Assembly (NCBI RefSeq): GCF_006345805.1
Contig: NW_021832279.1
Location: 1-64,000 of the forward strand
From: Octopus sinensis
Taxonomy: Eukaryota
Reading direction: 5' to 3'
DNA length: 64,000 nucleotides
The notes below the pieces were generated by a model. That model was not told where the DNA came from and did not search any database. It saw only the letters and a program-made list of their open reading frames with translations. The position numbers and the translations under genes were made by a program. Of this stretch, positions 1 through 64,000 are shown piece by piece (positions within the stretch are counted from its first letter, which is position 1; each line of letters opens with the position of its first letter).

Positions 1-872
1 TAACAGGACTGCTTCGACAATTTGAGACACGTTTTGAAATTTTCCGTAAACTTAAAACAAATTTATTGTTTTTTGAGCACCATTTACTGCAATTATTTCT
101 GATCTTGCAGCTAACTTACAATTGGAAATAATTGATTTAAAAGCTTATATTTATTTATTGTTAATTTACACATATAGAGTAATTTACTAGAAGTTAACAA
201 AGCCATCTATCCGAAGTGGACCCCGCCAACATAATTGACGTTGCGTTGTCTCTCACGATAGCAACGGAGATCAACTGGAGAAGCCACCGGGTCTCACGTG
301 TGTCGTGGCTTTTTAATGTGGCTAAGCGTCCAAGCTTCTTTAGGAAGCGAAGCGATTTCCCACTTATTCCTCCAGTTGTCTCGACCACAATCGGACAGAA
401 CACGAATCGATCTCGCAGCGCTTCATATTTTCTCTCCTTCGCCCTCATCGTTTTTTCCGCGGCATACAGTCTGTCCACTGCGCTCCCGGCAATGTTGGAC
501 GGGCAGAGAGTGTCCACACAGGTTGCGTCCCAGACTAGGGGTTTCCCCTCTTGTTTAAAATATAACTCAGATCTAAAAAATAAATTTACCATGGTAAGCT
601 TAGACAGCTTTTATAAATATCTCTTGACGAAGTATCCGAACTTAGCCTTAGCTACGAAGATTTTTTTAATTTTTGGAAGTACATATTTATGTAAACAACT
701 TTTTTCTTTAATGAACATAAACAAAACAGGATTTCGATTGAGGCTCACAGAAACTCATCTAAGTGAGATTCTAACATTGACAGCAACTCAGGATTTCACT
801 CCAAACATTGACGCTATTATAAAGAAAAAAAGATGTCAAGTTTCTGTAACATGTTTTAATTGTAAAAATTAA
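1..872 (+). mobile_element. Degenerate Buster/SPIN-type (GTF2IRD2-like) hAT transposase remnant, split by a CRE insertion
   Basis: LQLEIIDLK | YNSDLKNKF...FGSTYLCKQLFSLMNINK...RLTETHL...KRCQVS resembles a hAT C-terminal dimerisation region. The copy-2 left end CAGTGGTTCCCAACC is at 27689. Confidence 0.8.
143..553 (-). mobile_element. 5'-truncated CRE-like non-LTR retrotransposon (RLE domain only)
   Basis: EGKPLVWDATCVDT...IVVETTGG...RWLLQLISVAIVRDN; flanked by probable TSD TTTAAAA. Confidence 0.85.
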
Positions 873-878
873 TCAATC

Positions 879-2600
879 CTTGAAATTGTCCGATGTCGTT
901 TCCCTGCCTTATATCCGATCGTCCATCTGTCTTACGCCTCTCCCAGCTGTCTCTTGTTTGCCGACAATGTTATTATGTCCGAAACTGGCATCCAACAAGG
1001 CGACCCTCTTGGGCCCCTTTTATTCTCACTCGGGGTTGATCACATTGCCCGCCAATTGTCATCCGAGGTAAACATTTGGTACCTCGATGATGTTACTCTC
1101 GGCGGGGCTTTGGAGACCGTCAGGAAGGATATGGAAAAAATTATTTCTGGTTTTGCGTCTATTGGGCTCGCTTTGAATGGATCCAAATCCGAGCTAATAT
1201 GCTTGTCTGCGAGCCCTTCGGAATTCAAATTAATTTTTTCCACCTTATCTCGCTATATTGAAGGCCTGGGCATCACCCAGCTTGATGACCTCATCATTCT
1301 GGGTTCCCCAATCAATAGCAAGGCTACTAAGAAGGCTTTATGTGGCAGGCTCGAAGAATTGGAAATTTTAATCTCCCGCATTTTCAAACTCGAATCCCAT
1401 TTAGGCCTTTTCTTGCTAAAGAACTATCTCTTCATACCGAGGCTAACTTATCTCATGCGCTCATCGCCGTGCTTTCACGAACAAAATCACTTGTCTCGTC
1501 TCGACAACATGGTCTCTGAAGCTCTTGAACTCCTCGTAAATATCAAATTCAAACCTTCAGACATGCGACGGGTTAATTTACCTATTCGTTACGGGGGCAT
1601 CGGCATTCGTTCTTGTGCTGATTTATCCCTCCCATGTTACCTTTCCTCGTTGTCTGCCTCTGCTACTTCCTTCAACTCTGTTCTCTTCCCCTCCTCTGAA
1701 CAGCCCGAGTTGTTGGAATATGCGGCGGGTGTCAACATGTGGATTTCTCGTGGGCTTAAAATCCCGGACGTCCCCTCAGTTCAAAAGAACTGGGATGAGA
1801 TACATTGTTTGCATACACTCGAAGATATCCGCCTATGTGCTGACCAGTTTCAGTTGGCAAGCATCAATTGTGCCTGTCAACCCCACTCGGCCGATTGGCT
1901 TGACGCTTTGCCGATTTCCTCTGCTGGAATGTTGCTGGACGACGAATCTGTCCGCATCGGAATCTGTTTACGGCTTGGCATAGAGATTTGCCTGCCACAT
2001 CAGTGCAGATGCGGAAAGGTCATTGACAGGAGAGGGCTACACCCCCTCTCTTGTCGCCTCAGTACCGGCCGTATACCCAGACATGCCGCCTTGAATGATA
2101 TTGTCAAGCGCGCGCTCAACGCCGCTGGATTCCCTTCGGTCCTAGAGCCGGTTGGTTTAGACCGTGGCGACGGAAAACGTCCCGACGGGTCCACGCTATT
2201 CCCGTTCAAGGGGGGACTCGCTCTCGTTTGGGACGTGACCTGTGTCGACTCGTTTTCCTCGTAATCTCTCATGGACTCTGCCTCCCGCCCTGGCTCAGCC
2301 TCCGCACATGCCGAAACAATAAAAATAACAAAGTATGCCTCATTGGAGAACACCTGCCTTTTCGTCCCCCTGGCTTTCGAAACGAGCGGGATAATCGGCC
2401 CAAAAGCTCTTGAGTTCCTTTCGGAAATCGGCTTGATGATCTCAAGGAAGAGTCACGAGAGACGTGAGTCTAGTTGGCTTTTTCAGCGCATTTCGTTCGC
2501 GATATTGCGCGGAAACTGCCTATCTATTCGCGCGTCCTCTCAATCAAAGAATTAACATCATAAATTTACTTAATTAACAATTATTTTAGTTTAAAAAAAA
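879..2600 (+). mobile_element. 5'-truncated CRE-like retrotransposon (RT + CCHC + RLE) with a premature stop
   Basis: QQGDPLGPLLFSL, WYLDD, GGIGIR, CRCG..HPLSC..RH, KRPDG..VWDVT; TAA at ~2262; poly(A) tail; TSD AATCAATC at 871-878 and 2601-2608. Confidence 0.92.
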
Positions 2601-2889
2601 AATCAATCTGTTGTTAAATGCTTTCAAATAATAAAAAAGTTTCAAAATATTATAAAAATTATAGTAAGAAACAAATATCCTGTTAAATCGAAAAATTCAA
2701 AAATTAATAGTCTGGCCCGCGTTTTACTTTTTTTGACCGAACAAACTGGAAAGTTAAAATTAATCAGAGATTAAACGGCCAGCAAGCCGGATGGAACAGC
2801 TATTCCCACGCACAACGGCCAACAGGATCCTTATTTTGAATTTTTTAAAACACAATTTTTTTCTTTTTCATTTCACCAACAAGCACTTT

Positions 2890-3764
2890 ATTCACAAATG
2901 AAAAAATTTGAAGATAAACTTAATGAAGTAAAACAAATTATTATATATATCCGAAACAATGCATTGAGACATAGACAGTTTCGTACAATTCTTTCCGGTA
3001 GTGAAATATCTGCTGAAGACATTTTATACCATGCACAAGTTCGATGGCTATCACAAGGTGAAACAGCATGTCGTGTGCTTGATTTACGAAAAGAAATATC
3101 AAACTTTTACTCATTACACCAAATACATTTAATACTATATTCGATTATATTTTGAAACAATTTGAAGAGCGATTTAACGAATTTAAAAAAATTGAACTCA
3201 AACTTTAATTAACTGCAGCACCACATACTGTTTCGATTAAGAATGCGCCATTGGAATTTTAAATTGAATTACATTGGAATTTCAAATTGAATGCGCCATT
3301 CGGAAACACATATTCATGTGAGTCTACATTTTCCAAAATGAAATATTTAAAAAGTCAATATAGATCTCGGATAACGGATGCAAATTTAGAATCATGTTTG
3401 CGCATAATGATATCTACCCTACCAGTGGATTTCAATAAGCTCGCAAAAAATACCAAAGATCCTGGCCTTCATTAGAATAACTTGTATAATACATTTCTTT
3501 TAATTAACTTTCCTTCTTTCTTATCTTTTTTCCATGAAATAATTATTTATTTTAATAATATGATGTCCCTGATGAACGAGAGCATTTCCTGTCCAAGAAC
3601 TCATTCGGTCTCGATGACAATGGGCAACTTATGCGGTCACTTTTAATAATTAAAAAAATTACTATATTTATATCGAAAAAATAATGCAGAAAATGTGCGG
3701 CCGTGGAAGAGAAGGAAAAATAAATGCTATGCGGCCGCAAACCCAAAAAGCTTGCGCACCCCTG
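2890..3764 (+). mobile_element. Internally deleted Buster/GTF2IRD2-like hAT remnant with right terminus
   Basis: NNALRHRQFR..YHAQVRWLSQG and FGNTYSCESTFSKMKYLKSQYRSRITD; ends CTTGCGCACCCCTG followed by GACTAGAT (nnnTAnnn). Confidence 0.75.
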
Positions 3765-5161
3765 GACTAGATATTTGTCCAACCTTAGTTTCCTATAGGA
3801 TAGGAAACTAACCAGTTTGAGTATATTTTGGTAAATTAAATTAGTAAGTACGTCATAAATCAATTTCCAATCTAAAATCGTAATTTTAGCCTCGCAGCAG
3901 CAATGTTTGTCTCTCAAAATGTTTACAGACTCATTCCTCTTGAACCCAGGTTCCTGGACGACCAGTCTGTAGGTTCCCGGTGCCAGGAACCTGTAATACG
4001 CCCCCAGTGCGTCTAAGGACTGCATGCAAAAGTGCACTTGTAGAGACGTTGTGTGCAATATATTCATTCGTGCTTAAATCAATAACTTGCACATAAACAT
4101 TGCTAAGTGCCTCCCCACTTTTCCCATCTAAGACGAGTCCCTTCACTCCGAGATGAGTCTGGGAGATCAGCAAACCTAGAAACACCTGCCAGATGAGATT
4201 CACCAAGGCAGATTTGTGCTGTTCCCAAAACGATTTGTGCTGTTCTCGTCCCAGCTAGGGAATTTTGTGCAAGACATTTCAATCGTCAGTTCAAAACCGT
4301 CGGTCCCCAAATACGTGTAGTCCATAAGTTCCCCACTCATGCTTTACCAGTAGGCCCCCTTCACGACCCCACGGTCGAACTCAGTCCATTCGTCCGCACA
4401 CTTTACAGTGCCAGAACTGAGGGAGTTCGCATACTGTCTAGATATATAGCTTTGTAAGTTCAGAAGTCATAAAACATGAATGTGACATCGTCGGGGCATT
4501 TGGTGTAGACATTCTAGTTCTGCAGGTTCCTGTCGAACGGTTAAAACCACCACGTTGGATCCTCCGTGGAGTGTCGCCCCCAGGACGAATGGGAGACTGT
4601 CCATGTACTCCACAATTCGCTGTGTCTCCTTCGCTCGCTCTCAATTGCTCAAAATGTGAAAAACCAGTCTCTTTTGCTTCAGAGTGCCTGTTGTTGGATC
4701 AAAGACGGGAAAGTCCCGATTGAGGTCAATTTCCTGAGCATTCTCTCGGGCATTCAAGTCAAATCCGTCGGGGTTGATAGTAGGAAATATGTGAATTCTA
4801 GTCATGTCGACAAGTCTCCTTATCTGGCACTCGTTGTTGAAATACTGATGACACAAATGGTCGGCCAACAGCAACAAGAGTTCTCTCCCCACTGTCTCAT
4901 CTCCGTGGATATTCCCGAAATATCGAAACTTGGGAATCCCTTCAAATGAGGTCAACAATTACCAATTGTATGTTTTCTGGGCTTTTTTCCGAATATAATC
5001 CCTTGAATGCTCTCAGAATGAAAGGAATAGTTCTTTAGTTCGACAATGTGAGTTATCTCCGGACAGTTTGCATGCACTCGGGACAAGAATTGCTTTATTT
5101 CCTCATTGCTGTGGTAACTGCTTAATATAGAACAACAGATGGCTAATGCCAGCAAGAACAT
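3765..5161 (-). pseudogene. M14B metallocarboxypeptidase (carboxypeptidase D/M/E-like) pseudogene
   Basis: Signal-peptide-like N-terminus, GNIHGDE, PTINPDG, DLNRDFP, LHGG, CPDD, ELTIEMSCTKFP and a transthyretin-like tail (GVKGLV..YYRFLAPGTY). Introns of 23/27/26 nt. Frameshift near 4541 and in-frame stops downstream. Confidence 0.88.
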
Positions 5162-5834
5162 TGTATTTTATTACTCGCACTCAATTAACAAATAATTCTT
5201 AACCAAAGTAGGTGTGTGACCCCGACCTCTGTTCTCTGATATATGCGGCCACTCCAATGCCGAATCTCCCCAACTTATGGGTTCGCGGGACACATTCTGG
5301 ATGATCTCATCCCCCATTTTGGTCTAAGTAATGATTCGGGAAATGTACTTTGAAAAATCCAATGTACTTGTCGGCCGCCAGTCTCTCCAAACTGTTAGGG
5401 TACGTGTTCTCCGCCAGGGACTTGACTCGATCGGTGACGTAGCTAGCGTGGGGAAGGAGGTAGGATTTGACTAAGAGAGACACCCAACCTCGTGCCCCAG
5501 AGACAGCAATCCACATGTGGCTCCGTAGCAGGCGGGTGTGGAGGAATGAGAACTTGAGAGAACAGTCTCCAACACTCTGCACACCCTCAACTTGATCTGG
5601 GTAATATCCGAGTCGAACAGACTGCATGATCCCACTTCTTACCTCACAATCTTCTCCATCGTGGACACAGCAAAGTCCCTGAGTATCCATTGGTTGTGGA
5701 AGTGCAGCACAAATCTCCTTAGTGACAATACAACTGAGGACACAGGAGTTCGTCCAACTGGGAGTAAGGAATGAGACTACATATTGTTCGACGTATATTT
5801 TGTCATTCCTGATGACAGCATTGAATAATATATA

Positions 5835-7269
5835 CAGTGACTCCTCTGAAATTGGCCACCTCTAAAATTGGCCACCTCTGAAATTGACCACACTTATAAA
5901 ATTATCTTAAGAAAAATTCGAATTTCCATTGAAAGTGGCCAATTCTCAAATTGACCATAAATTTTAAAATATATTTTATATAATTTGCAAATTAATAAAA
6001 TTTCAGTTATTTTATGTCTTTCAACAATTCTCGTGGTAATTATACTCGTCTCACTTTTTATCAAAAAATACAGATTTTAACTTATAAAAATCAAAATGAA
6101 GATGTTTCATGTCAGTATTTTGCTGATAGATTTTCCCATTTGTTTAAAAAGAAGATTTTCAGAAAAACAATTAATAATATTATTTTGAAAAAAGATTTTT
6201 TTCTCAAAGAGTGTAAAAAACAAAATCTATCTTCAAAAAATGCGCATAGACTCAGTGTAAAAAACAAAGCTTGATGCTATGTTAGTTGAATGGATGGATT
6301 CGATTGAGTCTAAAGGTAATTTGGGATCACATTAAACAAACGCCCTCAAATTTACACATATTAAACAAACGCCCCTAAATTTATACATGTCAAACATTCG
6401 ACGAAAACACACTTGAGAATTAGCAAGTCTACCCCGATGGTACTTTTGTTTATGACAAAAGAGACTTTCATCGATTTGGCAGACTACATTTTCTCCACCC
6501 ATGTGATCCGTAATTTTTACTAATTTATGATTAAGGTGGCTTTTTTAATGATGCTTTAATTTCAAATAAGGCTAATTTATTCGCAGCTGAATTAAAACTG
6601 GATAATTTTAAAAACTCAAATGGATACCTTCATAAATTCAAAAAGAGGCATGGTTTTCAAATGACCAAGTTACATGAAGAAATGAGAACTAATGATCCAG
6701 TAAATGTCGACTTATTTATCGAAAAATTCATAGAAATATCAAAGAGTTATAATGCCGATCAAATTTATAACTTGGACGAAACGGGATTGTATTACAAGCT
6801 GATTCCTTCGAAGAGTATTTTTAGAAACAGATTTCAAGGATTTTGAATATTCTGAAAATGATACATTTCAAGACGTTGAGGATATTGAAAATATAAAAAA
6901 TGAAGAAGAAGTAGAAGCTGAAGTAGAATCCAATGATTCAATTGACAAAGAAGACATTGTGATTAAGTTAACTAAAATTGAAAACGAGCTCCTAAAAAAC
7001 ATTGAGAACGAACATGAAGTTCAATTGATTACATCCATAAGGCGCTATAAGGAAAATGTCATTAAAACTCAAAAAAAGCAGATGGGCATCCAATTCTACT
7101 TTAAGAACATTAATAATGCTTAATTACTTAAAATTTTCTGGATAAAAGTTGTTCTTATTCAAAATTTAATTTATACAAAAAATTGATTTTATTTCTCAAA
7201 TTGGCCATTTCTCGAATTGACCACAAAAACACGTGGAACCAAAAATGGCCAATTTCAAAGGAGTCACTG
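5835..7269 (+). mobile_element. Non-autonomous Tigger/pogo-type DNA transposon
   Basis: 24-bp TIR CAGTGACTCCT(C/T)TGAAATTGGCCA, TA TSD, CENP-B-like HTH, IYNLDETGLYYK; DDE core largely deleted. Confidence 0.9.
6323..6509. mobile_element. ~190-bp MITE inside the transposase mini-intron
   Basis: Termini GGATCACAT...ATGTGATCC, flanking duplication GTAATTT (6316-6322, 6510-6516), internal ~29-bp tandem repeat. Confidence 0.7.
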
Positions 7270-8440
7270 TATAAGGATTACACAAGGCAATGTTCTCTTG
7301 AGTCTGCCACATGAATACTCCCCCCCCCCTCAGATATGACCAGTGGGAACATTATCGAGGCCACTGAGGGGTCCATCGACAGAGTAGCCAGTGCCTCCTA
7401 TGTGTTGCGTGGGTTTTCTGATTCTTAATTTGTTGCATAGCATGACATAACTTATACAACAAACATTAAATTAATAACTAAAATATGTGAAGAAATAAAA
7501 TATAAATAAAATTTTTTGTTCATGGGTGTATAATCCTTTATGCCGCGGATGCAAAGAGGTAAAGCGTCTCCCCTCTCAAAAAAGTGATTCGTCTGCCCAA
7601 AGGACAAAAGAAAAGCTTGAAATTGCGTATCATCGAGACTGATCCTGGATAAGTCGACTTGAATCATTCCCGATCTACTGACACTTTGACGTTTCTGAGA
7701 TTTTCCGCTGTGACGCAGAACGCATTTGAGCTTATTTTCCTGTAGATGTTGATCTTTGTTTGATTTATCGCTGTGATTTTCCATGTGAAAGTCCAGTCAA
7801 ATCTAAACACGTAGAAAAACAATATTTTAGTTTTGGAAACTCAATTAAGAATACAATATTTATACTTTGATTTTTATTGTTGAATAAAAGTATATTTAAT
7901 TGACCAACAAATACCAAACTCTCGCAACCAAACATCTTTTGCCCTGTCACATTCAAAACCACGGGGAACGGTTTCTCCGTAAAAAAAGTCGATTGGTTCT
8001 ACGCACGTGGAGAACTCGCATATTGATTTTCTGATTTTCATAGTATGACTCAAATCTTAAGACGAAGATTATGAATCCTCAGTTGGCAATGGTTGGAAGG
8101 GTGTTGAGGAGGTCGATTTTTATAGTAAAACTCAAATATTCAGACTACGATTATAAATCCTTAGTTTGAGATATTTAGAAGAATGTCAAACAAGTTAATA
8201 TAGTCGACAATAAAGGGTTGCAATTCGAAGTTCGTACCTATAAATTTGATTTTTGCTGTTACAATTTGAAGTTTGTAATAGTCAAATTGAGTTGAAAATG
8301 GTATAGTTTTGATAATCAAAATCTGGTTTATAAAGAGGGGTTTTTCTTGACATCGGCATCATAAAATTTGACTCTATCTTAAGTCAATCACGAACTTTTG
8401 AAAGTTCATCACCATGCATTCTAAAGGTTTTAAACAATGT

Positions 8441-8770
8441 GAATGAATGAATTTTTTTATTAAAACGGAAAAGCCGAAAAAAGAGAGAGAAAGTTAATGA
8501 GACAACGTATGCCTCTTCTCCTTTGTTTTCCTCTTTTTTTTAATTCGAGATTCGAGAGGAAAAGGCTCTCTCAAGAACACTTCCAACCGTTTCCGTCGCG
8601 TCTTCCATCTCTTGAGGGATGGGTTGGTCCAGCTAGAGTCCATTTGCCAATTTGATGGCATATCGTCTCGTCTTTTCGAGCTTAGCGATAATTCCATCCC
8701 TCTCACCAGTAGGGTATCATCCCTCGAAACCGTAGGTAAGCAATGGTTCCAGACCATCCATCAATTTACC
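8441..8770 (-). mobile_element. 3' end of a Jockey/I-like LINE with (ATTC)n tail
   Basis: 8441-8560 closely matches 51620-51740, the 3' end of the Jockey-like element. Confidence 0.75.
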
Positions 8771-10860
8771 ATCATTTCTTAATAGATAACTATTTGTTGC
8801 TGATTTATCGAAATTATTCTCCAATCCAGATGATTCAAAGTAATAATTCACATCTTCCATCATCCGGCCAATGTCTTCTCTTCTTTGGACAATAGCTTCA
8901 AGTCGTCAATGAATAGGAAGTGATTTGTAGAAAATGTTAAGGAATTAATGCCACCAGAATTTATCGATATATTTGGATATTTTGAAGATAAAAGTCTACT
9001 TAACGGATCCAAAACAAGTACAAATAATTGGGGCAACAGAGAGTCGCCTTGGAGTATACCACGTTCTATATTAACAGTTCCCAGCTGTTTTTTTCCCAAT
9101 ATCAAAGAGACTTTCCAGTTTGGAATAATTGACATAATAAAACTAGTTATCCAATTAGGCAGTCCAGAGTTTTCGAGGATTTCAACAAGAAAATCATGAT
9201 CAACTGAGTCAAATGCTTTCTTGACGTCGATCCATGCACAAAATAATTTATTATCGTGCGCTCTGTTGACGCATCTGTTTAAAAGTGCAAGTTCTTTTGC
9301 TCCTTGACAATGTCGTTTAGTTCCAAGCTGGTACAGAGTTATCAAGTTGTAAGTGTCGGTATATATTGCAATTTTTTTCATTCACACACTTTGTAACCAG
9401 TTTGTTTACAATAGACACCTTTTTGTTTAGGATTCGAATCTGGTCTGTGATTGTTGTCGAGATTCTTTCAAATTCTTCCCTTTTGGATTTTTTGTAATTG
9501 TAAGAACATAAAATGTCAATGACTTTCTTCTTTTCTTCGTCTTTAATAGTAGACATAAAGTATTTCGATATTCATATATCCTTTTCAGTCAAAGACTCAA
9601 TTTTATTTTGGATTCTCTGCTTCCAATTCGTTTTAATTGGATCTCTCATTGTAATTTGTTAATACACACATTGCGCGGAATATATCGGCCAGTTTTACAT
9701 TAACACATTTAGTGACAAGTTTATACAATTTCGGCATACAAGTTATAGGACGTAAGTCCTTCGGGGTCTCACAATCATCTTTTTTAGGAATCAAATACTC
9801 TCCATCAATTATTCGGGTTATCCCGTGACGCAGAAATCCATGTAATGACTCCATCTTCTTAATGGAAAAGTTATATATCCCGTCACACCCACATGTCTTC
9901 CAGTCAGGAAGATACTTAATAACATTTCCAAAAAACTCTTCCGTGAACTCTGGAAGCATATGTTCAGAACAATTAGTTCGTTTTTCAACAACGTCATATG
10001 ATTCAGGCTTCTCATTTCTCTCGCTCCAGACTTTTTGCCAAAAAGAGACACATTCTTCATCATCAAATCCATACAGCGTCACTTCCTCTTTCATTGTTAA
10101 GTCTCGATAGAATCTTTTTCGATTTAATTCGAAGCACTGATTATCCTTACAAAATTGCTTCCTTGAATTATGAACTTCTATTTTCTTCATGTTAATTCTA
10201 ATCAGGTCTTGCAATAATATCTGAATCCTCGACAATCAGGTTAGTTGGGAAGCTGTTAAATTACTTCATTAATTGTTTTTTTGCTACAGTCGGAAAATGT
10301 GTTCTCTGCCTGATGACTCTCTTACTAATCGCCACTGTACTTCTACCCCTCTCGTGTTTACTCTTATTTTCTTCCAATACGACAGGCATTCGCTTTCGTC
10401 AAACATAAGTTCTGCGACGTTTCTTCATTGTTTAATGTTAAAAAAACGTCGCCGGTTGAGTTCAAAACACCAATTCTCTTTCTGCTTTAGTGAGTCTTAG
10501 TTTTTTCTCAACAATATTTATTTCGTCTCTAATGCAAGCAGATATCTTTCCAAGTTCTCCTCTCTTTAACTTTCAGAATCCGTATTTACTCAGGGTATCT
10601 CTCGTTGCCTCATCGAACTTTGATTTTCCATTGGAAAGTTAGATTTTGTTCCCGACATTTTGCTTTAAATTCGCAACATCCTTGACGTAAGGAAATGTTC
10701 TTTAAAAGCTCAGGCGATTATAGACAATCCACTTCGTGGTATCCTTTTGAATTTTGCATTAGCCACCTCATTAGTCCAGTTGATCATGTTTATTTTCGTT
10801 ATTTGATCGATAATACGCGTAACGATCACAAATTAGCAGGCACTCCAAGTGTGACTCTAG
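8770..10860 (-). mobile_element. Degenerate R4/Dong-like non-LTR retrotransposon (RT)
   Basis: FELNRKRFYR, WKTCGCDGI, LRPITCMP.LYKL, AWIDVKKAFDSVDH, GILQGDSL.P.LF, NHFLFIDDLKL. Confidence 0.82.
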
Positions 10861-11046
10861 ACTGGGGGAATGAGTAGCCTATTTTTGATCACACGGTCTA
10901 CGTTATTGATGGAAACCAGAATTCAGAAAATGATTTCTAATTATCTAATATGGATCTAAAAAAACTAAAAACTAAAAGAATTAAAATCAATTTTAAAATA
11001 TAATACCATTCTTTTTAGTGTGTTGTTGTATTTATCAGTGTATCAG

Positions 11047-11450
11047 ATGTTCCACAATGACATTAATGTAATTGAGGATGAGGCATATTTGTAATATTTG
11101 AATACACAGTTCGAGGATGAAACTATTCTTGAGAGATTGTGTGCCTTGACTGAAATATTCCCTCAATCATTTCGGGATTTTGTATGGAATGTTTCCGAAA
11201 CAACCAGCAAAGTGACGATCAGTGTCATTTCTCGTCTGTCCACGATAGCATGGGGAGTCACAACTTCTCTGATAATTATTGTTCTCCCCGTAATGCTTGA
11301 AAATGAGAGATTTGCTGTAACTAATCAAATCGAACAACAACAAAGACAGGTATTGGTTATATTGAAATATTTGTACAGGTCTTACTTGGACCTAATGCTT
11401 CTTCTGGGTCTTTTAGAAGTGTACCTCCCCCTCAATTAACTCGAATGTGA
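11047..11450 (+). CDS. TOMM22: Mitochondrial import receptor TOM22, intact; exons 11047-11082, 11110-11349, 11379-11450
   Basis: EDETILERLCALTEIFP, TM segment AWGVTTSLIIIVLPV, QQQRQ|VLLGPN; 27-nt GC-AG and 29-nt GT-AG introns restore one frame. Confidence 0.9.
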
Positions 11451-11643
11451 TTTAGAATTTTAACTGAATTTGTTTTAAGAGTTGGTTTTAATAATTATTT
11501 GTTAATTTGACTATGAGTAAATCCCCACTACTATGTTTCCTGAGACCTTTATTACGCGATAGTAGTAGATTCTATTAAAACGTTAAGCTCAGTCAGATGT
11601 AGTCGAAATTTGATATTTTGCTAAATACAGAACATAAATATAT

Positions 11644-11915
11644 TCAATCCCATTGGTTGTAGTAATGGTCGGGCTGATGAGTTTTCACGAAGCTGATTTC
11701 AATGAGGACCTTTCCTACTCCCAACTTTTTGCCAAGTCTAATCATACGTGCCGCCTTTTCAACCTGAGCAGTTTTTTTAAATGGAAGTCTGATTTGAACA
11801 TGAGGCATCTATCTCTGTTGAAATTACTTTTTGAACTAATTTTAGTATTGACAAGACCATCTGTTCCAAATGGTTTTCCCACTTCTCGCCAAGTTTTCTT
11901 TTGTATTTCGACCTA
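11644..11915 (-). other. Unidentified terminal exon-like ORF convergent on TOM22
   Basis: Open frame PHVQIRLPFKKTAQVEKAARMIRLGKKLGVGKVLIEISFVKTHQPDHYYNQWD*; family not recognised; 17 bp missing in copy 2. Confidence 0.3.
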
Positions 11916-11919
11916 ATTA

Positions 11920-12380
11920 TCATGTCTAAATGTGACATCTATAAGGGTGATCCACTTGCCTTATTAATGTTTGCCCTCTCTGTTGACCACACCGCTCGTA
12001 ACTTATCTTACAAAGTAAATTTCTGGTATCTGGACGACGTGACTATTGGATAACTCACTGATATGGTTTCCAAGGATGTCTCCAGAATCATTTCTGGTTC
12101 CTGAAGACTGGACTCTCCTTAAATAGCAGCAAATGTGAACTCGTAAATATCTCTCTACCCAGGCACTCTTTTTCGTGCATTCTCAACCATTGGTTGCCTG
12201 ATCAAAGAGCTGCGGTTCCCGTCGAACAATGATTGGTTATTCTTGGCATGCCAATCTTCAAAGTGGGGCATAGTTAAAGCCTTGTAAAGAAAGTAGGATA
12301 AAATTAAGCTGTTAACTGATCGAATCCGTGGTCTTGGCTATCATTTGGCGTTTTTCCTGTGAAGAATTTTCTTTTTGGAA
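11920..12380 (+). mobile_element. Heavily degraded CRE-like RT fragment
   Basis: KGDPLALLMFALSVDH...VNFWYLDDVTIG; frameshifted. Confidence 0.75.
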
Positions 12381-12594
12381 GACGATGAAACCGTACCTTC
12401 TACATTAAAGCTCAATTGAAAATTTTTTTATTCCTTTAACAAACTCAATGAGCTCTCAGAATACTCCTCTCTTTGCCGTATTTGGAATACACTTGCCCTC
12501 GGTTTTATGTGACGAGCTGTGGACACATTTTCTGGAAAAATACTAGCAAAAAATCCTTGTTTTAGTAGTGGCTAAAAGGTGTCGGAGGTGAATT

Positions 12595-13440
12595 ACTATT
12601 CCAAACGAACTAAAAAGATATAAAAAGTCCAAGTTCCACCAAATCAGAATATTGTCCATTCTCTGTTGGGGGATCCGTTAGAACAAGAGCATCAACCGAT
12701 TGACCGACTTTCTTATAGAAAAGCATATAAGCGTTGTTGCCCTAAGAGTGGAGGATTAAGCGAACTTTAATAGCGGATTCTCCCATTCCCCCATAACACT
12801 CGTTGGGAATGTCATTAGGGTTGAACATGTTCACTGTTGAATCGTTGAATGAATACCACTGAGAGGGGTGAGTCAATTCTTTGATAAAGCAGTAGTAGTG
12901 GCCCGCTTCCGAATTCCCAGAATGAACAGTAACCCCTATCAATTTAAATTGAATGTCTTCACACGTCCCTATCTGATCTGACAAATAAACAGAAAGCCCA
13001 ACCCTCTAAAAGATTCGATTGCATGTATTTGGACATGTCCAGAATGAGGAGGAAGGAGAAATGAATGTTAATCTTTTTTCGACTCATATTCGTCACGTCG
13101 AATGCATATCGCATCGTGTTTATACACAAAATGTTTGGCAGTCGTTGAAAACAGTCTCTCTTCTGAGTTCGTACTTTTTTATCACACGGATCACACGTGT
13201 ACATATTAGCGCCCTCCGACATGTTTACTTGAGTAAACTTGTCCAGTGATTGCGAATTGTAGTAGATTATTATACACATAAGTTTTCGACATCCATGACC
13301 TACGTTTAATGTTATAAAACTCTTCATGACAAATACTCCCGTGAGGACAGTCCTAAGCAAATAGAGACTACTTTCCTTCGCTGTTGGGCAGAACATATTC
13401 CCCAAAGTGTCTAAGGACATGCTAAGCAGTGAGAGCCAAC
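12595..13440 (-). pseudogene. USP34: USP34-like deubiquitinase pseudogene, 3' part of catalytic domain, truncated at 12595
   Basis: EGANMYTCDPCDKKVR..INTMRYAFD..KINIHFSF, LIGVTVHSGNSEAGHYYCFI, WYSFND, ECYGG, AYMLFY; frameshifts. Confidence 0.85.
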
Positions 13441-14044
13441 CGTTGAGCGACAACTCGCCTACTTAAAATAAATAATTTATTTTTACCAGATTAAATCTAA
13501 TTAATTAAAATTTCAACAATTTTTTTTACTTTAATCCTTATTATGACTGATTTTGAACTGCTTAAAAGCCAAAGAGGTGGCAAACTTTTACTACACCGGA
13601 ACTCGTCTACGAAGAAAAATATTTTAAGGGTAAATAAAATAAAATTTTAAAACAATTACTTTTTATTCTGAACTTTTAAAGCAAATCAAACCATCAATTA
13701 GCTTAAAATAGCAATCTACTTCAAATTCATGAAAATTTTCACATGCTATTCTCAGTTCAAGTTCCTTTTTGCAGTCTGTCGCAGACACTTCAAGATACCG
13801 TCCTGACTTAATTTGTGTCATTTTCACAAAAAGTCTCTGTTCTTCCCTGGCCAAAACATTGACAAAAGCTGCCAAATTTGGGTGCGCTCTGTTAAAAGAA
13901 CTGTTCAACAGCTTATGCCAACCTTCCAATGAATTGGTCGTCCTGGGCATTGACTTTAATACCCGATAAAAACAACTCCAAAAACTGACGTCATAAGATG
14001 GGTCAGCGATAAATTGGTTTTTAAAATAAATCAAAAAATTCTCC

Positions 14045-14240
14045 GAAAAAAAGATTATCCCGAAAGCCTGGAACAACAAAGAGGTTTGTCCTGAAAATCC
14101 CCGTCCGTATCGAAAATGCGTCGGGACAACGGCGGAACATCGGGAGAGGCTGCGCAAACTGCTGGGGGAGGCTGGGATCACCTGAATTCTTCTTTCTTTT
14201 GGCTGTGACGGTGGTTTTCTGGTTTAATAATAATAATTAT
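14045..14240 (+). mobile_element. ~200-bp 3' fragment of a LINE with (TAA)n tail inserted in the MULE ORF
   Basis: Ends RERLRKLLGEAGIT* + GACGGTGGT..GGTTTAATAATAATAAT; same C-terminus and 3' UTR pattern as the LINE at 26900-27680. Confidence 0.7.
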
Positions 14241-15046
14241 TATCTGTTGGTTGTTTTCTTTTTCTGTCGCATCAAGAGAAAATTTTTCAAATTCCAATAA
14301 AACATTTTCCACAGGAATAAAAGCTAAATGGTAGCATTTCCTCAATAATTTTCGTTCCCACGATGAAACGTTTTTGTAGGCTTTCACAAGACCAAGACAT
14401 TGTATTTTCCGCCATATGATTTGGCCAAAATGGAAATTGCAGCCAAATACATTAGAAGACGAAAAAACTGATTTTGTGGAGTTAATTAACCCCTTTTCAA
14501 AATCAATTAAAATAATTGCTGGTGAAGTAACAACAAGTGTTTTTATTTCTTCAAATAATGCACAGTAGGAATTTTCTATTTTGTTGAGCAAAAGAGCATG
14601 CGCAAGAGGCCAGAATTTACCTAAGTATTTTCCTTGTATTGTAATCATTTGTTCGAATTGATTAGGCACGCTTTTAAAGGTACCATCAATAACCCAGACA
14701 TCTGATTTTCTCAAAATGTCAACCTGATAATCCGAACAAAAAATGACGTAACGATTTACATCATTAATTCCAGAATCCTTGCGATAAAAAATTTCGCCCC
14801 GATCATTATACCACAAACTTTCAGGAATTTCAGGAATGGTCGGAACAAAATTTGGTATCAGTGTTTCTCTTTCCCGTTGAACGAGACGAGTCAATGAACG
14901 TTCCTTTGGCAAGATTTTAATGACGTCAACATTGGCTCCAATGAGGCTTCTTGACACCACATTCATAGTTCTGTCTTCTGACGCCTTTGCGGCATCTTTC
15001 AGGTCAGAAACTAGTTTCATGCTTTTTATCTCATGATCCTCTAAGG

Positions 15047-16608
15047 CAGGTGTTCTCAACCGGGGGCGAATCGCCCCCCTAGGGCGAAAATTTTGTACAA
15101 GGGGGCGATAATTTTGTACAGGGGGGCGATAATATATTTAATAAAAAATAAAATTTATATTTATTAAAAATTGTTTAATTAGAATATTTTTAATGGCAAG
15201 CCTAATAATTTAGACTCAAAATTTAATGAAATTACTATTCTTCTTCAAGGAAATTTTGTCAACATGATTGATTGCAAAAGAATAATGAAAACATTTGAAA
15301 AAAATTATTGCTTTATCGACATAATTTTCTAAAATCAGTTCCCACCCCTGCCGGTGCGGATCTACTATGGACGTATACGGGCTCCATGCCCTCTCCTGCA
15401 AGAAAAGCGCGGGTCGTATTCCACGCCATTCGGCGATTAACAGAATCATTCTCGACTCACTCGAAAAGGCCGGCTACCCTTCTGTCCTTGAGCCTAAGGG
15501 TCTCGACCGTGGTGACGGGAAAAGGCCGGACGGCTCTACGTTGTTCTCGTTTTATTCTGGGAGACCTTTGGTCTGGGATTCCACTTGTGTGGATACCTTC
15601 TCAAAGTCTTTCATCAACGAATCGGCCTCTCTTGCTGGGTCTCGTGCTAATAAGGCTGAGCTTTCGAAGTGCCGGAAATATCAGTCTTTGATGGATGACT
15701 TTTGGTTTTGGCCAATCGTTGTCGAGACTTCCGGCGTCTTTGGCTCCGGGACCCTCACTTCCCTAAAGAAATTGGGACATCTTTGTTCTTCGCGGTCCAA
15801 GGACCCTAGGGAATTTACTTTCCTCATTCAGAGGATCCTGCTGGCTGTCATGCGTGGCAACAGCTGTTCCCTCCGTCTCGCTGGGAGAATTTATTAGTTT
15901 GTTGACTTTACTTAGTAGTTTGACCATTAAAAAAAAAAAAAAAAAAAATATTTTGACATATTGTCAACATTTGACGGAACTAGAAGCGGATATATCTCTT
16001 AGATTCAAAGATTTGTTTGATTTGGAATTTGAAGCATGGATGATTGATCCGTTTTCATGTGTGCCAGAAGATATGAACGAAACAATCCAAGAAGAGATAA
16101 TTGAATTTAAATATAATGAAGAATATATTCACAGATTTCAACAGGATGGTATCTCTAAATTTTGGCAATCAAAAGATCTACAAATGAAATTTCCAAATTT
16201 ATGGAAGGAAATGAGTAATGTACTATTGACATTCCCTACCACTTATTTGGTTGAAAGTGGATTTAGTTTTGTCAATCATAATACACAATGTGAAAAAAAT
16301 AGACTGGAAGTGTGTTATAGAGGCGATATACGCCTAAAGTTGAGCAGAATTAAACCCGACATAGAATATTTAGCGAGTAAACATCAATATCAAGGGTCTC
16401 ACTAATAATTTTTAATAAAAATTCAATTTTTTACATTTGATTTATAATTTTATATTTTGATTTTTGAGTTATGTACAAAAAACAACCAATTAAGGGACAA
16501 TGCCAAAAAATTTTTAAATTGTAGGTGGACAAGGGGGCGATAAAATTTCAAAGGGGGGCGACAAAATATCTAAGGGGGCGATGAACAAAAAAAGGTTGAG
16601 AATGCCTG
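15047..16608 (+). mobile_element. Non-autonomous Buster-type hAT (copy A) carrying a CRE fragment
   Basis: TIRs CAGGTGTTCTCAACC / GGTTGAGAATGCCTG; 8-bp TSD CTCTAAGG (15039-15046, 16609-16616); C-terminal remnant FPTTYLVESGFS..DIRLKLS. Confidence 0.95.
15330..15945 (+). mobile_element. 5'-truncated CRE-like fragment (CCHC+RLE) with poly(A), inside hAT copy A
   Basis: HALSCKKSAGRIPRH..KRPDG..LVWDSTCVDT..VVETSG. Confidence 0.88.
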
Positions 16609-18458
16609 CTCTAAGGGGCCATGATTATGAGCATTTTTTGTGCTCAACTTGTTTTGAGCATCCACCGTGCACCTCGCCCTGCATTCTCGATTTCTGCACC
16701 TCCAATAGGTAAGACCGTCTTTTTTTCTATCTGTATTATACAAATAGTTCCGGTGTAGTAAAAGTTTGCCACCTCTTTGGCTTTTAAGCAGTTCAAAATC
16801 AGTCATAATAAGGATTAAAGTAAAAAAATTGTTGAAATTTTAATTAATTAGATTTAATCTGGTAAAAATAAATTTTTTATTTATTTTAAGTAGGCGAGTT
16901 GTCGCATAGCCTAGAGCAGGCATTCTCAACCTTTTTTTGTTCATCGCCCCCTTAGATATTTTGTCGCCCCCCTTTGAAATTTTATCGCCCCCTTGTCCAC
17001 CTACAATTTAAAAATTTTTTGGCATTGTCCCTTAATTGGTTGTTTTTTGTACATAACTCAAAAATCAAAATATAAAATTATAAATCAAATGTAAAAAATT
17101 GAAATTTTATTAAAAATTATTAGTGAGACCCTTGATATTGATGTTTACTCGCTTTATATTCTATGTCGGGTTTAATTCTGCTCAACTTTAGGCGTATATC
17201 GCCTCTATAACACACTTCCAGTCTATTTTTTTCACATTGTGTATTATGATTGACAAAACTAAATCCACTTTCAACCAAATAAGTGGTAGGGAATGTCAAT
17301 AGTACATTACTCATTTCCTTCCATAAATTTGGAAATTTCATTTGTAGATCTTTTGATTGCCAAAATTTAGAGATACCATCCTGTTGAAATCTGTGAATAT
17401 ATTCTTCATTATATTAAATTCAATTATCTCTTCTTGGATTGTTTCGTTCATATCTTCTGGCACACATGAAAACGGATCAATCATCCATGCTTCAAATTCC
17501 AAATCAAACAAATCTTTGAATCTAAGAGATATATCCGCTTCTAGTTCCGTCAAATGTTGACAATATGTCAAAATATTTTTTTTTTTTTTTTTTTAATGGT
17601 CAAACTACTAAGTAAAGTCAACAAACTAATAATTCTCCCAGCGAGACGGAGGGAACAGCTGTTGCCACGCATGACAGCCAGCAGGATCCTCTGAATGAGG
17701 AAAGTAAATTCCCTAGGGTCCTTGGACCGCGAAGAACAAAGATGTCCCAATTTCTTTAGGGAAGTGAGGGTCCCGGAGCCAAAGACGCCGGAAGTCTCGA
17801 CAACGATTGGCCAAAACCAAAAGTCATCCATCAAAGACTGATATTTCCGGCACTTCGAAAGCTCAGCCTTATTAGCACGAGACCCAGCAAGAGAGGCCGA
17901 TTCGTTGATGAAAGACTTTGAGAAGGTATCCACACAAGTGGAATCCCAGACCAAAGGTCTCCCAGAATAAAACGAGAACAACGTAGAGCCGTCCGGCCTT
18001 TTCCCGTCACCACGGTCGAGACCCTTAGGCTCAAGGACAGAAGGGTAGCCGGCCTTTTCGAGTGAGTCGAGAATGATTCTGTTAATCGCCGAATGGCGTG
18101 GAATACGACCCGCGCTTTTCTTGCAGGAGAGGGCATGGAGCCCGTATACGTCCATAGTAGATCCGCACCGGCAGGGGTGGGAACTGATTTTAGAAAAATT
18201 ATGTCGATAAAGCAATAATTTTTTTCAAATGTTTTCATTATTCTTTTGCAATCAATCATGTTGACAAAATTTCCTTGAAGAAGAATAGTAATTTCATTAA
18301 ATTTTGAGTCTAAATTATTAGTAGGGCAATTTTTTGCCTAAAATGCCTTTTTGCACCAAAAGGTCTATTTATTTAAATAATTAATTTAAGCTATAATTTA
18401 ATTAAAATAGATTTATCTACAACGAGTTATAAATGCCTTAAATGCTTAAAAAATTGTT

Positions 18459-18540
18459 AAGGTCCTAAAAAATTTTTTTAAGGTCCTAAAAATTTTTTTA
18501 AGGTCCTAAAAATTTTTTTAAGGTCTTAAAAATTTTTAAA
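18459..18540 (+). repeat. ~21-bp subterminal tandem repeat (AAGGTCCTAAAAATTTTTTT) x4
   Basis: Directly visible; related motifs at 21327-21380. Confidence 0.85.
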
Positions 18541-18621
18541 ATAAATTATTTTTAAATGTTACAAAAAAATATTTTAAAAATAACAAATTAGGCACGCTAT
18601 AAATTACTTTTTTGTGTTCAA

Positions 18622-20058
18622 ATGCCACGTGTACGTTCTACAATAAAGTCTAAAGCTCTAAAAGCCTATGAAACTTACGTAAAAGAATTCACAGTGATTA
18701 AAGGCAGTCTATATTGTAAAATATGTATGATCTACGTCAATGCATCAAAAAAATATTATATTGATCAGCATAGACAATCTACAAAACATCTAAAGCTTTT
18801 GAGTAATTTAAAATTATTTTTTTAGATAACAATGAAGGATTCCAACAATCCTTAGATTCCCTATTCAACGGTCAAACCGAAACGGAAGACTTTCAGAGTA
18901 TGCCGATGGAAGTTGCCAAAGCCTTTTCTGAAGCAAACATTCCTCTTCATAAGCTCAATAATCCAAGCTTAAAGGGATTGTTTGAAAAATTGAATATTTC
19001 GCTTCCTTCCCAGTCAGCCTGTCGCAATTGTATTCCTGCAATCAGTGAACAAAAATTATCCAAGTATAAAAGTGATCTAAGGTTAACAAATGATTAATTT
19101 TTAGATCTCAAAAGATTTTTATGGTTGTTGACGAGGGTGACGTAAATGGACAGAAGTTTGTAGTTGTTCTCATTGGGAATATCGCTTATCCAGAGAAGAC
19201 CTATTTAATTTCGTGTGAACCTTTATATGAATCTGTAACTGCTAACACAATTCTTCAGATTATCGATGAAGAGATTAAAAAATTCGAGATTATACGCAAT
19301 AATTTTCTTCTTTTTCTTTCTGATGCAGCCCCGTATATGATTTTGGGTAGTTTGTTGAATTATTTTTAGCCGGAAAAACATTGAAAATGCTTTATCCTAG
19401 GATGTTCCATGTAACATGTGTTGCACATTTGTTACATAATTGCTGTCTCAGAGTAAAGGCGTATTATTCGGACGTTGATAATCTTATTGCGACTATAAAG
19501 ACATCAATAGTGAAAAACAAAACTAGAAAAAAAATGTTTTCTACAATTGGTTATCCGCCCGACGTCATCATAACTAGATGGGGTAGTTGGCTGCAAGCAG
19601 CATACTATTATGCAAATAATTTTGTATCAATTGCTGAAATTGTGGAGAATTTCAAAGACGACGGAATATTAGTTAAAAAAGTAAAACAAGCAATTGAATC
19701 GCCAACCTTAAGAAAAAGTCTAATGGAAATAAATGAAAATTATCAGATACTTAATCAAATATTGAAAAAAATGGAATCCACAAGTTATACAATAAATGAT
19801 GCACATTCAGATCTTTGTTTGTTAAAATTTCCGTCTGATAATGCAGAAATAAATGAATACATACAAAAAAGATTACACAAAAATGACATAGAATCAATTA
19901 TAGAAATGGAGAAAAGTAATATCTCCCCTGAAGAATATGGACTAATAAGAAAATGTCAGTGTACATCATCAACCGTTGAAAGAGCATTTTCTATGCTTAA
20001 AAAATTAATTACTAAAGATAGAGGTTTCAATGCGGAAAATGTCAAAAATTATTTAATA
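18622..20058 (+). CDS. hAT transposase with three 23-nt introns (18803-18825, 19082-19104, 19347-19369); last 5 codons displaced to 21251-21268
   Basis: Spliced frame is open: zinc-finger YCKIC..QHRQSTKH, MVVDE, LSDAAPYMILAGK, VTCVAHLLH, TRWGSW, SSTVERAFS. Confidence 0.88.
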
Positions 20059-21245
20059 TGTCGCGTCCCACACAAGCTACCCATCCCATGGTGGTTACAT
20101 GTCACCTGTCAATAAATAATAATGCCTGTCATGGTGACTGTCAAATTTAATAATTAATTTAATTGCATTGATTTCTAATCAGAAAAATTCAATATAAAAT
20201 CACTAGCATCCAAGTTGTCTAGCATGTTAAAGTTTGATTAAATCTTTCCACGATGCCCTGAAACAGATAAATATTGTGTCATTACTTGTGATTGAGGATG
20301 ATTTGGTCTTCCGTAAATATGTTGGATTTTGTTTTTCGTGCAAAAAGAATCGAGATATTTATTCCTAAACTCAGTTCCATTATCTGTTTGTAGAATCTCG
20401 CAAAAGCCGATTTCTGAACAAATTTCTTCGAAAGCCTCACAAATATCTAGATTCCAATATAAAACATAAATATACTTATTGCAGATTTATTTTTAACTCC
20501 TTTACAAATGGCATACTTACTGTAAACATCAATGACGGTAAATATCCATATGTAGCCATCGTTCGAATCGTTAAATTTTTAACGTTTATAAGGTCTGCTT
20601 GGAATCGTTCATTTGATCTTTTGGCAATCACATGGTACTTAGAATCTGAAACCTGCCATATAAGTTTTTTATTTTATACTTTAAGTGGAATGGAAAACTT
20701 GCATATTGAGCACACTTTGACGACTCGTTCGATAATTTTACGCTTTATTGTAAAATAGGAGTGTAAACATTCCTGTTGCAGTTTACGAATTCCAGAATGG
20801 CTATTCCGGTGAATAGAATCTGCAATAGTTTGCATCTCACTCTCATTATCCATGCAAATAACTAGTTTGTGCTTTTGAAATCTTTCGTCTTTGAGGTATA
20901 AGCAGTCATTAATGACAATAAATTTAGTGGATTTTTTAGTTAATTTATATTTTATTTATCTTGAAGATGTCTGTACAGGTTGACCATTTAAAATATTGAC
21001 TATAGTATGATATTCTGAGATATTTTTTACAAAACCTATTATTACATATACAGGGGCAAACATTTTAAAGAGGACATGTTGAAAATTGAATAATAACGCT
21101 AAAAATATTAAATATGCCCACACGAGTAACGAATGATTAAACCACATTAATTATGACATCTGACAGTCAATGACCTCGTAAAAATGATTGATTGACAGGT
21201 GACATGTAGCCAGCATGGGATGCGTAACCACCATGGGACGCGACA
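20059..21245 (-). mobile_element. Ginger2/TDD-like DNA transposon (HHCC + rve integrase) with three mini-introns, degenerate
   Basis: TGT...ACA ends, ~55-bp imperfect TIR, 5-bp TSD TAATA; HRNSHSGI..CSIC, QADL, QTDNGTEF, PQSQ|GIVERFNQTL; introns 20653-20679, 20447-20475, 20258-20285. Confidence 0.85.
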
Positions 21246-21581
21246 TAATACCTTACTATAACAAATAATTTTTTACGACTTTTTGATTTAATACCTTATT
21301 AAAATGTGCCTAAAAATGTAGAATAAAGTCCTAAAAATTAAAAATAAAGTCCTAAAATGCCTATTTTTAAGGTCCTAAAAATAAATTTTAAGTGCCTGAA
21401 AAAAATTGCCCTAATTATTAGGCTTGCCATTAAAAATATTCTAATTAAACAATTTTTAATAAATATAAATTTTATTTTTTATTAAATATATTATCGCCCC
21501 CCTGTACAAAATTATCGCCCCCTTGTACAAAATTTTTCGCCCCTAGGGGGGCGATTCGCCCCCGGTTGAGAACACCTGGCC

Positions 21582-22310
21582 TAGAGACTACTTTCCTTCG
21601 CTGTTGGGCAGAACATATTCCCCAAAGTGTCTAAGGACATGCTAAGCAGTGAGAGCCAACACGTAACTTGGATCATTATGGATTGACCTGAGTTTGTCAC
21701 ACACTGTTGCAAAGAAATCCCCACTTTTTGGAATGTGTCAACCCAGGAGAGTAAAGACAAGCAGACGACTTGGCCTGCTTCTGCATTTTGGAACATTTTT
21801 GACGTCTTTTGTGGGAAAAGTAAAGATCAGTTCCATTAGTTTGAAATAAATTTCTATTTTTCGTGTTTAAAGAAAGACCTTCGAGCTGAAGAAATCTTCA
21901 AAATGAAGATGTTTAATTAATTTGCAAGCCAAACCGAGAACATGGTCGTGGATCTTTTCAGCATAGACTGAAGCCGTAAAGTCCATCTCCATGAGTGTAT
22001 TAACCACTTTAAAAGAAAGATCTGAGTATTCCAGTAATACATCCATAGCCTATAATAAATATAGTGAATGATGCCTTCAATTCCGGAATAAGTTTGGCAA
22101 AAAAGAAAAAATAGCTTGTACAGGAGCTTGTGCATCTCTCCGCGGAAGACATGTCAGTATTCTCGATAGTATACAATTGTGTTCAATAATAATAAGTTAT
22201 ACAATTTCCGGCAGATCTTCCAAAACAATTTCCCATGAATTGACCAAACTGTCGAAAATAGCAGTCAGCCAACAATTATCCTTTTCTTTACATCCTCCAA
22301 CGCCAAATAA
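21582..22310 (-). pseudogene. USP34: USP34-like pseudogene, upstream part; Cys-box region appears deleted
   Basis: PKCRSRPSRLLVFTLL resembles USP34 PKCKSHSSRAAAYDLL; contiguous with 13362-13440 via a 79-bp duplication; stops and frameshifts. Confidence 0.7.
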
Positions 22311-22319
22311 TATAAATAA

Positions 22320-22460
22320 AACGCCAGTCGACGTATGTACCGACCAATGGTCTGCGTACAATGGACTTGAATCGTTCGGTTACTCCGAGCACGTACGAGT
22401 TAATCACAGCCAGGATCTGAACAATCGTTACTCACATACTCAAGAAATAAATTTACTAAG
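22320..22460 (+). mobile_element. Merlin/IS1016 (ISXO2-like) transposase fragment
   Basis: VCTDQWSAYNGL..GYSEHVRVNHS..HTQEI. Confidence 0.75.
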
Positions 22461-23480
22461 AGATAGCTTGGGTTTTTGAAGGGCTGATACCCTTACAATG
22501 TCCCTACAATATCAAAACAAAACTTTTACATTATTTTCCCGCCAATTACTTCATTCATTACATTTCCCGCGATTTTAGTTAGGGTTGTTAAATTGTGGAT
22601 TTTGTCTACTTTCCCGCCACTGGGGACTGTACTGATGAACTGGCCATTAGAATCAAATGATGACGTAACGTCACGAAGCACAACAGATTCTAAATTCCCG
22701 CCATTTAAAACGCGGGAAATATTTTGTGGATATCTCTGGTTGATATAATCCCCGAATTCAATGCACAGTTCGTCGACAAAAAGTTCTATCTGGTCGTAAA
22801 ACTCGTCAGAATCCTCCAGAAAAAGAAACTCTGAAACTTTCTCTAACAATTTTTCCGAACTGACATATAGCCAATCCCCCAACTTGTCCGTACAAACTCT
22901 ACTATATAAAATATTATTTTATTTAAATTTGTTCATAATTAAATAAAAATAATTAATTATTTAAAAAAGCATCTTTGTGGTACCAAACTTACATTTTCTG
23001 ACGCCTGTCTGTAAGCGTCCCTGATGGAACACAGAGCAGTCTCATAAACATGTCTGCAATGATTCCTTGCAATACAGAGCACAAGAACATTCTCAGTCTG
23101 ACAAACAAGCCGAAAAAACCGAACAAAATTCCCACAATTATAAGCACTATTAATAGCTAGTGCATCCACCACTTGCGAAGAGTTGAGTACACATTCCCGC
23201 CATAACAAAACATGACTAGAGTGGTTAACCTAACATTCACCTGAGGGCAGTCTCGTTGCCCAGGTTCAGCAAAATAACTCCTAAACTCTGATTTATTACT
23301 CTACCAGATTTGGGCGTTTTAGGTCAGAATACATTTGGTCCAGTGACTGGAGACAGTTCACTAGGCCTTTGATGTTGAGTTTCAAGTCGAAATCAGAGTC
23401 ATCGTTTACTCTAAGAAAGCCCATGGAAAACACATGGACACGTGTACATTTCTCCACAAGGGAAATGACGCGGGCTTGAA
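22440..23480 (-). pseudogene. MCM3AP: GANP/MCM3AP (SAC3 family) pseudogene fragment
   Basis: VISLVEKCTRVH, NCLQSLDQMYSDL, EFRSY, NFVRFFRLV, ISRVLNGG..SSFDSNGQFI match the GANP SAC3 domain; stops and frameshift near 23290; 5' part replaced by a LINE remnant. Confidence 0.8.
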
Positions 23481-23802
23481 CAGTAGGTTCGTAAAAAAAT
23501 TTTCCCCTGCCATCGATGATTTTGAGTTTGCTGTGTTTTCTTCTTTTATGTAGTCGCATGGTCTGGAAGATTTGTGTGCCGCCCTTGAGTTTTTCGATTT
23601 CCTTTACAAAAGACTCCGGGATGTCCAATTTCTTGATGCGTCGTTGTATTCTTGAGTCCATGTTTGTTGCTACAGTCGTTTTTATTTTCGATTCCGAGTT
23701 TGTGATCTTTTTGCCAAACAGTAATTGCATACACATCTGAATGGCATATCTTCCCCGGGTGAGTTTAATTGATCTGTTTTCCGATGTGTTTGTAAGCAGC
23801 TA

Positions 23803-26435
23803 CAGTGCACGACAAAAGTAACCGGACAAGCCAAAATTTCCATTATTTTAAGTCATTTTAAAACTTTTTTTCACATAAATCACCCTTTGTACATTAATTT
23901 ACACGAAAAACAATTTTTTACATTTTTAATTTAATCTTTTTTTCAATTGTACATTAAATTTAAAGCATAAATAATTACGATGTGCGACAAAAGAAACCGG
24001 ACAGTTAAAAATAATAAAAATTAGTATCTAGAATTGCCTCCTTTGGCATTATACACTGCGTAGCTTCTAGCCTTCATTAATAAAATTAGTTTTGTATGAA
24101 CTCTATCGGGATTGATCTCCAAATTTGGATAATTTCCTCTTTTAGGTCATTATGACATGTTGGGGTTTTTTCATCTATTTTTCTTTTCATATATGCCCAG
24201 ACGTGCTCAATGGGATTGAGATCAGGTGACTGGGCGGGCCATGAAAGAACTTTGATTTGATTTTTGTTGAAATATTCCGTCACAATTTTTGCTTTGTGGG
24301 TGGGAGCATTGTCCTGTTGGAATGTGAAATCCGTTAAATTCATTTTTGCTGCAGATTCCATCAGGTTATTCGCCAACAAATTCACATATCGTCCACTGTT
24401 TAACGTACCATCAAAAAAACTAAATTCCTCACTCCTTTGTATGAGATACATCCCCAAACCATTGTTTTACATTTTCCATGTTTTACAGTTGGCAAGATAT
24501 ATCTAAATAAATATCAAATCAACTACTTTAAGGATTCCCCCTTCTTTCGGTAAACTATTCGAGATTTTTTATTCATAGATAATTGAAAAATACAAGCTAC
24601 AACACGTTCTCCGCTCTGCCCCCTGCTTTATAAACCCTGAACTTCTCAAAGAACTGGAAACAGGGCTGAAACACAGTGCCGAAAATCTCTGCAACATTCG
24701 TTTTGACGAAGCCTCGTGGACCCAAGCCACGCTTCTAATACGATTCGGAGGCATTGGTCTCCGCTCTCCAGCAGATATTGCATTACCCGCTTTCCTCTCT
24801 TCTCGATTGTCGTGTGACTCACTGGTGGTTGCTGTTCTCCCCCTTTCCACTGAACGTAACGCATCCTCCTGGTATCAGATGGCAATCGAAATTTGGTCGA
24901 ACAAAGGCCTCAAGACACCTGCTAACTCATTCTCACAGAGATGTTGGGACGACCTGCATTCCATGTCAATTTACCACCACTTGGAAGAGGTCTCTGATCA
25001 ATCTCGTCTTGCATGCCTTAGAAGCGCTTCACAAAAACAATCCGGAGCGTGGCTCAATGCATGTCCTATCCCTTCAGTCGGAAACAAACTGGACGACGAG
25101 ACATTGCGAATTGCAATCTCCTTACGCCTTTGCATGAAGATCTGTCGCCAGCACCGCTGTAGTTGCGGGGTTTCCGTTGACGAATTCGGACGGCACGCTC
25201 TCTCATGCAGACGCAGTGCAGGCCGGTTTCCAAGACATCATGCAATGAACCTAATTGTCAAGAACGCTTTGCATGCAGCTGGTTTCCCGGCACAGCTGGA
25301 GCCTCCTGGTCTCATCCGCACAGACGGAAAAAGACCTGATGGGATAACAATCTTCCCGTACACCAACGGGAAGTGCCTTGTTTGGGACTGCGCCTGCACC
25401 GACACCTTCTCAGAGACAAACCTGATCGCCTCAGCCTCCTCTCCAGGATATGCTTCACAGAACTACGAAAAAATTAAAAAATTAAAATATTCAGAGCTCA
25501 AGGACAGGTTCATAGTGCAACCGATTATTGTGGAGTCATCTGGAGTCTTCGGTCCGGAATCAATCTCTTTCATTAGGAAACTTGGATCCCTGATCTCGGT
25601 TCAGACGAAAGATAGAAGGGAGACCGAATGGCTGTTTCAACGCCTTTCAACAACCGTTGTCAGGGGTAATAGCCACGCTATCCTTTCTGCTCTTAAGCAA
25701 CCTTAATTAACTTTTATTTTCTTTTCAAATAAATAATACATTGAAAAATTGATTCGTCTGAGAAAATTGCGTCCGAAATCATTAAAAAAATTTTAGATAT
25801 GTTCATCTATCCTTAACATTTTTTTTGGCGAGAAAGGGTCTTTTCATGGTTAATCTCCCAAAATAATTATTTTCATTCAATAAACGAATTATTGTCCTTT
25901 TGGAAATGTCTTTTCCAAACTTTTCATGTACAAAGGAACGTAAAACGTTTGAACTTTCATATGTATTTTCTACACTATGAGCAGTTAGCTCATCAGTTTC
26001 AATCTTAGAAAGTATTCTAGCTCTCCCAGAAACTGGAAGTCGTGAAATTATCATATTTTTCTTGTATTTTTTCAAAAAATCGTGGATCGTCGATTTTTTG
26101 GTACAAGTAAGAGTGCTAATGCGTCTGATAGACATTCCTTGATTTTTAAAGGCAATTATTTGTCCTTTAACAAAATCTGACATGTGTTTACCCCTAAAAA
26201 AGGTTAAAAAATGTAATTTTGGCGAAAAACTGAAAAGTGTCCGATTACTTTTGTCACCTACATTTAATAAGTGTGCTTTAAATTTAATGGATTATTCAAA
26301 AAAAAGAAATTAAAAAAGTAAATATATTATTTAATGAATATTTTAATTAATAAGAAGCTATTGTTTTAAAAAAGCATTAAAATTGGCTAAAATAATGGAA
26401 ATTTCGGCTTGTCCGGTTACTTTTGTCGTGCACTG
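23803..26435 (-). mobile_element. Tc1 (DD34E) transposon interrupted by CRE; transposase has a 24-nt intron (24503-24526)
   Basis: TIR CAGTGCACGACAAAAGTAACCGGACAAGCC, TA TSD; FSDES, MVWGCIS, FQQDNAPTH, WPAQSPDLNPIEHVW. Confidence 0.93.
24592..25739 (+). mobile_element. 5'-truncated CRE-like retrotransposon
   Basis: GGIGLR, CSCG..HALSC..RH, KRPDG, VWDCACTDT; TSD ATTGAAAAAT (24582-24591, 25740-25749). Confidence 0.9.
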
Positions 26436-26899
26436 TATATATGCTTTTTGGGGAAAGACCAGTTTCCACGGAGCAGAGGTGGTTATCTATAGAGAATTGA
26501 TAAGTTGCTCGAGTGTGGGGTAAATGCAGCAGTTTTCCGTGAGGTATCTTGACCCAGTAGCGATTGGGAGTCTTCGTTCTTATGGCGTCTCAAGCGTCCA
26601 ACAATCATTGTAGATGCCTTGACAACTGTGAATATAATTGATTTGTTTATTAGTCCTATTGCGTCTTCTCCCCAAACCGTTTGGTTTGGTGTTGTGCAGT
26701 GTTACAAAGGAATAAAGAAAAGGTCTCACAGAAATGGGCCAAAAGCGTGCCCAGGAAATCTCTGTATCCGCGGAGTTATTGACCTTTTTCTGTGTCTGCC
26801 GTTGAGAAGCCTACCCAATGGTTCGAGATAGATACAAAAAGCAGCGACAACATGCTATCTCCTCGAAGAATCCTCCTATCTACTTTTATTTTACCAATT

Positions 26900-27680
26900 G
26901 TATTTTTTTATATTGGAGATAAACACTTCACATACTTATCACAACTTTAACAAAACTAATAAACCACACAGGCAAACACAGCTTGTGAAAACAATCAATG
27001 AGATATTCATGATGAGGAATAATTGGATAGCTAACTTTCTCACTGGGCGAAGAGGAAGAATCTATACGAAAAGTGCAAAATCAAGCTCAAAATATTTTCC
27101 AAATGAAGTACCCCAAAGCTCGGCTTTATTACCAGCTTTTTTCAACTTATATTTATCAGATCTCCAGATGCCAAAAGATTCCGAAAATCGCAAAACATTT
27201 TGGGAGTAACATACGACACCCATATGTCTTTCTCGCAGCAAGTTAATTATGTGATCACAAAATGTATGAAGAAACTCAACATACTCAAAGTTTTCCTTCG
27301 AAAATGCAGACAGTGGACGAGCCTCGCCACTCGCCAAACCGTCTATAAATAGTACATGTAAGCCACAATTAGTTGCGCCTGTGTAGCGTGGTAAATACGA
27401 TCAGCTAACCATTTGGGGAAAAATTTCGAAAATTCAATCAAGAATGTGCAAAACTCTAGAAGAAGCAAATGAACAACTAAATGCTGCCACTTTTGAGGAG
27501 ATCTGGTGAAGAAACGTGGGGACGACGTACCCGACGACACACCAGCCGCGCCCCAGAAAAAATGTACAGAAAAAAGGAAGGAACGCCAGGTAAAAAATGA
27601 GGACTCTCCTTAGAGAAGCTGGGATCACCTGATTAGTTATTTTTTGGGTTTTAGACGGTGGTCTTGGTTGAATAATAATG
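26900..27680 (+). mobile_element. Degenerate 3' half of a Jockey/I-like LINE (RT remnant)
   Basis: VPQSSALLPAFFNLYLSD, LGVTYD, ends LLREAGIT* with (TAA)n tail. Confidence 0.72.
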
Positions 27681-27688
27681 ATCTACGC

Positions 27689-28926
27689 CAGTGGTTCCCA
27701 ACCTGAGTACTGGAAACCCAAAAAAGATAGAATCTATTGTATAAATACTGAATAGATTTTTCTAGTTCAGTCTTTTCCCTGGCAATTTTATTCAGGTCCC
27801 ATTTAGCGGCCCTGTGACAGGTACAAGTTGCAAATGGATTTCACTGTATTTTTGATTTTCACTGTATTTTGCACCACGAAATACTTTGCATCAAATCCAA
27901 AATTTGATTATGTAATGGAGGTGGTCATTCGGACAATAAATTTTATTTGAGCCAGAGATCCTAATCACTGTCAATTTGACAATTTTCTCAATGATATTGG
28001 TTTTACTTACGGATAACTATATCATTTCAGATATGAATTGTTACAAGGAGAAAATAACAGGACTGCTTCGACAATTTGAGACACGTTTTGAAATTTTCCG
28101 TAAACTTAAAACAAATTTATTGTTTTTTGAGCACCATTTACTGCAATTATTTCTGATCTTGCAGCTAACTTACAATTGGAAATAATTGATTTAAAAGCTT
28201 ATATTTATTTATTGTTAATTTACACATATAGAGTAATTTACTAGAAGTTAACAAAGCCATCTATCCGAAGTGGACCCCGCCAACATAATTGACGTTGCGT
28301 TGTCTCTCACGATAGCAACGGAGATCAACTGGAGAAGCCACCGGGTCTCACGTGTGTCGTGGCTTTTTAATGTGGCTAAGCGTCCAAGCTTCTTTAGGAA
28401 GCGAAGCGATTTCCCACTTATTCCTCCAGTTGTCTCGACCACAATCGGACAGAACACGAATCGATCTCGCAGCGCTTCATATTTTCTCTCCTTCGCCCTC
28501 ATCGTTTTTTCCGCGGCATACAGTCTGTCCACTGCGCTCCCGGCAATGTTGGACGGGCAGAGAGTGTCCACACAGGTTGCGTCCCAGACTAGGGGTTTCC
28601 CCTCTTGTTTAAAATATAACTCAGATCTAAAAAATAAATTTACCATGGTAAGCTTAGACAGCTTTTATAAATATCTCTTGACGAAGTATCCGAACTTAGC
28701 CTTAGCTACGAAGATTTTTTTAATTTTTGGAAGTACATATTTATGTAAACAACTTTTTTCTTTAATGAACATAAACAAAACAGGATTTCGATTGAGGCTC
28801 ACAGAAACTCATCTAAGTGAGATTCTAACATTGACAGCAACTCAGGATTTCACTCCAAACATTGACGCTATTATAAAGAAAAAAAGATGTCAAGTTTCTG
28901 TAACATGTTTTAATTGTAAAAATTAA
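27689..28926 (+). mobile_element. Buster/SPIN-like hAT remnant with left TIR (copy 2), containing the CRE fragment 28197-28607
   Basis: CAGTGGTTCCCAACC preceded by ATCTACGC; otherwise identical to 1-872. Confidence 0.8.
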
Positions 28927-28932
28927 TCAATC

Positions 28933-30654
28933 CTTGAAATTGTCCGATGTCGTTTCCCTGCCTTATATCCGATCGTCCATCTGTCTTACGCCTCTCCCAG
29001 CTGTCTCTTGTTTGCCGACAATGTTATTATGTCCGAAACTGGCATCCAACAAGGCGACCCTCTTGGGCCCCTTTTATTCTCACTCGGGGTTGATCACATT
29101 GCCCGCCAATTGTCATCCGAGGTAAACATTTGGTACCTCGATGATGTTACTCTCGGCGGGGCTTTGGAGACCGTCAGGAAGGATATGGAAAAAATTATTT
29201 CTGGTTTTGCGTCTATTGGGCTCGCTTTGAATGGATCCAAATCCGAGCTAATATGCTTGTCTGCGAGCCCTTCGGAATTCAAATTAATTTTTTCCACCTT
29301 ATCTCGCTATATTGAAGGCCTGGGCATCACCCAGCTTGATGACCTCATCATTCTGGGTTCCCCAATCAATAGCAAGGCTACTAAGAAGGCTTTATGTGGC
29401 AGGCTCGAAGAATTGGAAATTTTAATCTCCCGCATTTTCAAACTCGAATCCCATTTAGGCCTTTTCTTGCTAAAGAACTATCTCTTCATACCGAGGCTAA
29501 CTTATCTCATGCGCTCATCGCCGTGCTTTCACGAACAAAATCACTTGTCTCGTCTCGACAACATGGTCTCTGAAGCTCTTGAACTCCTCGTAAATATCAA
29601 ATTCAAACCTTCAGACATGCGACGGGTTAATTTACCTATTCGTTACGGGGGCATCGGCATTCGTTCTTGTGCTGATTTATCCCTCCCATGTTACCTTTCC
29701 TCGTTGTCTGCCTCTGCTACTTCCTTCAACTCTGTTCTCTTCCCCTCCTCTGAACAGCCCGAGTTGTTGGAATATGCGGCGGGTGTCAACATGTGGATTT
29801 CTCGTGGGCTTAAAATCCCGGACGTCCCCTCAGTTCAAAAGAACTGGGATGAGATACATTGTTTGCATACACTCGAAGATATCCGCCTATGTGCTGACCA
29901 GTTTCAGTTGGCAAGCATCAATTGTGCCTGTCAACCCCACTCGGCCGATTGGCTTGACGCTTTGCCGATTTCCTCTGCTGGAATGTTGCTGGACGACGAA
30001 TCTGTCCGCATCGGAATCTGTTTACGGCTTGGCATAGAGATTTGCCTGCCACATCAGTGCAGATGCGGAAAGGTCATTGACAGGAGAGGGCTACACCCCC
30101 TCTCTTGTCGCCTCAGTACCGGCCGTATACCCAGACATGCCGCCTTGAATGATATTGTCAAGCGCGCGCTCAACGCCGCTGGATTCCCTTCGGTCCTAGA
30201 GCCGGTTGGTTTAGACCGTGGCGACGGAAAACGTCCCGACGGGTCCACGCTATTCCCGTTCAAGGGGGGACTCGCTCTCGTTTGGGACGTGACCTGTGTC
30301 GACTCGTTTTCCTCGTAATCTCTCATGGACTCTGCCTCCCGCCCTGGCTCAGCCTCCGCACATGCCGAAACAATAAAAATAACAAAGTATGCCTCATTGG
30401 AGAACACCTGCCTTTTCGTCCCCCTGGCTTTCGAAACGAGCGGGATAATCGGCCCAAAAGCTCTTGAGTTCCTTTCGGAAATCGGCTTGATGATCTCAAG
30501 GAAGAGTCACGAGAGACGTGAGTCTAGTTGGCTTTTTCAGCGCATTTCGTTCGCGATATTGCGCGGAAACTGCCTATCTATTCGCGCGTCCTCTCAATCA
30601 AAGAATTAACATCATAAATTTACTTAATTAACAATTATTTTAGTTTAAAAAAAA
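28933..30654 (+). mobile_element. CRE-like retrotransposon (duplicate of 879-2600)
   Basis: Identical 436-aa ORF. Confidence 0.92.
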
Positions 30655-31818
30655 AATCAATCTGTTGTTAAATGCTTTCAAATAATAAAAAAGTTTCAAA
30701 ATATTATAAAAATTATAGTAAGAAACAAATATCCTGTTAAATCGAAAAATTCAAAAATTAATAGTCTGGCCCGCGTTTTACTTTTTTTGACCGAACAAAC
30801 TGGAAAGTTAAAATTAATCAGAGATTAAACGGCCAGCAAGCCGGATGGAACAGCTATTCCCACGCACAACGGCCAACAGGATCCTTATTTTGAATTTTTT
30901 AAAACACAATTTTTTTCTTTTTCATTTCACCAACAAGCACTTTATTCACAAATGAAAAAATTTGAAGATAAACTTAATGAAGTAAAACAAATTATTATAT
31001 ATATCCGAAACAATGCATTGAGACATAGACAGTTTCGTACAATTCTTTCCGGTAGTGAAATATCTGCTGAAGACATTTTATACCATGCACAAGTTCGATG
31101 GCTATCACAAGGTGAAACAGCATGTCGTGTGCTTGATTTACGAAAAGAAATATCAAACTTTTACTCATTACACCAAATACATTTAATACTATATTCGATT
31201 ATATTTTGAAACAATTTGAAGAGCGATTTAACGAATTTAAAAAAATTGAACTCAAACTTTAATTAACTGCAGCACCACATACTGTTTCGATTAAGAATGC
31301 GCCATTGGAATTTTAAATTGAATTACATTGGAATTTCAAATTGAATGCGCCATTCGGAAACACATATTCATGTGAGTCTACATTTTCCAAAATGAAATAT
31401 TTAAAAAGTCAATATAGATCTCGGATAACGGATGCAAATTTAGAATCATGTTTGCGCATAATGATATCTACCCTACCAGTGGATTTCAATAAGCTCGCAA
31501 AAAATACCAAAGATCCTGGCCTTCATTAGAATAACTTGTATAATACATTTCTTTTAATTAACTTTCCTTCTTTCTTATCTTTTTTCCATGAAATAATTAT
31601 TTATTTTAATAATATGATGTCCCTGATGAACGAGAGCATTTCCTGTCCAAGAACTCATTCGGTCTCGATGACAATGGGCAACTTATGCGGTCACTTTTAA
31701 TAATTAAAAAAATTACTATATTTATATCGAAAAAATAATGCAGAAAATGTGCGGCCGTGGAAGAGAAGGAAAAATAAATGCTATGCGGCCGCAAACCCAA
31801 AAAGCTTGCGCACCCCTG

Positions 31819-33215
31819 GACTAGATATTTGTCCAACCTTAGTTTCCTATAGGATAGGAAACTAACCAGTTTGAGTATATTTTGGTAAATTAAATTAGTA
31901 AGTACGTCATAAATCAATTTCCAATCTAAAATCGTAATTTTAGCCTCGCAGCAGCAATGTTTGTCTCTCAAAATGTTTACAGACTCATTCCTCTTGAACC
32001 CAGGTTCCTGGACGACCAGTCTGTAGGTTCCCGGTGCCAGGAACCTGTAATACGCCCCCAGTGCGTCTAAGGACTGCATGCAAAAGTGCACTTGTAGAGA
32101 CGTTGTGTGCAATATATTCATTCGTGCTTAAATCAATAACTTGCACATAAACATTGCTAAGTGCCTCCCCACTTTTCCCATCTAAGACGAGTCCCTTCAC
32201 TCCGAGATGAGTCTGGGAGATCAGCAAACCTAGAAACACCTGCCAGATGAGATTCACCAAGGCAGATTTGTGCTGTTCCCAAAACGATTTGTGCTGTTCT
32301 CGTCCCAGCTAGGGAATTTTGTGCAAGACATTTCAATCGTCAGTTCAAAACCGTCGGTCCCCAAATACGTGTAGTCCATAAGTTCCCCACTCATGCTTTA
32401 CCAGTAGGCCCCCTTCACGACCCCACGGTCGAACTCAGTCCATTCGTCCGCACACTTTACAGTGCCAGAACTGAGGGAGTTCGCATACTGTCTAGATATA
32501 TAGCTTTGTAAGTTCAGAAGTCATAAAACATGAATGTGACATCGTCGGGGCATTTGGTGTAGACATTCTAGTTCTGCAGGTTCCTGTCGAACGGTTAAAA
32601 CCACCACGTTGGATCCTCCGTGGAGTGTCGCCCCCAGGACGAATGGGAGACTGTCCATGTACTCCACAATTCGCTGTGTCTCCTTCGCTCGCTCTCAATT
32701 GCTCAAAATGTGAAAAACCAGTCTCTTTTGCTTCAGAGTGCCTGTTGTTGGATCAAAGACGGGAAAGTCCCGATTGAGGTCAATTTCCTGAGCATTCTCT
32801 CGGGCATTCAAGTCAAATCCGTCGGGGTTGATAGTAGGAAATATGTGAATTCTAGTCATGTCGACAAGTCTCCTTATCTGGCACTCGTTGTTGAAATACT
32901 GATGACACAAATGGTCGGCCAACAGCAACAAGAGTTCTCTCCCCACTGTCTCATCTCCGTGGATATTCCCGAAATATCGAAACTTGGGAATCCCTTCAAA
33001 TGAGGTCAACAATTACCAATTGTATGTTTTCTGGGCTTTTTTCCGAATATAATCCCTTGAATGCTCTCAGAATGAAAGGAATAGTTCTTTAGTTCGACAA
33101 TGTGAGTTATCTCCGGACAGTTTGCATGCACTCGGGACAAGAATTGCTTTATTTCCTCATTGCTGTGGTAACTGCTTAATATAGAACAACAGATGGCTAA
33201 TGCCAGCAAGAACAT
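31819..33215 (-). pseudogene. M14B carboxypeptidase pseudogene (duplicate)
   Basis: Same motifs and same lesions as 3765-5161. Confidence 0.88.
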
Positions 33216-33253
33216 TGTATTTTATTACTCGCACTCAATTAACAAATAATTCT

Positions 33254-36204
33254 TAACCAAAGTAGGTGTGTGACCCCGACCTCTGTTCTCTGATATATGC
33301 GGCCACTCCAATGCCGAATCTCCCCAACTTATGGGTTCGCGGGACACATTCTGGATGATCTCATCCCCCATTTTGGTCTAAGTAATGATTCGGGAAATGT
33401 ACTTTGAAAAATCCAATGTACTTGTCGGCCGCCAGTCTCTCCAAACTGTTAGGGTACGTGTTCTCCGCCAGGGACTTGACTCGATCGGTGACGTAGCTAG
33501 CGTGGGGAAGGAGGTAGGATTTGACTAAGAGAGACACCCAACCTCGTGCCCCAGAGACAGCAATCCACATGTGGCTCCGTAGCAGGCGGGTGTGGAGGAA
33601 TGAGAACTTGAGAGAACAGTCTCCAACACTCTGCACACCCTCAACTTGATCTGGGTAATATCCGAGTCGAACAGACTGCATGATCCCACTTCTTACCTCA
33701 CAATCTTCTCCATCGTGGACACAGCAAAGTCCCTGAGTATCCATTGGTTGTGGAAGTGCAGCACAAATCTCCTTAGTGACAATACAACTGAGGACACAGG
33801 AGTTCGTCCAACTGGGAGTAAGGAATGAGACTACATATTGTTCGACGTATATTTTGTCATTCCTGATGACAGCATTGAATAATATATACAGTGACTCCTC
33901 TGAAATTGGCCACCTCTAAAATTGGCCACCTCTGAAATTGACCACACTTATAAAATTATCTTAAGAAAAATTCGAATTTCCATTGAAAGTGGCCAATTCT
34001 CAAATTGACCATAAATTTTAAAATATATTTTATATAATTTGCAAATTAATAAAATTTCAGTTATTTTATGTCTTTCAACAATTCTCGTGGTAATTATACT
34101 CGTCTCACTTTTTATCAAAAAATACAGATTTTAACTTATAAAAATCAAAATGAAGATGTTTCATGTCAGTATTTTGCTGATAGATTTTCCCATTTGTTTA
34201 AAAAGAAGATTTTCAGAAAAACAATTAATAATATTATTTTGAAAAAAGATTTTTTTCTCAAAGAGTGTAAAAAACAAAATCTATCTTCAAAAAATGCGCA
34301 TAGACTCAGTGTAAAAAACAAAGCTTGATGCTATGTTAGTTGAATGGATGGATTCGATTGAGTCTAAAGGTAATTTGGGATCACATTAAACAAACGCCCT
34401 CAAATTTACACATATTAAACAAACGCCCCTAAATTTATACATGTCAAACATTCGACGAAAACACACTTGAGAATTAGCAAGTCTACCCCGATGGTACTTT
34501 TGTTTATGACAAAAGAGACTTTCATCGATTTGGCAGACTACATTTTCTCCACCCATGTGATCCGTAATTTTTACTAATTTATGATTAAGGTGGCTTTTTT
34601 AATGATGCTTTAATTTCAAATAAGGCTAATTTATTCGCAGCTGAATTAAAACTGGATAATTTTAAAAACTCAAATGGATACCTTCATAAATTCAAAAAGA
34701 GGCATGGTTTTCAAATGACCAAGTTACATGAAGAAATGAGAACTAATGATCCAGTAAATGTCGACTTATTTATCGAAAAATTCATAGAAATATCAAAGAG
34801 TTATAATGCCGATCAAATTTATAACTTGGACGAAACGGGATTGTATTACAAGCTGATTCCTTCGAAGAGTATTTTTAGAAACAGATTTCAAGGATTTTGA
34901 ATATTCTGAAAATGATACATTTCAAGACGTTGAGGATATTGAAAATATAAAAAATGAAGAAGAAGTAGAAGCTGAAGTAGAATCCAATGATTCAATTGAC
35001 AAAGAAGACATTGTGATTAAGTTAACTAAAATTGAAAACGAGCTCCTAAAAAACATTGAGAACGAACATGAAGTTCAATTGATTACATCCATAAGGCGCT
35101 ATAAGGAAAATGTCATTAAAACTCAAAAAAAGCAGATGGGCATCCAATTCTACTTTAAGAACATTAATAATGCTTAATTACTTAAAATTTTCTGGATAAA
35201 AGTTGTTCTTATTCAAAATTTAATTTATACAAAAAATTGATTTTATTTCTCAAATTGGCCATTTCTCGAATTGACCACAAAAACACGTGGAACCAAAAAT
35301 GGCCAATTTCAAAGGAGTCACTGTATAAGGATTACACAAGGCAATGTTCTCTTGAGTCTGCCACATGAATACTCCCCCCCCCCTCAGATATGACCAGTGG
35401 GAACATTATCGAGGCCACTGAGGGGTCCATCGACAGAGTAGCCAGTGCCTCCTATGTGTTGCGTGGGTTTTCTGATTCTTAATTTGTTGCATAGCATGAC
35501 ATAACTTATACAACAAACATTAAATTAATAACTAAAATATGTGAAGAAATAAAATATAAATAAAATTTTTTGTTCATGGGTGTATAATCCTTTATGCCGC
35601 GGATGCAAAGAGGTAAAGCGTCTCCCCTCTCAAAAAAGTGATTCGTCTGCCCAAAGGACAAAAGAAAAGCTTGAAATTGCGTATCATCGAGACTGATCCT
35701 GGATAAGTCGACTTGAATCATTCCCGATCTACTGACACTTTGACGTTTCTGAGATTTTCCGCTGTGACGCAGAACGCATTTGAGCTTATTTTCCTGTAGA
35801 TGTTGATCTTTGTTTGATTTATCGCTGTGATTTTCCATGTGAAAGTCCAGTCAAATCTAAACACGTAGAAAAACAATATTTTAGTTTTGGAAACTCAATT
35901 AAGAATACAATATTTATACTTTGATTTTTATTGTTGAATAAAAGTATATTTAATTGACCAACAAATACCAAACTCTCGCAACCAAACATCTTTTGCCCTG
36001 TCACATTCAAAACCACGGGGAACGGTTTCTCCGTAAAAAAAGTCGATTGGTTCTACGCACGTGGAGAACTCGCATATTGATTTTCTGATTTTCATAGTAT
36101 GACTCAAATCTTAAGACGAAGATTATGAATCCTCAGTTGGCAATGGTTGGAAGGGTGTTGAGGAGGTCGATTTTTATAGTAAAACTCAAATATTCAGACT
36201 ACGA
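33254..36204 (-). pseudogene. TAF6: TAF6-like pseudogene (duplicate)
   Basis: Identical to 5200-8150. Confidence 0.72.
33889..35323 (+). mobile_element. Tigger/pogo element with nested MITE at 34377-34563 (duplicate)
   Basis: Identical to 5835-7269. Confidence 0.9.
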
Positions 36205-36823
36205 TTATAAATCCTTAGTTTGAGATATTTAGAAGAATGTCAAACAAGTTAATATAGTCGACAATAAAGGGTTGCAATTCGAAGTTCGTACCTATAAATT
36301 TGATTTTTGCTGTTACAATTTGAAGTTTGTAATAGTCAAATTGAGTTGAAAATGGTATAGTTTTGATAATCAAAATCTGGTTTATAAAGAGGGGTTTTTC
36401 TTGACATCGGCATCATAAAATTTGACTCTATCTTAAGTCAATCACGAACTTTTGAAAGTTCATCACCATGCATTCTAAAGGTTTTAAACAATGTGAATGA
36501 ATGAATTTTTTTATTAAAACGGAAAAGCCGAAAAAAGAGAGAGAAAGTTAATGAGACAACGTATGCCTCTTCTCCTTTGTTTTCCTCTTTTTTTTAATTC
36601 GAGATTCGAGAGGAAAAGGCTCTCTCAAGAACACTTCCAACCGTTTCCGTCGCGTCTTCCATCTCTTGAGGGATGGGTTGGTCCAGCTAGAGTCCATTTG
36701 CCAATTTGATGGCATATCGTCTCGTCTTTTCGAGCTTAGCGATAATTCCATCCCTCTCACCAGTAGGGTATCATCCCTCGAAACCGTAGGTAAGCAATGG
36801 TTCCAGACCATCCATCAATTTAC

Positions 36824-38914
36824 CATCATTTCTTAATAGATAACTATTTGTTGCTGATTTATCGAAATTATTCTCCAATCCAGATGATTCAAAGTAATAA
36901 TTCACATCTTCCATCATCCGGCCAATGTCTTCTCTTCTTTGGACAATAGCTTCAAGTCGTCAATGAATAGGAAGTGATTTGTAGAAAATGTTAAGGAATT
37001 AATGCCACCAGAATTTATCGATATATTTGGATATTTTGAAGATAAAAGTCTACTTAACGGATCCAAAACAAGTACAAATAATTGGGGCAACAGAGAGTCG
37101 CCTTGGAGTATACCACGTTCTATATTAACAGTTCCCAGCTGTTTTTTTCCCAATATCAAAGAGACTTTCCAGTTTGGAATAATTGACATAATAAAACTAG
37201 TTATCCAATTAGGCAGTCCAGAGTTTTCGAGGATTTCAACAAGAAAATCATGATCAACTGAGTCAAATGCTTTCTTGACGTCGATCCATGCACAAAATAA
37301 TTTATTATCGTGCGCTCTGTTGACGCATCTGTTTAAAAGTGCAAGTTCTTTTGCTCCTTGACAATGTCGTTTAGTTCCAAGCTGGTACAGAGTTATCAAG
37401 TTGTAAGTGTCGGTATATATTGCAATTTTTTTCATTCACACACTTTGTAACCAGTTTGTTTACAATAGACACCTTTTTGTTTAGGATTCGAATCTGGTCT
37501 GTGATTGTTGTCGAGATTCTTTCAAATTCTTCCCTTTTGGATTTTTTGTAATTGTAAGAACATAAAATGTCAATGACTTTCTTCTTTTCTTCGTCTTTAA
37601 TAGTAGACATAAAGTATTTCGATATTCATATATCCTTTTCAGTCAAAGACTCAATTTTATTTTGGATTCTCTGCTTCCAATTCGTTTTAATTGGATCTCT
37701 CATTGTAATTTGTTAATACACACATTGCGCGGAATATATCGGCCAGTTTTACATTAACACATTTAGTGACAAGTTTATACAATTTCGGCATACAAGTTAT
37801 AGGACGTAAGTCCTTCGGGGTCTCACAATCATCTTTTTTAGGAATCAAATACTCTCCATCAATTATTCGGGTTATCCCGTGACGCAGAAATCCATGTAAT
37901 GACTCCATCTTCTTAATGGAAAAGTTATATATCCCGTCACACCCACATGTCTTCCAGTCAGGAAGATACTTAATAACATTTCCAAAAAACTCTTCCGTGA
38001 ACTCTGGAAGCATATGTTCAGAACAATTAGTTCGTTTTTCAACAACGTCATATGATTCAGGCTTCTCATTTCTCTCGCTCCAGACTTTTTGCCAAAAAGA
38101 GACACATTCTTCATCATCAAATCCATACAGCGTCACTTCCTCTTTCATTGTTAAGTCTCGATAGAATCTTTTTCGATTTAATTCGAAGCACTGATTATCC
38201 TTACAAAATTGCTTCCTTGAATTATGAACTTCTATTTTCTTCATGTTAATTCTAATCAGGTCTTGCAATAATATCTGAATCCTCGACAATCAGGTTAGTT
38301 GGGAAGCTGTTAAATTACTTCATTAATTGTTTTTTTGCTACAGTCGGAAAATGTGTTCTCTGCCTGATGACTCTCTTACTAATCGCCACTGTACTTCTAC
38401 CCCTCTCGTGTTTACTCTTATTTTCTTCCAATACGACAGGCATTCGCTTTCGTCAAACATAAGTTCTGCGACGTTTCTTCATTGTTTAATGTTAAAAAAA
38501 CGTCGCCGGTTGAGTTCAAAACACCAATTCTCTTTCTGCTTTAGTGAGTCTTAGTTTTTTCTCAACAATATTTATTTCGTCTCTAATGCAAGCAGATATC
38601 TTTCCAAGTTCTCCTCTCTTTAACTTTCAGAATCCGTATTTACTCAGGGTATCTCTCGTTGCCTCATCGAACTTTGATTTTCCATTGGAAAGTTAGATTT
38701 TGTTCCCGACATTTTGCTTTAAATTCGCAACATCCTTGACGTAAGGAAATGTTCTTTAAAAGCTCAGGCGATTATAGACAATCCACTTCGTGGTATCCTT
38801 TTGAATTTTGCATTAGCCACCTCATTAGTCCAGTTGATCATGTTTATTTTCGTTATTTGATCGATAATACGCGTAACGATCACAAATTAGCAGGCACTCC
38901 AAGTGTGACTCTAG
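36824..38914 (-). mobile_element. R4/Dong-like retrotransposon remnant (duplicate)
   Basis: Identical ORFs to 8770-10860. Confidence 0.82.
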
Positions 38915-39102
38915 ACTGGGGGAATGAGTAGCCTATTTTTGATCACACGGTCTACGTTATTGATGGAAACCAGAATTCAGAAAATGATTTCTAATTATCT
39001 AATATGGATCTAAAAAAACTAAAAACTAAAAGAATTAAAATCAATTTTAAAATATAATACTCCATTCTTTTTAGTGTGTTGTTGTATTTATCAGTGTATC
39101 AG

Positions 39103-39506
39103 ATGTTCCACAATGACATTAATGTAATTGAGGATGAGGCATATTTGTAATATTTGAATACACAGTTCGAGGATGAAACTATTCTTGAGAGATTGTGTGC
39201 CTTGACTGAAATATTCCCTCAATCATTTCGGGATTTTGTATGGAATGTTTCCGAAACAACCAGCAAAGTGACGATCAGTGTCATTTCTCGTCTGTCCACG
39301 ATAGCATGGGGAGTCACAACTTCTCTGATAATTATTGTTCTCCCCGTAATGCTTGAAAATGAGAGATTTGCTGTAACTAATCAAATCGAACAACAACAAA
39401 GACAGGTATTGGTTATATTGAAATATTTGTACAGGTCTTACTTGGACCTAATGCTTCTTCTGGGTCTTTTAGAAGTGTACCTCCCCCTCAATTAACTCGA
39501 ATGTGA
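39103..39506 (+). CDS. TOMM22: TOM22, second intact copy
   Basis: Identical to 11047-11450. Confidence 0.9.
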
Positions 39507-41046
39507 TTTAGAATTTTAACTGAATTTGTTTTAAGAGTTGGTTTTAATAATTATTTGTTAATTTGACTATGAGTAAATCCCCACTACTATGTTTCCTGAG
39601 ACCTTTATTACGCGATAGTAGTAGATTCTATTAAAACGTTAAGCTCAGTCAGATGTAGTCGAAATTTGATATTTTGCTAAATACAGAACATAAATATATT
39701 CAATCCCATTGGTTGTAGTAATGGTCGGGCTGATGAGTTTTCACGAAGCTGATTTCAATGAGGACCTTTCCTACTCCCAACTTTTTGCCAAGCCTTTTCA
39801 ACCTGAGCAGTTTTTTTAAATGGAAGTCTGATTTGAACATGAGGCATCTATCTCTGTTGAAATTACTTTTTGAACTAATTTTAGTATTGACAAGACCATC
39901 TGTTCCAAATGGTTTTCCCACTTCTCGCCAAGTTTTCTTTTGTATTTCGACCTAATTATCATGTCTAAATGTGACATCTATAAGGGTGATCCACTTGCCT
40001 TATTAATGTTTGCCCTCTCTGTTGACCACACCGCTCGTAACTTATCTTACAAAGTAAATTTCTGGTATCTGGACGACGTGACTATTGGATAACTCACTGA
40101 TATGGTTTCCAAGGATGTCTCCAGAATCATTTCTGGTTCCTGAAGACTGGACTCTCCTTAAATAGCAGCAAATGTGAACTCGTAAATATCTCTCTACCCA
40201 GGCACTCTTTTTCGTGCATTCTCAACCATTGGTTGCCTGATCAAAGAGCTGCGGTTCCCGTCGAACAATGATTTGGTTATTCTTGGCATGCCAATCTTCA
40301 AAGTGGGGCATAGTTAAAGCCTTGTAAAGAAAGTAGGATAAAATTAAGCTGTTAACTGATCGAATCCGTGGTCTTGGCTATCATTTGGCGTTTTTCCTGT
40401 GAAGAATTTTCTTTTTTGGAAGACGATGAAACCGTACCTTCTACATTAAAGCTCAATTGAAAATTTTTTTATTCCTTTAACAAACTCAATGAGCTCTCAG
40501 AATACTCCTCTCTTTGCCGTATTTGGAATACACTTGCCCTCGGTTTTATGTGACGAGCTGTGGACACATTTTCTGGAAAAATACTAGCAAAAAATCCTTG
40601 TTTTAGTAGTGGCTAAAAGGTGTCGGAGGTGAATTCTAACTCACTTTCAAATGCTTCGAGAGCTTTTTTTTACAGGTAAATCTTGACTGGAGAGAAACTG
40701 AAAAGATCTGCCAAAAAGAAAGTCGCGTTTAGGCGCCTTTTTGGAAACTACACGATTTTAAGTAGAAAATTATCGACATTTTCTTCTGTCAAACCTTATT
40801 TTTATTAAGTAGTTTCATGCTTGTTCTTTACGTGCTTTTTGAGTATTTTCTGAGAGTTTTTGAAACGTTTATTTAAATCCAGAATCGATCATGGAGGTAT
40901 TAAAAGTAGGATTTTTAGAGCATATTTTAGAAAGGTAATAGCTTGAACGGAGCAGTATTCTGCAAAGAAACCTGTATACTGGTTATACTGGTTTTTTGTA
41001 CCGATCACGGTTTCTTGTTCAAGTTTGATTTGAGTGGGATCTAAAG

Positions 41047-43391
41047 CAGCGGTTCTCAACCTTTTTTAGACTGGGGACCACTTTTGCACTATAAAATTTT
41101 GTGGGGACCACCTTAAATAAAATAAACATTTTTTGGTATTAGCGCACAATTTTTGGCCTCGTCAGGGCCAGGTTTAGACATGTTCGAATATTTATTATAA
41201 AAATAACATGAACATTATGAAAATAACAGAAAATTTAATAGTAATTTAGTGAGATTTCTGATCTTGTTTGCTCAGAATAATTTTACTTATATCAGGCTCT
41301 ATGTTCGACAAAGCTACTCGCATATCATCTTGTACCCGTAGTCTATTTCTATATTTTGTTTTTAGAAAAGTCAGACACGACATCGCCATTTCACAGTGAT
41401 AAGTAGTGGGGAATGCAAGTATTGATTCCAATGCAGTTTTACTCAAAATGGGAAATTCTTTCGCCATCTGACACCTAACAATAAAAAGTAATTATTTATG
41501 AGAATACCAAATGAAGTACATTTGAAAATAATCTGAGCAGACTGATTACATTGAAGTTCAATCAAGCTCTGCTGAAAATTGAGTTCCTGATATTCTTTAA
41601 ATGAGGTCAAGAAAGGTTGAACGATCCAGTTTGGAATTGGGTCTTCAACAGGAAAATAATCATCAAATTTTGTCTTGAGATTTTCCAGATGTTTGATTAT
41701 CAGACTTAGAAGAACATTATCCGGTGGGTTGTGTCCGAGATGATATTCAAGCATTGGGAACATTGATGTTATTCCTTTTTTTATTTTCATTATCCACAAT
41801 AATAACTTTTTTTTAAAAGCCATTATTATTTGATTGACTTCGACAATTGATATATAAAGACCTTTAAATAAATTAATAAAAATTTTACCCTGCATTGACA
41901 AATTAAACTCATTTAAAATGTTAAAAAAATCGGCAAGATAATACATTTTCGATTTAAAAGTAAAATCATCGAATTGATCGGCCCAATCATGCTGCATATT
42001 ATCACGCAAAAACAAAGAGATCGCAGGAGAAAGTTCACAAATTCTCGAAAGGATTTTCCCCCTTGAAAGCCACCTAATTTCAGAATGATAAAGTAGTATA
42101 GAATGATTACTTCCTAACTCTTCACAAAGAGTTTGGAAAATTCGATGATTAAGTGGTCGAGATCGAATATAGTTTATCACTTTTACAATAGTGTTTAGTG
42201 TTTCTCTTAACGACGAACACATAGTTTTTGAACAAAGTGCATATTTGTGCAATGCACAATGTCTTGTAACAATATCAGGAACCAAATCCTTAATACGAGT
42301 AACAAGTCCAGATTGATGACCAATCATCGCAGGTGCACCATCAGTACATATAGATCCAACTTTATCCCATTGGATTTTATTCGTCTTCATAAAATTGTCA
42401 AAAATATTAAAGATGTCCTCTCCACGAGTGTGTCCATCCATCTCCAAACAAAATAAAAACTCATCAATAATATTCTCATCATCAACAAAGCGAACATAGG
42501 ACACAAGCTGACAGACGTTAGAAATGTCAGTTGACTCGTCCAATTGAATACTTATTCTGCATTTACTTTTATTGATTCTTTCAATTAATTGCTTCAGGAT
42601 ATCGGATGACAATTCTGAAATTCTACGGGAAATTGAATGGTATGTCCTTAAGTTTGGTAACTGCATCCGGACCAAACAAAATTCGAGCCATTTCAAAAGC
42701 CGCTGGTTTGATTAACTTTTCACCAGAATTATGTGCAGCTTTGTTTTTTGCGATAATCATTGAGACATATTTGTTTTAGATATAAATTAAAATTACAGCA
42801 TATGATGCTTCTAATCTCGGTTTATCTTGAGATTTATTAAACCACTCAAGCTTTGGCTGTAAATCAAACTTCGTTCTTTTGACTTTAAAATATTCATGTG
42901 AGGAAGAATTTTCTGGGTGTACAGACTCTTTGTGGCGCCTAAGTTGAGAAGGTTTCAGTGAATTGTTTCCCAAAATTTTATGGCAAATCATGCATTTTGC
43001 CTTTATTTCATTATTTGGGGCAATGAATTTAGTGAATCCAAATTGTACGTAAGAATTCGACCAAAGACGACGATTCTTGTTAACCATAACTAGAATGATA
43101 AACCACGCTAATCAAATCAGATTAATTTCAATGTTTTTGATTTATACTTAATTGTACAATTAGTTTTAATTTAATATATTGTTATTTTTCGAAAATTTCT
43201 GGGGACCACTAAAAATTTTCTGGGGACCACGATTGAGAACCGCTTGATTAATTTCAATGTTTTTGATTTATACTTAATTGTACAATTAGTTTTAACTTTA
43301 ATATATTTTTATTTTTCGAAAATTCCTGGGGACCACTAAAAATTTTCTGGGGACCACTAGTGGTCCCGGGGACCACGGTTGAGAACCGCTG
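41047..43391 (-). mobile_element. Near full-length Buster/ZBED5-like hAT; transposase inactivated; contains mini-introns
   Basis: TIR CAGCGGTTCTCAA, TSD ATCTAAAG (41039-41046, 43392-43399); KCMICHK..KPSQLRRH, IQLDESTD, CTDGAPAM, HCALH, EIRWLSRG, FPTTYHCE; introns 41862-41888 and 41475-41507. Confidence 0.93.
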
Positions 43392-43674
43392 ATCTAAAGG
43401 CTTTGCAGACTTGAAAAATAAAGAGAAAGTAAGACCTTCTAGAAAGTAGTACATTTGATAAATTTCAGGGATCATTTGTAAAAAAATCCAGAATAAAATG
43501 AGAAACTGCATAAGGGTTCCATTCCTTTTCTTTGTAGAAGCTTTTTTATGTTTTTAAAAAACCTTCAAAGCAGAAGCAGTTTGAAAGACGATATTGATCT
43601 AAGAAAAGATTTGCCATTTCCTACTTGATCTCTAAAATTTTATTTTTGAGCTTATAAGTTCGTTTTATTGTAAA

Positions 43675-43890
43675 ATGACTTTGGAACAGTTAGATTTATC
43701 AGCCCTAGGTCCCTTTGTTTCTGAAAAGCAAATAGATTATTATTTCAACAAACACCATGCGGCTTATTTCAAAAAACTCAATGATCTTGTCGAAGGCAAA
43801 AAGAAAAGACGCAGACCTTAGAAGAGTCGAGTTATCAGGAGAAGTATTCAATAATCATACTTTTTGGGATTGCATGTCCCCCACAAAACA
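43675..43890 (+). pseudogene. Fe/Mn superoxide dismutase N-terminal pseudogene fragment, FeSOD-like
   Basis: MTLEQLDLSALGPFVSEKQIDYYFNKHHAAYFKKLNDLVEG, then frameshifted SGEVFNN-HTF-WDCMSP; intronless. Confidence 0.8.
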
Positions 43891-44299
43891 GGACAAGACA
43901 AAATAACGTGTATATCATCACAGCCTATCTCCTTACAGGCTTATCTAGAAAAATATTTTTACGTATTTTGTCAAAAAATGACACCTTTAAAACTCCTCTA
44001 TAAAATTGCAGCTCCGCAAAAAGAAATCTCTGAATGGCATGATTATTATCAGAGGTTAGAAAGGAAGTTTGATAAGAAGCGAGATCATTTAGCAAATCCT
44101 GAAGATCCATCTGATCCCGCTCGTGCTATTCCGACATTTTAGAGGCTTTTTATTGTTCAAAATAAGTTGGTTTTATAAAAGGTAATTAGAGGAGTTTTGT
44201 AAAAAAAAGGCATCAAAATGCGCTTATTCTCAAAAGAAAGTAATTTTGGAGAAATTAATCTTAAAACCGACCACATATCACAGGAAAATACAAAAGACT

Positions 44300-44580
44300 T
44301 TGCCTCATTAATATCAGCCTCCAATTTCAGTGCATTATCTCACCGCCACATCTTTGCCCCGATCGCAGTGGAGACATCGGGAGTCCTCGGCCCCAGAACT
44401 AAAAAAATTCCTTATTAAACTGGGGGATTTGGCAAGCAGAAGAAGAAATGATCATCGGGAACGGACATGGCTTTTCCAACGCATATCAATAGCCATCTTT
44501 CGTGGGAATTGCCATTCCATCCTATCCTCTGCTGCTAATTAAATATACATAATTATCATAAAAAAATATAAATGACAAAA
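44300..44580 (+). mobile_element. Short CRE-like 3' fragment (RLE end)
   Basis: HIFAPIAVETSGVLGP..ERTWLFQRISIAIFRGN; frameshift. Confidence 0.8.
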
Positions 44581-44699
44581 AAAATTAAAAAAGCATTCGT
44601 TGATTATCAATTTAGGTTTTAATGGTCTTGTTTTCAGTTTTTGCTTTTTTAAAGGTTTCTTTTTGGCTAATATTTAACCTGTCTTTCCTTAAACTATCT

Positions 44700-45200
44700 T
44701 TCCTTTTTTGTAGTAGCCTTTTGTTTTTCTTTGTTTTCAGAAGTTGCATGAATTGATGATTCACCTTGTTGACAAGCTTGCATGCGCTTCAAGAAATAAT
44801 TTTTTATGTCTCCTTCGGAATCGTGAGCTTCGATATAGCGGTTTCTAATCAAGTACTCTGAAGGAAACAGGGTTGCGACGTCCGCAGTAAAGAGAAATAT
44901 ACAGCAATTAATTAGGAATTAAAACTTAACGCCTCCACATTGACTAGCTTTTTGTTGCATCTGCAGGTATCCTGTTATCTTTAGCAATCTTTAAAGATAT
45001 GATGGATTTAAAAATAGTTGCAGAGCCTTCCACGCGAATGTCTCTTCGAGCTTTAAAAGCTTGACTAGAGCGTCATTGGAATCCTTAATTATCTTTATCA
45101 ATATCATTTAATCGAATTGAAGCTCCATGAGAACATGAAGGTGTGCTCTACTGGTCTTCGTCAAGACTGGAAGGTATATCATTTTGAAGTAAATCCACTC
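44700..45200 (-). mobile_element. Possible Penelope-like RT debris
   Basis: Short motifs IIKDSND and FTADVATLFPS in broken frames only. Confidence 0.3.
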
Positions 45201-46852
45201 AAAACGTACAAGAGAATGCAAAATCTAAAACTATTGGGAGTTATGTTTGATTATGTTCGTTAAGTAGGCCTTTATAATACTCGAAAAGCTTTCGAACTGA
45301 AAATTTTATGTATCTGCGTCATTTTCATAAAGCTTTAGAAATAAAATATATCTGGACTATAAAAGAGATACTCATGGATGACACGTTCTTGGGTCGGTGT
45401 TAAATAACTCCGAATACAAATGGCATCAATCGCTCCAATTGCATTATCTTCAGTCATACCTTTAAAACTTGTTAGACCTAATCAAAGCGAATTCCTCTTG
45501 GCTGGGCTAAAGTCTAACTTGACTGTGATTAGGCAAGTTTTTCAACTGATGTCTCTGAGTCTTTAAGAGGAGTCTATAAAACACGCTTTTCTGAAAAAGG
45601 TTTTAGTAAACTACTTTGTTCTGCGATTGCTAGCACATTTATGAGGAACAGGCTATCAGATCACTCGAACATAATAAACTATTAAACCCCGAACCTTCCC
45701 TTATCGATGAATCCGAGTTATTTCTAAGCAGGAAAATCCGTGTATATCTATTAAGAATCCGCTCAGGGCACCATCACTTCCTCTAAAGACCACATCTTTC
45801 CGTGCATCCAGATGACCTCTTCTCATGCCCTGAGACACCCCAATCGTCTCCACAAAATGGGCTCCGAGGCCTGTGGGAGCGGACGACCTCCGCTGGTCGC
45901 TTTTTTACTTGTTGCTGGTTTCCTATAAGATAGCGAAATCAGGGATTGACTAATATTGTTTGATGATTATAAACCGTTCACAATCTATTGACATGGGACT
46001 ATACTAAATTTTAGCCCTGAAAAAATTTTTAGAAAATTTAAAAAAACATTTGCGCTAATCTCTCAAAATTTCTTAATCGATGGGAACCTTGTTTGTAAAA
46101 TTATCGATGTTTCTCAAATTCAAAATGGAGATCAAGTCCTAGCAGTGGGTCCTGGTCCTGGCGTTTGACAGAAACACTTCTGAAAAAAGGCCCTTTGTGA
46201 CTGAAATTAAAAAAGATGATCGTTTTTTGGTTTTTAAAAAGCTCACTGTTATCCCCCAAGATTTTTTACAAACTAACTTTTTTTTCTATTCAAACGAAAG
46301 TTTTTGCCAATATATTAGAAGAATTCTTTTGCAAAAACTTTTTCTATAAAAGAAATAGTGTTTGCACAGTGCTTGAAGAGCTTGGTACTTTAGCGAAACT
46401 CTCAGAAAATAATTAAAAAAAGTATGGCCGGCCTAAGCGAGATGTCAACATGACGTTTACATCTTACGGCGGGGCTATTTACGATTAGGAAAATAAATTT
46501 CCTCTATAACACTTATTGTGAAAAAAGAAGTTGTTGAAAGGCTTGTTGCAAAGATAGAGAGAAATAGCTACAGCTCATTTACTCTTTTTGTTTCGTATTA
46601 TTTTTCTTCCAAGCTTCTGTTCACTGTTTTTAACCAAAGCCTAAAGTCACATCAGCTGTCATTCAGCTTAATCTTGAGAGAAGTCGATGAAAGCGCCCTT
46701 CTACATTAAAGCTCAATTAAAAAAATTTTCACCAAAAACTCTTATTAGTTCAGGATAGACATAAACTTACTCCAGACAATCTAGGTACCTAACTAGTCTC
46801 CGCTGTCAAAGCAATGCACATTAAAAAAATCACATTAGTTATTGGAAGTAAA

Positions 46853-48584
46853 TTCCATTCTTTATTCCCTAACACTTGTATACTATATTAGTGTATGTAA
46901 AGCAGAAGAACTGATGGCGATCCAGTTTCCCCTCACTATTGTTTGGGACACGTTCTGGAGGAGCCATCTCGTCTCCAGAGGATTGTGTGTTCTCAGGGTC
47001 TTGAGACGTCCAATACACATGAGGAAGCGCAACGACTCCTTCCCAATCGATCCCAGGGTTTCGACAGCAACCGGCCGGAAAACGTAACGATCGGTGAGCC
47101 CATCATATTTCTTCTTCTTGATGTCCTCTGCTCTATCCGCAGCTGTGCCAGCATTGCAGGCACTTTCTTTCCAACATATTTGTCTTGGACAAGGAATCGG
47201 AACATGTTGAATCCCATACGAGAGGCTTTCCTTCCAAAAACGGAAAGATAGTAATCCAGTCTGGGCGTTTTCCATCTCCTCGGTCCAATCCAGGTGGTTC
47301 CAGCACTGATGGGAATCCGATTGAATCGAGAGCTCTTCTTATAACGTCGTTGAGAGCTGAATGCCTCGGGAATCTTCCAGCGCTTTTTCGACAGGAAAGA
47401 GGGTGGAGTCCAAATTGATCAATCGATGCACCACAGCGGCATTTGTATGGTTCACAAACTTTGAGACCGATACGTAGACAGATACCGACTTGCAGTGTGT
47501 CAGGATCCAAGAGAGTCCCCAAGCTTCCGATCGGGAAGGCTTCCAACCATTCTCCACTCCCCGTGGACCTCCCGGCAAGCAAGCATGCTCTACGGTGTTG
47601 ATTCGATGTCTTTAGGAGACTCTCGAACCGACCTTCGCACACAATCTTGTCATAACTCTTCTGCAAGGAAAAGTCCGACGGCAGCTTCGATTCGTTTGCG
47701 CTCCAACTGTCAAAGTAGGCAGTCATCTTAGGTAATGAAAATTCGGGGAGGAGATGGAGAATCTTCTGAACCAGAGTTTGACTGCTGTACAGTGAAGACA
47801 GGAATGCGGGGCGGGACACATCGGTAGGATTTCGGATGCCAAGACCTCCAAAGGAGACAGAAAGGGAAGCTTGTTTCCAGCCTTGATCGTCGAATTTGAT
47901 GTTTATGATGCGTTCAGTTGTTTTCCGGAAAAGGACATTAATAGAATGAAGTTGATCATTTTCTAAGAAGCAGGGTGACCCCCGTAGCACATGAATTAAT
48001 TTTTGGATGCCAAGGGCATTTTTGAGCAGGAAGAAGGCTGTATGTGGGTCCAACAAATTAAGACGAACAAAAGTTTTTTCCAGTAGCATTTCCTTAGTTT
48101 CAAGAGCGTTCTTGATTCCACCATCTGTCAATGGGCAGCCTAATATCTCCAGACTGATACTAGGCGTGATGGACGCTCCAGGAATTAACTCACTGAAAGA
48201 GGAAACAATAACCTCGAATTCATCACGACTGAACCCAAAATTAATGATTTCACTTTTTGAAGTGTTCAGTATAAGACCAACGCATTCAAGTCTCGGAATA
48301 AGGTCAACGAGCGTCTTGAAGACAGTTTCGGGATGACCTCCGAGGGTGCAGTCATCAAGGTACCAAACATTCAGCGGGGTTGAGCAGTTCTTAACAATGT
48401 GATTAATTCCAAGGCAAAAGAGCACAGGACCCAATGGGTCTCCTTGTTGAACCCCCGAGGACGAGGAAATATGGTAAGGGCCATGGACGAGGGTGGATGG
48501 TTTTGCGTATGAGCTGAGCACATAGTTGTATATTTCGGGACAAAATTCAAGACAGTTCTCCAATATAGAGTCGCGGCGAATGGT
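46853..48584 (-). mobile_element. 5'-truncated CRE-like retrotransposon (RT+RLE), one frameshift near 47200
   Basis: GVQQGDPLGP, WYLDD, GGLGIR, CRCG..HPLSC..RH; 15-bp TSD GTTATTGGAAGTAAA (46838-46852, 48585-48599). Confidence 0.93.
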
Positions 48585-48638
48585 GTTATTGGAAGTAAAA
48601 AAATTACTGTGCCGTCATCAGGTAAATAAAACGAAAAC

Positions 48639-50053
48639 TCAAATCAAAAACATAGAAAGTGAGTCCTTGTAGAGCACAACAACAAAATATGGGAGTGCTA
48701 AAATGCCCTGAACGAATTGTTCAGAATCCAAGGAGGCAACATAAAGCTCTCCACTACAAGTGACTTGTTCTCCTTTTTTGCGGTTGGTGAGAACCACGTC
48801 TTGGGACAAATCTACTCGACTGTTGTAAATCATGAGAGTTCGTCTGGAGTCACAAATAACTCCGTATTTCAAATCACAGGACACTTGAGTAAACCTCCTT
48901 TCAGACTTGGACAACTCAACGTACGAAAATGCATCCAAAGTTGAAGAATGCCGCCACACAGAACCATCATAGCTGTACACGACTCCATCCACGTCGTATT
49001 GAAGACATATCGAAGGAGTGTGAGGATTGTCTCTGCTCCATACCTGTCCCACAACCCGAGAATTGTTCACGTAATTCACTGTTGATTTCTCAGTCGAGCG
49101 AAGGTCCAGTCGTACAATAAACACAGTTTCAGGACATTCTGAATCCTCATCTTCCACAGCCTCGGGATTGAAGGCATCTCGGTCGATTTCCTTGACTTTT
49201 GACAAATCAGTCGAGTCGACAAAATGATAATCCTCGTCAGAACCAATCAACAAAATCCCCGGACTGTCGACATTTCCCTCCAAAGCCACATATTCCGGCA
49301 TAGATGAGCCGCCTATTTTCCTCGTTCTGTCACAACTCCAACACGAATTGCTGTTTTTAAAATTTAAAGTGACAATTTCGTATTTTTTCTTACAAGTGAG
49401 TTGTGTTTTGTCACAATTAGGACATGCCAACAACACAATCTCAACTTGCAGACCATTTTCCCTGGAAATGGCAGCATATATCTGAAACTGACCAAGATCC
49501 AAATCTGTATCCAATTCATGATTATAAACCACCTCAATAACCATAAACTTGTACCTGCCATTTCATTTTAGACTGGTCAGCCCTATTTCCAGTGGACAGC
49601 AATAAAATGTTTGTAGAATCCACGTTCACCACAGCGTACTGCCAGTCCGGAAAGATGAGCGACGTGTAGTTATCTGAGCAAATCCTCCTCCCCGTATACT
49701 CAGAAATGTCAAACTTTTCAGTAAAACAGTCAGAGGCATTTAAAGTGATCTAAAACTGATTCTTTTGTGGATTACTTGAATTAAATTGACTTGCATGATT
49801 GTAAAGTCCTCGGTGATGTAATAAACCATTTCCTGGTTGAATTGATCGAGTATTAGCAAGTGATTTCTTGAATATAATTTTGTCCGATATAAGGAACTGT
49901 CAGCCATTTCTGTAAGGTCGTAGGTCAAAAGGTCTAAAAATGTGAATTTTTAAAACTTTTTTCGAGTTTTTGCTTGATTTTCTTTAAAACGTTATTCTTT
50001 AAACGATATCCTTGGAATTCATTATTTATCAAATTTCTGTTTGGTCTGAGCAT
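48639..50053 (-). CDS. NUDCD1: NudC domain-containing protein 1-like, intact; introns 49934-49956, 49750-49775, 49533-49554
   Basis: RPNRNL..EFQGYRL, CLQYDVDG, LDAFSYVELSK..RF, LTNRKKGEQV, VASL match NudCD1; the three introns (23/26/22 nt) keep the frame. Confidence 0.85.
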
Positions 50054-50160
50054 ACACTAAAAGAAGCCACAAGAACAATATAAATATATTGAAAATAATG
50101 AATTAAATACATAATAAAATAGTTTATTATCAGTTTAGAAATAATTTGATCTTTCTCTAC

Positions 50161-50453
50161 CAGCATTTCTCTGTTCATGCCACTAGCTCTCTTGTCCATG
50201 AGATTCTCCAATCCGCTTTTGAATTCGCCTTGGACACTGTGTTCTGCTGTCAGATGCAGATCCCCTAATGAAGTTCCTGATGATTTGACCAAGGGCAATT
50301 GGACACAATTTATTCCTACCAAAAGTTCCTCAAGTGTAAACTCAATCAACACCGCCTGGCCTGTCTGCTTGCAGAGTCCCAAAAGTACCAGGAACCTGCC
50401 TGACAGCCATTCCAATGGAACCAGCATTGCAGATTGAACATAATTTTCGTCAT
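50161..50453 (-). other. Unidentified ORF or exon upstream of NudCD1, divergent from RpiA
   Basis: Higher-GC open frame; could splice in frame to NudCD1 via a 104-nt GT-AG intron (50057-50160); no family recognised. Confidence 0.3.
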
Positions 50454-50584
50454 GTTTTTATCTCTTTAAAAATTTATGTAATTTAAAAAATAAAAATTCT
50501 GTGACAATTTATTTTTACTTTGTTAAAAAATTAATTCACCATGGAAAAAAATTATCATAATAAAAAAATAGTACACTTTAAAAA

Positions 50585-51362
50585 ATGAACGATGACGTTA
50601 TTACTGACAATTATGAGTTAGCCAAAAAATCTGCTTCTACAACGGCAGTAAATACATACTTAAAAGTTTATCTTATAAAGTAATTTAAAATAGTCAGATT
50701 CAAAAGTTGGTCTTGGGACTGGAAGCACGGCTTATTACGTGGCCGAACATATCTCCCACCTTCTGTCAGAGAGAAAAGTCACAAACCTGATTTTTTATCC
50801 CACTTCGGTCGAGGCTCATCGAGTTGCACGTGAAATGAACCTGAAAGTTGGGGATATTAACGATGTCGATTCTGTGGACATTACTTTCGATGGCTGTGAC
50901 GAGTGCGATCAGAATTTGACTCTTCTCAAGGGAGGAGGAGGCTGCCATGTCCAGGAAAAAGTCGTGGGGTCGATTTCTAAATTTTACGTCGTTGTCGGTG
51001 ACTCGAGAAAACTTGTCAAAAGATTGGGCGAGACGTGGAAAAAGGGAATTCCCGTCGAAGTTTTAAAGTTTTGTGTTGACCTTGTTTCGAGAAGAATTGT
51101 CAAGGCTCTAGGAGGCACTGCAACGGTCAGATATACAGGAAAGGCAAAGTGTGGGCCAGTAGTGACGGATAACGGCAATTATATAATTGATTGGGTGTTC
51201 CCGTGCGGGATTCATTTAGATAAAACATGGCAAGATGTTGAATATCAATTGTTGAACATTCCTGGTGTGGTGGGCACTGGGCTGTTTATTGGCATTGCTC
51301 ATGTCGGAGTGTTTGCCGATTCTCTAGGCATGACATGGGATCTTAAAAGACCCGACTTGTAG
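50585..51362 (+). CDS. RPIA: Ribose-5-phosphate isomerase A, intact; 28-nt intron 50666-50693
   Basis: VGLGTGST, DITFDGCDE, KGGGGCHVQEKVV, IPVEV, VVTDNGNYIID, IPGVVGTGLF. Confidence 0.95.
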
Positions 51363-51619
51363 TTTCACTGATTTGTTTATTATCTTTTATGTTTCTGTTA
51401 CTTTAAACAAAAAGTAAATATTACTTGAAGTAAACTAAACTATTAAAAAAGCAACTAATCAAAAATAAAAACTTTTTGAGGATCCAATCAATGGTGAAGA
51501 ATCGTCTAATCTAGAGAATCGTCTAAAAAAGGTTTATTTTGTAAAATTAGTTTTAAAACCATTTAATTTTGAAATTACTTCATAAATTCGTTTTCCTTCT
51601 GGTATCAACGTATTCAACA

Positions 51620-54352
51620 AATGAATGAATTTTTTTATTAAAACGGAAAAGCCGAAACAAGAGAGAGAAAGTTAATGAGACAACGTATGCCTCTTCTCAG
51701 TTGTTTCCCTCTTATTTTTTTAATTCGAGATTCGAGAGGAACAAGAGAAATGGTTTGGTTCTCGTAAGGTCAAAACACTAAATCCGCGGTTCTCCGATAA
51801 TCTGAGGAGTATATGACCGTCCGAATTTGTATTAGCACATCCGCACGATGTGTGTTTTGCGTTAAGGTCTCCTATTAGAATTCCTCTATCATTGTTTCGG
51901 AAAAATTCTTCAATAAGATTTGGATAATTCTTCATTGCTTTGGAGTACACAGCTCCTACAGATATCCATCCAAGGGATGTTAGTAGTTTCGATGTAATCA
52001 GTTCGCACAAATTTTGTTCAACGATTTTCAAGTCCCTCACCATCAGATTGTCTTTATAATATATTGATGTCCCAGTGCCAGCCACTGCGTCAGGTCGCCA
52101 TGGGATATCAATCGACTGAAAACCATGGATTTTGTGATGCTGCTTTCCCTTAAGCTTCGTTTCATTAACAACCAATATGTCCATGTTTACCGATCTAACC
52201 AAGTAGGTTAGCTCCGTAGCCCGTTTCCGAATTGACCGAGCGTTGATAAGTGTAAAAACGCTCATCTCGTGAAGTTTTGGTGACTGTCCTCCATAACGAA
52301 CGGCACCAGTTCCAATAAATTTTTAAACGTTTTTTTAGTCGTCGTTTTCGATTTAAGATGGAGATCCTCCAGTTTTTCTTTTGAATGTTCAATTGCACTT
52401 GTCTTTTCGTCTGCCATCAGTATGTTGCATGGTGGTTGTCCCTGGATTGATTTAAGAGTGTCCCCGAGTTTCAAAAATGCCATTCCTTTTTTGGATTGAA
52501 TCATATATTCGGTTGTGTTTACGCCTTGTTCCAACTTTAATTTTGGTTTTTGCGTAAATATAGTGGGTGTCGCAATTTTCGAAGTGTTTGACATGAATTC
52601 ATAGATATCCTCGGTCTGAACCTCAGCGTCCACGAATTTTGTACTTTTACTAAAGTTTCATCCTTTCCAGGTATTTTTTTAAACTAATAACGATATCTAA
52701 AAGTAAAAAGATAGCCAAGCTAATTAAAGGCCTCACGAGACACCCGGCCAGCCTCGCGAATGGCGAAGTCGTTCCCTCGGATCACAGCAATCGACAGACG
52801 TTCCAGGAGCCAAGAATACTCTCTTGGATCGTGGCTAGTCCTTGAAATCCGTCGACCCAACGAGCGAAGGAAGCGGAGTGTCTTGGGGCCGAAGATCCAG
52901 GAGGACTCCACGGCAATTGGAGTAAAGAACAGCGAGTTGGAGAGGTGGCCGTACTTGAGAATCTTTCGCTCCTCGGCCTGCCTCGAAGCGTGCCCAGGAT
53001 TGGCGCCGGACAGAGCGAGATTTCCCAGCGAGAACGTGTCCGAACAAGTAGAATCCCAAATAAGAGATTTCCCCTGCTCGTATGGGAAGGTGGACATGCC
53101 GTCAGGGCGTTTGCCATCCCCTTCATCCAATCCAACAGGTTCAAGGATTGACGGGATGCCAGCTGAAGCGAGGGCTCTCTGTATGATCGAGTTGAGTTCA
53201 CTGTGACGGGGGGCACAACCGGCACTCCGCCGGCAAGCGAGGGGGTGCAAACCGTACTCGTCAACAGTTCCCCCACAACGGCATTTGTGCGTCTGGCAGA
53301 TTTTCAGCCCAACACGGAGGGAGATTGCAATTCTTAGGCATTCCTTGTCCACCAGGTTCCCGATAAAAGGGAGAGGGAGGACCTTTAACCAGACACCGCT
53401 GCCTTCGCAGCGACCTGCAAGGAGGCAAGCGACACGGTGTTGATTGGAGACAGGAAGGAGGCCTTCGAAACTTGCCTGACAAGAGATTTCGTCCCATTGA
53501 CGCTGTACAGATTGAGAATTGGGCAGCTTCGAACCAAACCGAGCCTTCCACCGACCACGGGCAGCAGAGTAATCTTCAGACAATTTCCGTTCGGGGAGGT
53601 TTCTAAGAACGATGGTATTTTGTACTTGCACTTTTCCTGTTTATGTTTTGATCTTTTTTTCTTGTATTTTCATTGCGGAAGACGTATCAAATTTCAGTTT
53701 AGTAGACTGATCTGTAGTTTTCCGAGGTAATCTCTTTTAAGAAGCTCCTTGACAACAGGACATCCTCCGTAGTTGGCCATGTGTGATGAGGATCCCCAGT
53801 TTATGCACTTGGTAGGGTAGTTTCCAGTCAGAGGGCATTCCGAACGGGTATGTGGGCCTTCACAGATGAGACATCTCACTTTTTCTTTGCAGAACTGTGA
53901 GATATGTCCAAAACGCTGGCAACGGAAACATTGCGTGTCTGGTTGTTTGTACCAACTACAGAAAATTTCGCGGAACCGGAGATTAGTTTACCCAGATACT
54001 TTACAAGTTCCTCGGTTCCAACCCAATTCGGGAAGTTTCTAAGCATTATCACGGACGCACGTGGCTTTGCCTCCTCGATTTTATGGCCATTTGGTCCAAA
54101 GGCCTGGGTATACGTACAGTAGTCAACAAAGGCCGAAAGATCCTCTTTACTTTTGAAATCCAAAACGTAGTCGCCCGAGTGACGACGTGTCACTCGAGCC
54201 TTGCAAGCGATTTCGCAACCACAAAGTGTGTTTGCTATCTCAATTGAATCGAGCTCTGAGTATTGTACTGATAGTACAGAGGCCGAGATTGATGGCACGG
54301 AAGCCTGGATATTCGGGGATTTAAGATTCTTTTTGGATTTTGAATAATTCAT
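51620..54352 (-). mobile_element. Jockey/I-like LINE: ORF1 (3 zinc knuckles) + APE, RT deleted; CRE inserted in ORF1
   Basis: CFRCQRFGH..C, CLICEGPH..C; ORF1/ORF2 ATGA overlap at 52262-52265; LINARS, NETKL, GDLNAKH; APE joined directly to the 3' end and (ATTC)n tail. Confidence 0.85.
52647..53616 (-). mobile_element. 5'-truncated CRE-like retrotransposon
   Basis: CRCGG..HPLAC..RH, KRPDG, IWDSTCSDT; TSD ATTTTGTACTT (52636-52646, 53617-53627). Confidence 0.9.
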
Positions 54353-55429
54353 TGTGAATTGTTATTAATATATTTTTTTTATTTTGCTCACAAGAACACC
54401 ATTCAACAAATAAGTTGTGTATGTTCGAGATTTTTTTTTGAACGTCAATGTCTAAATAACATTGGCAGCATTTATAGTAGAAGTGGGGAGTTTCAACTAA
54501 ATAAAGTCGGCATTTCAAACAAAGTCTAGAATTTTAAAATCAAATAAACAAAACAATTAGATTTTAGACAAAACTTGAATCATAATCAAAGATTCTAAAA
54601 AATGACAATAAATCTGATACTTTTACATTATTTAAATCATGTGTCTATATTATTGACACTACGCAATGTCATTGGTCGTTAAAAAACATATGCAACAGAA
54701 TAGGTCTTTACTCGGGACACTTTTTTGTTTTGATCTGTTCCATAGCATGTCGAAATCCCTTATTAAGACACTTTCCAGTGGTTTTGAGGTCCTCATTAAG
54801 GACGACTGGCAATTATAAAAATGCTAGAGTGCGACTAGATAACGTTGACAACCTAGGCGACCTCAGAAAAATTACAGTGGATGTTTTTAATATGACGAAA
54901 GCAAAAAAATGATGGTCAAGAAAGTTTGGGTTTGATACCGTGCCTAGAAAATAGTCAACAAAATTATGTTCGAGGCCAAGAACATTCCCGTATATGTAAC
55001 AGAGTGTCGGGTCTTCACTGAATAAAAGATTTGTCATCTTTTCCAGTCTCTTATTATCACCTCGGTCAAAATCGACTCGTTTGAAGATTGAAGGGAATCC
55101 CGGTACCTAAACAACCCAAATAAAAGCGTCCGGCTTTATTTAGCAAGAAAGAGGGCGTAGATCCTTTTTGTCTACCGTGCTCTTGCAGCGTCATGGGTAC
55201 GATGCGAATACATCCAAACTGACTCGCAAAACCACTTTATCCATATAAAGACGAGGGGAAAGCGCTGAGGTTATGATGCTTGATTTTTTCCCTACATAAA
55301 TGATTATTCCCTTTTTTGTAAATTTTCAAATCTCGTTTTTAATGCTATTCTGTGAAAATATTACTTGGCCTTTTTAGCTGAAAAACGAATATCTTATTGA
55401 TAGATTCTATTTAGCCAAGCAAAGCCCTA

Positions 55430-58400
55430 TTTCGGTTGAGTTAGTGACGCAACTCTATTGCACAAAGTCTTAATCACATATGAGGCTACAAAGAGATTTT
55501 ACTTTGCTATCATTCAATGTCAGAGGACTATCTGACCTATCCAAGCGAAAAATCCTATGCCGGGATCTGAATGCATATGGTGCAACTATCGGATGCTTTC
55601 AAGAAACGAGGTCAAAGGCGGGCTAGATGAGATACACAACGAGTATCGAATCATTCTCCTTCCATCAGAATCACGTCATTATGGGCAGGGGTTTGGCATT
55701 CATAAGACCTTTTGGAATTCAATTCACAAATACTACCGTGTGAACGACGCATATGTGTACTACAACTGAGACAAAAAACTTTGACCAACACGGATCGAAT
55801 AATCAGCATTATAAATGTCTACGCCCCACAAAGTGGAAGACTGAAGAAGAACGTGGATGAACTAGACTCTTCTATCACATGCTATCAAGACCTACATGAG
55901 TATAAAAACATCCTTCCTTATACTAATTGCCGGTGATTGGAATGCTAAGGCAGGCAAAGGCCGTGGTGAAGAAGTGTTCATGGGCAGACATGGACGGGGA
56001 TAAGAAATGCACCAGGTGAAATGCTTGTGAACTTCTGCAGCATATTCAAGCTACTGCTATGCAATACGGTCTTTCCTCATGCGGCACGTCATAAACCACG
56101 TGGACCGGGACTAGAAGAAACAAAAATGGGGAGTACGTCAACATCTATAATCAAATCGATTATATCATCTGTAGACAAGAAGAAAAACATCGATTGCTGG
56201 ATGCCAGGTCATATGGCGGGGCACTTACACTGAGCGATCACAAGTCATTGTGGCACGATTGAGACTGAAAAGAATTTTTGGATCGCCTCTTTCAAAAGAA
56301 AATGAATCAAACCGAATTAGATACTCAGTGGAAAAACTGATTACATCAGATGTTACCAAGGAAAAATACTCCAGGCAATCATCGAAAACCTAAAAGTAAC
56401 AGAAACGGTAAAAGACCCAAACAAAAGCTGGGATATATTAGAAAAAATTATTCACAAAGCTGCAACGGAAACCATTGGAACGACTGCATTCAGAAACCAC
56501 TCAAACCCATTGAATCCAAATGTTGCCGAAATGGCAACAAAACAAAAAGCCATCCACTGAAAATTGAAAACACCAACGACAAGGAGGCAAAGGAAAAACT
56601 CAAAAGAGAACGTAGGAAAATATCGAGAACAATCAGAAGGAAAATCTTAAATACGTGAAAGCTTTATTAAACTCTCGAATATCAGAAGTTGAAGACTTAA
56701 AGGATGGTGCGCAAATGTACGCAGCCATCAGACTACTACGCCGACGACAACAGAAACAAAACTGGTTGTGCACGATGAACATGGGAAAACAATTGGAAAC
56801 CCAATCGAAATGGTAAATACAATCGCCGACCACTTCGAAATACTATTCAATGGCAGGGCCGATGCTCTCGATGAGGGTGAAGAACGTTATCTAAACAACA
56901 AAATAACACACCTTGAAGTTTTGAAGGCTATAAAAAAATTAAAAAACAACCGTGCGGCGGGTCCAGACAACATCAACGGTGAATTGATAAAGTACTCCCC
57001 AATGGAGATCTCAACTATAATCACAAATCTCCTGAACGAGATGTTCCATGGAAATACCATACCGCCTATTGGGAAAGGAACGCTAATTCCTCTCCAAAAC
57101 CCAACAAGCCGCAAGGTCCTCTTAACAAACATTCGCCCAATCATACTCTTGAACACAATAAGGAAAATCTTCTCACTCGTAACACTGGAACGTATTAAGG
57201 ACCCTGTTAATGAATATCTGTCGGCTAGCCAAAGTGGATTCAGGCCTGGGCGATCAACTGCAGATGTAGTATGGGGACATAGATGGATCTGTGCCATATC
57301 TCAGAAATTTAAAATGGCGACCACAATATTGGGCATTGATATGAGCAGGGCATTTGATACAATCCGCAGAGACAAGCTAATGGAGATCCTCAAACCATTC
57401 TTGACAATGACTCGATCAGAATGGTTCGAGCACTACTTATAGACACCGAGTTAACGGTGAAGATCGGACCCGTACAATCAAGATCTTTCAAAACAAGCAT
57501 TGGAACGCCCCAAGGTGATTCAATATCACCTGTACTATTCATTGTCTATCTTGAAGCGGCACTAAGAGATCTGAGAAAACTAGTGAAGACTACTTCAATA
57601 ACTGAAGTGATATATGCCGACGATGTAGACTTTTTGTCTCATGATAAGTCGACACTCGAAGAACTGCTGAACATTGCTCCTCATGCACTGGAAAAATGGT
57701 TCTTAAAAGTGAACATAGAAAAAAACCGAATATGTAACAATCAACCGGGAGGCAAATAGAACAGACGAAAAATGGCGAAACTCGAAAAAAGTTGGAACTC
57801 TTTAGGAGATAGTGAAGACATTATGAGGAGAAAGATGCTATCGACTGTTGCACTTAACAAACTGCGGACCACTTGGCTACGAAACCGCGAGGTTGGAACG
57901 GCCTTACGTGCCAAATTATACAATGCTTTTATTAAACCCATACTTTTGTACAACGGAGGAACATGGGGAATATCTGAGTCTGAATCAAAATCTCTTGATG
58001 CATTCCATAGAAGACAGTTAAGAATTCTTATTGGCATCAACTGGCCAAAGAAAATCAAGAACTCCACCTATACAATATCTGCAACAGCAGACCCGTCAGT
58101 GTGGACATTACCGAAGCACGTTGGCGCCTATTGGGCCACATTCTAAGACTCGACCAGGATGTCTATGCTAACTGGGCAATGGAATCATATTACGCAAAGG
58201 ACGAAAGATCTGCGTCCCGAGGACGCCCACGAAATACATTACCTATTGTAATCTCAAAAGAACTACAACGCGTTAAAAGACAACTGAAAAATGGAGACGA
58301 CCTAGATACTCTCAGGAGTATAGCATACAACCGCACATCATGGAAAATTATGACCGAAAAGATAGTCTCATATGTGGCACATGTGGGAACTTAATTAGTT

Positions 58401-58439
58401 TTAATTACATTATGTTCCTATGACAGTGCTAATAATAAT
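55430..58439 (+). mobile_element. Full-length but frameshifted RTE-clade LINE (APE-RT)
   Basis: LSFNVRGL, INVYAP, AGDWNA, QIDY, AAGPDNI, IRPIILL, QSGFRPGRST, IDMSRAFD, GTPQGDSISP, YADD; (TAA)n tail; 13-bp TSD AAGCAAAGCCCTA (55417-55429, 58440-58452). Confidence 0.92.
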
Positions 58440-58619
58440 AAGCAAAGCCCTAATCGTGGATCTGCGCAATATTTAATCAATTACTTTTGAGACCATATTT
58501 AAATTACTTTTGGAAAGATAATTAAGAACACCGATTTATCACTGAAAAACTGTGATTCCTAATTTTATCGAATATTAAATCGCATAATTGAAAAACACTA
58601 TGAATACTGATTGAATTGA

Positions 58620-61342
58620 CAATTTCATTGCACAAAATGTTTATTCTTCAAAAAATAGTCAGTAATTTTGGAGGTGTTTTTATCCCGTTTTTGCTTTTTA
58701 TTACTTTTTCTCTTCGTATATTTTATTCGTGTTTGCATTCGAGTTTTTATATTCTGCCTTTTAGCAGAAGAACCAAAACATGCACAACAACAGGTATCAA
58801 ATCACAGTAAATCAGTCAATACAATTCTGAGAAGTTACAGATCCTAATCGATATGCACGAATTCCCAACAATCGAAAAGACCTTCTAGCAACCCGAAGAG
58901 ACAATAGCTGTCTTTGAACAACTCCAATACACGCAGTACTTATTACTGATAGATTTTGACCGTACGAGTGAATATTAATTTCTATTCATTTAGAATTAAC
59001 CAAAGAAATAGAAGAAAAGCGTTATGTGCCAGCGACAAGTACGCAGTCCGCGAACAATGACAGACCGATGCGCTGGCAAAACCAGAGGCCCTCTCTCGGG
59101 TCCTTGAGCCTCCTCCCAATGGACCTCATTGAGAAACGAGTCGATCTCCTTTCCCCCGGCTCCAGCGGTCTCCTGGGCGATTGGCGTAACGCGGTAGCGG
59201 TCCGCAAGCAAAAAATATTTGTGTAGTTTATCTTTTCGGCGTGGTTTGCAGCCGAACAAAGATTCGCAGCGGAAGAATGGATCCTCGACTTTGAAAAGGT
59301 ATCAACAACGGTAACATCCCATACGAGGGCCTTCCCCGACGAGTACGAGAATATTGTCATCCCGTCAGGCCTTTTGCCGTCTCCCCGATCAAGTCCGACC
59401 AGTTCGAGGAGGCACGAATGGCCCGCCGATTCGAGACCGGCCTTCACGATTTCATTGAGGGCCTTGTGTCTGTGTTCCCTGCCTGCGCTCCTCTTGCAGG
59501 AAAGAGGGTGCAGTCCCTTTTCGTCAACGTCCTCACCGCATATGCAGCGGTGTTTTGCGCAAACATCCAGGCCGAGTCGGTGAGCGACTCCGATGCATAT
59601 GGCAGCATCGTCTAGCCACGTCCCGATACTGGAGAGAGGGAGAGTATTTAGCCAGCTGCCAGAGTGAGGGGCGGACGCCGCACGAAGGCATACAGGCGGT
59701 GTTTGTCAAGGGTTACCGAGAGCTCAGACACACGCGCTCGCCACCCGATAGTGTCCCAGAATCTCCGATCCCAGGTAGTAAGCCCATCCGACAAAGCACC
59801 GGCCAGGCAAGATCCGAAAAATTTGAGTAAGTTCTCCAAGGCCAGGTTGTTGCACATCGAAATGGAGGATAGATATGCCAGAAGTGCCAAATCGGATGCT
59901 GTACGGATTCCCGCACCTCCGAATCTCAGTGGGAGCGAGCATTGAGCCCATCCCGGAGCATCGAGGTGGACGTTAATGATGGATTCAGCAGCTTTTTTCA
60001 GAATGGCGTCGTATGCAAGGACCGAATTAGTCGATCTTCTGAATTTCCCTTTCTTCAGTTTTATGGACAATCCCCGTGTTTCGAAATCTTCCTTAATCAA
60101 TTCCTCATGTAGAATATAAGCAAGATATCCACATTTCGATACAAGATAATTCAGACTAGAAACGTCCGCTCAACACTAATCGACTTTTATTGACTTATTT
60201 TATTTTGTCGATACTTCGTTAGGCCAATAGCCGCACATAGAAAATATTCCACAGACTTTAGAGATCCGAATATAAAAGTCAACAGTCCTTTTTGACTAAG
60301 AATATCCCCACAAGTCCAAATTCCAATCCCATTGAGAAGGACTTTCGTCACTTTCCCAATTCCAGGCACTTTAAAAACTGGCATTTCAACCATAAATTCT
60401 CTAATCGAGGAAATGTTTGACTTGTTCAAAATATACTGCCCGTGCGGTTTATTTATTTCACTGCATATTTTGGGCAACATTGAATTTTAAGCTATTCCTA
60501 CTGAGGCTGTCAGCTGAGTGTGTTGTTTGATCATGAAACAAAGTTCTTCGGTCACATCGTCGACACCTGTGCCAAAATTCTCCAAATACGATTCCCTTCA
60601 ATGATAAACAAACAAATCTGACACGTGGTGGAATTGTTTGAATATAAGTTTATTTATAAATGACAAAAACAGCCTCCTAAATTGAAAGGAGCTCCATGAA
60701 ATGTACGATCTTGGGAAATTGAATTTAAAAGGACTTGTAAATGGGAATCGAGTGAGAGAAGTGCTTCATCCAGACTGCCAGCATAAAAGTCCTTGACATA
60801 AGTTGAGAAAATAGTTATAATTTTGTGACTCTTTTTTTTATATATTTTGAGTGATTTGAAGGAATGATGACTAAATCTGGACAAAGTTTCTGTCCAATGA
60901 ATCCAGCCATCCCAGCACGGGCACCAAATCTTCTTGCAATGTAATTCGACGTGACCAACATTGATATAGTTTTTACTGCACTGGTTTATCTGCCAAATCA
61001 GGACAGTCCAGCAATTCTACTGAGGCAAAAAATGAGTCGAGGTCGATGTGGAGAAACAACGAGATAAATCTGAATTTTCTTAATTTTCTCGATAAGCAAA
61101 TCTGCCGAATTTTTGTCTTTTTGAATCATTTGCTCGGCTAATTTGTATTTTATAGTTTTCAGTTTATTAGCTCGTCTTTTTATGGACTAACATCTCTCCT
61201 ATTGGTTTATGTATTACTTTGAACCCCGAGAGGCTTCGAGAATAATTTCGTTTATTTTTTGAGGGTACAGTCCTTCCATTCCTGCTTTTGTGTCATTAAT
61301 TTCCATCATGTTGCATTTACTTGATTCATTCCGATAACTCAT
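58620..61342 (-). pseudogene. POLK: DNA polymerase kappa (DinB) pseudogene, CRE inserted in the little-finger region
   Basis: NDTKAGMEGL..INEII.EASRGS, HIDLDSFFASVE, TSNYIARRFG, SLDEA, KICSEINKPHGQ, KVPGIGKVT, KSISVERTF, RLLGIR; stops and frameshifts. Confidence 0.9.
58963..60019 (-). mobile_element. 5'-truncated, frameshifted CRE-like retrotransposon
   Basis: FGGAGIR, KRPDG, VWDVTVVDT; probable short TSD GACCG. Confidence 0.85.
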
Positions 61343-61639
61343 GTCCCTAAATTTACAAGACACAAATTGTTTTTTAAAAAATATAATTAATTTTAATTAA
61401 TAATAATTTAGTCTATATTTTAGAATCTTTGTTTGTTTTCATTGTTTTTTTTAAACCAGCACTAGAAGGAAGAGTAGTAAATACAGCAAAGTCTCTCATA
61501 TCTGCCATTTTCTAATAATTGCCACCTTTTACAAGTTGCGAAAAACCGTCTTTGGTAGTAAATTGTAAAGCCGCATGGGATGGAAGATATATGACTTGAC
61601 CAAAGTAGAATACCAAAAATGTTATTCAATTAAACAAAC

Positions 61640-62223
61640 TGGCAGAATTTAGAAGAGTGCTGGCAGAATTCCTCGCCACACTCACCTCAATGACGTCGTG
61701 AAAAGGGCACTAGAGTCGGCAGGTTTCTCTTCCACTCTAGAGCCAGTCAGTCTCTGTCGGAGTGATGGAAAGCGTCCTGACGGGATGACTACCTTCCCTT
61801 TCAGGGAAGGCAAGTCCCTGATTTGGGATGCAACTTGTGTTGACTCGTTCTCCGCGACGGTGTTACTCAAGTCCATCACTAACCCGGGTTCTGCCAGTGC
61901 TCAGGCTGAGGAGGCTAAGAGGTCGAAGTATGGAAATATTTCGGACTCTTATGAGTTTGTCCCCCTCGCCTTCGAAACATCTGGAATCGTCGGCAGGTCT
62001 GCGACTCGCCTTCTTGCCGACATTGCCAGGAGAATTGCCAGGAAGACCAACGACCGGAGGGAGACGAGCTGGCTCTTCCAGCGAATCTCGGTCGCGGTTC
62101 TCCGCGGAAACTGCCACTCGATACGCAGTGCGGCGACTTTGAGCTGACCTCCAGGCTCTTTATAAACCCGTGATTAACTTATTCCCTGTTTTTGAAAATA
62201 AATTGAGGTAATTACAAAAAAAA
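61640..62223 (+). mobile_element. 5'-truncated CRE-like fragment (RLE) with poly(A)
   Basis: SAGRIPRH..KRPDG..IWDATCVDS..AFETSG; TSD AATTAAACAAAC (61628-61639, 62224-62235). Confidence 0.9.
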
Positions 62224-62540
62224 AATTAAACAAACCATGTGATAGTTGATAGTGCACTAATCTTTTTAAATTTTTGACATTGTTCACCAAAAAAATTTAT
62301 TGAGAGGATTCTTAATTGATGAATACAAACACCCGTTTGTCATTTGCAATTGCCCGTTAGGGCTATATAAAGCGATATTCTAAAAGATAATCTGCTAGTT
62401 TGTACACTCACTATCTTTACTTAATTCTTCGAGTCGAATTCTTACTTAATGGAAGCGATTAACCAAATCCTCATAAATAAAGCTAAAAAATACTAAATGA
62501 TCAAGGAGAGAACACATAGCAATCATTAGAATGTCAAGTA

Positions 62541-63947
62541 CAGTAAAACCTCTGGTGCTCGCCATTTTCGGGACCGAAGAAAAAATGGCGAGCAATAGAA
62601 TTTGGCGAGCAATGGAAATAATCAATAATTTGTGTGACTTTGAAATTTTGAAAACATCTTGGTTTTCGATACTTTCCGATCATAAGTGAGCCTTCCAAGT
62701 CTTTTAAGGTTAATTTTTATGAGCTTCGAGTGTATTTTCTCCATTTTCAATTTTTTCTAACATAAACTCAAATTTAAGTTTATTAAAATGTCCTTTGAAG
62801 GATCTAATGATTCCTTGATCCATTGTTTGTAAAATTGTTGTAGTCTTCGAAAGTAGGTAAAGAACTTCAATTGACTCTAAATCAGCGTAAAGTTTATGGG
62901 ATGGGCATCGATCCACAACTAAAAGAATTTTTTGTTTTTTTAGATGCCTATCCCATGTTAAAAGCCATTCGTTAAAAATTTAACTTGTCATCCATGCTTT
63001 TGGTGAATGACAGTAATCGACAAAATTTCTGGAACTTTCCAATCATTAGTGGAATTTTTTGGTCCGTCCCAGTCATATATATTTGAACATAGCAACAAAG
63101 AAAATCTAAAAAATAAATATTAAGGTAATCTACCTTCGAACAAAAATTAAACCGTTCTTTAAGGATTTTATGTCCACTTTTTGAAGGGATAGATTTGTAA
63201 AAAATCCCAGTTTCATCAGCGTTATAAATGTTTTCAGCATTATATTGTTGAATCTTTGCAGAGATCAAAAAAGTAAATGCATCAATTTCTTGTTTCTGAT
63301 CAAATACAGTAGATCCTGATTTTCCATGTAAAGTCCTCAATTTTAAGTTGTTCTGTATCTTGAACTTGCTTAGTCATCCATTGCTGGCTTTAAACTCTTT
63401 AATTCCATAAATATTAACAATCTTCTTTGCTTTCAACAAAATTGAATTATCGGCCAGAAACCCCCCTCTAAGCTCAATGTATTCCATCCAAGTTAATAGT
63501 TCGGTGTCAATAACAGAATAAGTTAAGTTAGATAATCTCTTCTTATTGGAGAAAATAGGATCAGTAGACATTATTTTCTCTTTTCAAGTCTAAAATCGTT
63601 TACAGCCCTTCGAGATATTTTTTTCTTCAAAACAGAAGAAAAAATGTAAGCTATAAGGTCCATCGTGAGACTTTTGTTCTCCTCCATGTACGCAATAATG
63701 CGACGTTTTTCATTAAAAGACAATCTTGTGCACTTACGCATGTTGAATTTTTAGTATAGTTGAAATATTTTATATAAAAATAGTTTAACCAAAAAAATAT
63801 TTTTAAAAATTAATGGCGAGATTTAGAAAATGGCGAGCAATAGAATATTTATCAAAATTTACTAGAAATGTTTAATTTTTCGGAAAATATGTGGCGAGCA
63901 ATAGAGGTGGCGAGTAACAGAGGTGGCGAGCACCAGAGGTTTTACTG
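62541..63947 (-). mobile_element. Tigger/pogo-type DNA transposon, degenerate
   Basis: TIR CAGTAAAACCTCTGGTGCTCGCCA, TA TSD, subterminal TGGCGAGCAATAGA repeats; FKASNG, IYNADETG, MDQGIIRSFK. Confidence 0.92.
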
Positions 63948-64000
63948 TAATTATATTCCTGTTCATAAGCAGCTCGAGAGCACCCATAACCTCGTCACTA

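Follow-up and report, generated by a model that had tools for sequence, protein, structure and literature searches.

Candidate 23-33-nt introns of the host's ultra-short type in cut-and-paste transposons of at least five families on a contig filed under Octopus sinensis

Introduction

Introns in DNA transposases, and the loss of such introns, are already documented. The P element, Ac, Tc1/Tc3 and Minos have transposase genes with introns, and the introns known from these elements, as well as from Ginger1 and CACTA, fall within the usual short-intron size range of the host. In Ginger1 the transposases contain between one and four GT-AG introns (PMC2836005), while the available part of the CACTA study describes intron loss as the main factor shaping the structure of the transposase gene (PMC4158355). 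Domesticated transposase genes have provided a zero-intron baseline for the study of intron gain (PMC3369469). Regarding intron length, the accessible portions of two reports give myxobolids and Dicyema japonicum as the only animals from which introns below 30 bp are known (PMC13644364; PMC6736024). D. japonicum inhabits O. sinensis; its genome has 36.7% GC, repeats make up 49% of it, and the introns average 38 bp.

Clear recent intron gain is rare in animals. Transposon families with intron-free relatives offer a clean baseline, on which each intron must be a gain. Here we describe a window of 64,000 nucleotides of contig VCDQ01008639.1, filed under the Octopus sinensis assembly GCA_006345805.1, in which a first-pass annotation had noticed mini-introns in several DNA transposases. 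Judging from the sequence, the contig has at least five families of cut-and-paste transposons that appear to carry introns of 23-33 nt, of the same ultra-short type as those of the host. One copy per transposon family was examined, and the features are collected in Table 1.

Results

The TAGGG-hAT element is complete. Its TIR, TAGGGCAA (14-nt form TAGGGCAATTTTTT, other end AAAAAATTGCCCTA), is of the short YAGNG type, AAGGTCC repeats lie near both ends as subterminal repeats, and the TSD ATTATTAG at 18314-18321 and 21414-21421 is perfect and has the 8 bp that define the superfamily. The region belongs to an inverted duplication whose arms are 99.5% identical, and the opposite arm, also within the window, shows the empty site, a single ATTATTAG at 15203-15210; the perfect TSD together with the empty site indicates that the insertion is recent. 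In the homologue alignment A1 the zinc finger residues C32, C35, H50 and H56, the residues D155, D219 and E430, and the motif ERAFS (ER.FS) were invariant. The Pfam search with the hAT protein of the window returned DUF659 alone, below threshold, and Dimer_Tnp_hAT was found weakly in 2 of the 14 alignment members; comparison of the hAT profile with the PDB sequences gave no match.

The hAT ORF, of 1386 nt and 461 codons, opens only when three GT-AG segments, each of 23 nt, are taken out together with a Ginger-like element nested in the gene, this insertion being its sole defect. Across the three segments the frame passes from 0 to 2, to 1 and back to 0, and reading through any of them leads to a stop codon. 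Their G+C content was 9-22%, compared with 32% in the hAT exons. The spliced protein was aligned over 100% of its length with homologues of 455-464 aa, and both the frame pattern and this alignment agree with the earlier proposal that the ORF opens after removal of three introns of exactly 23 nt. It had also been proposed that each removal restores a conserved motif; junctions 2 and 3 are gap-free, and junction 1 falls in a variable linker of the alignment.

A start of the shorter hAT matches (314-352 aa) at intron 2 would have been a sign of a shared ancestral intron; this was rejected, as they start inside VDEAE and are truncated ORFs of decayed copies.

Table 1. Position of the transposon features, candidate introns and host controls in the window.
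Feature	Position	Strand	Details
Complete hAT element (TAGGG-hAT)	18322..21413	+	14-nt TIR, subterminal AAGGTCC repeats, 8-bp TSD
hAT transposase CDS	18622..21268	+	exons 18622-18802, 18826-19081, 19105-19346, 19370-20058, 21251-21268; 461 aa
hAT intron 1 (candidate)	18803..18825	+	23 nt, GTAATTT...TTTTTAG, phase 1, directly after zinc finger; frame 0 to 2, stop if kept
hAT intron 2 (candidate)	19082..19104	+	23 nt, GTTAAC...TTTTTAG; junction DLR/SQKIFMVVDE gap-free against 13 homologues
hAT intron 3 (candidate)	19347..19369	+	23 nt, GTAGTT...TTTTTAG; junction DAAPYMIL/AGKTLK gap-free against 13 homologues
Nested non-autonomous Ginger2-like element	20059..21245	-	TIRs of ~67 nt starting TGTCG; 5-bp TSD TAATA (20054-20058, 21246-21250)
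Ginger integrase intron (candidate)	20653..20679	-	27 nt, in-frame, carries stop codon
Ginger integrase intron (candidate)	20447..20475	-	29 nt, changes frame
Ginger integrase intron (candidate)	20258..20285	-	28 nt, interrupts HPQSQ/GIVERFNQT
Tc1 intron (candidate)	24503..24526	-	24 nt, two in-frame stops; joins GESLK/YILPTVKHG
Tigger A intron (candidate)	6510..6535	+	26 nt, upstream exon end 6315; duplicate copy 34564-34589
Buster-type hAT transposase gene, decayed	41250..43111	-	first ATG to stop ~43091-41250; two 1-nt frameshifts
Buster inserts	42767-42796, 41862-41888, 41475-41507	-	30 nt (GT..AT), 27 nt and 33 nt; all multiples of 3
Ribose-5-phosphate isomerase A intron (host control)	50666..50693	+	28 nt, GT-AG; NTYLK/SDSKVGLGTGST
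M14 carboxypeptidase intron (host control)	4940..4962	-	23 nt; KHTI/GIPKFRYFGNIHGDE
Further M14 carboxypeptidase introns	4013-4037, 4638-4664	-	25 nt and 27 nt; same gene

The element nested in the hAT gene has TGTCG termini, a TAATA TSD and an H2C2 plus DDE integrase. This accords with the description of Ginger2/TDD (PMC2836005), which gives TGTNR termini, AT-rich targets with a TSD of 4-5 bp, and an integrase of the same composition. Its integrase, with the Pfam matches Integrase_H2C2 and rve, is cut off after NQTLTC. When the segments of 27, 29 and 28 nt proposed as mini-introns were spliced out, the protein showed no gaps when aligned with homologues of 410-460 aa, nor along positions 2-102 of the 102 positions of Pfam rve, which supports the proposal.

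The Tc1 copy, also interrupted by a retroelement insertion, gave matches to DDE_3 and HTH_Tnp_Tc3_2, and to SB100X at 2.7e-31. With respect to SB100X it is 6 aa too long unspliced and 2 aa short once spliced; this comparison and the two in-frame stops bear out the 24-nt mini-intron announced for this gene. For Tigger A, an intron of 26 nt had been suggested after removal of a MITE, and a match to HTH_Tnp_Tc5 (7.8e-11) does run across the resulting junction; the copy ends after the first catalytic region. The MITE, of 187 bp (6323-6509), lies inside this intron, and its insertion duplicated the donor site. Since its TSD, GTAATTT, contains the donor GTAATTT, the MITE entered an intron that already existed. 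The other Tigger of the window, Tigger B (62541-63947), is uninterrupted at the equivalent position, where it reads YIELRGGFLADN straight through, as had been noted before.

Two side observations were made: a possible intron of 28 nt in Tigger B at 63106-63133, and a frame switch at about 14200 in a MULE.

The Buster-type gene is of the FAM200/ZBED5 type, with full-length matches among the 355 obtained (the best with 42% identity and 98% query coverage). When it was used unspliced as query, 12 of 12 homologues were gapped exactly over the 30-nt and 27-nt segments. The 33-nt segment requires an additional 1-nt frameshift just downstream, and its region differs in length from the homologues in either form (8 aa longer unspliced, 3 aa shorter spliced). 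All three segments are in-frame, two of them have no stop, and the three could be plain insertions. Of the three Buster introns proposed earlier, those of 27 nt and of 30 nt, the latter acceptor-less, are sequences absent from the homologues, and the one of 33 nt holds only with a further lesion.

Considering all the transposon segments together, the 11 measure 23-33 nt, have 7-29% G+C and, with the exception of the Buster 30-nt one, which ends in AT, have GT...AG termini (10/11). Five change the frame and each of these is exactly compensated. Apart from the Buster 33-nt segment, removal restores an ORF matching intron-free homologues. Homology-free scans for GT...AG of 18-40 nt at ORF-to-ORF frame switches placed this pair 186th and 83rd among the 256 dinucleotide pairs, and they give no statistical support either way because overlapping transposon ORFs swamp the signal; the support for mini-introns is comparative, not statistical. 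In-register direct repeats flanking the introns, which gain by tandem duplication or repair would leave behind, did not exceed 5 nt, and the transposon introns shared no sequence beyond the splice signals. Several transposon copies are otherwise broken by 1-nt frameshifts (in the Ginger, Tc1 and Buster copies), some of them in runs of A or T, which may be long-read errors.

The host genes of the window have GT-AG introns of 23, 25, 27 and 28 nt, and the transposon segments are alike in length. The search with ribose-5-phosphate isomerase A gave a best foreign match of 44-45% identity and no octopus orthologue; an exact look-up of a 301-aa ORF of the window found no identical protein, and the window contained no tRNA gene or Rfam family that the respective scans recognised. 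The genes of the contig are not octopus-like, and its other traits, introns below 30 nt, GC of ~37%, richness in repeats and origin in an octopus sample, agree with those of D. japonicum. On this circumstantial evidence it is probably a dicyemid (Dicyema) contaminant, sequenced along with Octopus sinensis. That a contig filed under the octopus apparently belongs to its kidney parasite is of practical importance when genes or repeats are extracted from the assembly.

Discussion

Taking these results together, we consider it reasonably probable that the segments are U2-type GT-AG spliceosomal introns in the TAGGG-hAT, Ginger2-like, Tc1, Tigger and Buster hAT genes of a genome which would most probably be dicyemid, and that they would have been gained there.

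Among the alternatives, the one that survives best is that the introns were ancestral to each transposon family and shrank along with the host introns, without gain in this lineage, and we regard it as unlikely. Ogino et al. are said to have described in 2010 that dicyemid host introns stand at conserved positions and are shortened, which would fit such a history. So would the old, positionally conserved introns of some DNA transposases, such as Ginger1-5_HM and Gin-1/Gin-2 (PMC2836005). Intron-containing homologues are also under-represented in the database: the homologue set is biased to uninterrupted ORFs, because most database gene calls cannot model introns. Against this, the five homologue loci checked in DNA, four of hAT (P0001, P0009, P0002 and P0026) and one of Buster (P0121), are all uninterrupted: at the DNA level each is a single ORF whose length equals the protein plus the stop codon, and they include an element with a 14-nt TIR identical to that of the window (P0001, locus L001). 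The window hAT is nested within a radiation of intronless relatives, the truncated hAT matches begin inside a coding motif and not at the intron position, and Tigger B is without the Tigger A intron. With the intron-free hAT and Buster loci and this Tigger B, gain in the lineage is the parsimonious reading, and the comparison favours newly gained introns over shrunken ancestral ones.

In this respect, the comparison with the closest transposases from elsewhere that the first-pass annotation had suggested turned out in its favour, the hAT and Buster homologue loci having no introns at these positions. From the lineage-specific route of mini-intron gain acting on mobile elements which it had proposed, the lineage part stands as the parsimonious one, but nothing shows a route specific to mobile elements. 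Its statement that cut-and-paste elements cannot lose introns was too strong, given the intron loss reported for CACTA in the available part of that study (PMC4158355). The longest ORFs of non-LTR retrotransposons in the window, of 463 and 493 codons from stop to stop, are uninterrupted, as expected for elements that are copied via spliced RNA.

It is improbable that the segments are not introns at all, being short AT-rich insertions or mutations in dead copies whose GT and AG ends arose by chance. The other lesions present in most copies would agree with this, as would the Buster inserts, which are multiples of 3 and in one case without AG, and the missing enrichment of GT-AG in the generic scan of ORF switches. 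However, chance hardly accounts for GT...AG in 10 of 11 segments, for a low G+C content (7-29%) and a length range (23-33 nt) overlapping that of the window host introns (23-28 nt), nor for exact compensation in the five segments that change the frame; moreover, the hAT ORF is sound apart from the nested element and belongs to a recently inserted copy.

Still less probable, in our opinion, is that an Introner-like or MITE-like element colonised the transposase genes and left the introns behind as its remnants, or that they are excision footprints of transposons. Elsewhere, transposons have been documented to give rise to introns (PMC9860276, PMC12130899), and there is a MITE inside the Tigger A intron. 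This MITE, however, landed in a pre-existing intron, as its TSD indicates, and the introns of the window have nothing in common beyond the splice signals, no in-register flanking repeat above 5 nt and a length far below that of any known Introner. Introners are recognised as many near-identical intron copies with TSDs, and the window introns are not of this kind.

Finally, the segments might be removed from the DNA in a programmed way, as ciliates do with their IESs. Dicyemids have been reported to eliminate DNA and to form extrachromosomal circles in development, and the ciliate Chromidina also inhabits cephalopod kidneys. Such a removal is very improbable, since the boundaries are GT...AG and not TA...TA, the genes have the standard code and long ORFs, and ordinary host genes contain segments of the same kind at expected intron positions.

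If the segments are spliceosomal introns, the ancestral elements would have been intron-free and the introns would have been gained while the families resided in this lineage. Relative to the homologues the segments are insertions and not intronised coding sequence, and they bear no duplication signature. Production of the transposase would now require a spliceosome able to remove introns below 30 nt from its mRNA; the unspliced hAT mRNA would stop after a zinc-finger peptide of 67 residues. In animal hosts of the usual kind the elements would probably be inactive, and the introns might restrict horizontal escape, as the first-pass annotation had suggested. It is possible that the introns persist because spliced transposase mRNAs are better expressed or escape a surveillance of intronless transcripts. 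As a side effect, the elements would be confined to hosts with a spliceosome that can handle introns below 30 nt. More tentatively, and with some doubt on our part, all the mini-introns described here could be gains within dicyemids, which would have, or have had, an unusually permissive process making introns of ~23-30 nt, the transposon genes being a possible zero-baseline recorder of it. If confirmed, it would become testable how fast introns are gained in a lineage with introns of 20-30 nt, at which target sites and with what preferred length, and also whether introns aid the expression of mobile elements or their avoidance of silencing, and whether they block horizontal transfer.

By comparison with Ginger1, CACTA and the other transposases with introns, the elements of the window are likewise cut-and-paste elements whose transposase would depend on host splicing. 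They differ in that their introns, of 23-33 nt, reach below the floor of ~30 nt long assumed for animals, in that five families are affected in one 64-kb window, and in that the closest relatives have no introns at those positions. With the introns of D. japonicum and the myxobolids, as given in the accessible portions of the two reports (PMC13644364; PMC6736024), they share the length class, the reduced GTA...AG signal and the AT-rich body, as do the host genes of the window; those reports deal with introns of host genes at conserved positions (shown for the myxozoan RPS13), whereas here the genes are those of transposons. In text searches, neither introns borne by transposons nor intron gain came up in PMC13644364, and transposons did not come up in PMC6736024. 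The Introners (PMC9860276, PMC12130899) similarly tie mobile DNA to intron gain, but in the opposite direction: in the window the introns lie within transposon genes and form no repeated family, and they have no TSD. The domesticated transposase genes (PMC3369469) offer the same advantage of an intron-free ancestor, so that every intron is counted as a gain; unlike those single-copy host genes, the genes of the window are still mobile elements with their TIRs and TSDs.

A complete hAT transposon with three probable 23-nt introns

Positions 18622-21268 hold the coding sequence of a complete hAT transposon, and a perfect duplication of 8 bp, ATTATTAG, flanks the element. It is inserted in one arm only of an inverted duplication, and the other arm offers the empty site inside the window (...gagtctaa ATTATTAG gcttgcc...), with the target present once. 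Given the perfect target duplication and this empty site in a 99.5%-identical arm, the insertion is recent. The arms also carry non-LTR and hAT-C-terminal fragments.

Starting with the ATG of 18622, the frame runs 0, 2, 1, 0, and it switches at three GT...AG segments, each with a T-rich 3′ end before the AG and each leading to a stop when read through. Their G+C was 9-22%, against 32% in the exons. The C-terminus is split by a nested Ginger-like element. When the three segments, the nested element and one copy of its TSD were removed, an ORF of 1386 nt (461 aa) was obtained, and the spliced protein had 285 relatives, the best with 40-47% identity, 100% query coverage and 455-464 aa. Junctions 2 and 3 were gap-free in the homologue alignment (DLR/SQKIFMVVDE and DAAPYMIL/AGKTLK, the slash marking the junction); junction 1 is located in a variable linker right after the conserved CxxC...H...H finger, and the excision join restores the conserved C-terminal YNK. 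The first-pass annotation, according to which this frame opens after removal of three 23-nt GT-AG introns, was correct in every detail.

Positions of the features described in the text
Feature	Position	Remarks
hAT transposon, complete	18322-21413	TIRs TAGGGCAATTTTTT / AAAAAATTGCCCTA; subterminal AAGGTCC repeats
hAT introns, 23 nt each	18803-18825; 19082-19104; 19347-19369	GT...AG
Ginger-like element, 1187 bp	20059-21245	nested in hAT; 5-bp TSD TAATA
Ginger integrase GT-AG segments	20653-20679 (27 nt); 20447-20475 (29 nt); 20258-20285 (28 nt)	minus strand
Tc1 segment, 24 nt	24503-24526	two in-frame stops
Non-LTR retrotransposon fragment	24579-25703	plus strand; 375-codon open frame; in Tc1 between FSDESIFQ and RIVYRKKGE
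MITE, 187 bp	6323-6509; second copy 34377-34563	in the 26-nt Tigger A intron, donor site duplicated
Tigger B intron-like segment, 28 nt	63106-63133	minus strand; GTAGATTACC...TTTTTTAG
RpiA intron, 28 nt	50666-50693	
ORFs adjoining RpiA	48642-49562 (307 codons); 50032-50457 (142 codons)	minus strand; no Pfam match
MULE-type transposase	13666-15137	minus strand; Pfam MULE 3.9e-11
Inverted duplication	15039-16613 and 16912-21586	arms 1.6 kb, 99.5% identical; spacer ~300 bp
Direct duplication, 12.6 kb	1-12598 and 28055-40638	99.8% identity; holds carboxypeptidase gene, Tigger A and MITE

Probable mini-introns in the other transposons

The Ginger-like element has TGTCG termini and TIRs of ~67 nt, and codes on the minus strand for an integrase with H2C2 and rve domains. 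The three mini-introns previously proposed for it were borne out: the spliced integrase showed no gaps at 3/3 junctions against homologues of 410-460 aa (best identity 49%), and the 28-nt segment splits the near-universal motif HPQSQ/G.VERFN. The gene is truncated and carries one frameshift, at an A5 run (~20600), so the element is non-autonomous. In Tc1, comparison with the catalytic domain of Sleeping Beauty gave 6 extra residues for the unspliced reading and 2 fewer for the spliced one; this copy also lacks ~25-30 residues after KNVKDR and has a single-base frameshift in a T7 run (~24410).

For Buster, homologues were searched with the unspliced reading. The 12 that aligned (shrimp, fish, frogs, aphids, a tunicate and others) all lacked precisely two stretches of it, VILIYIxNKY (30 nt, GT...AT) and KIFINLFKG (27 nt, GTAAAA...TAAAG). 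The proposed 33-nt intron is less clean, as a 1-nt frameshift follows it; the unspliced reading has 8 residues more than the homologues there and the spliced one 3 fewer, with the conserved W aligned. A single-base frameshift lies in a short A run (~41460). This one and the homopolymer frameshifts of Ginger and Tc1 may stem from errors of long-read assembly; the three copies would then be more intact than they appear.

In Tigger A, the upstream exon (...VEWMDSIESK) stops at 6315 and the next (...GGFFNDALI) begins at 6536. Between them there is a MITE with a 9-bp TIR, GGATCACAT, and a TSD, GTAATTT, that includes the donor site. Once the MITE is taken out, an intron of 26 nt, gtaatttttactaatttatgattaag, is left, and the Pfam Tc5 HTH match continues across the join; the intron is now 220 nt if the upstream donor is still used. 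Tigger B is uninterrupted at the equivalent site, where it reads YIELRGGFLADN, so both features annotated earlier, the 26-nt intron and its absence at the GGF position of the other copy, were seen. Tigger B has an intron-like segment between ...FNFCSK and RFSLLLCSN, whose flanking frames are off by one base, with no clean join. The direct duplication holding Tigger A represents a segmental duplication of very recent date or else assembly redundancy. The MULE-type transposase switches frame near 14200, where no clean GT-AG mini-intron accounts for it.

Host genes and origin of the contig

The transposon introns are indeed host-style. The ribose-5-phosphate isomerase (RpiA) gene has a 28-nt intron (NTYLK/SDSKVGLGTGST) and the M14 carboxypeptidase gene has introns of 23 nt (KHTI/GIPKFRYFGNIHGDE), 25 nt and 27 nt. 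Octopus introns are long, and octopus genes are not compact with introns of 23-28 nt. The single 100% match of RpiA was the window's own gene call, at matching coordinates in VCDQ01008639.1:1-64000 (record of 112,285 bp) of the Octopus sinensis assembly GCA_006345805.1; all other matches were ≤45% identical, led by louse, crayfish, snail and flatworm, and the near-identical orthologue expected of an octopus gene was not among them. An octopus origin is disfavoured by this absence and by the 23-28-nt introns. Animal introns <30 nt have been reported solely in myxobolid myxozoans and Dicyema japonicum (PMC13644364; PMC6736024). The D. japonicum material came from the renal sac of O. sinensis, and the genome has 36.7% GC and 49% repeats, with 6.2 introns per gene that average 38 bp (PMC6736024). 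The window is packed with transposons and has 31-47% GC. On circumstantial evidence, the contig is best read as a dicyemid (kidney parasite) passenger or contaminant in the octopus assembly.

Probable gain of the introns

The four hAT homologue loci checked as DNA (P0001, P0009, P0002 and P0026) were single ORFs spanning the protein length plus the stop codon, and the closest Buster homologue (Palaemon) was likewise; thus 5/5 loci were uninterrupted. The locus of P0001 (L001:162-2099; ENA ERZ28668849 NODE_17601, metagenome) is an intronless 1.9-kb hAT whose TIR equals the 14-nt TAGGGCAATTTTTT, which places it in the same transposon lineage, without introns, despite only 46-47% identity between the transposases. 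In a neighbour-joining tree the window protein clusters with P0001 and P0002 within a wider radiation, whose other members are all called as single ORFs in a database biased towards uninterrupted ORFs. Shorter hAT matches were considered as exons and rejected, being truncated ORFs of decayed copies. The two Tiggers differ at one site inside one genome. The longest non-LTR retrotransposon ORFs of the window, with 463 and 493 codons between stops, are uninterrupted, as expected of elements that self-copy via processed RNA.

On the intronless loci, the shared TIR, the tree and the Tigger difference, parsimony favours gain on the dicyemid side, a case short of proof given the database bias and one copy per family. 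The homologues lack the segments, which are therefore insertions rather than intronised coding sequence. They are alike in splice signals only; no in-register flanking repeats >5 nt were found at their borders, and nothing in the sequences points to tandem duplication, to insertion during repair or to a source of the Introner type.

Transposase would be obtainable only from spliced mRNA, and retention of hAT intron 1 would leave a 67-residue zinc-finger peptide. Introns of 23 nt fall under the presumed lower limit of most animal spliceosomes, so the elements would probably not function in ordinary animal hosts.

Comparison with known systems

The observation made in the first-pass annotation is thus confirmed, and its interpretation is supported in part only. 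The P element, Ac, Tc1/Tc3 and Minos have introns too, within the usual short-intron size range of their hosts. Ginger1 transposases contain 1-4 GT-AG introns (PMC2836005), and in CACTA elements exon number varies, with intron loss as the main factor shaping gene structure, according to PMC4158355. Introns in DNA transposases are therefore already documented, and the statement that cut-and-paste elements cannot lose them was too strong, since CACTA loss is reported. By text search, DNA transposons are unmentioned in the D. japonicum genome paper (PMC6736024), as are transposon-borne introns and intron gain in the 2026 short-intron paper (PMC13644364). New here are the extreme size class of the introns for an animal, their presence in five families together and the comparative evidence for gain.
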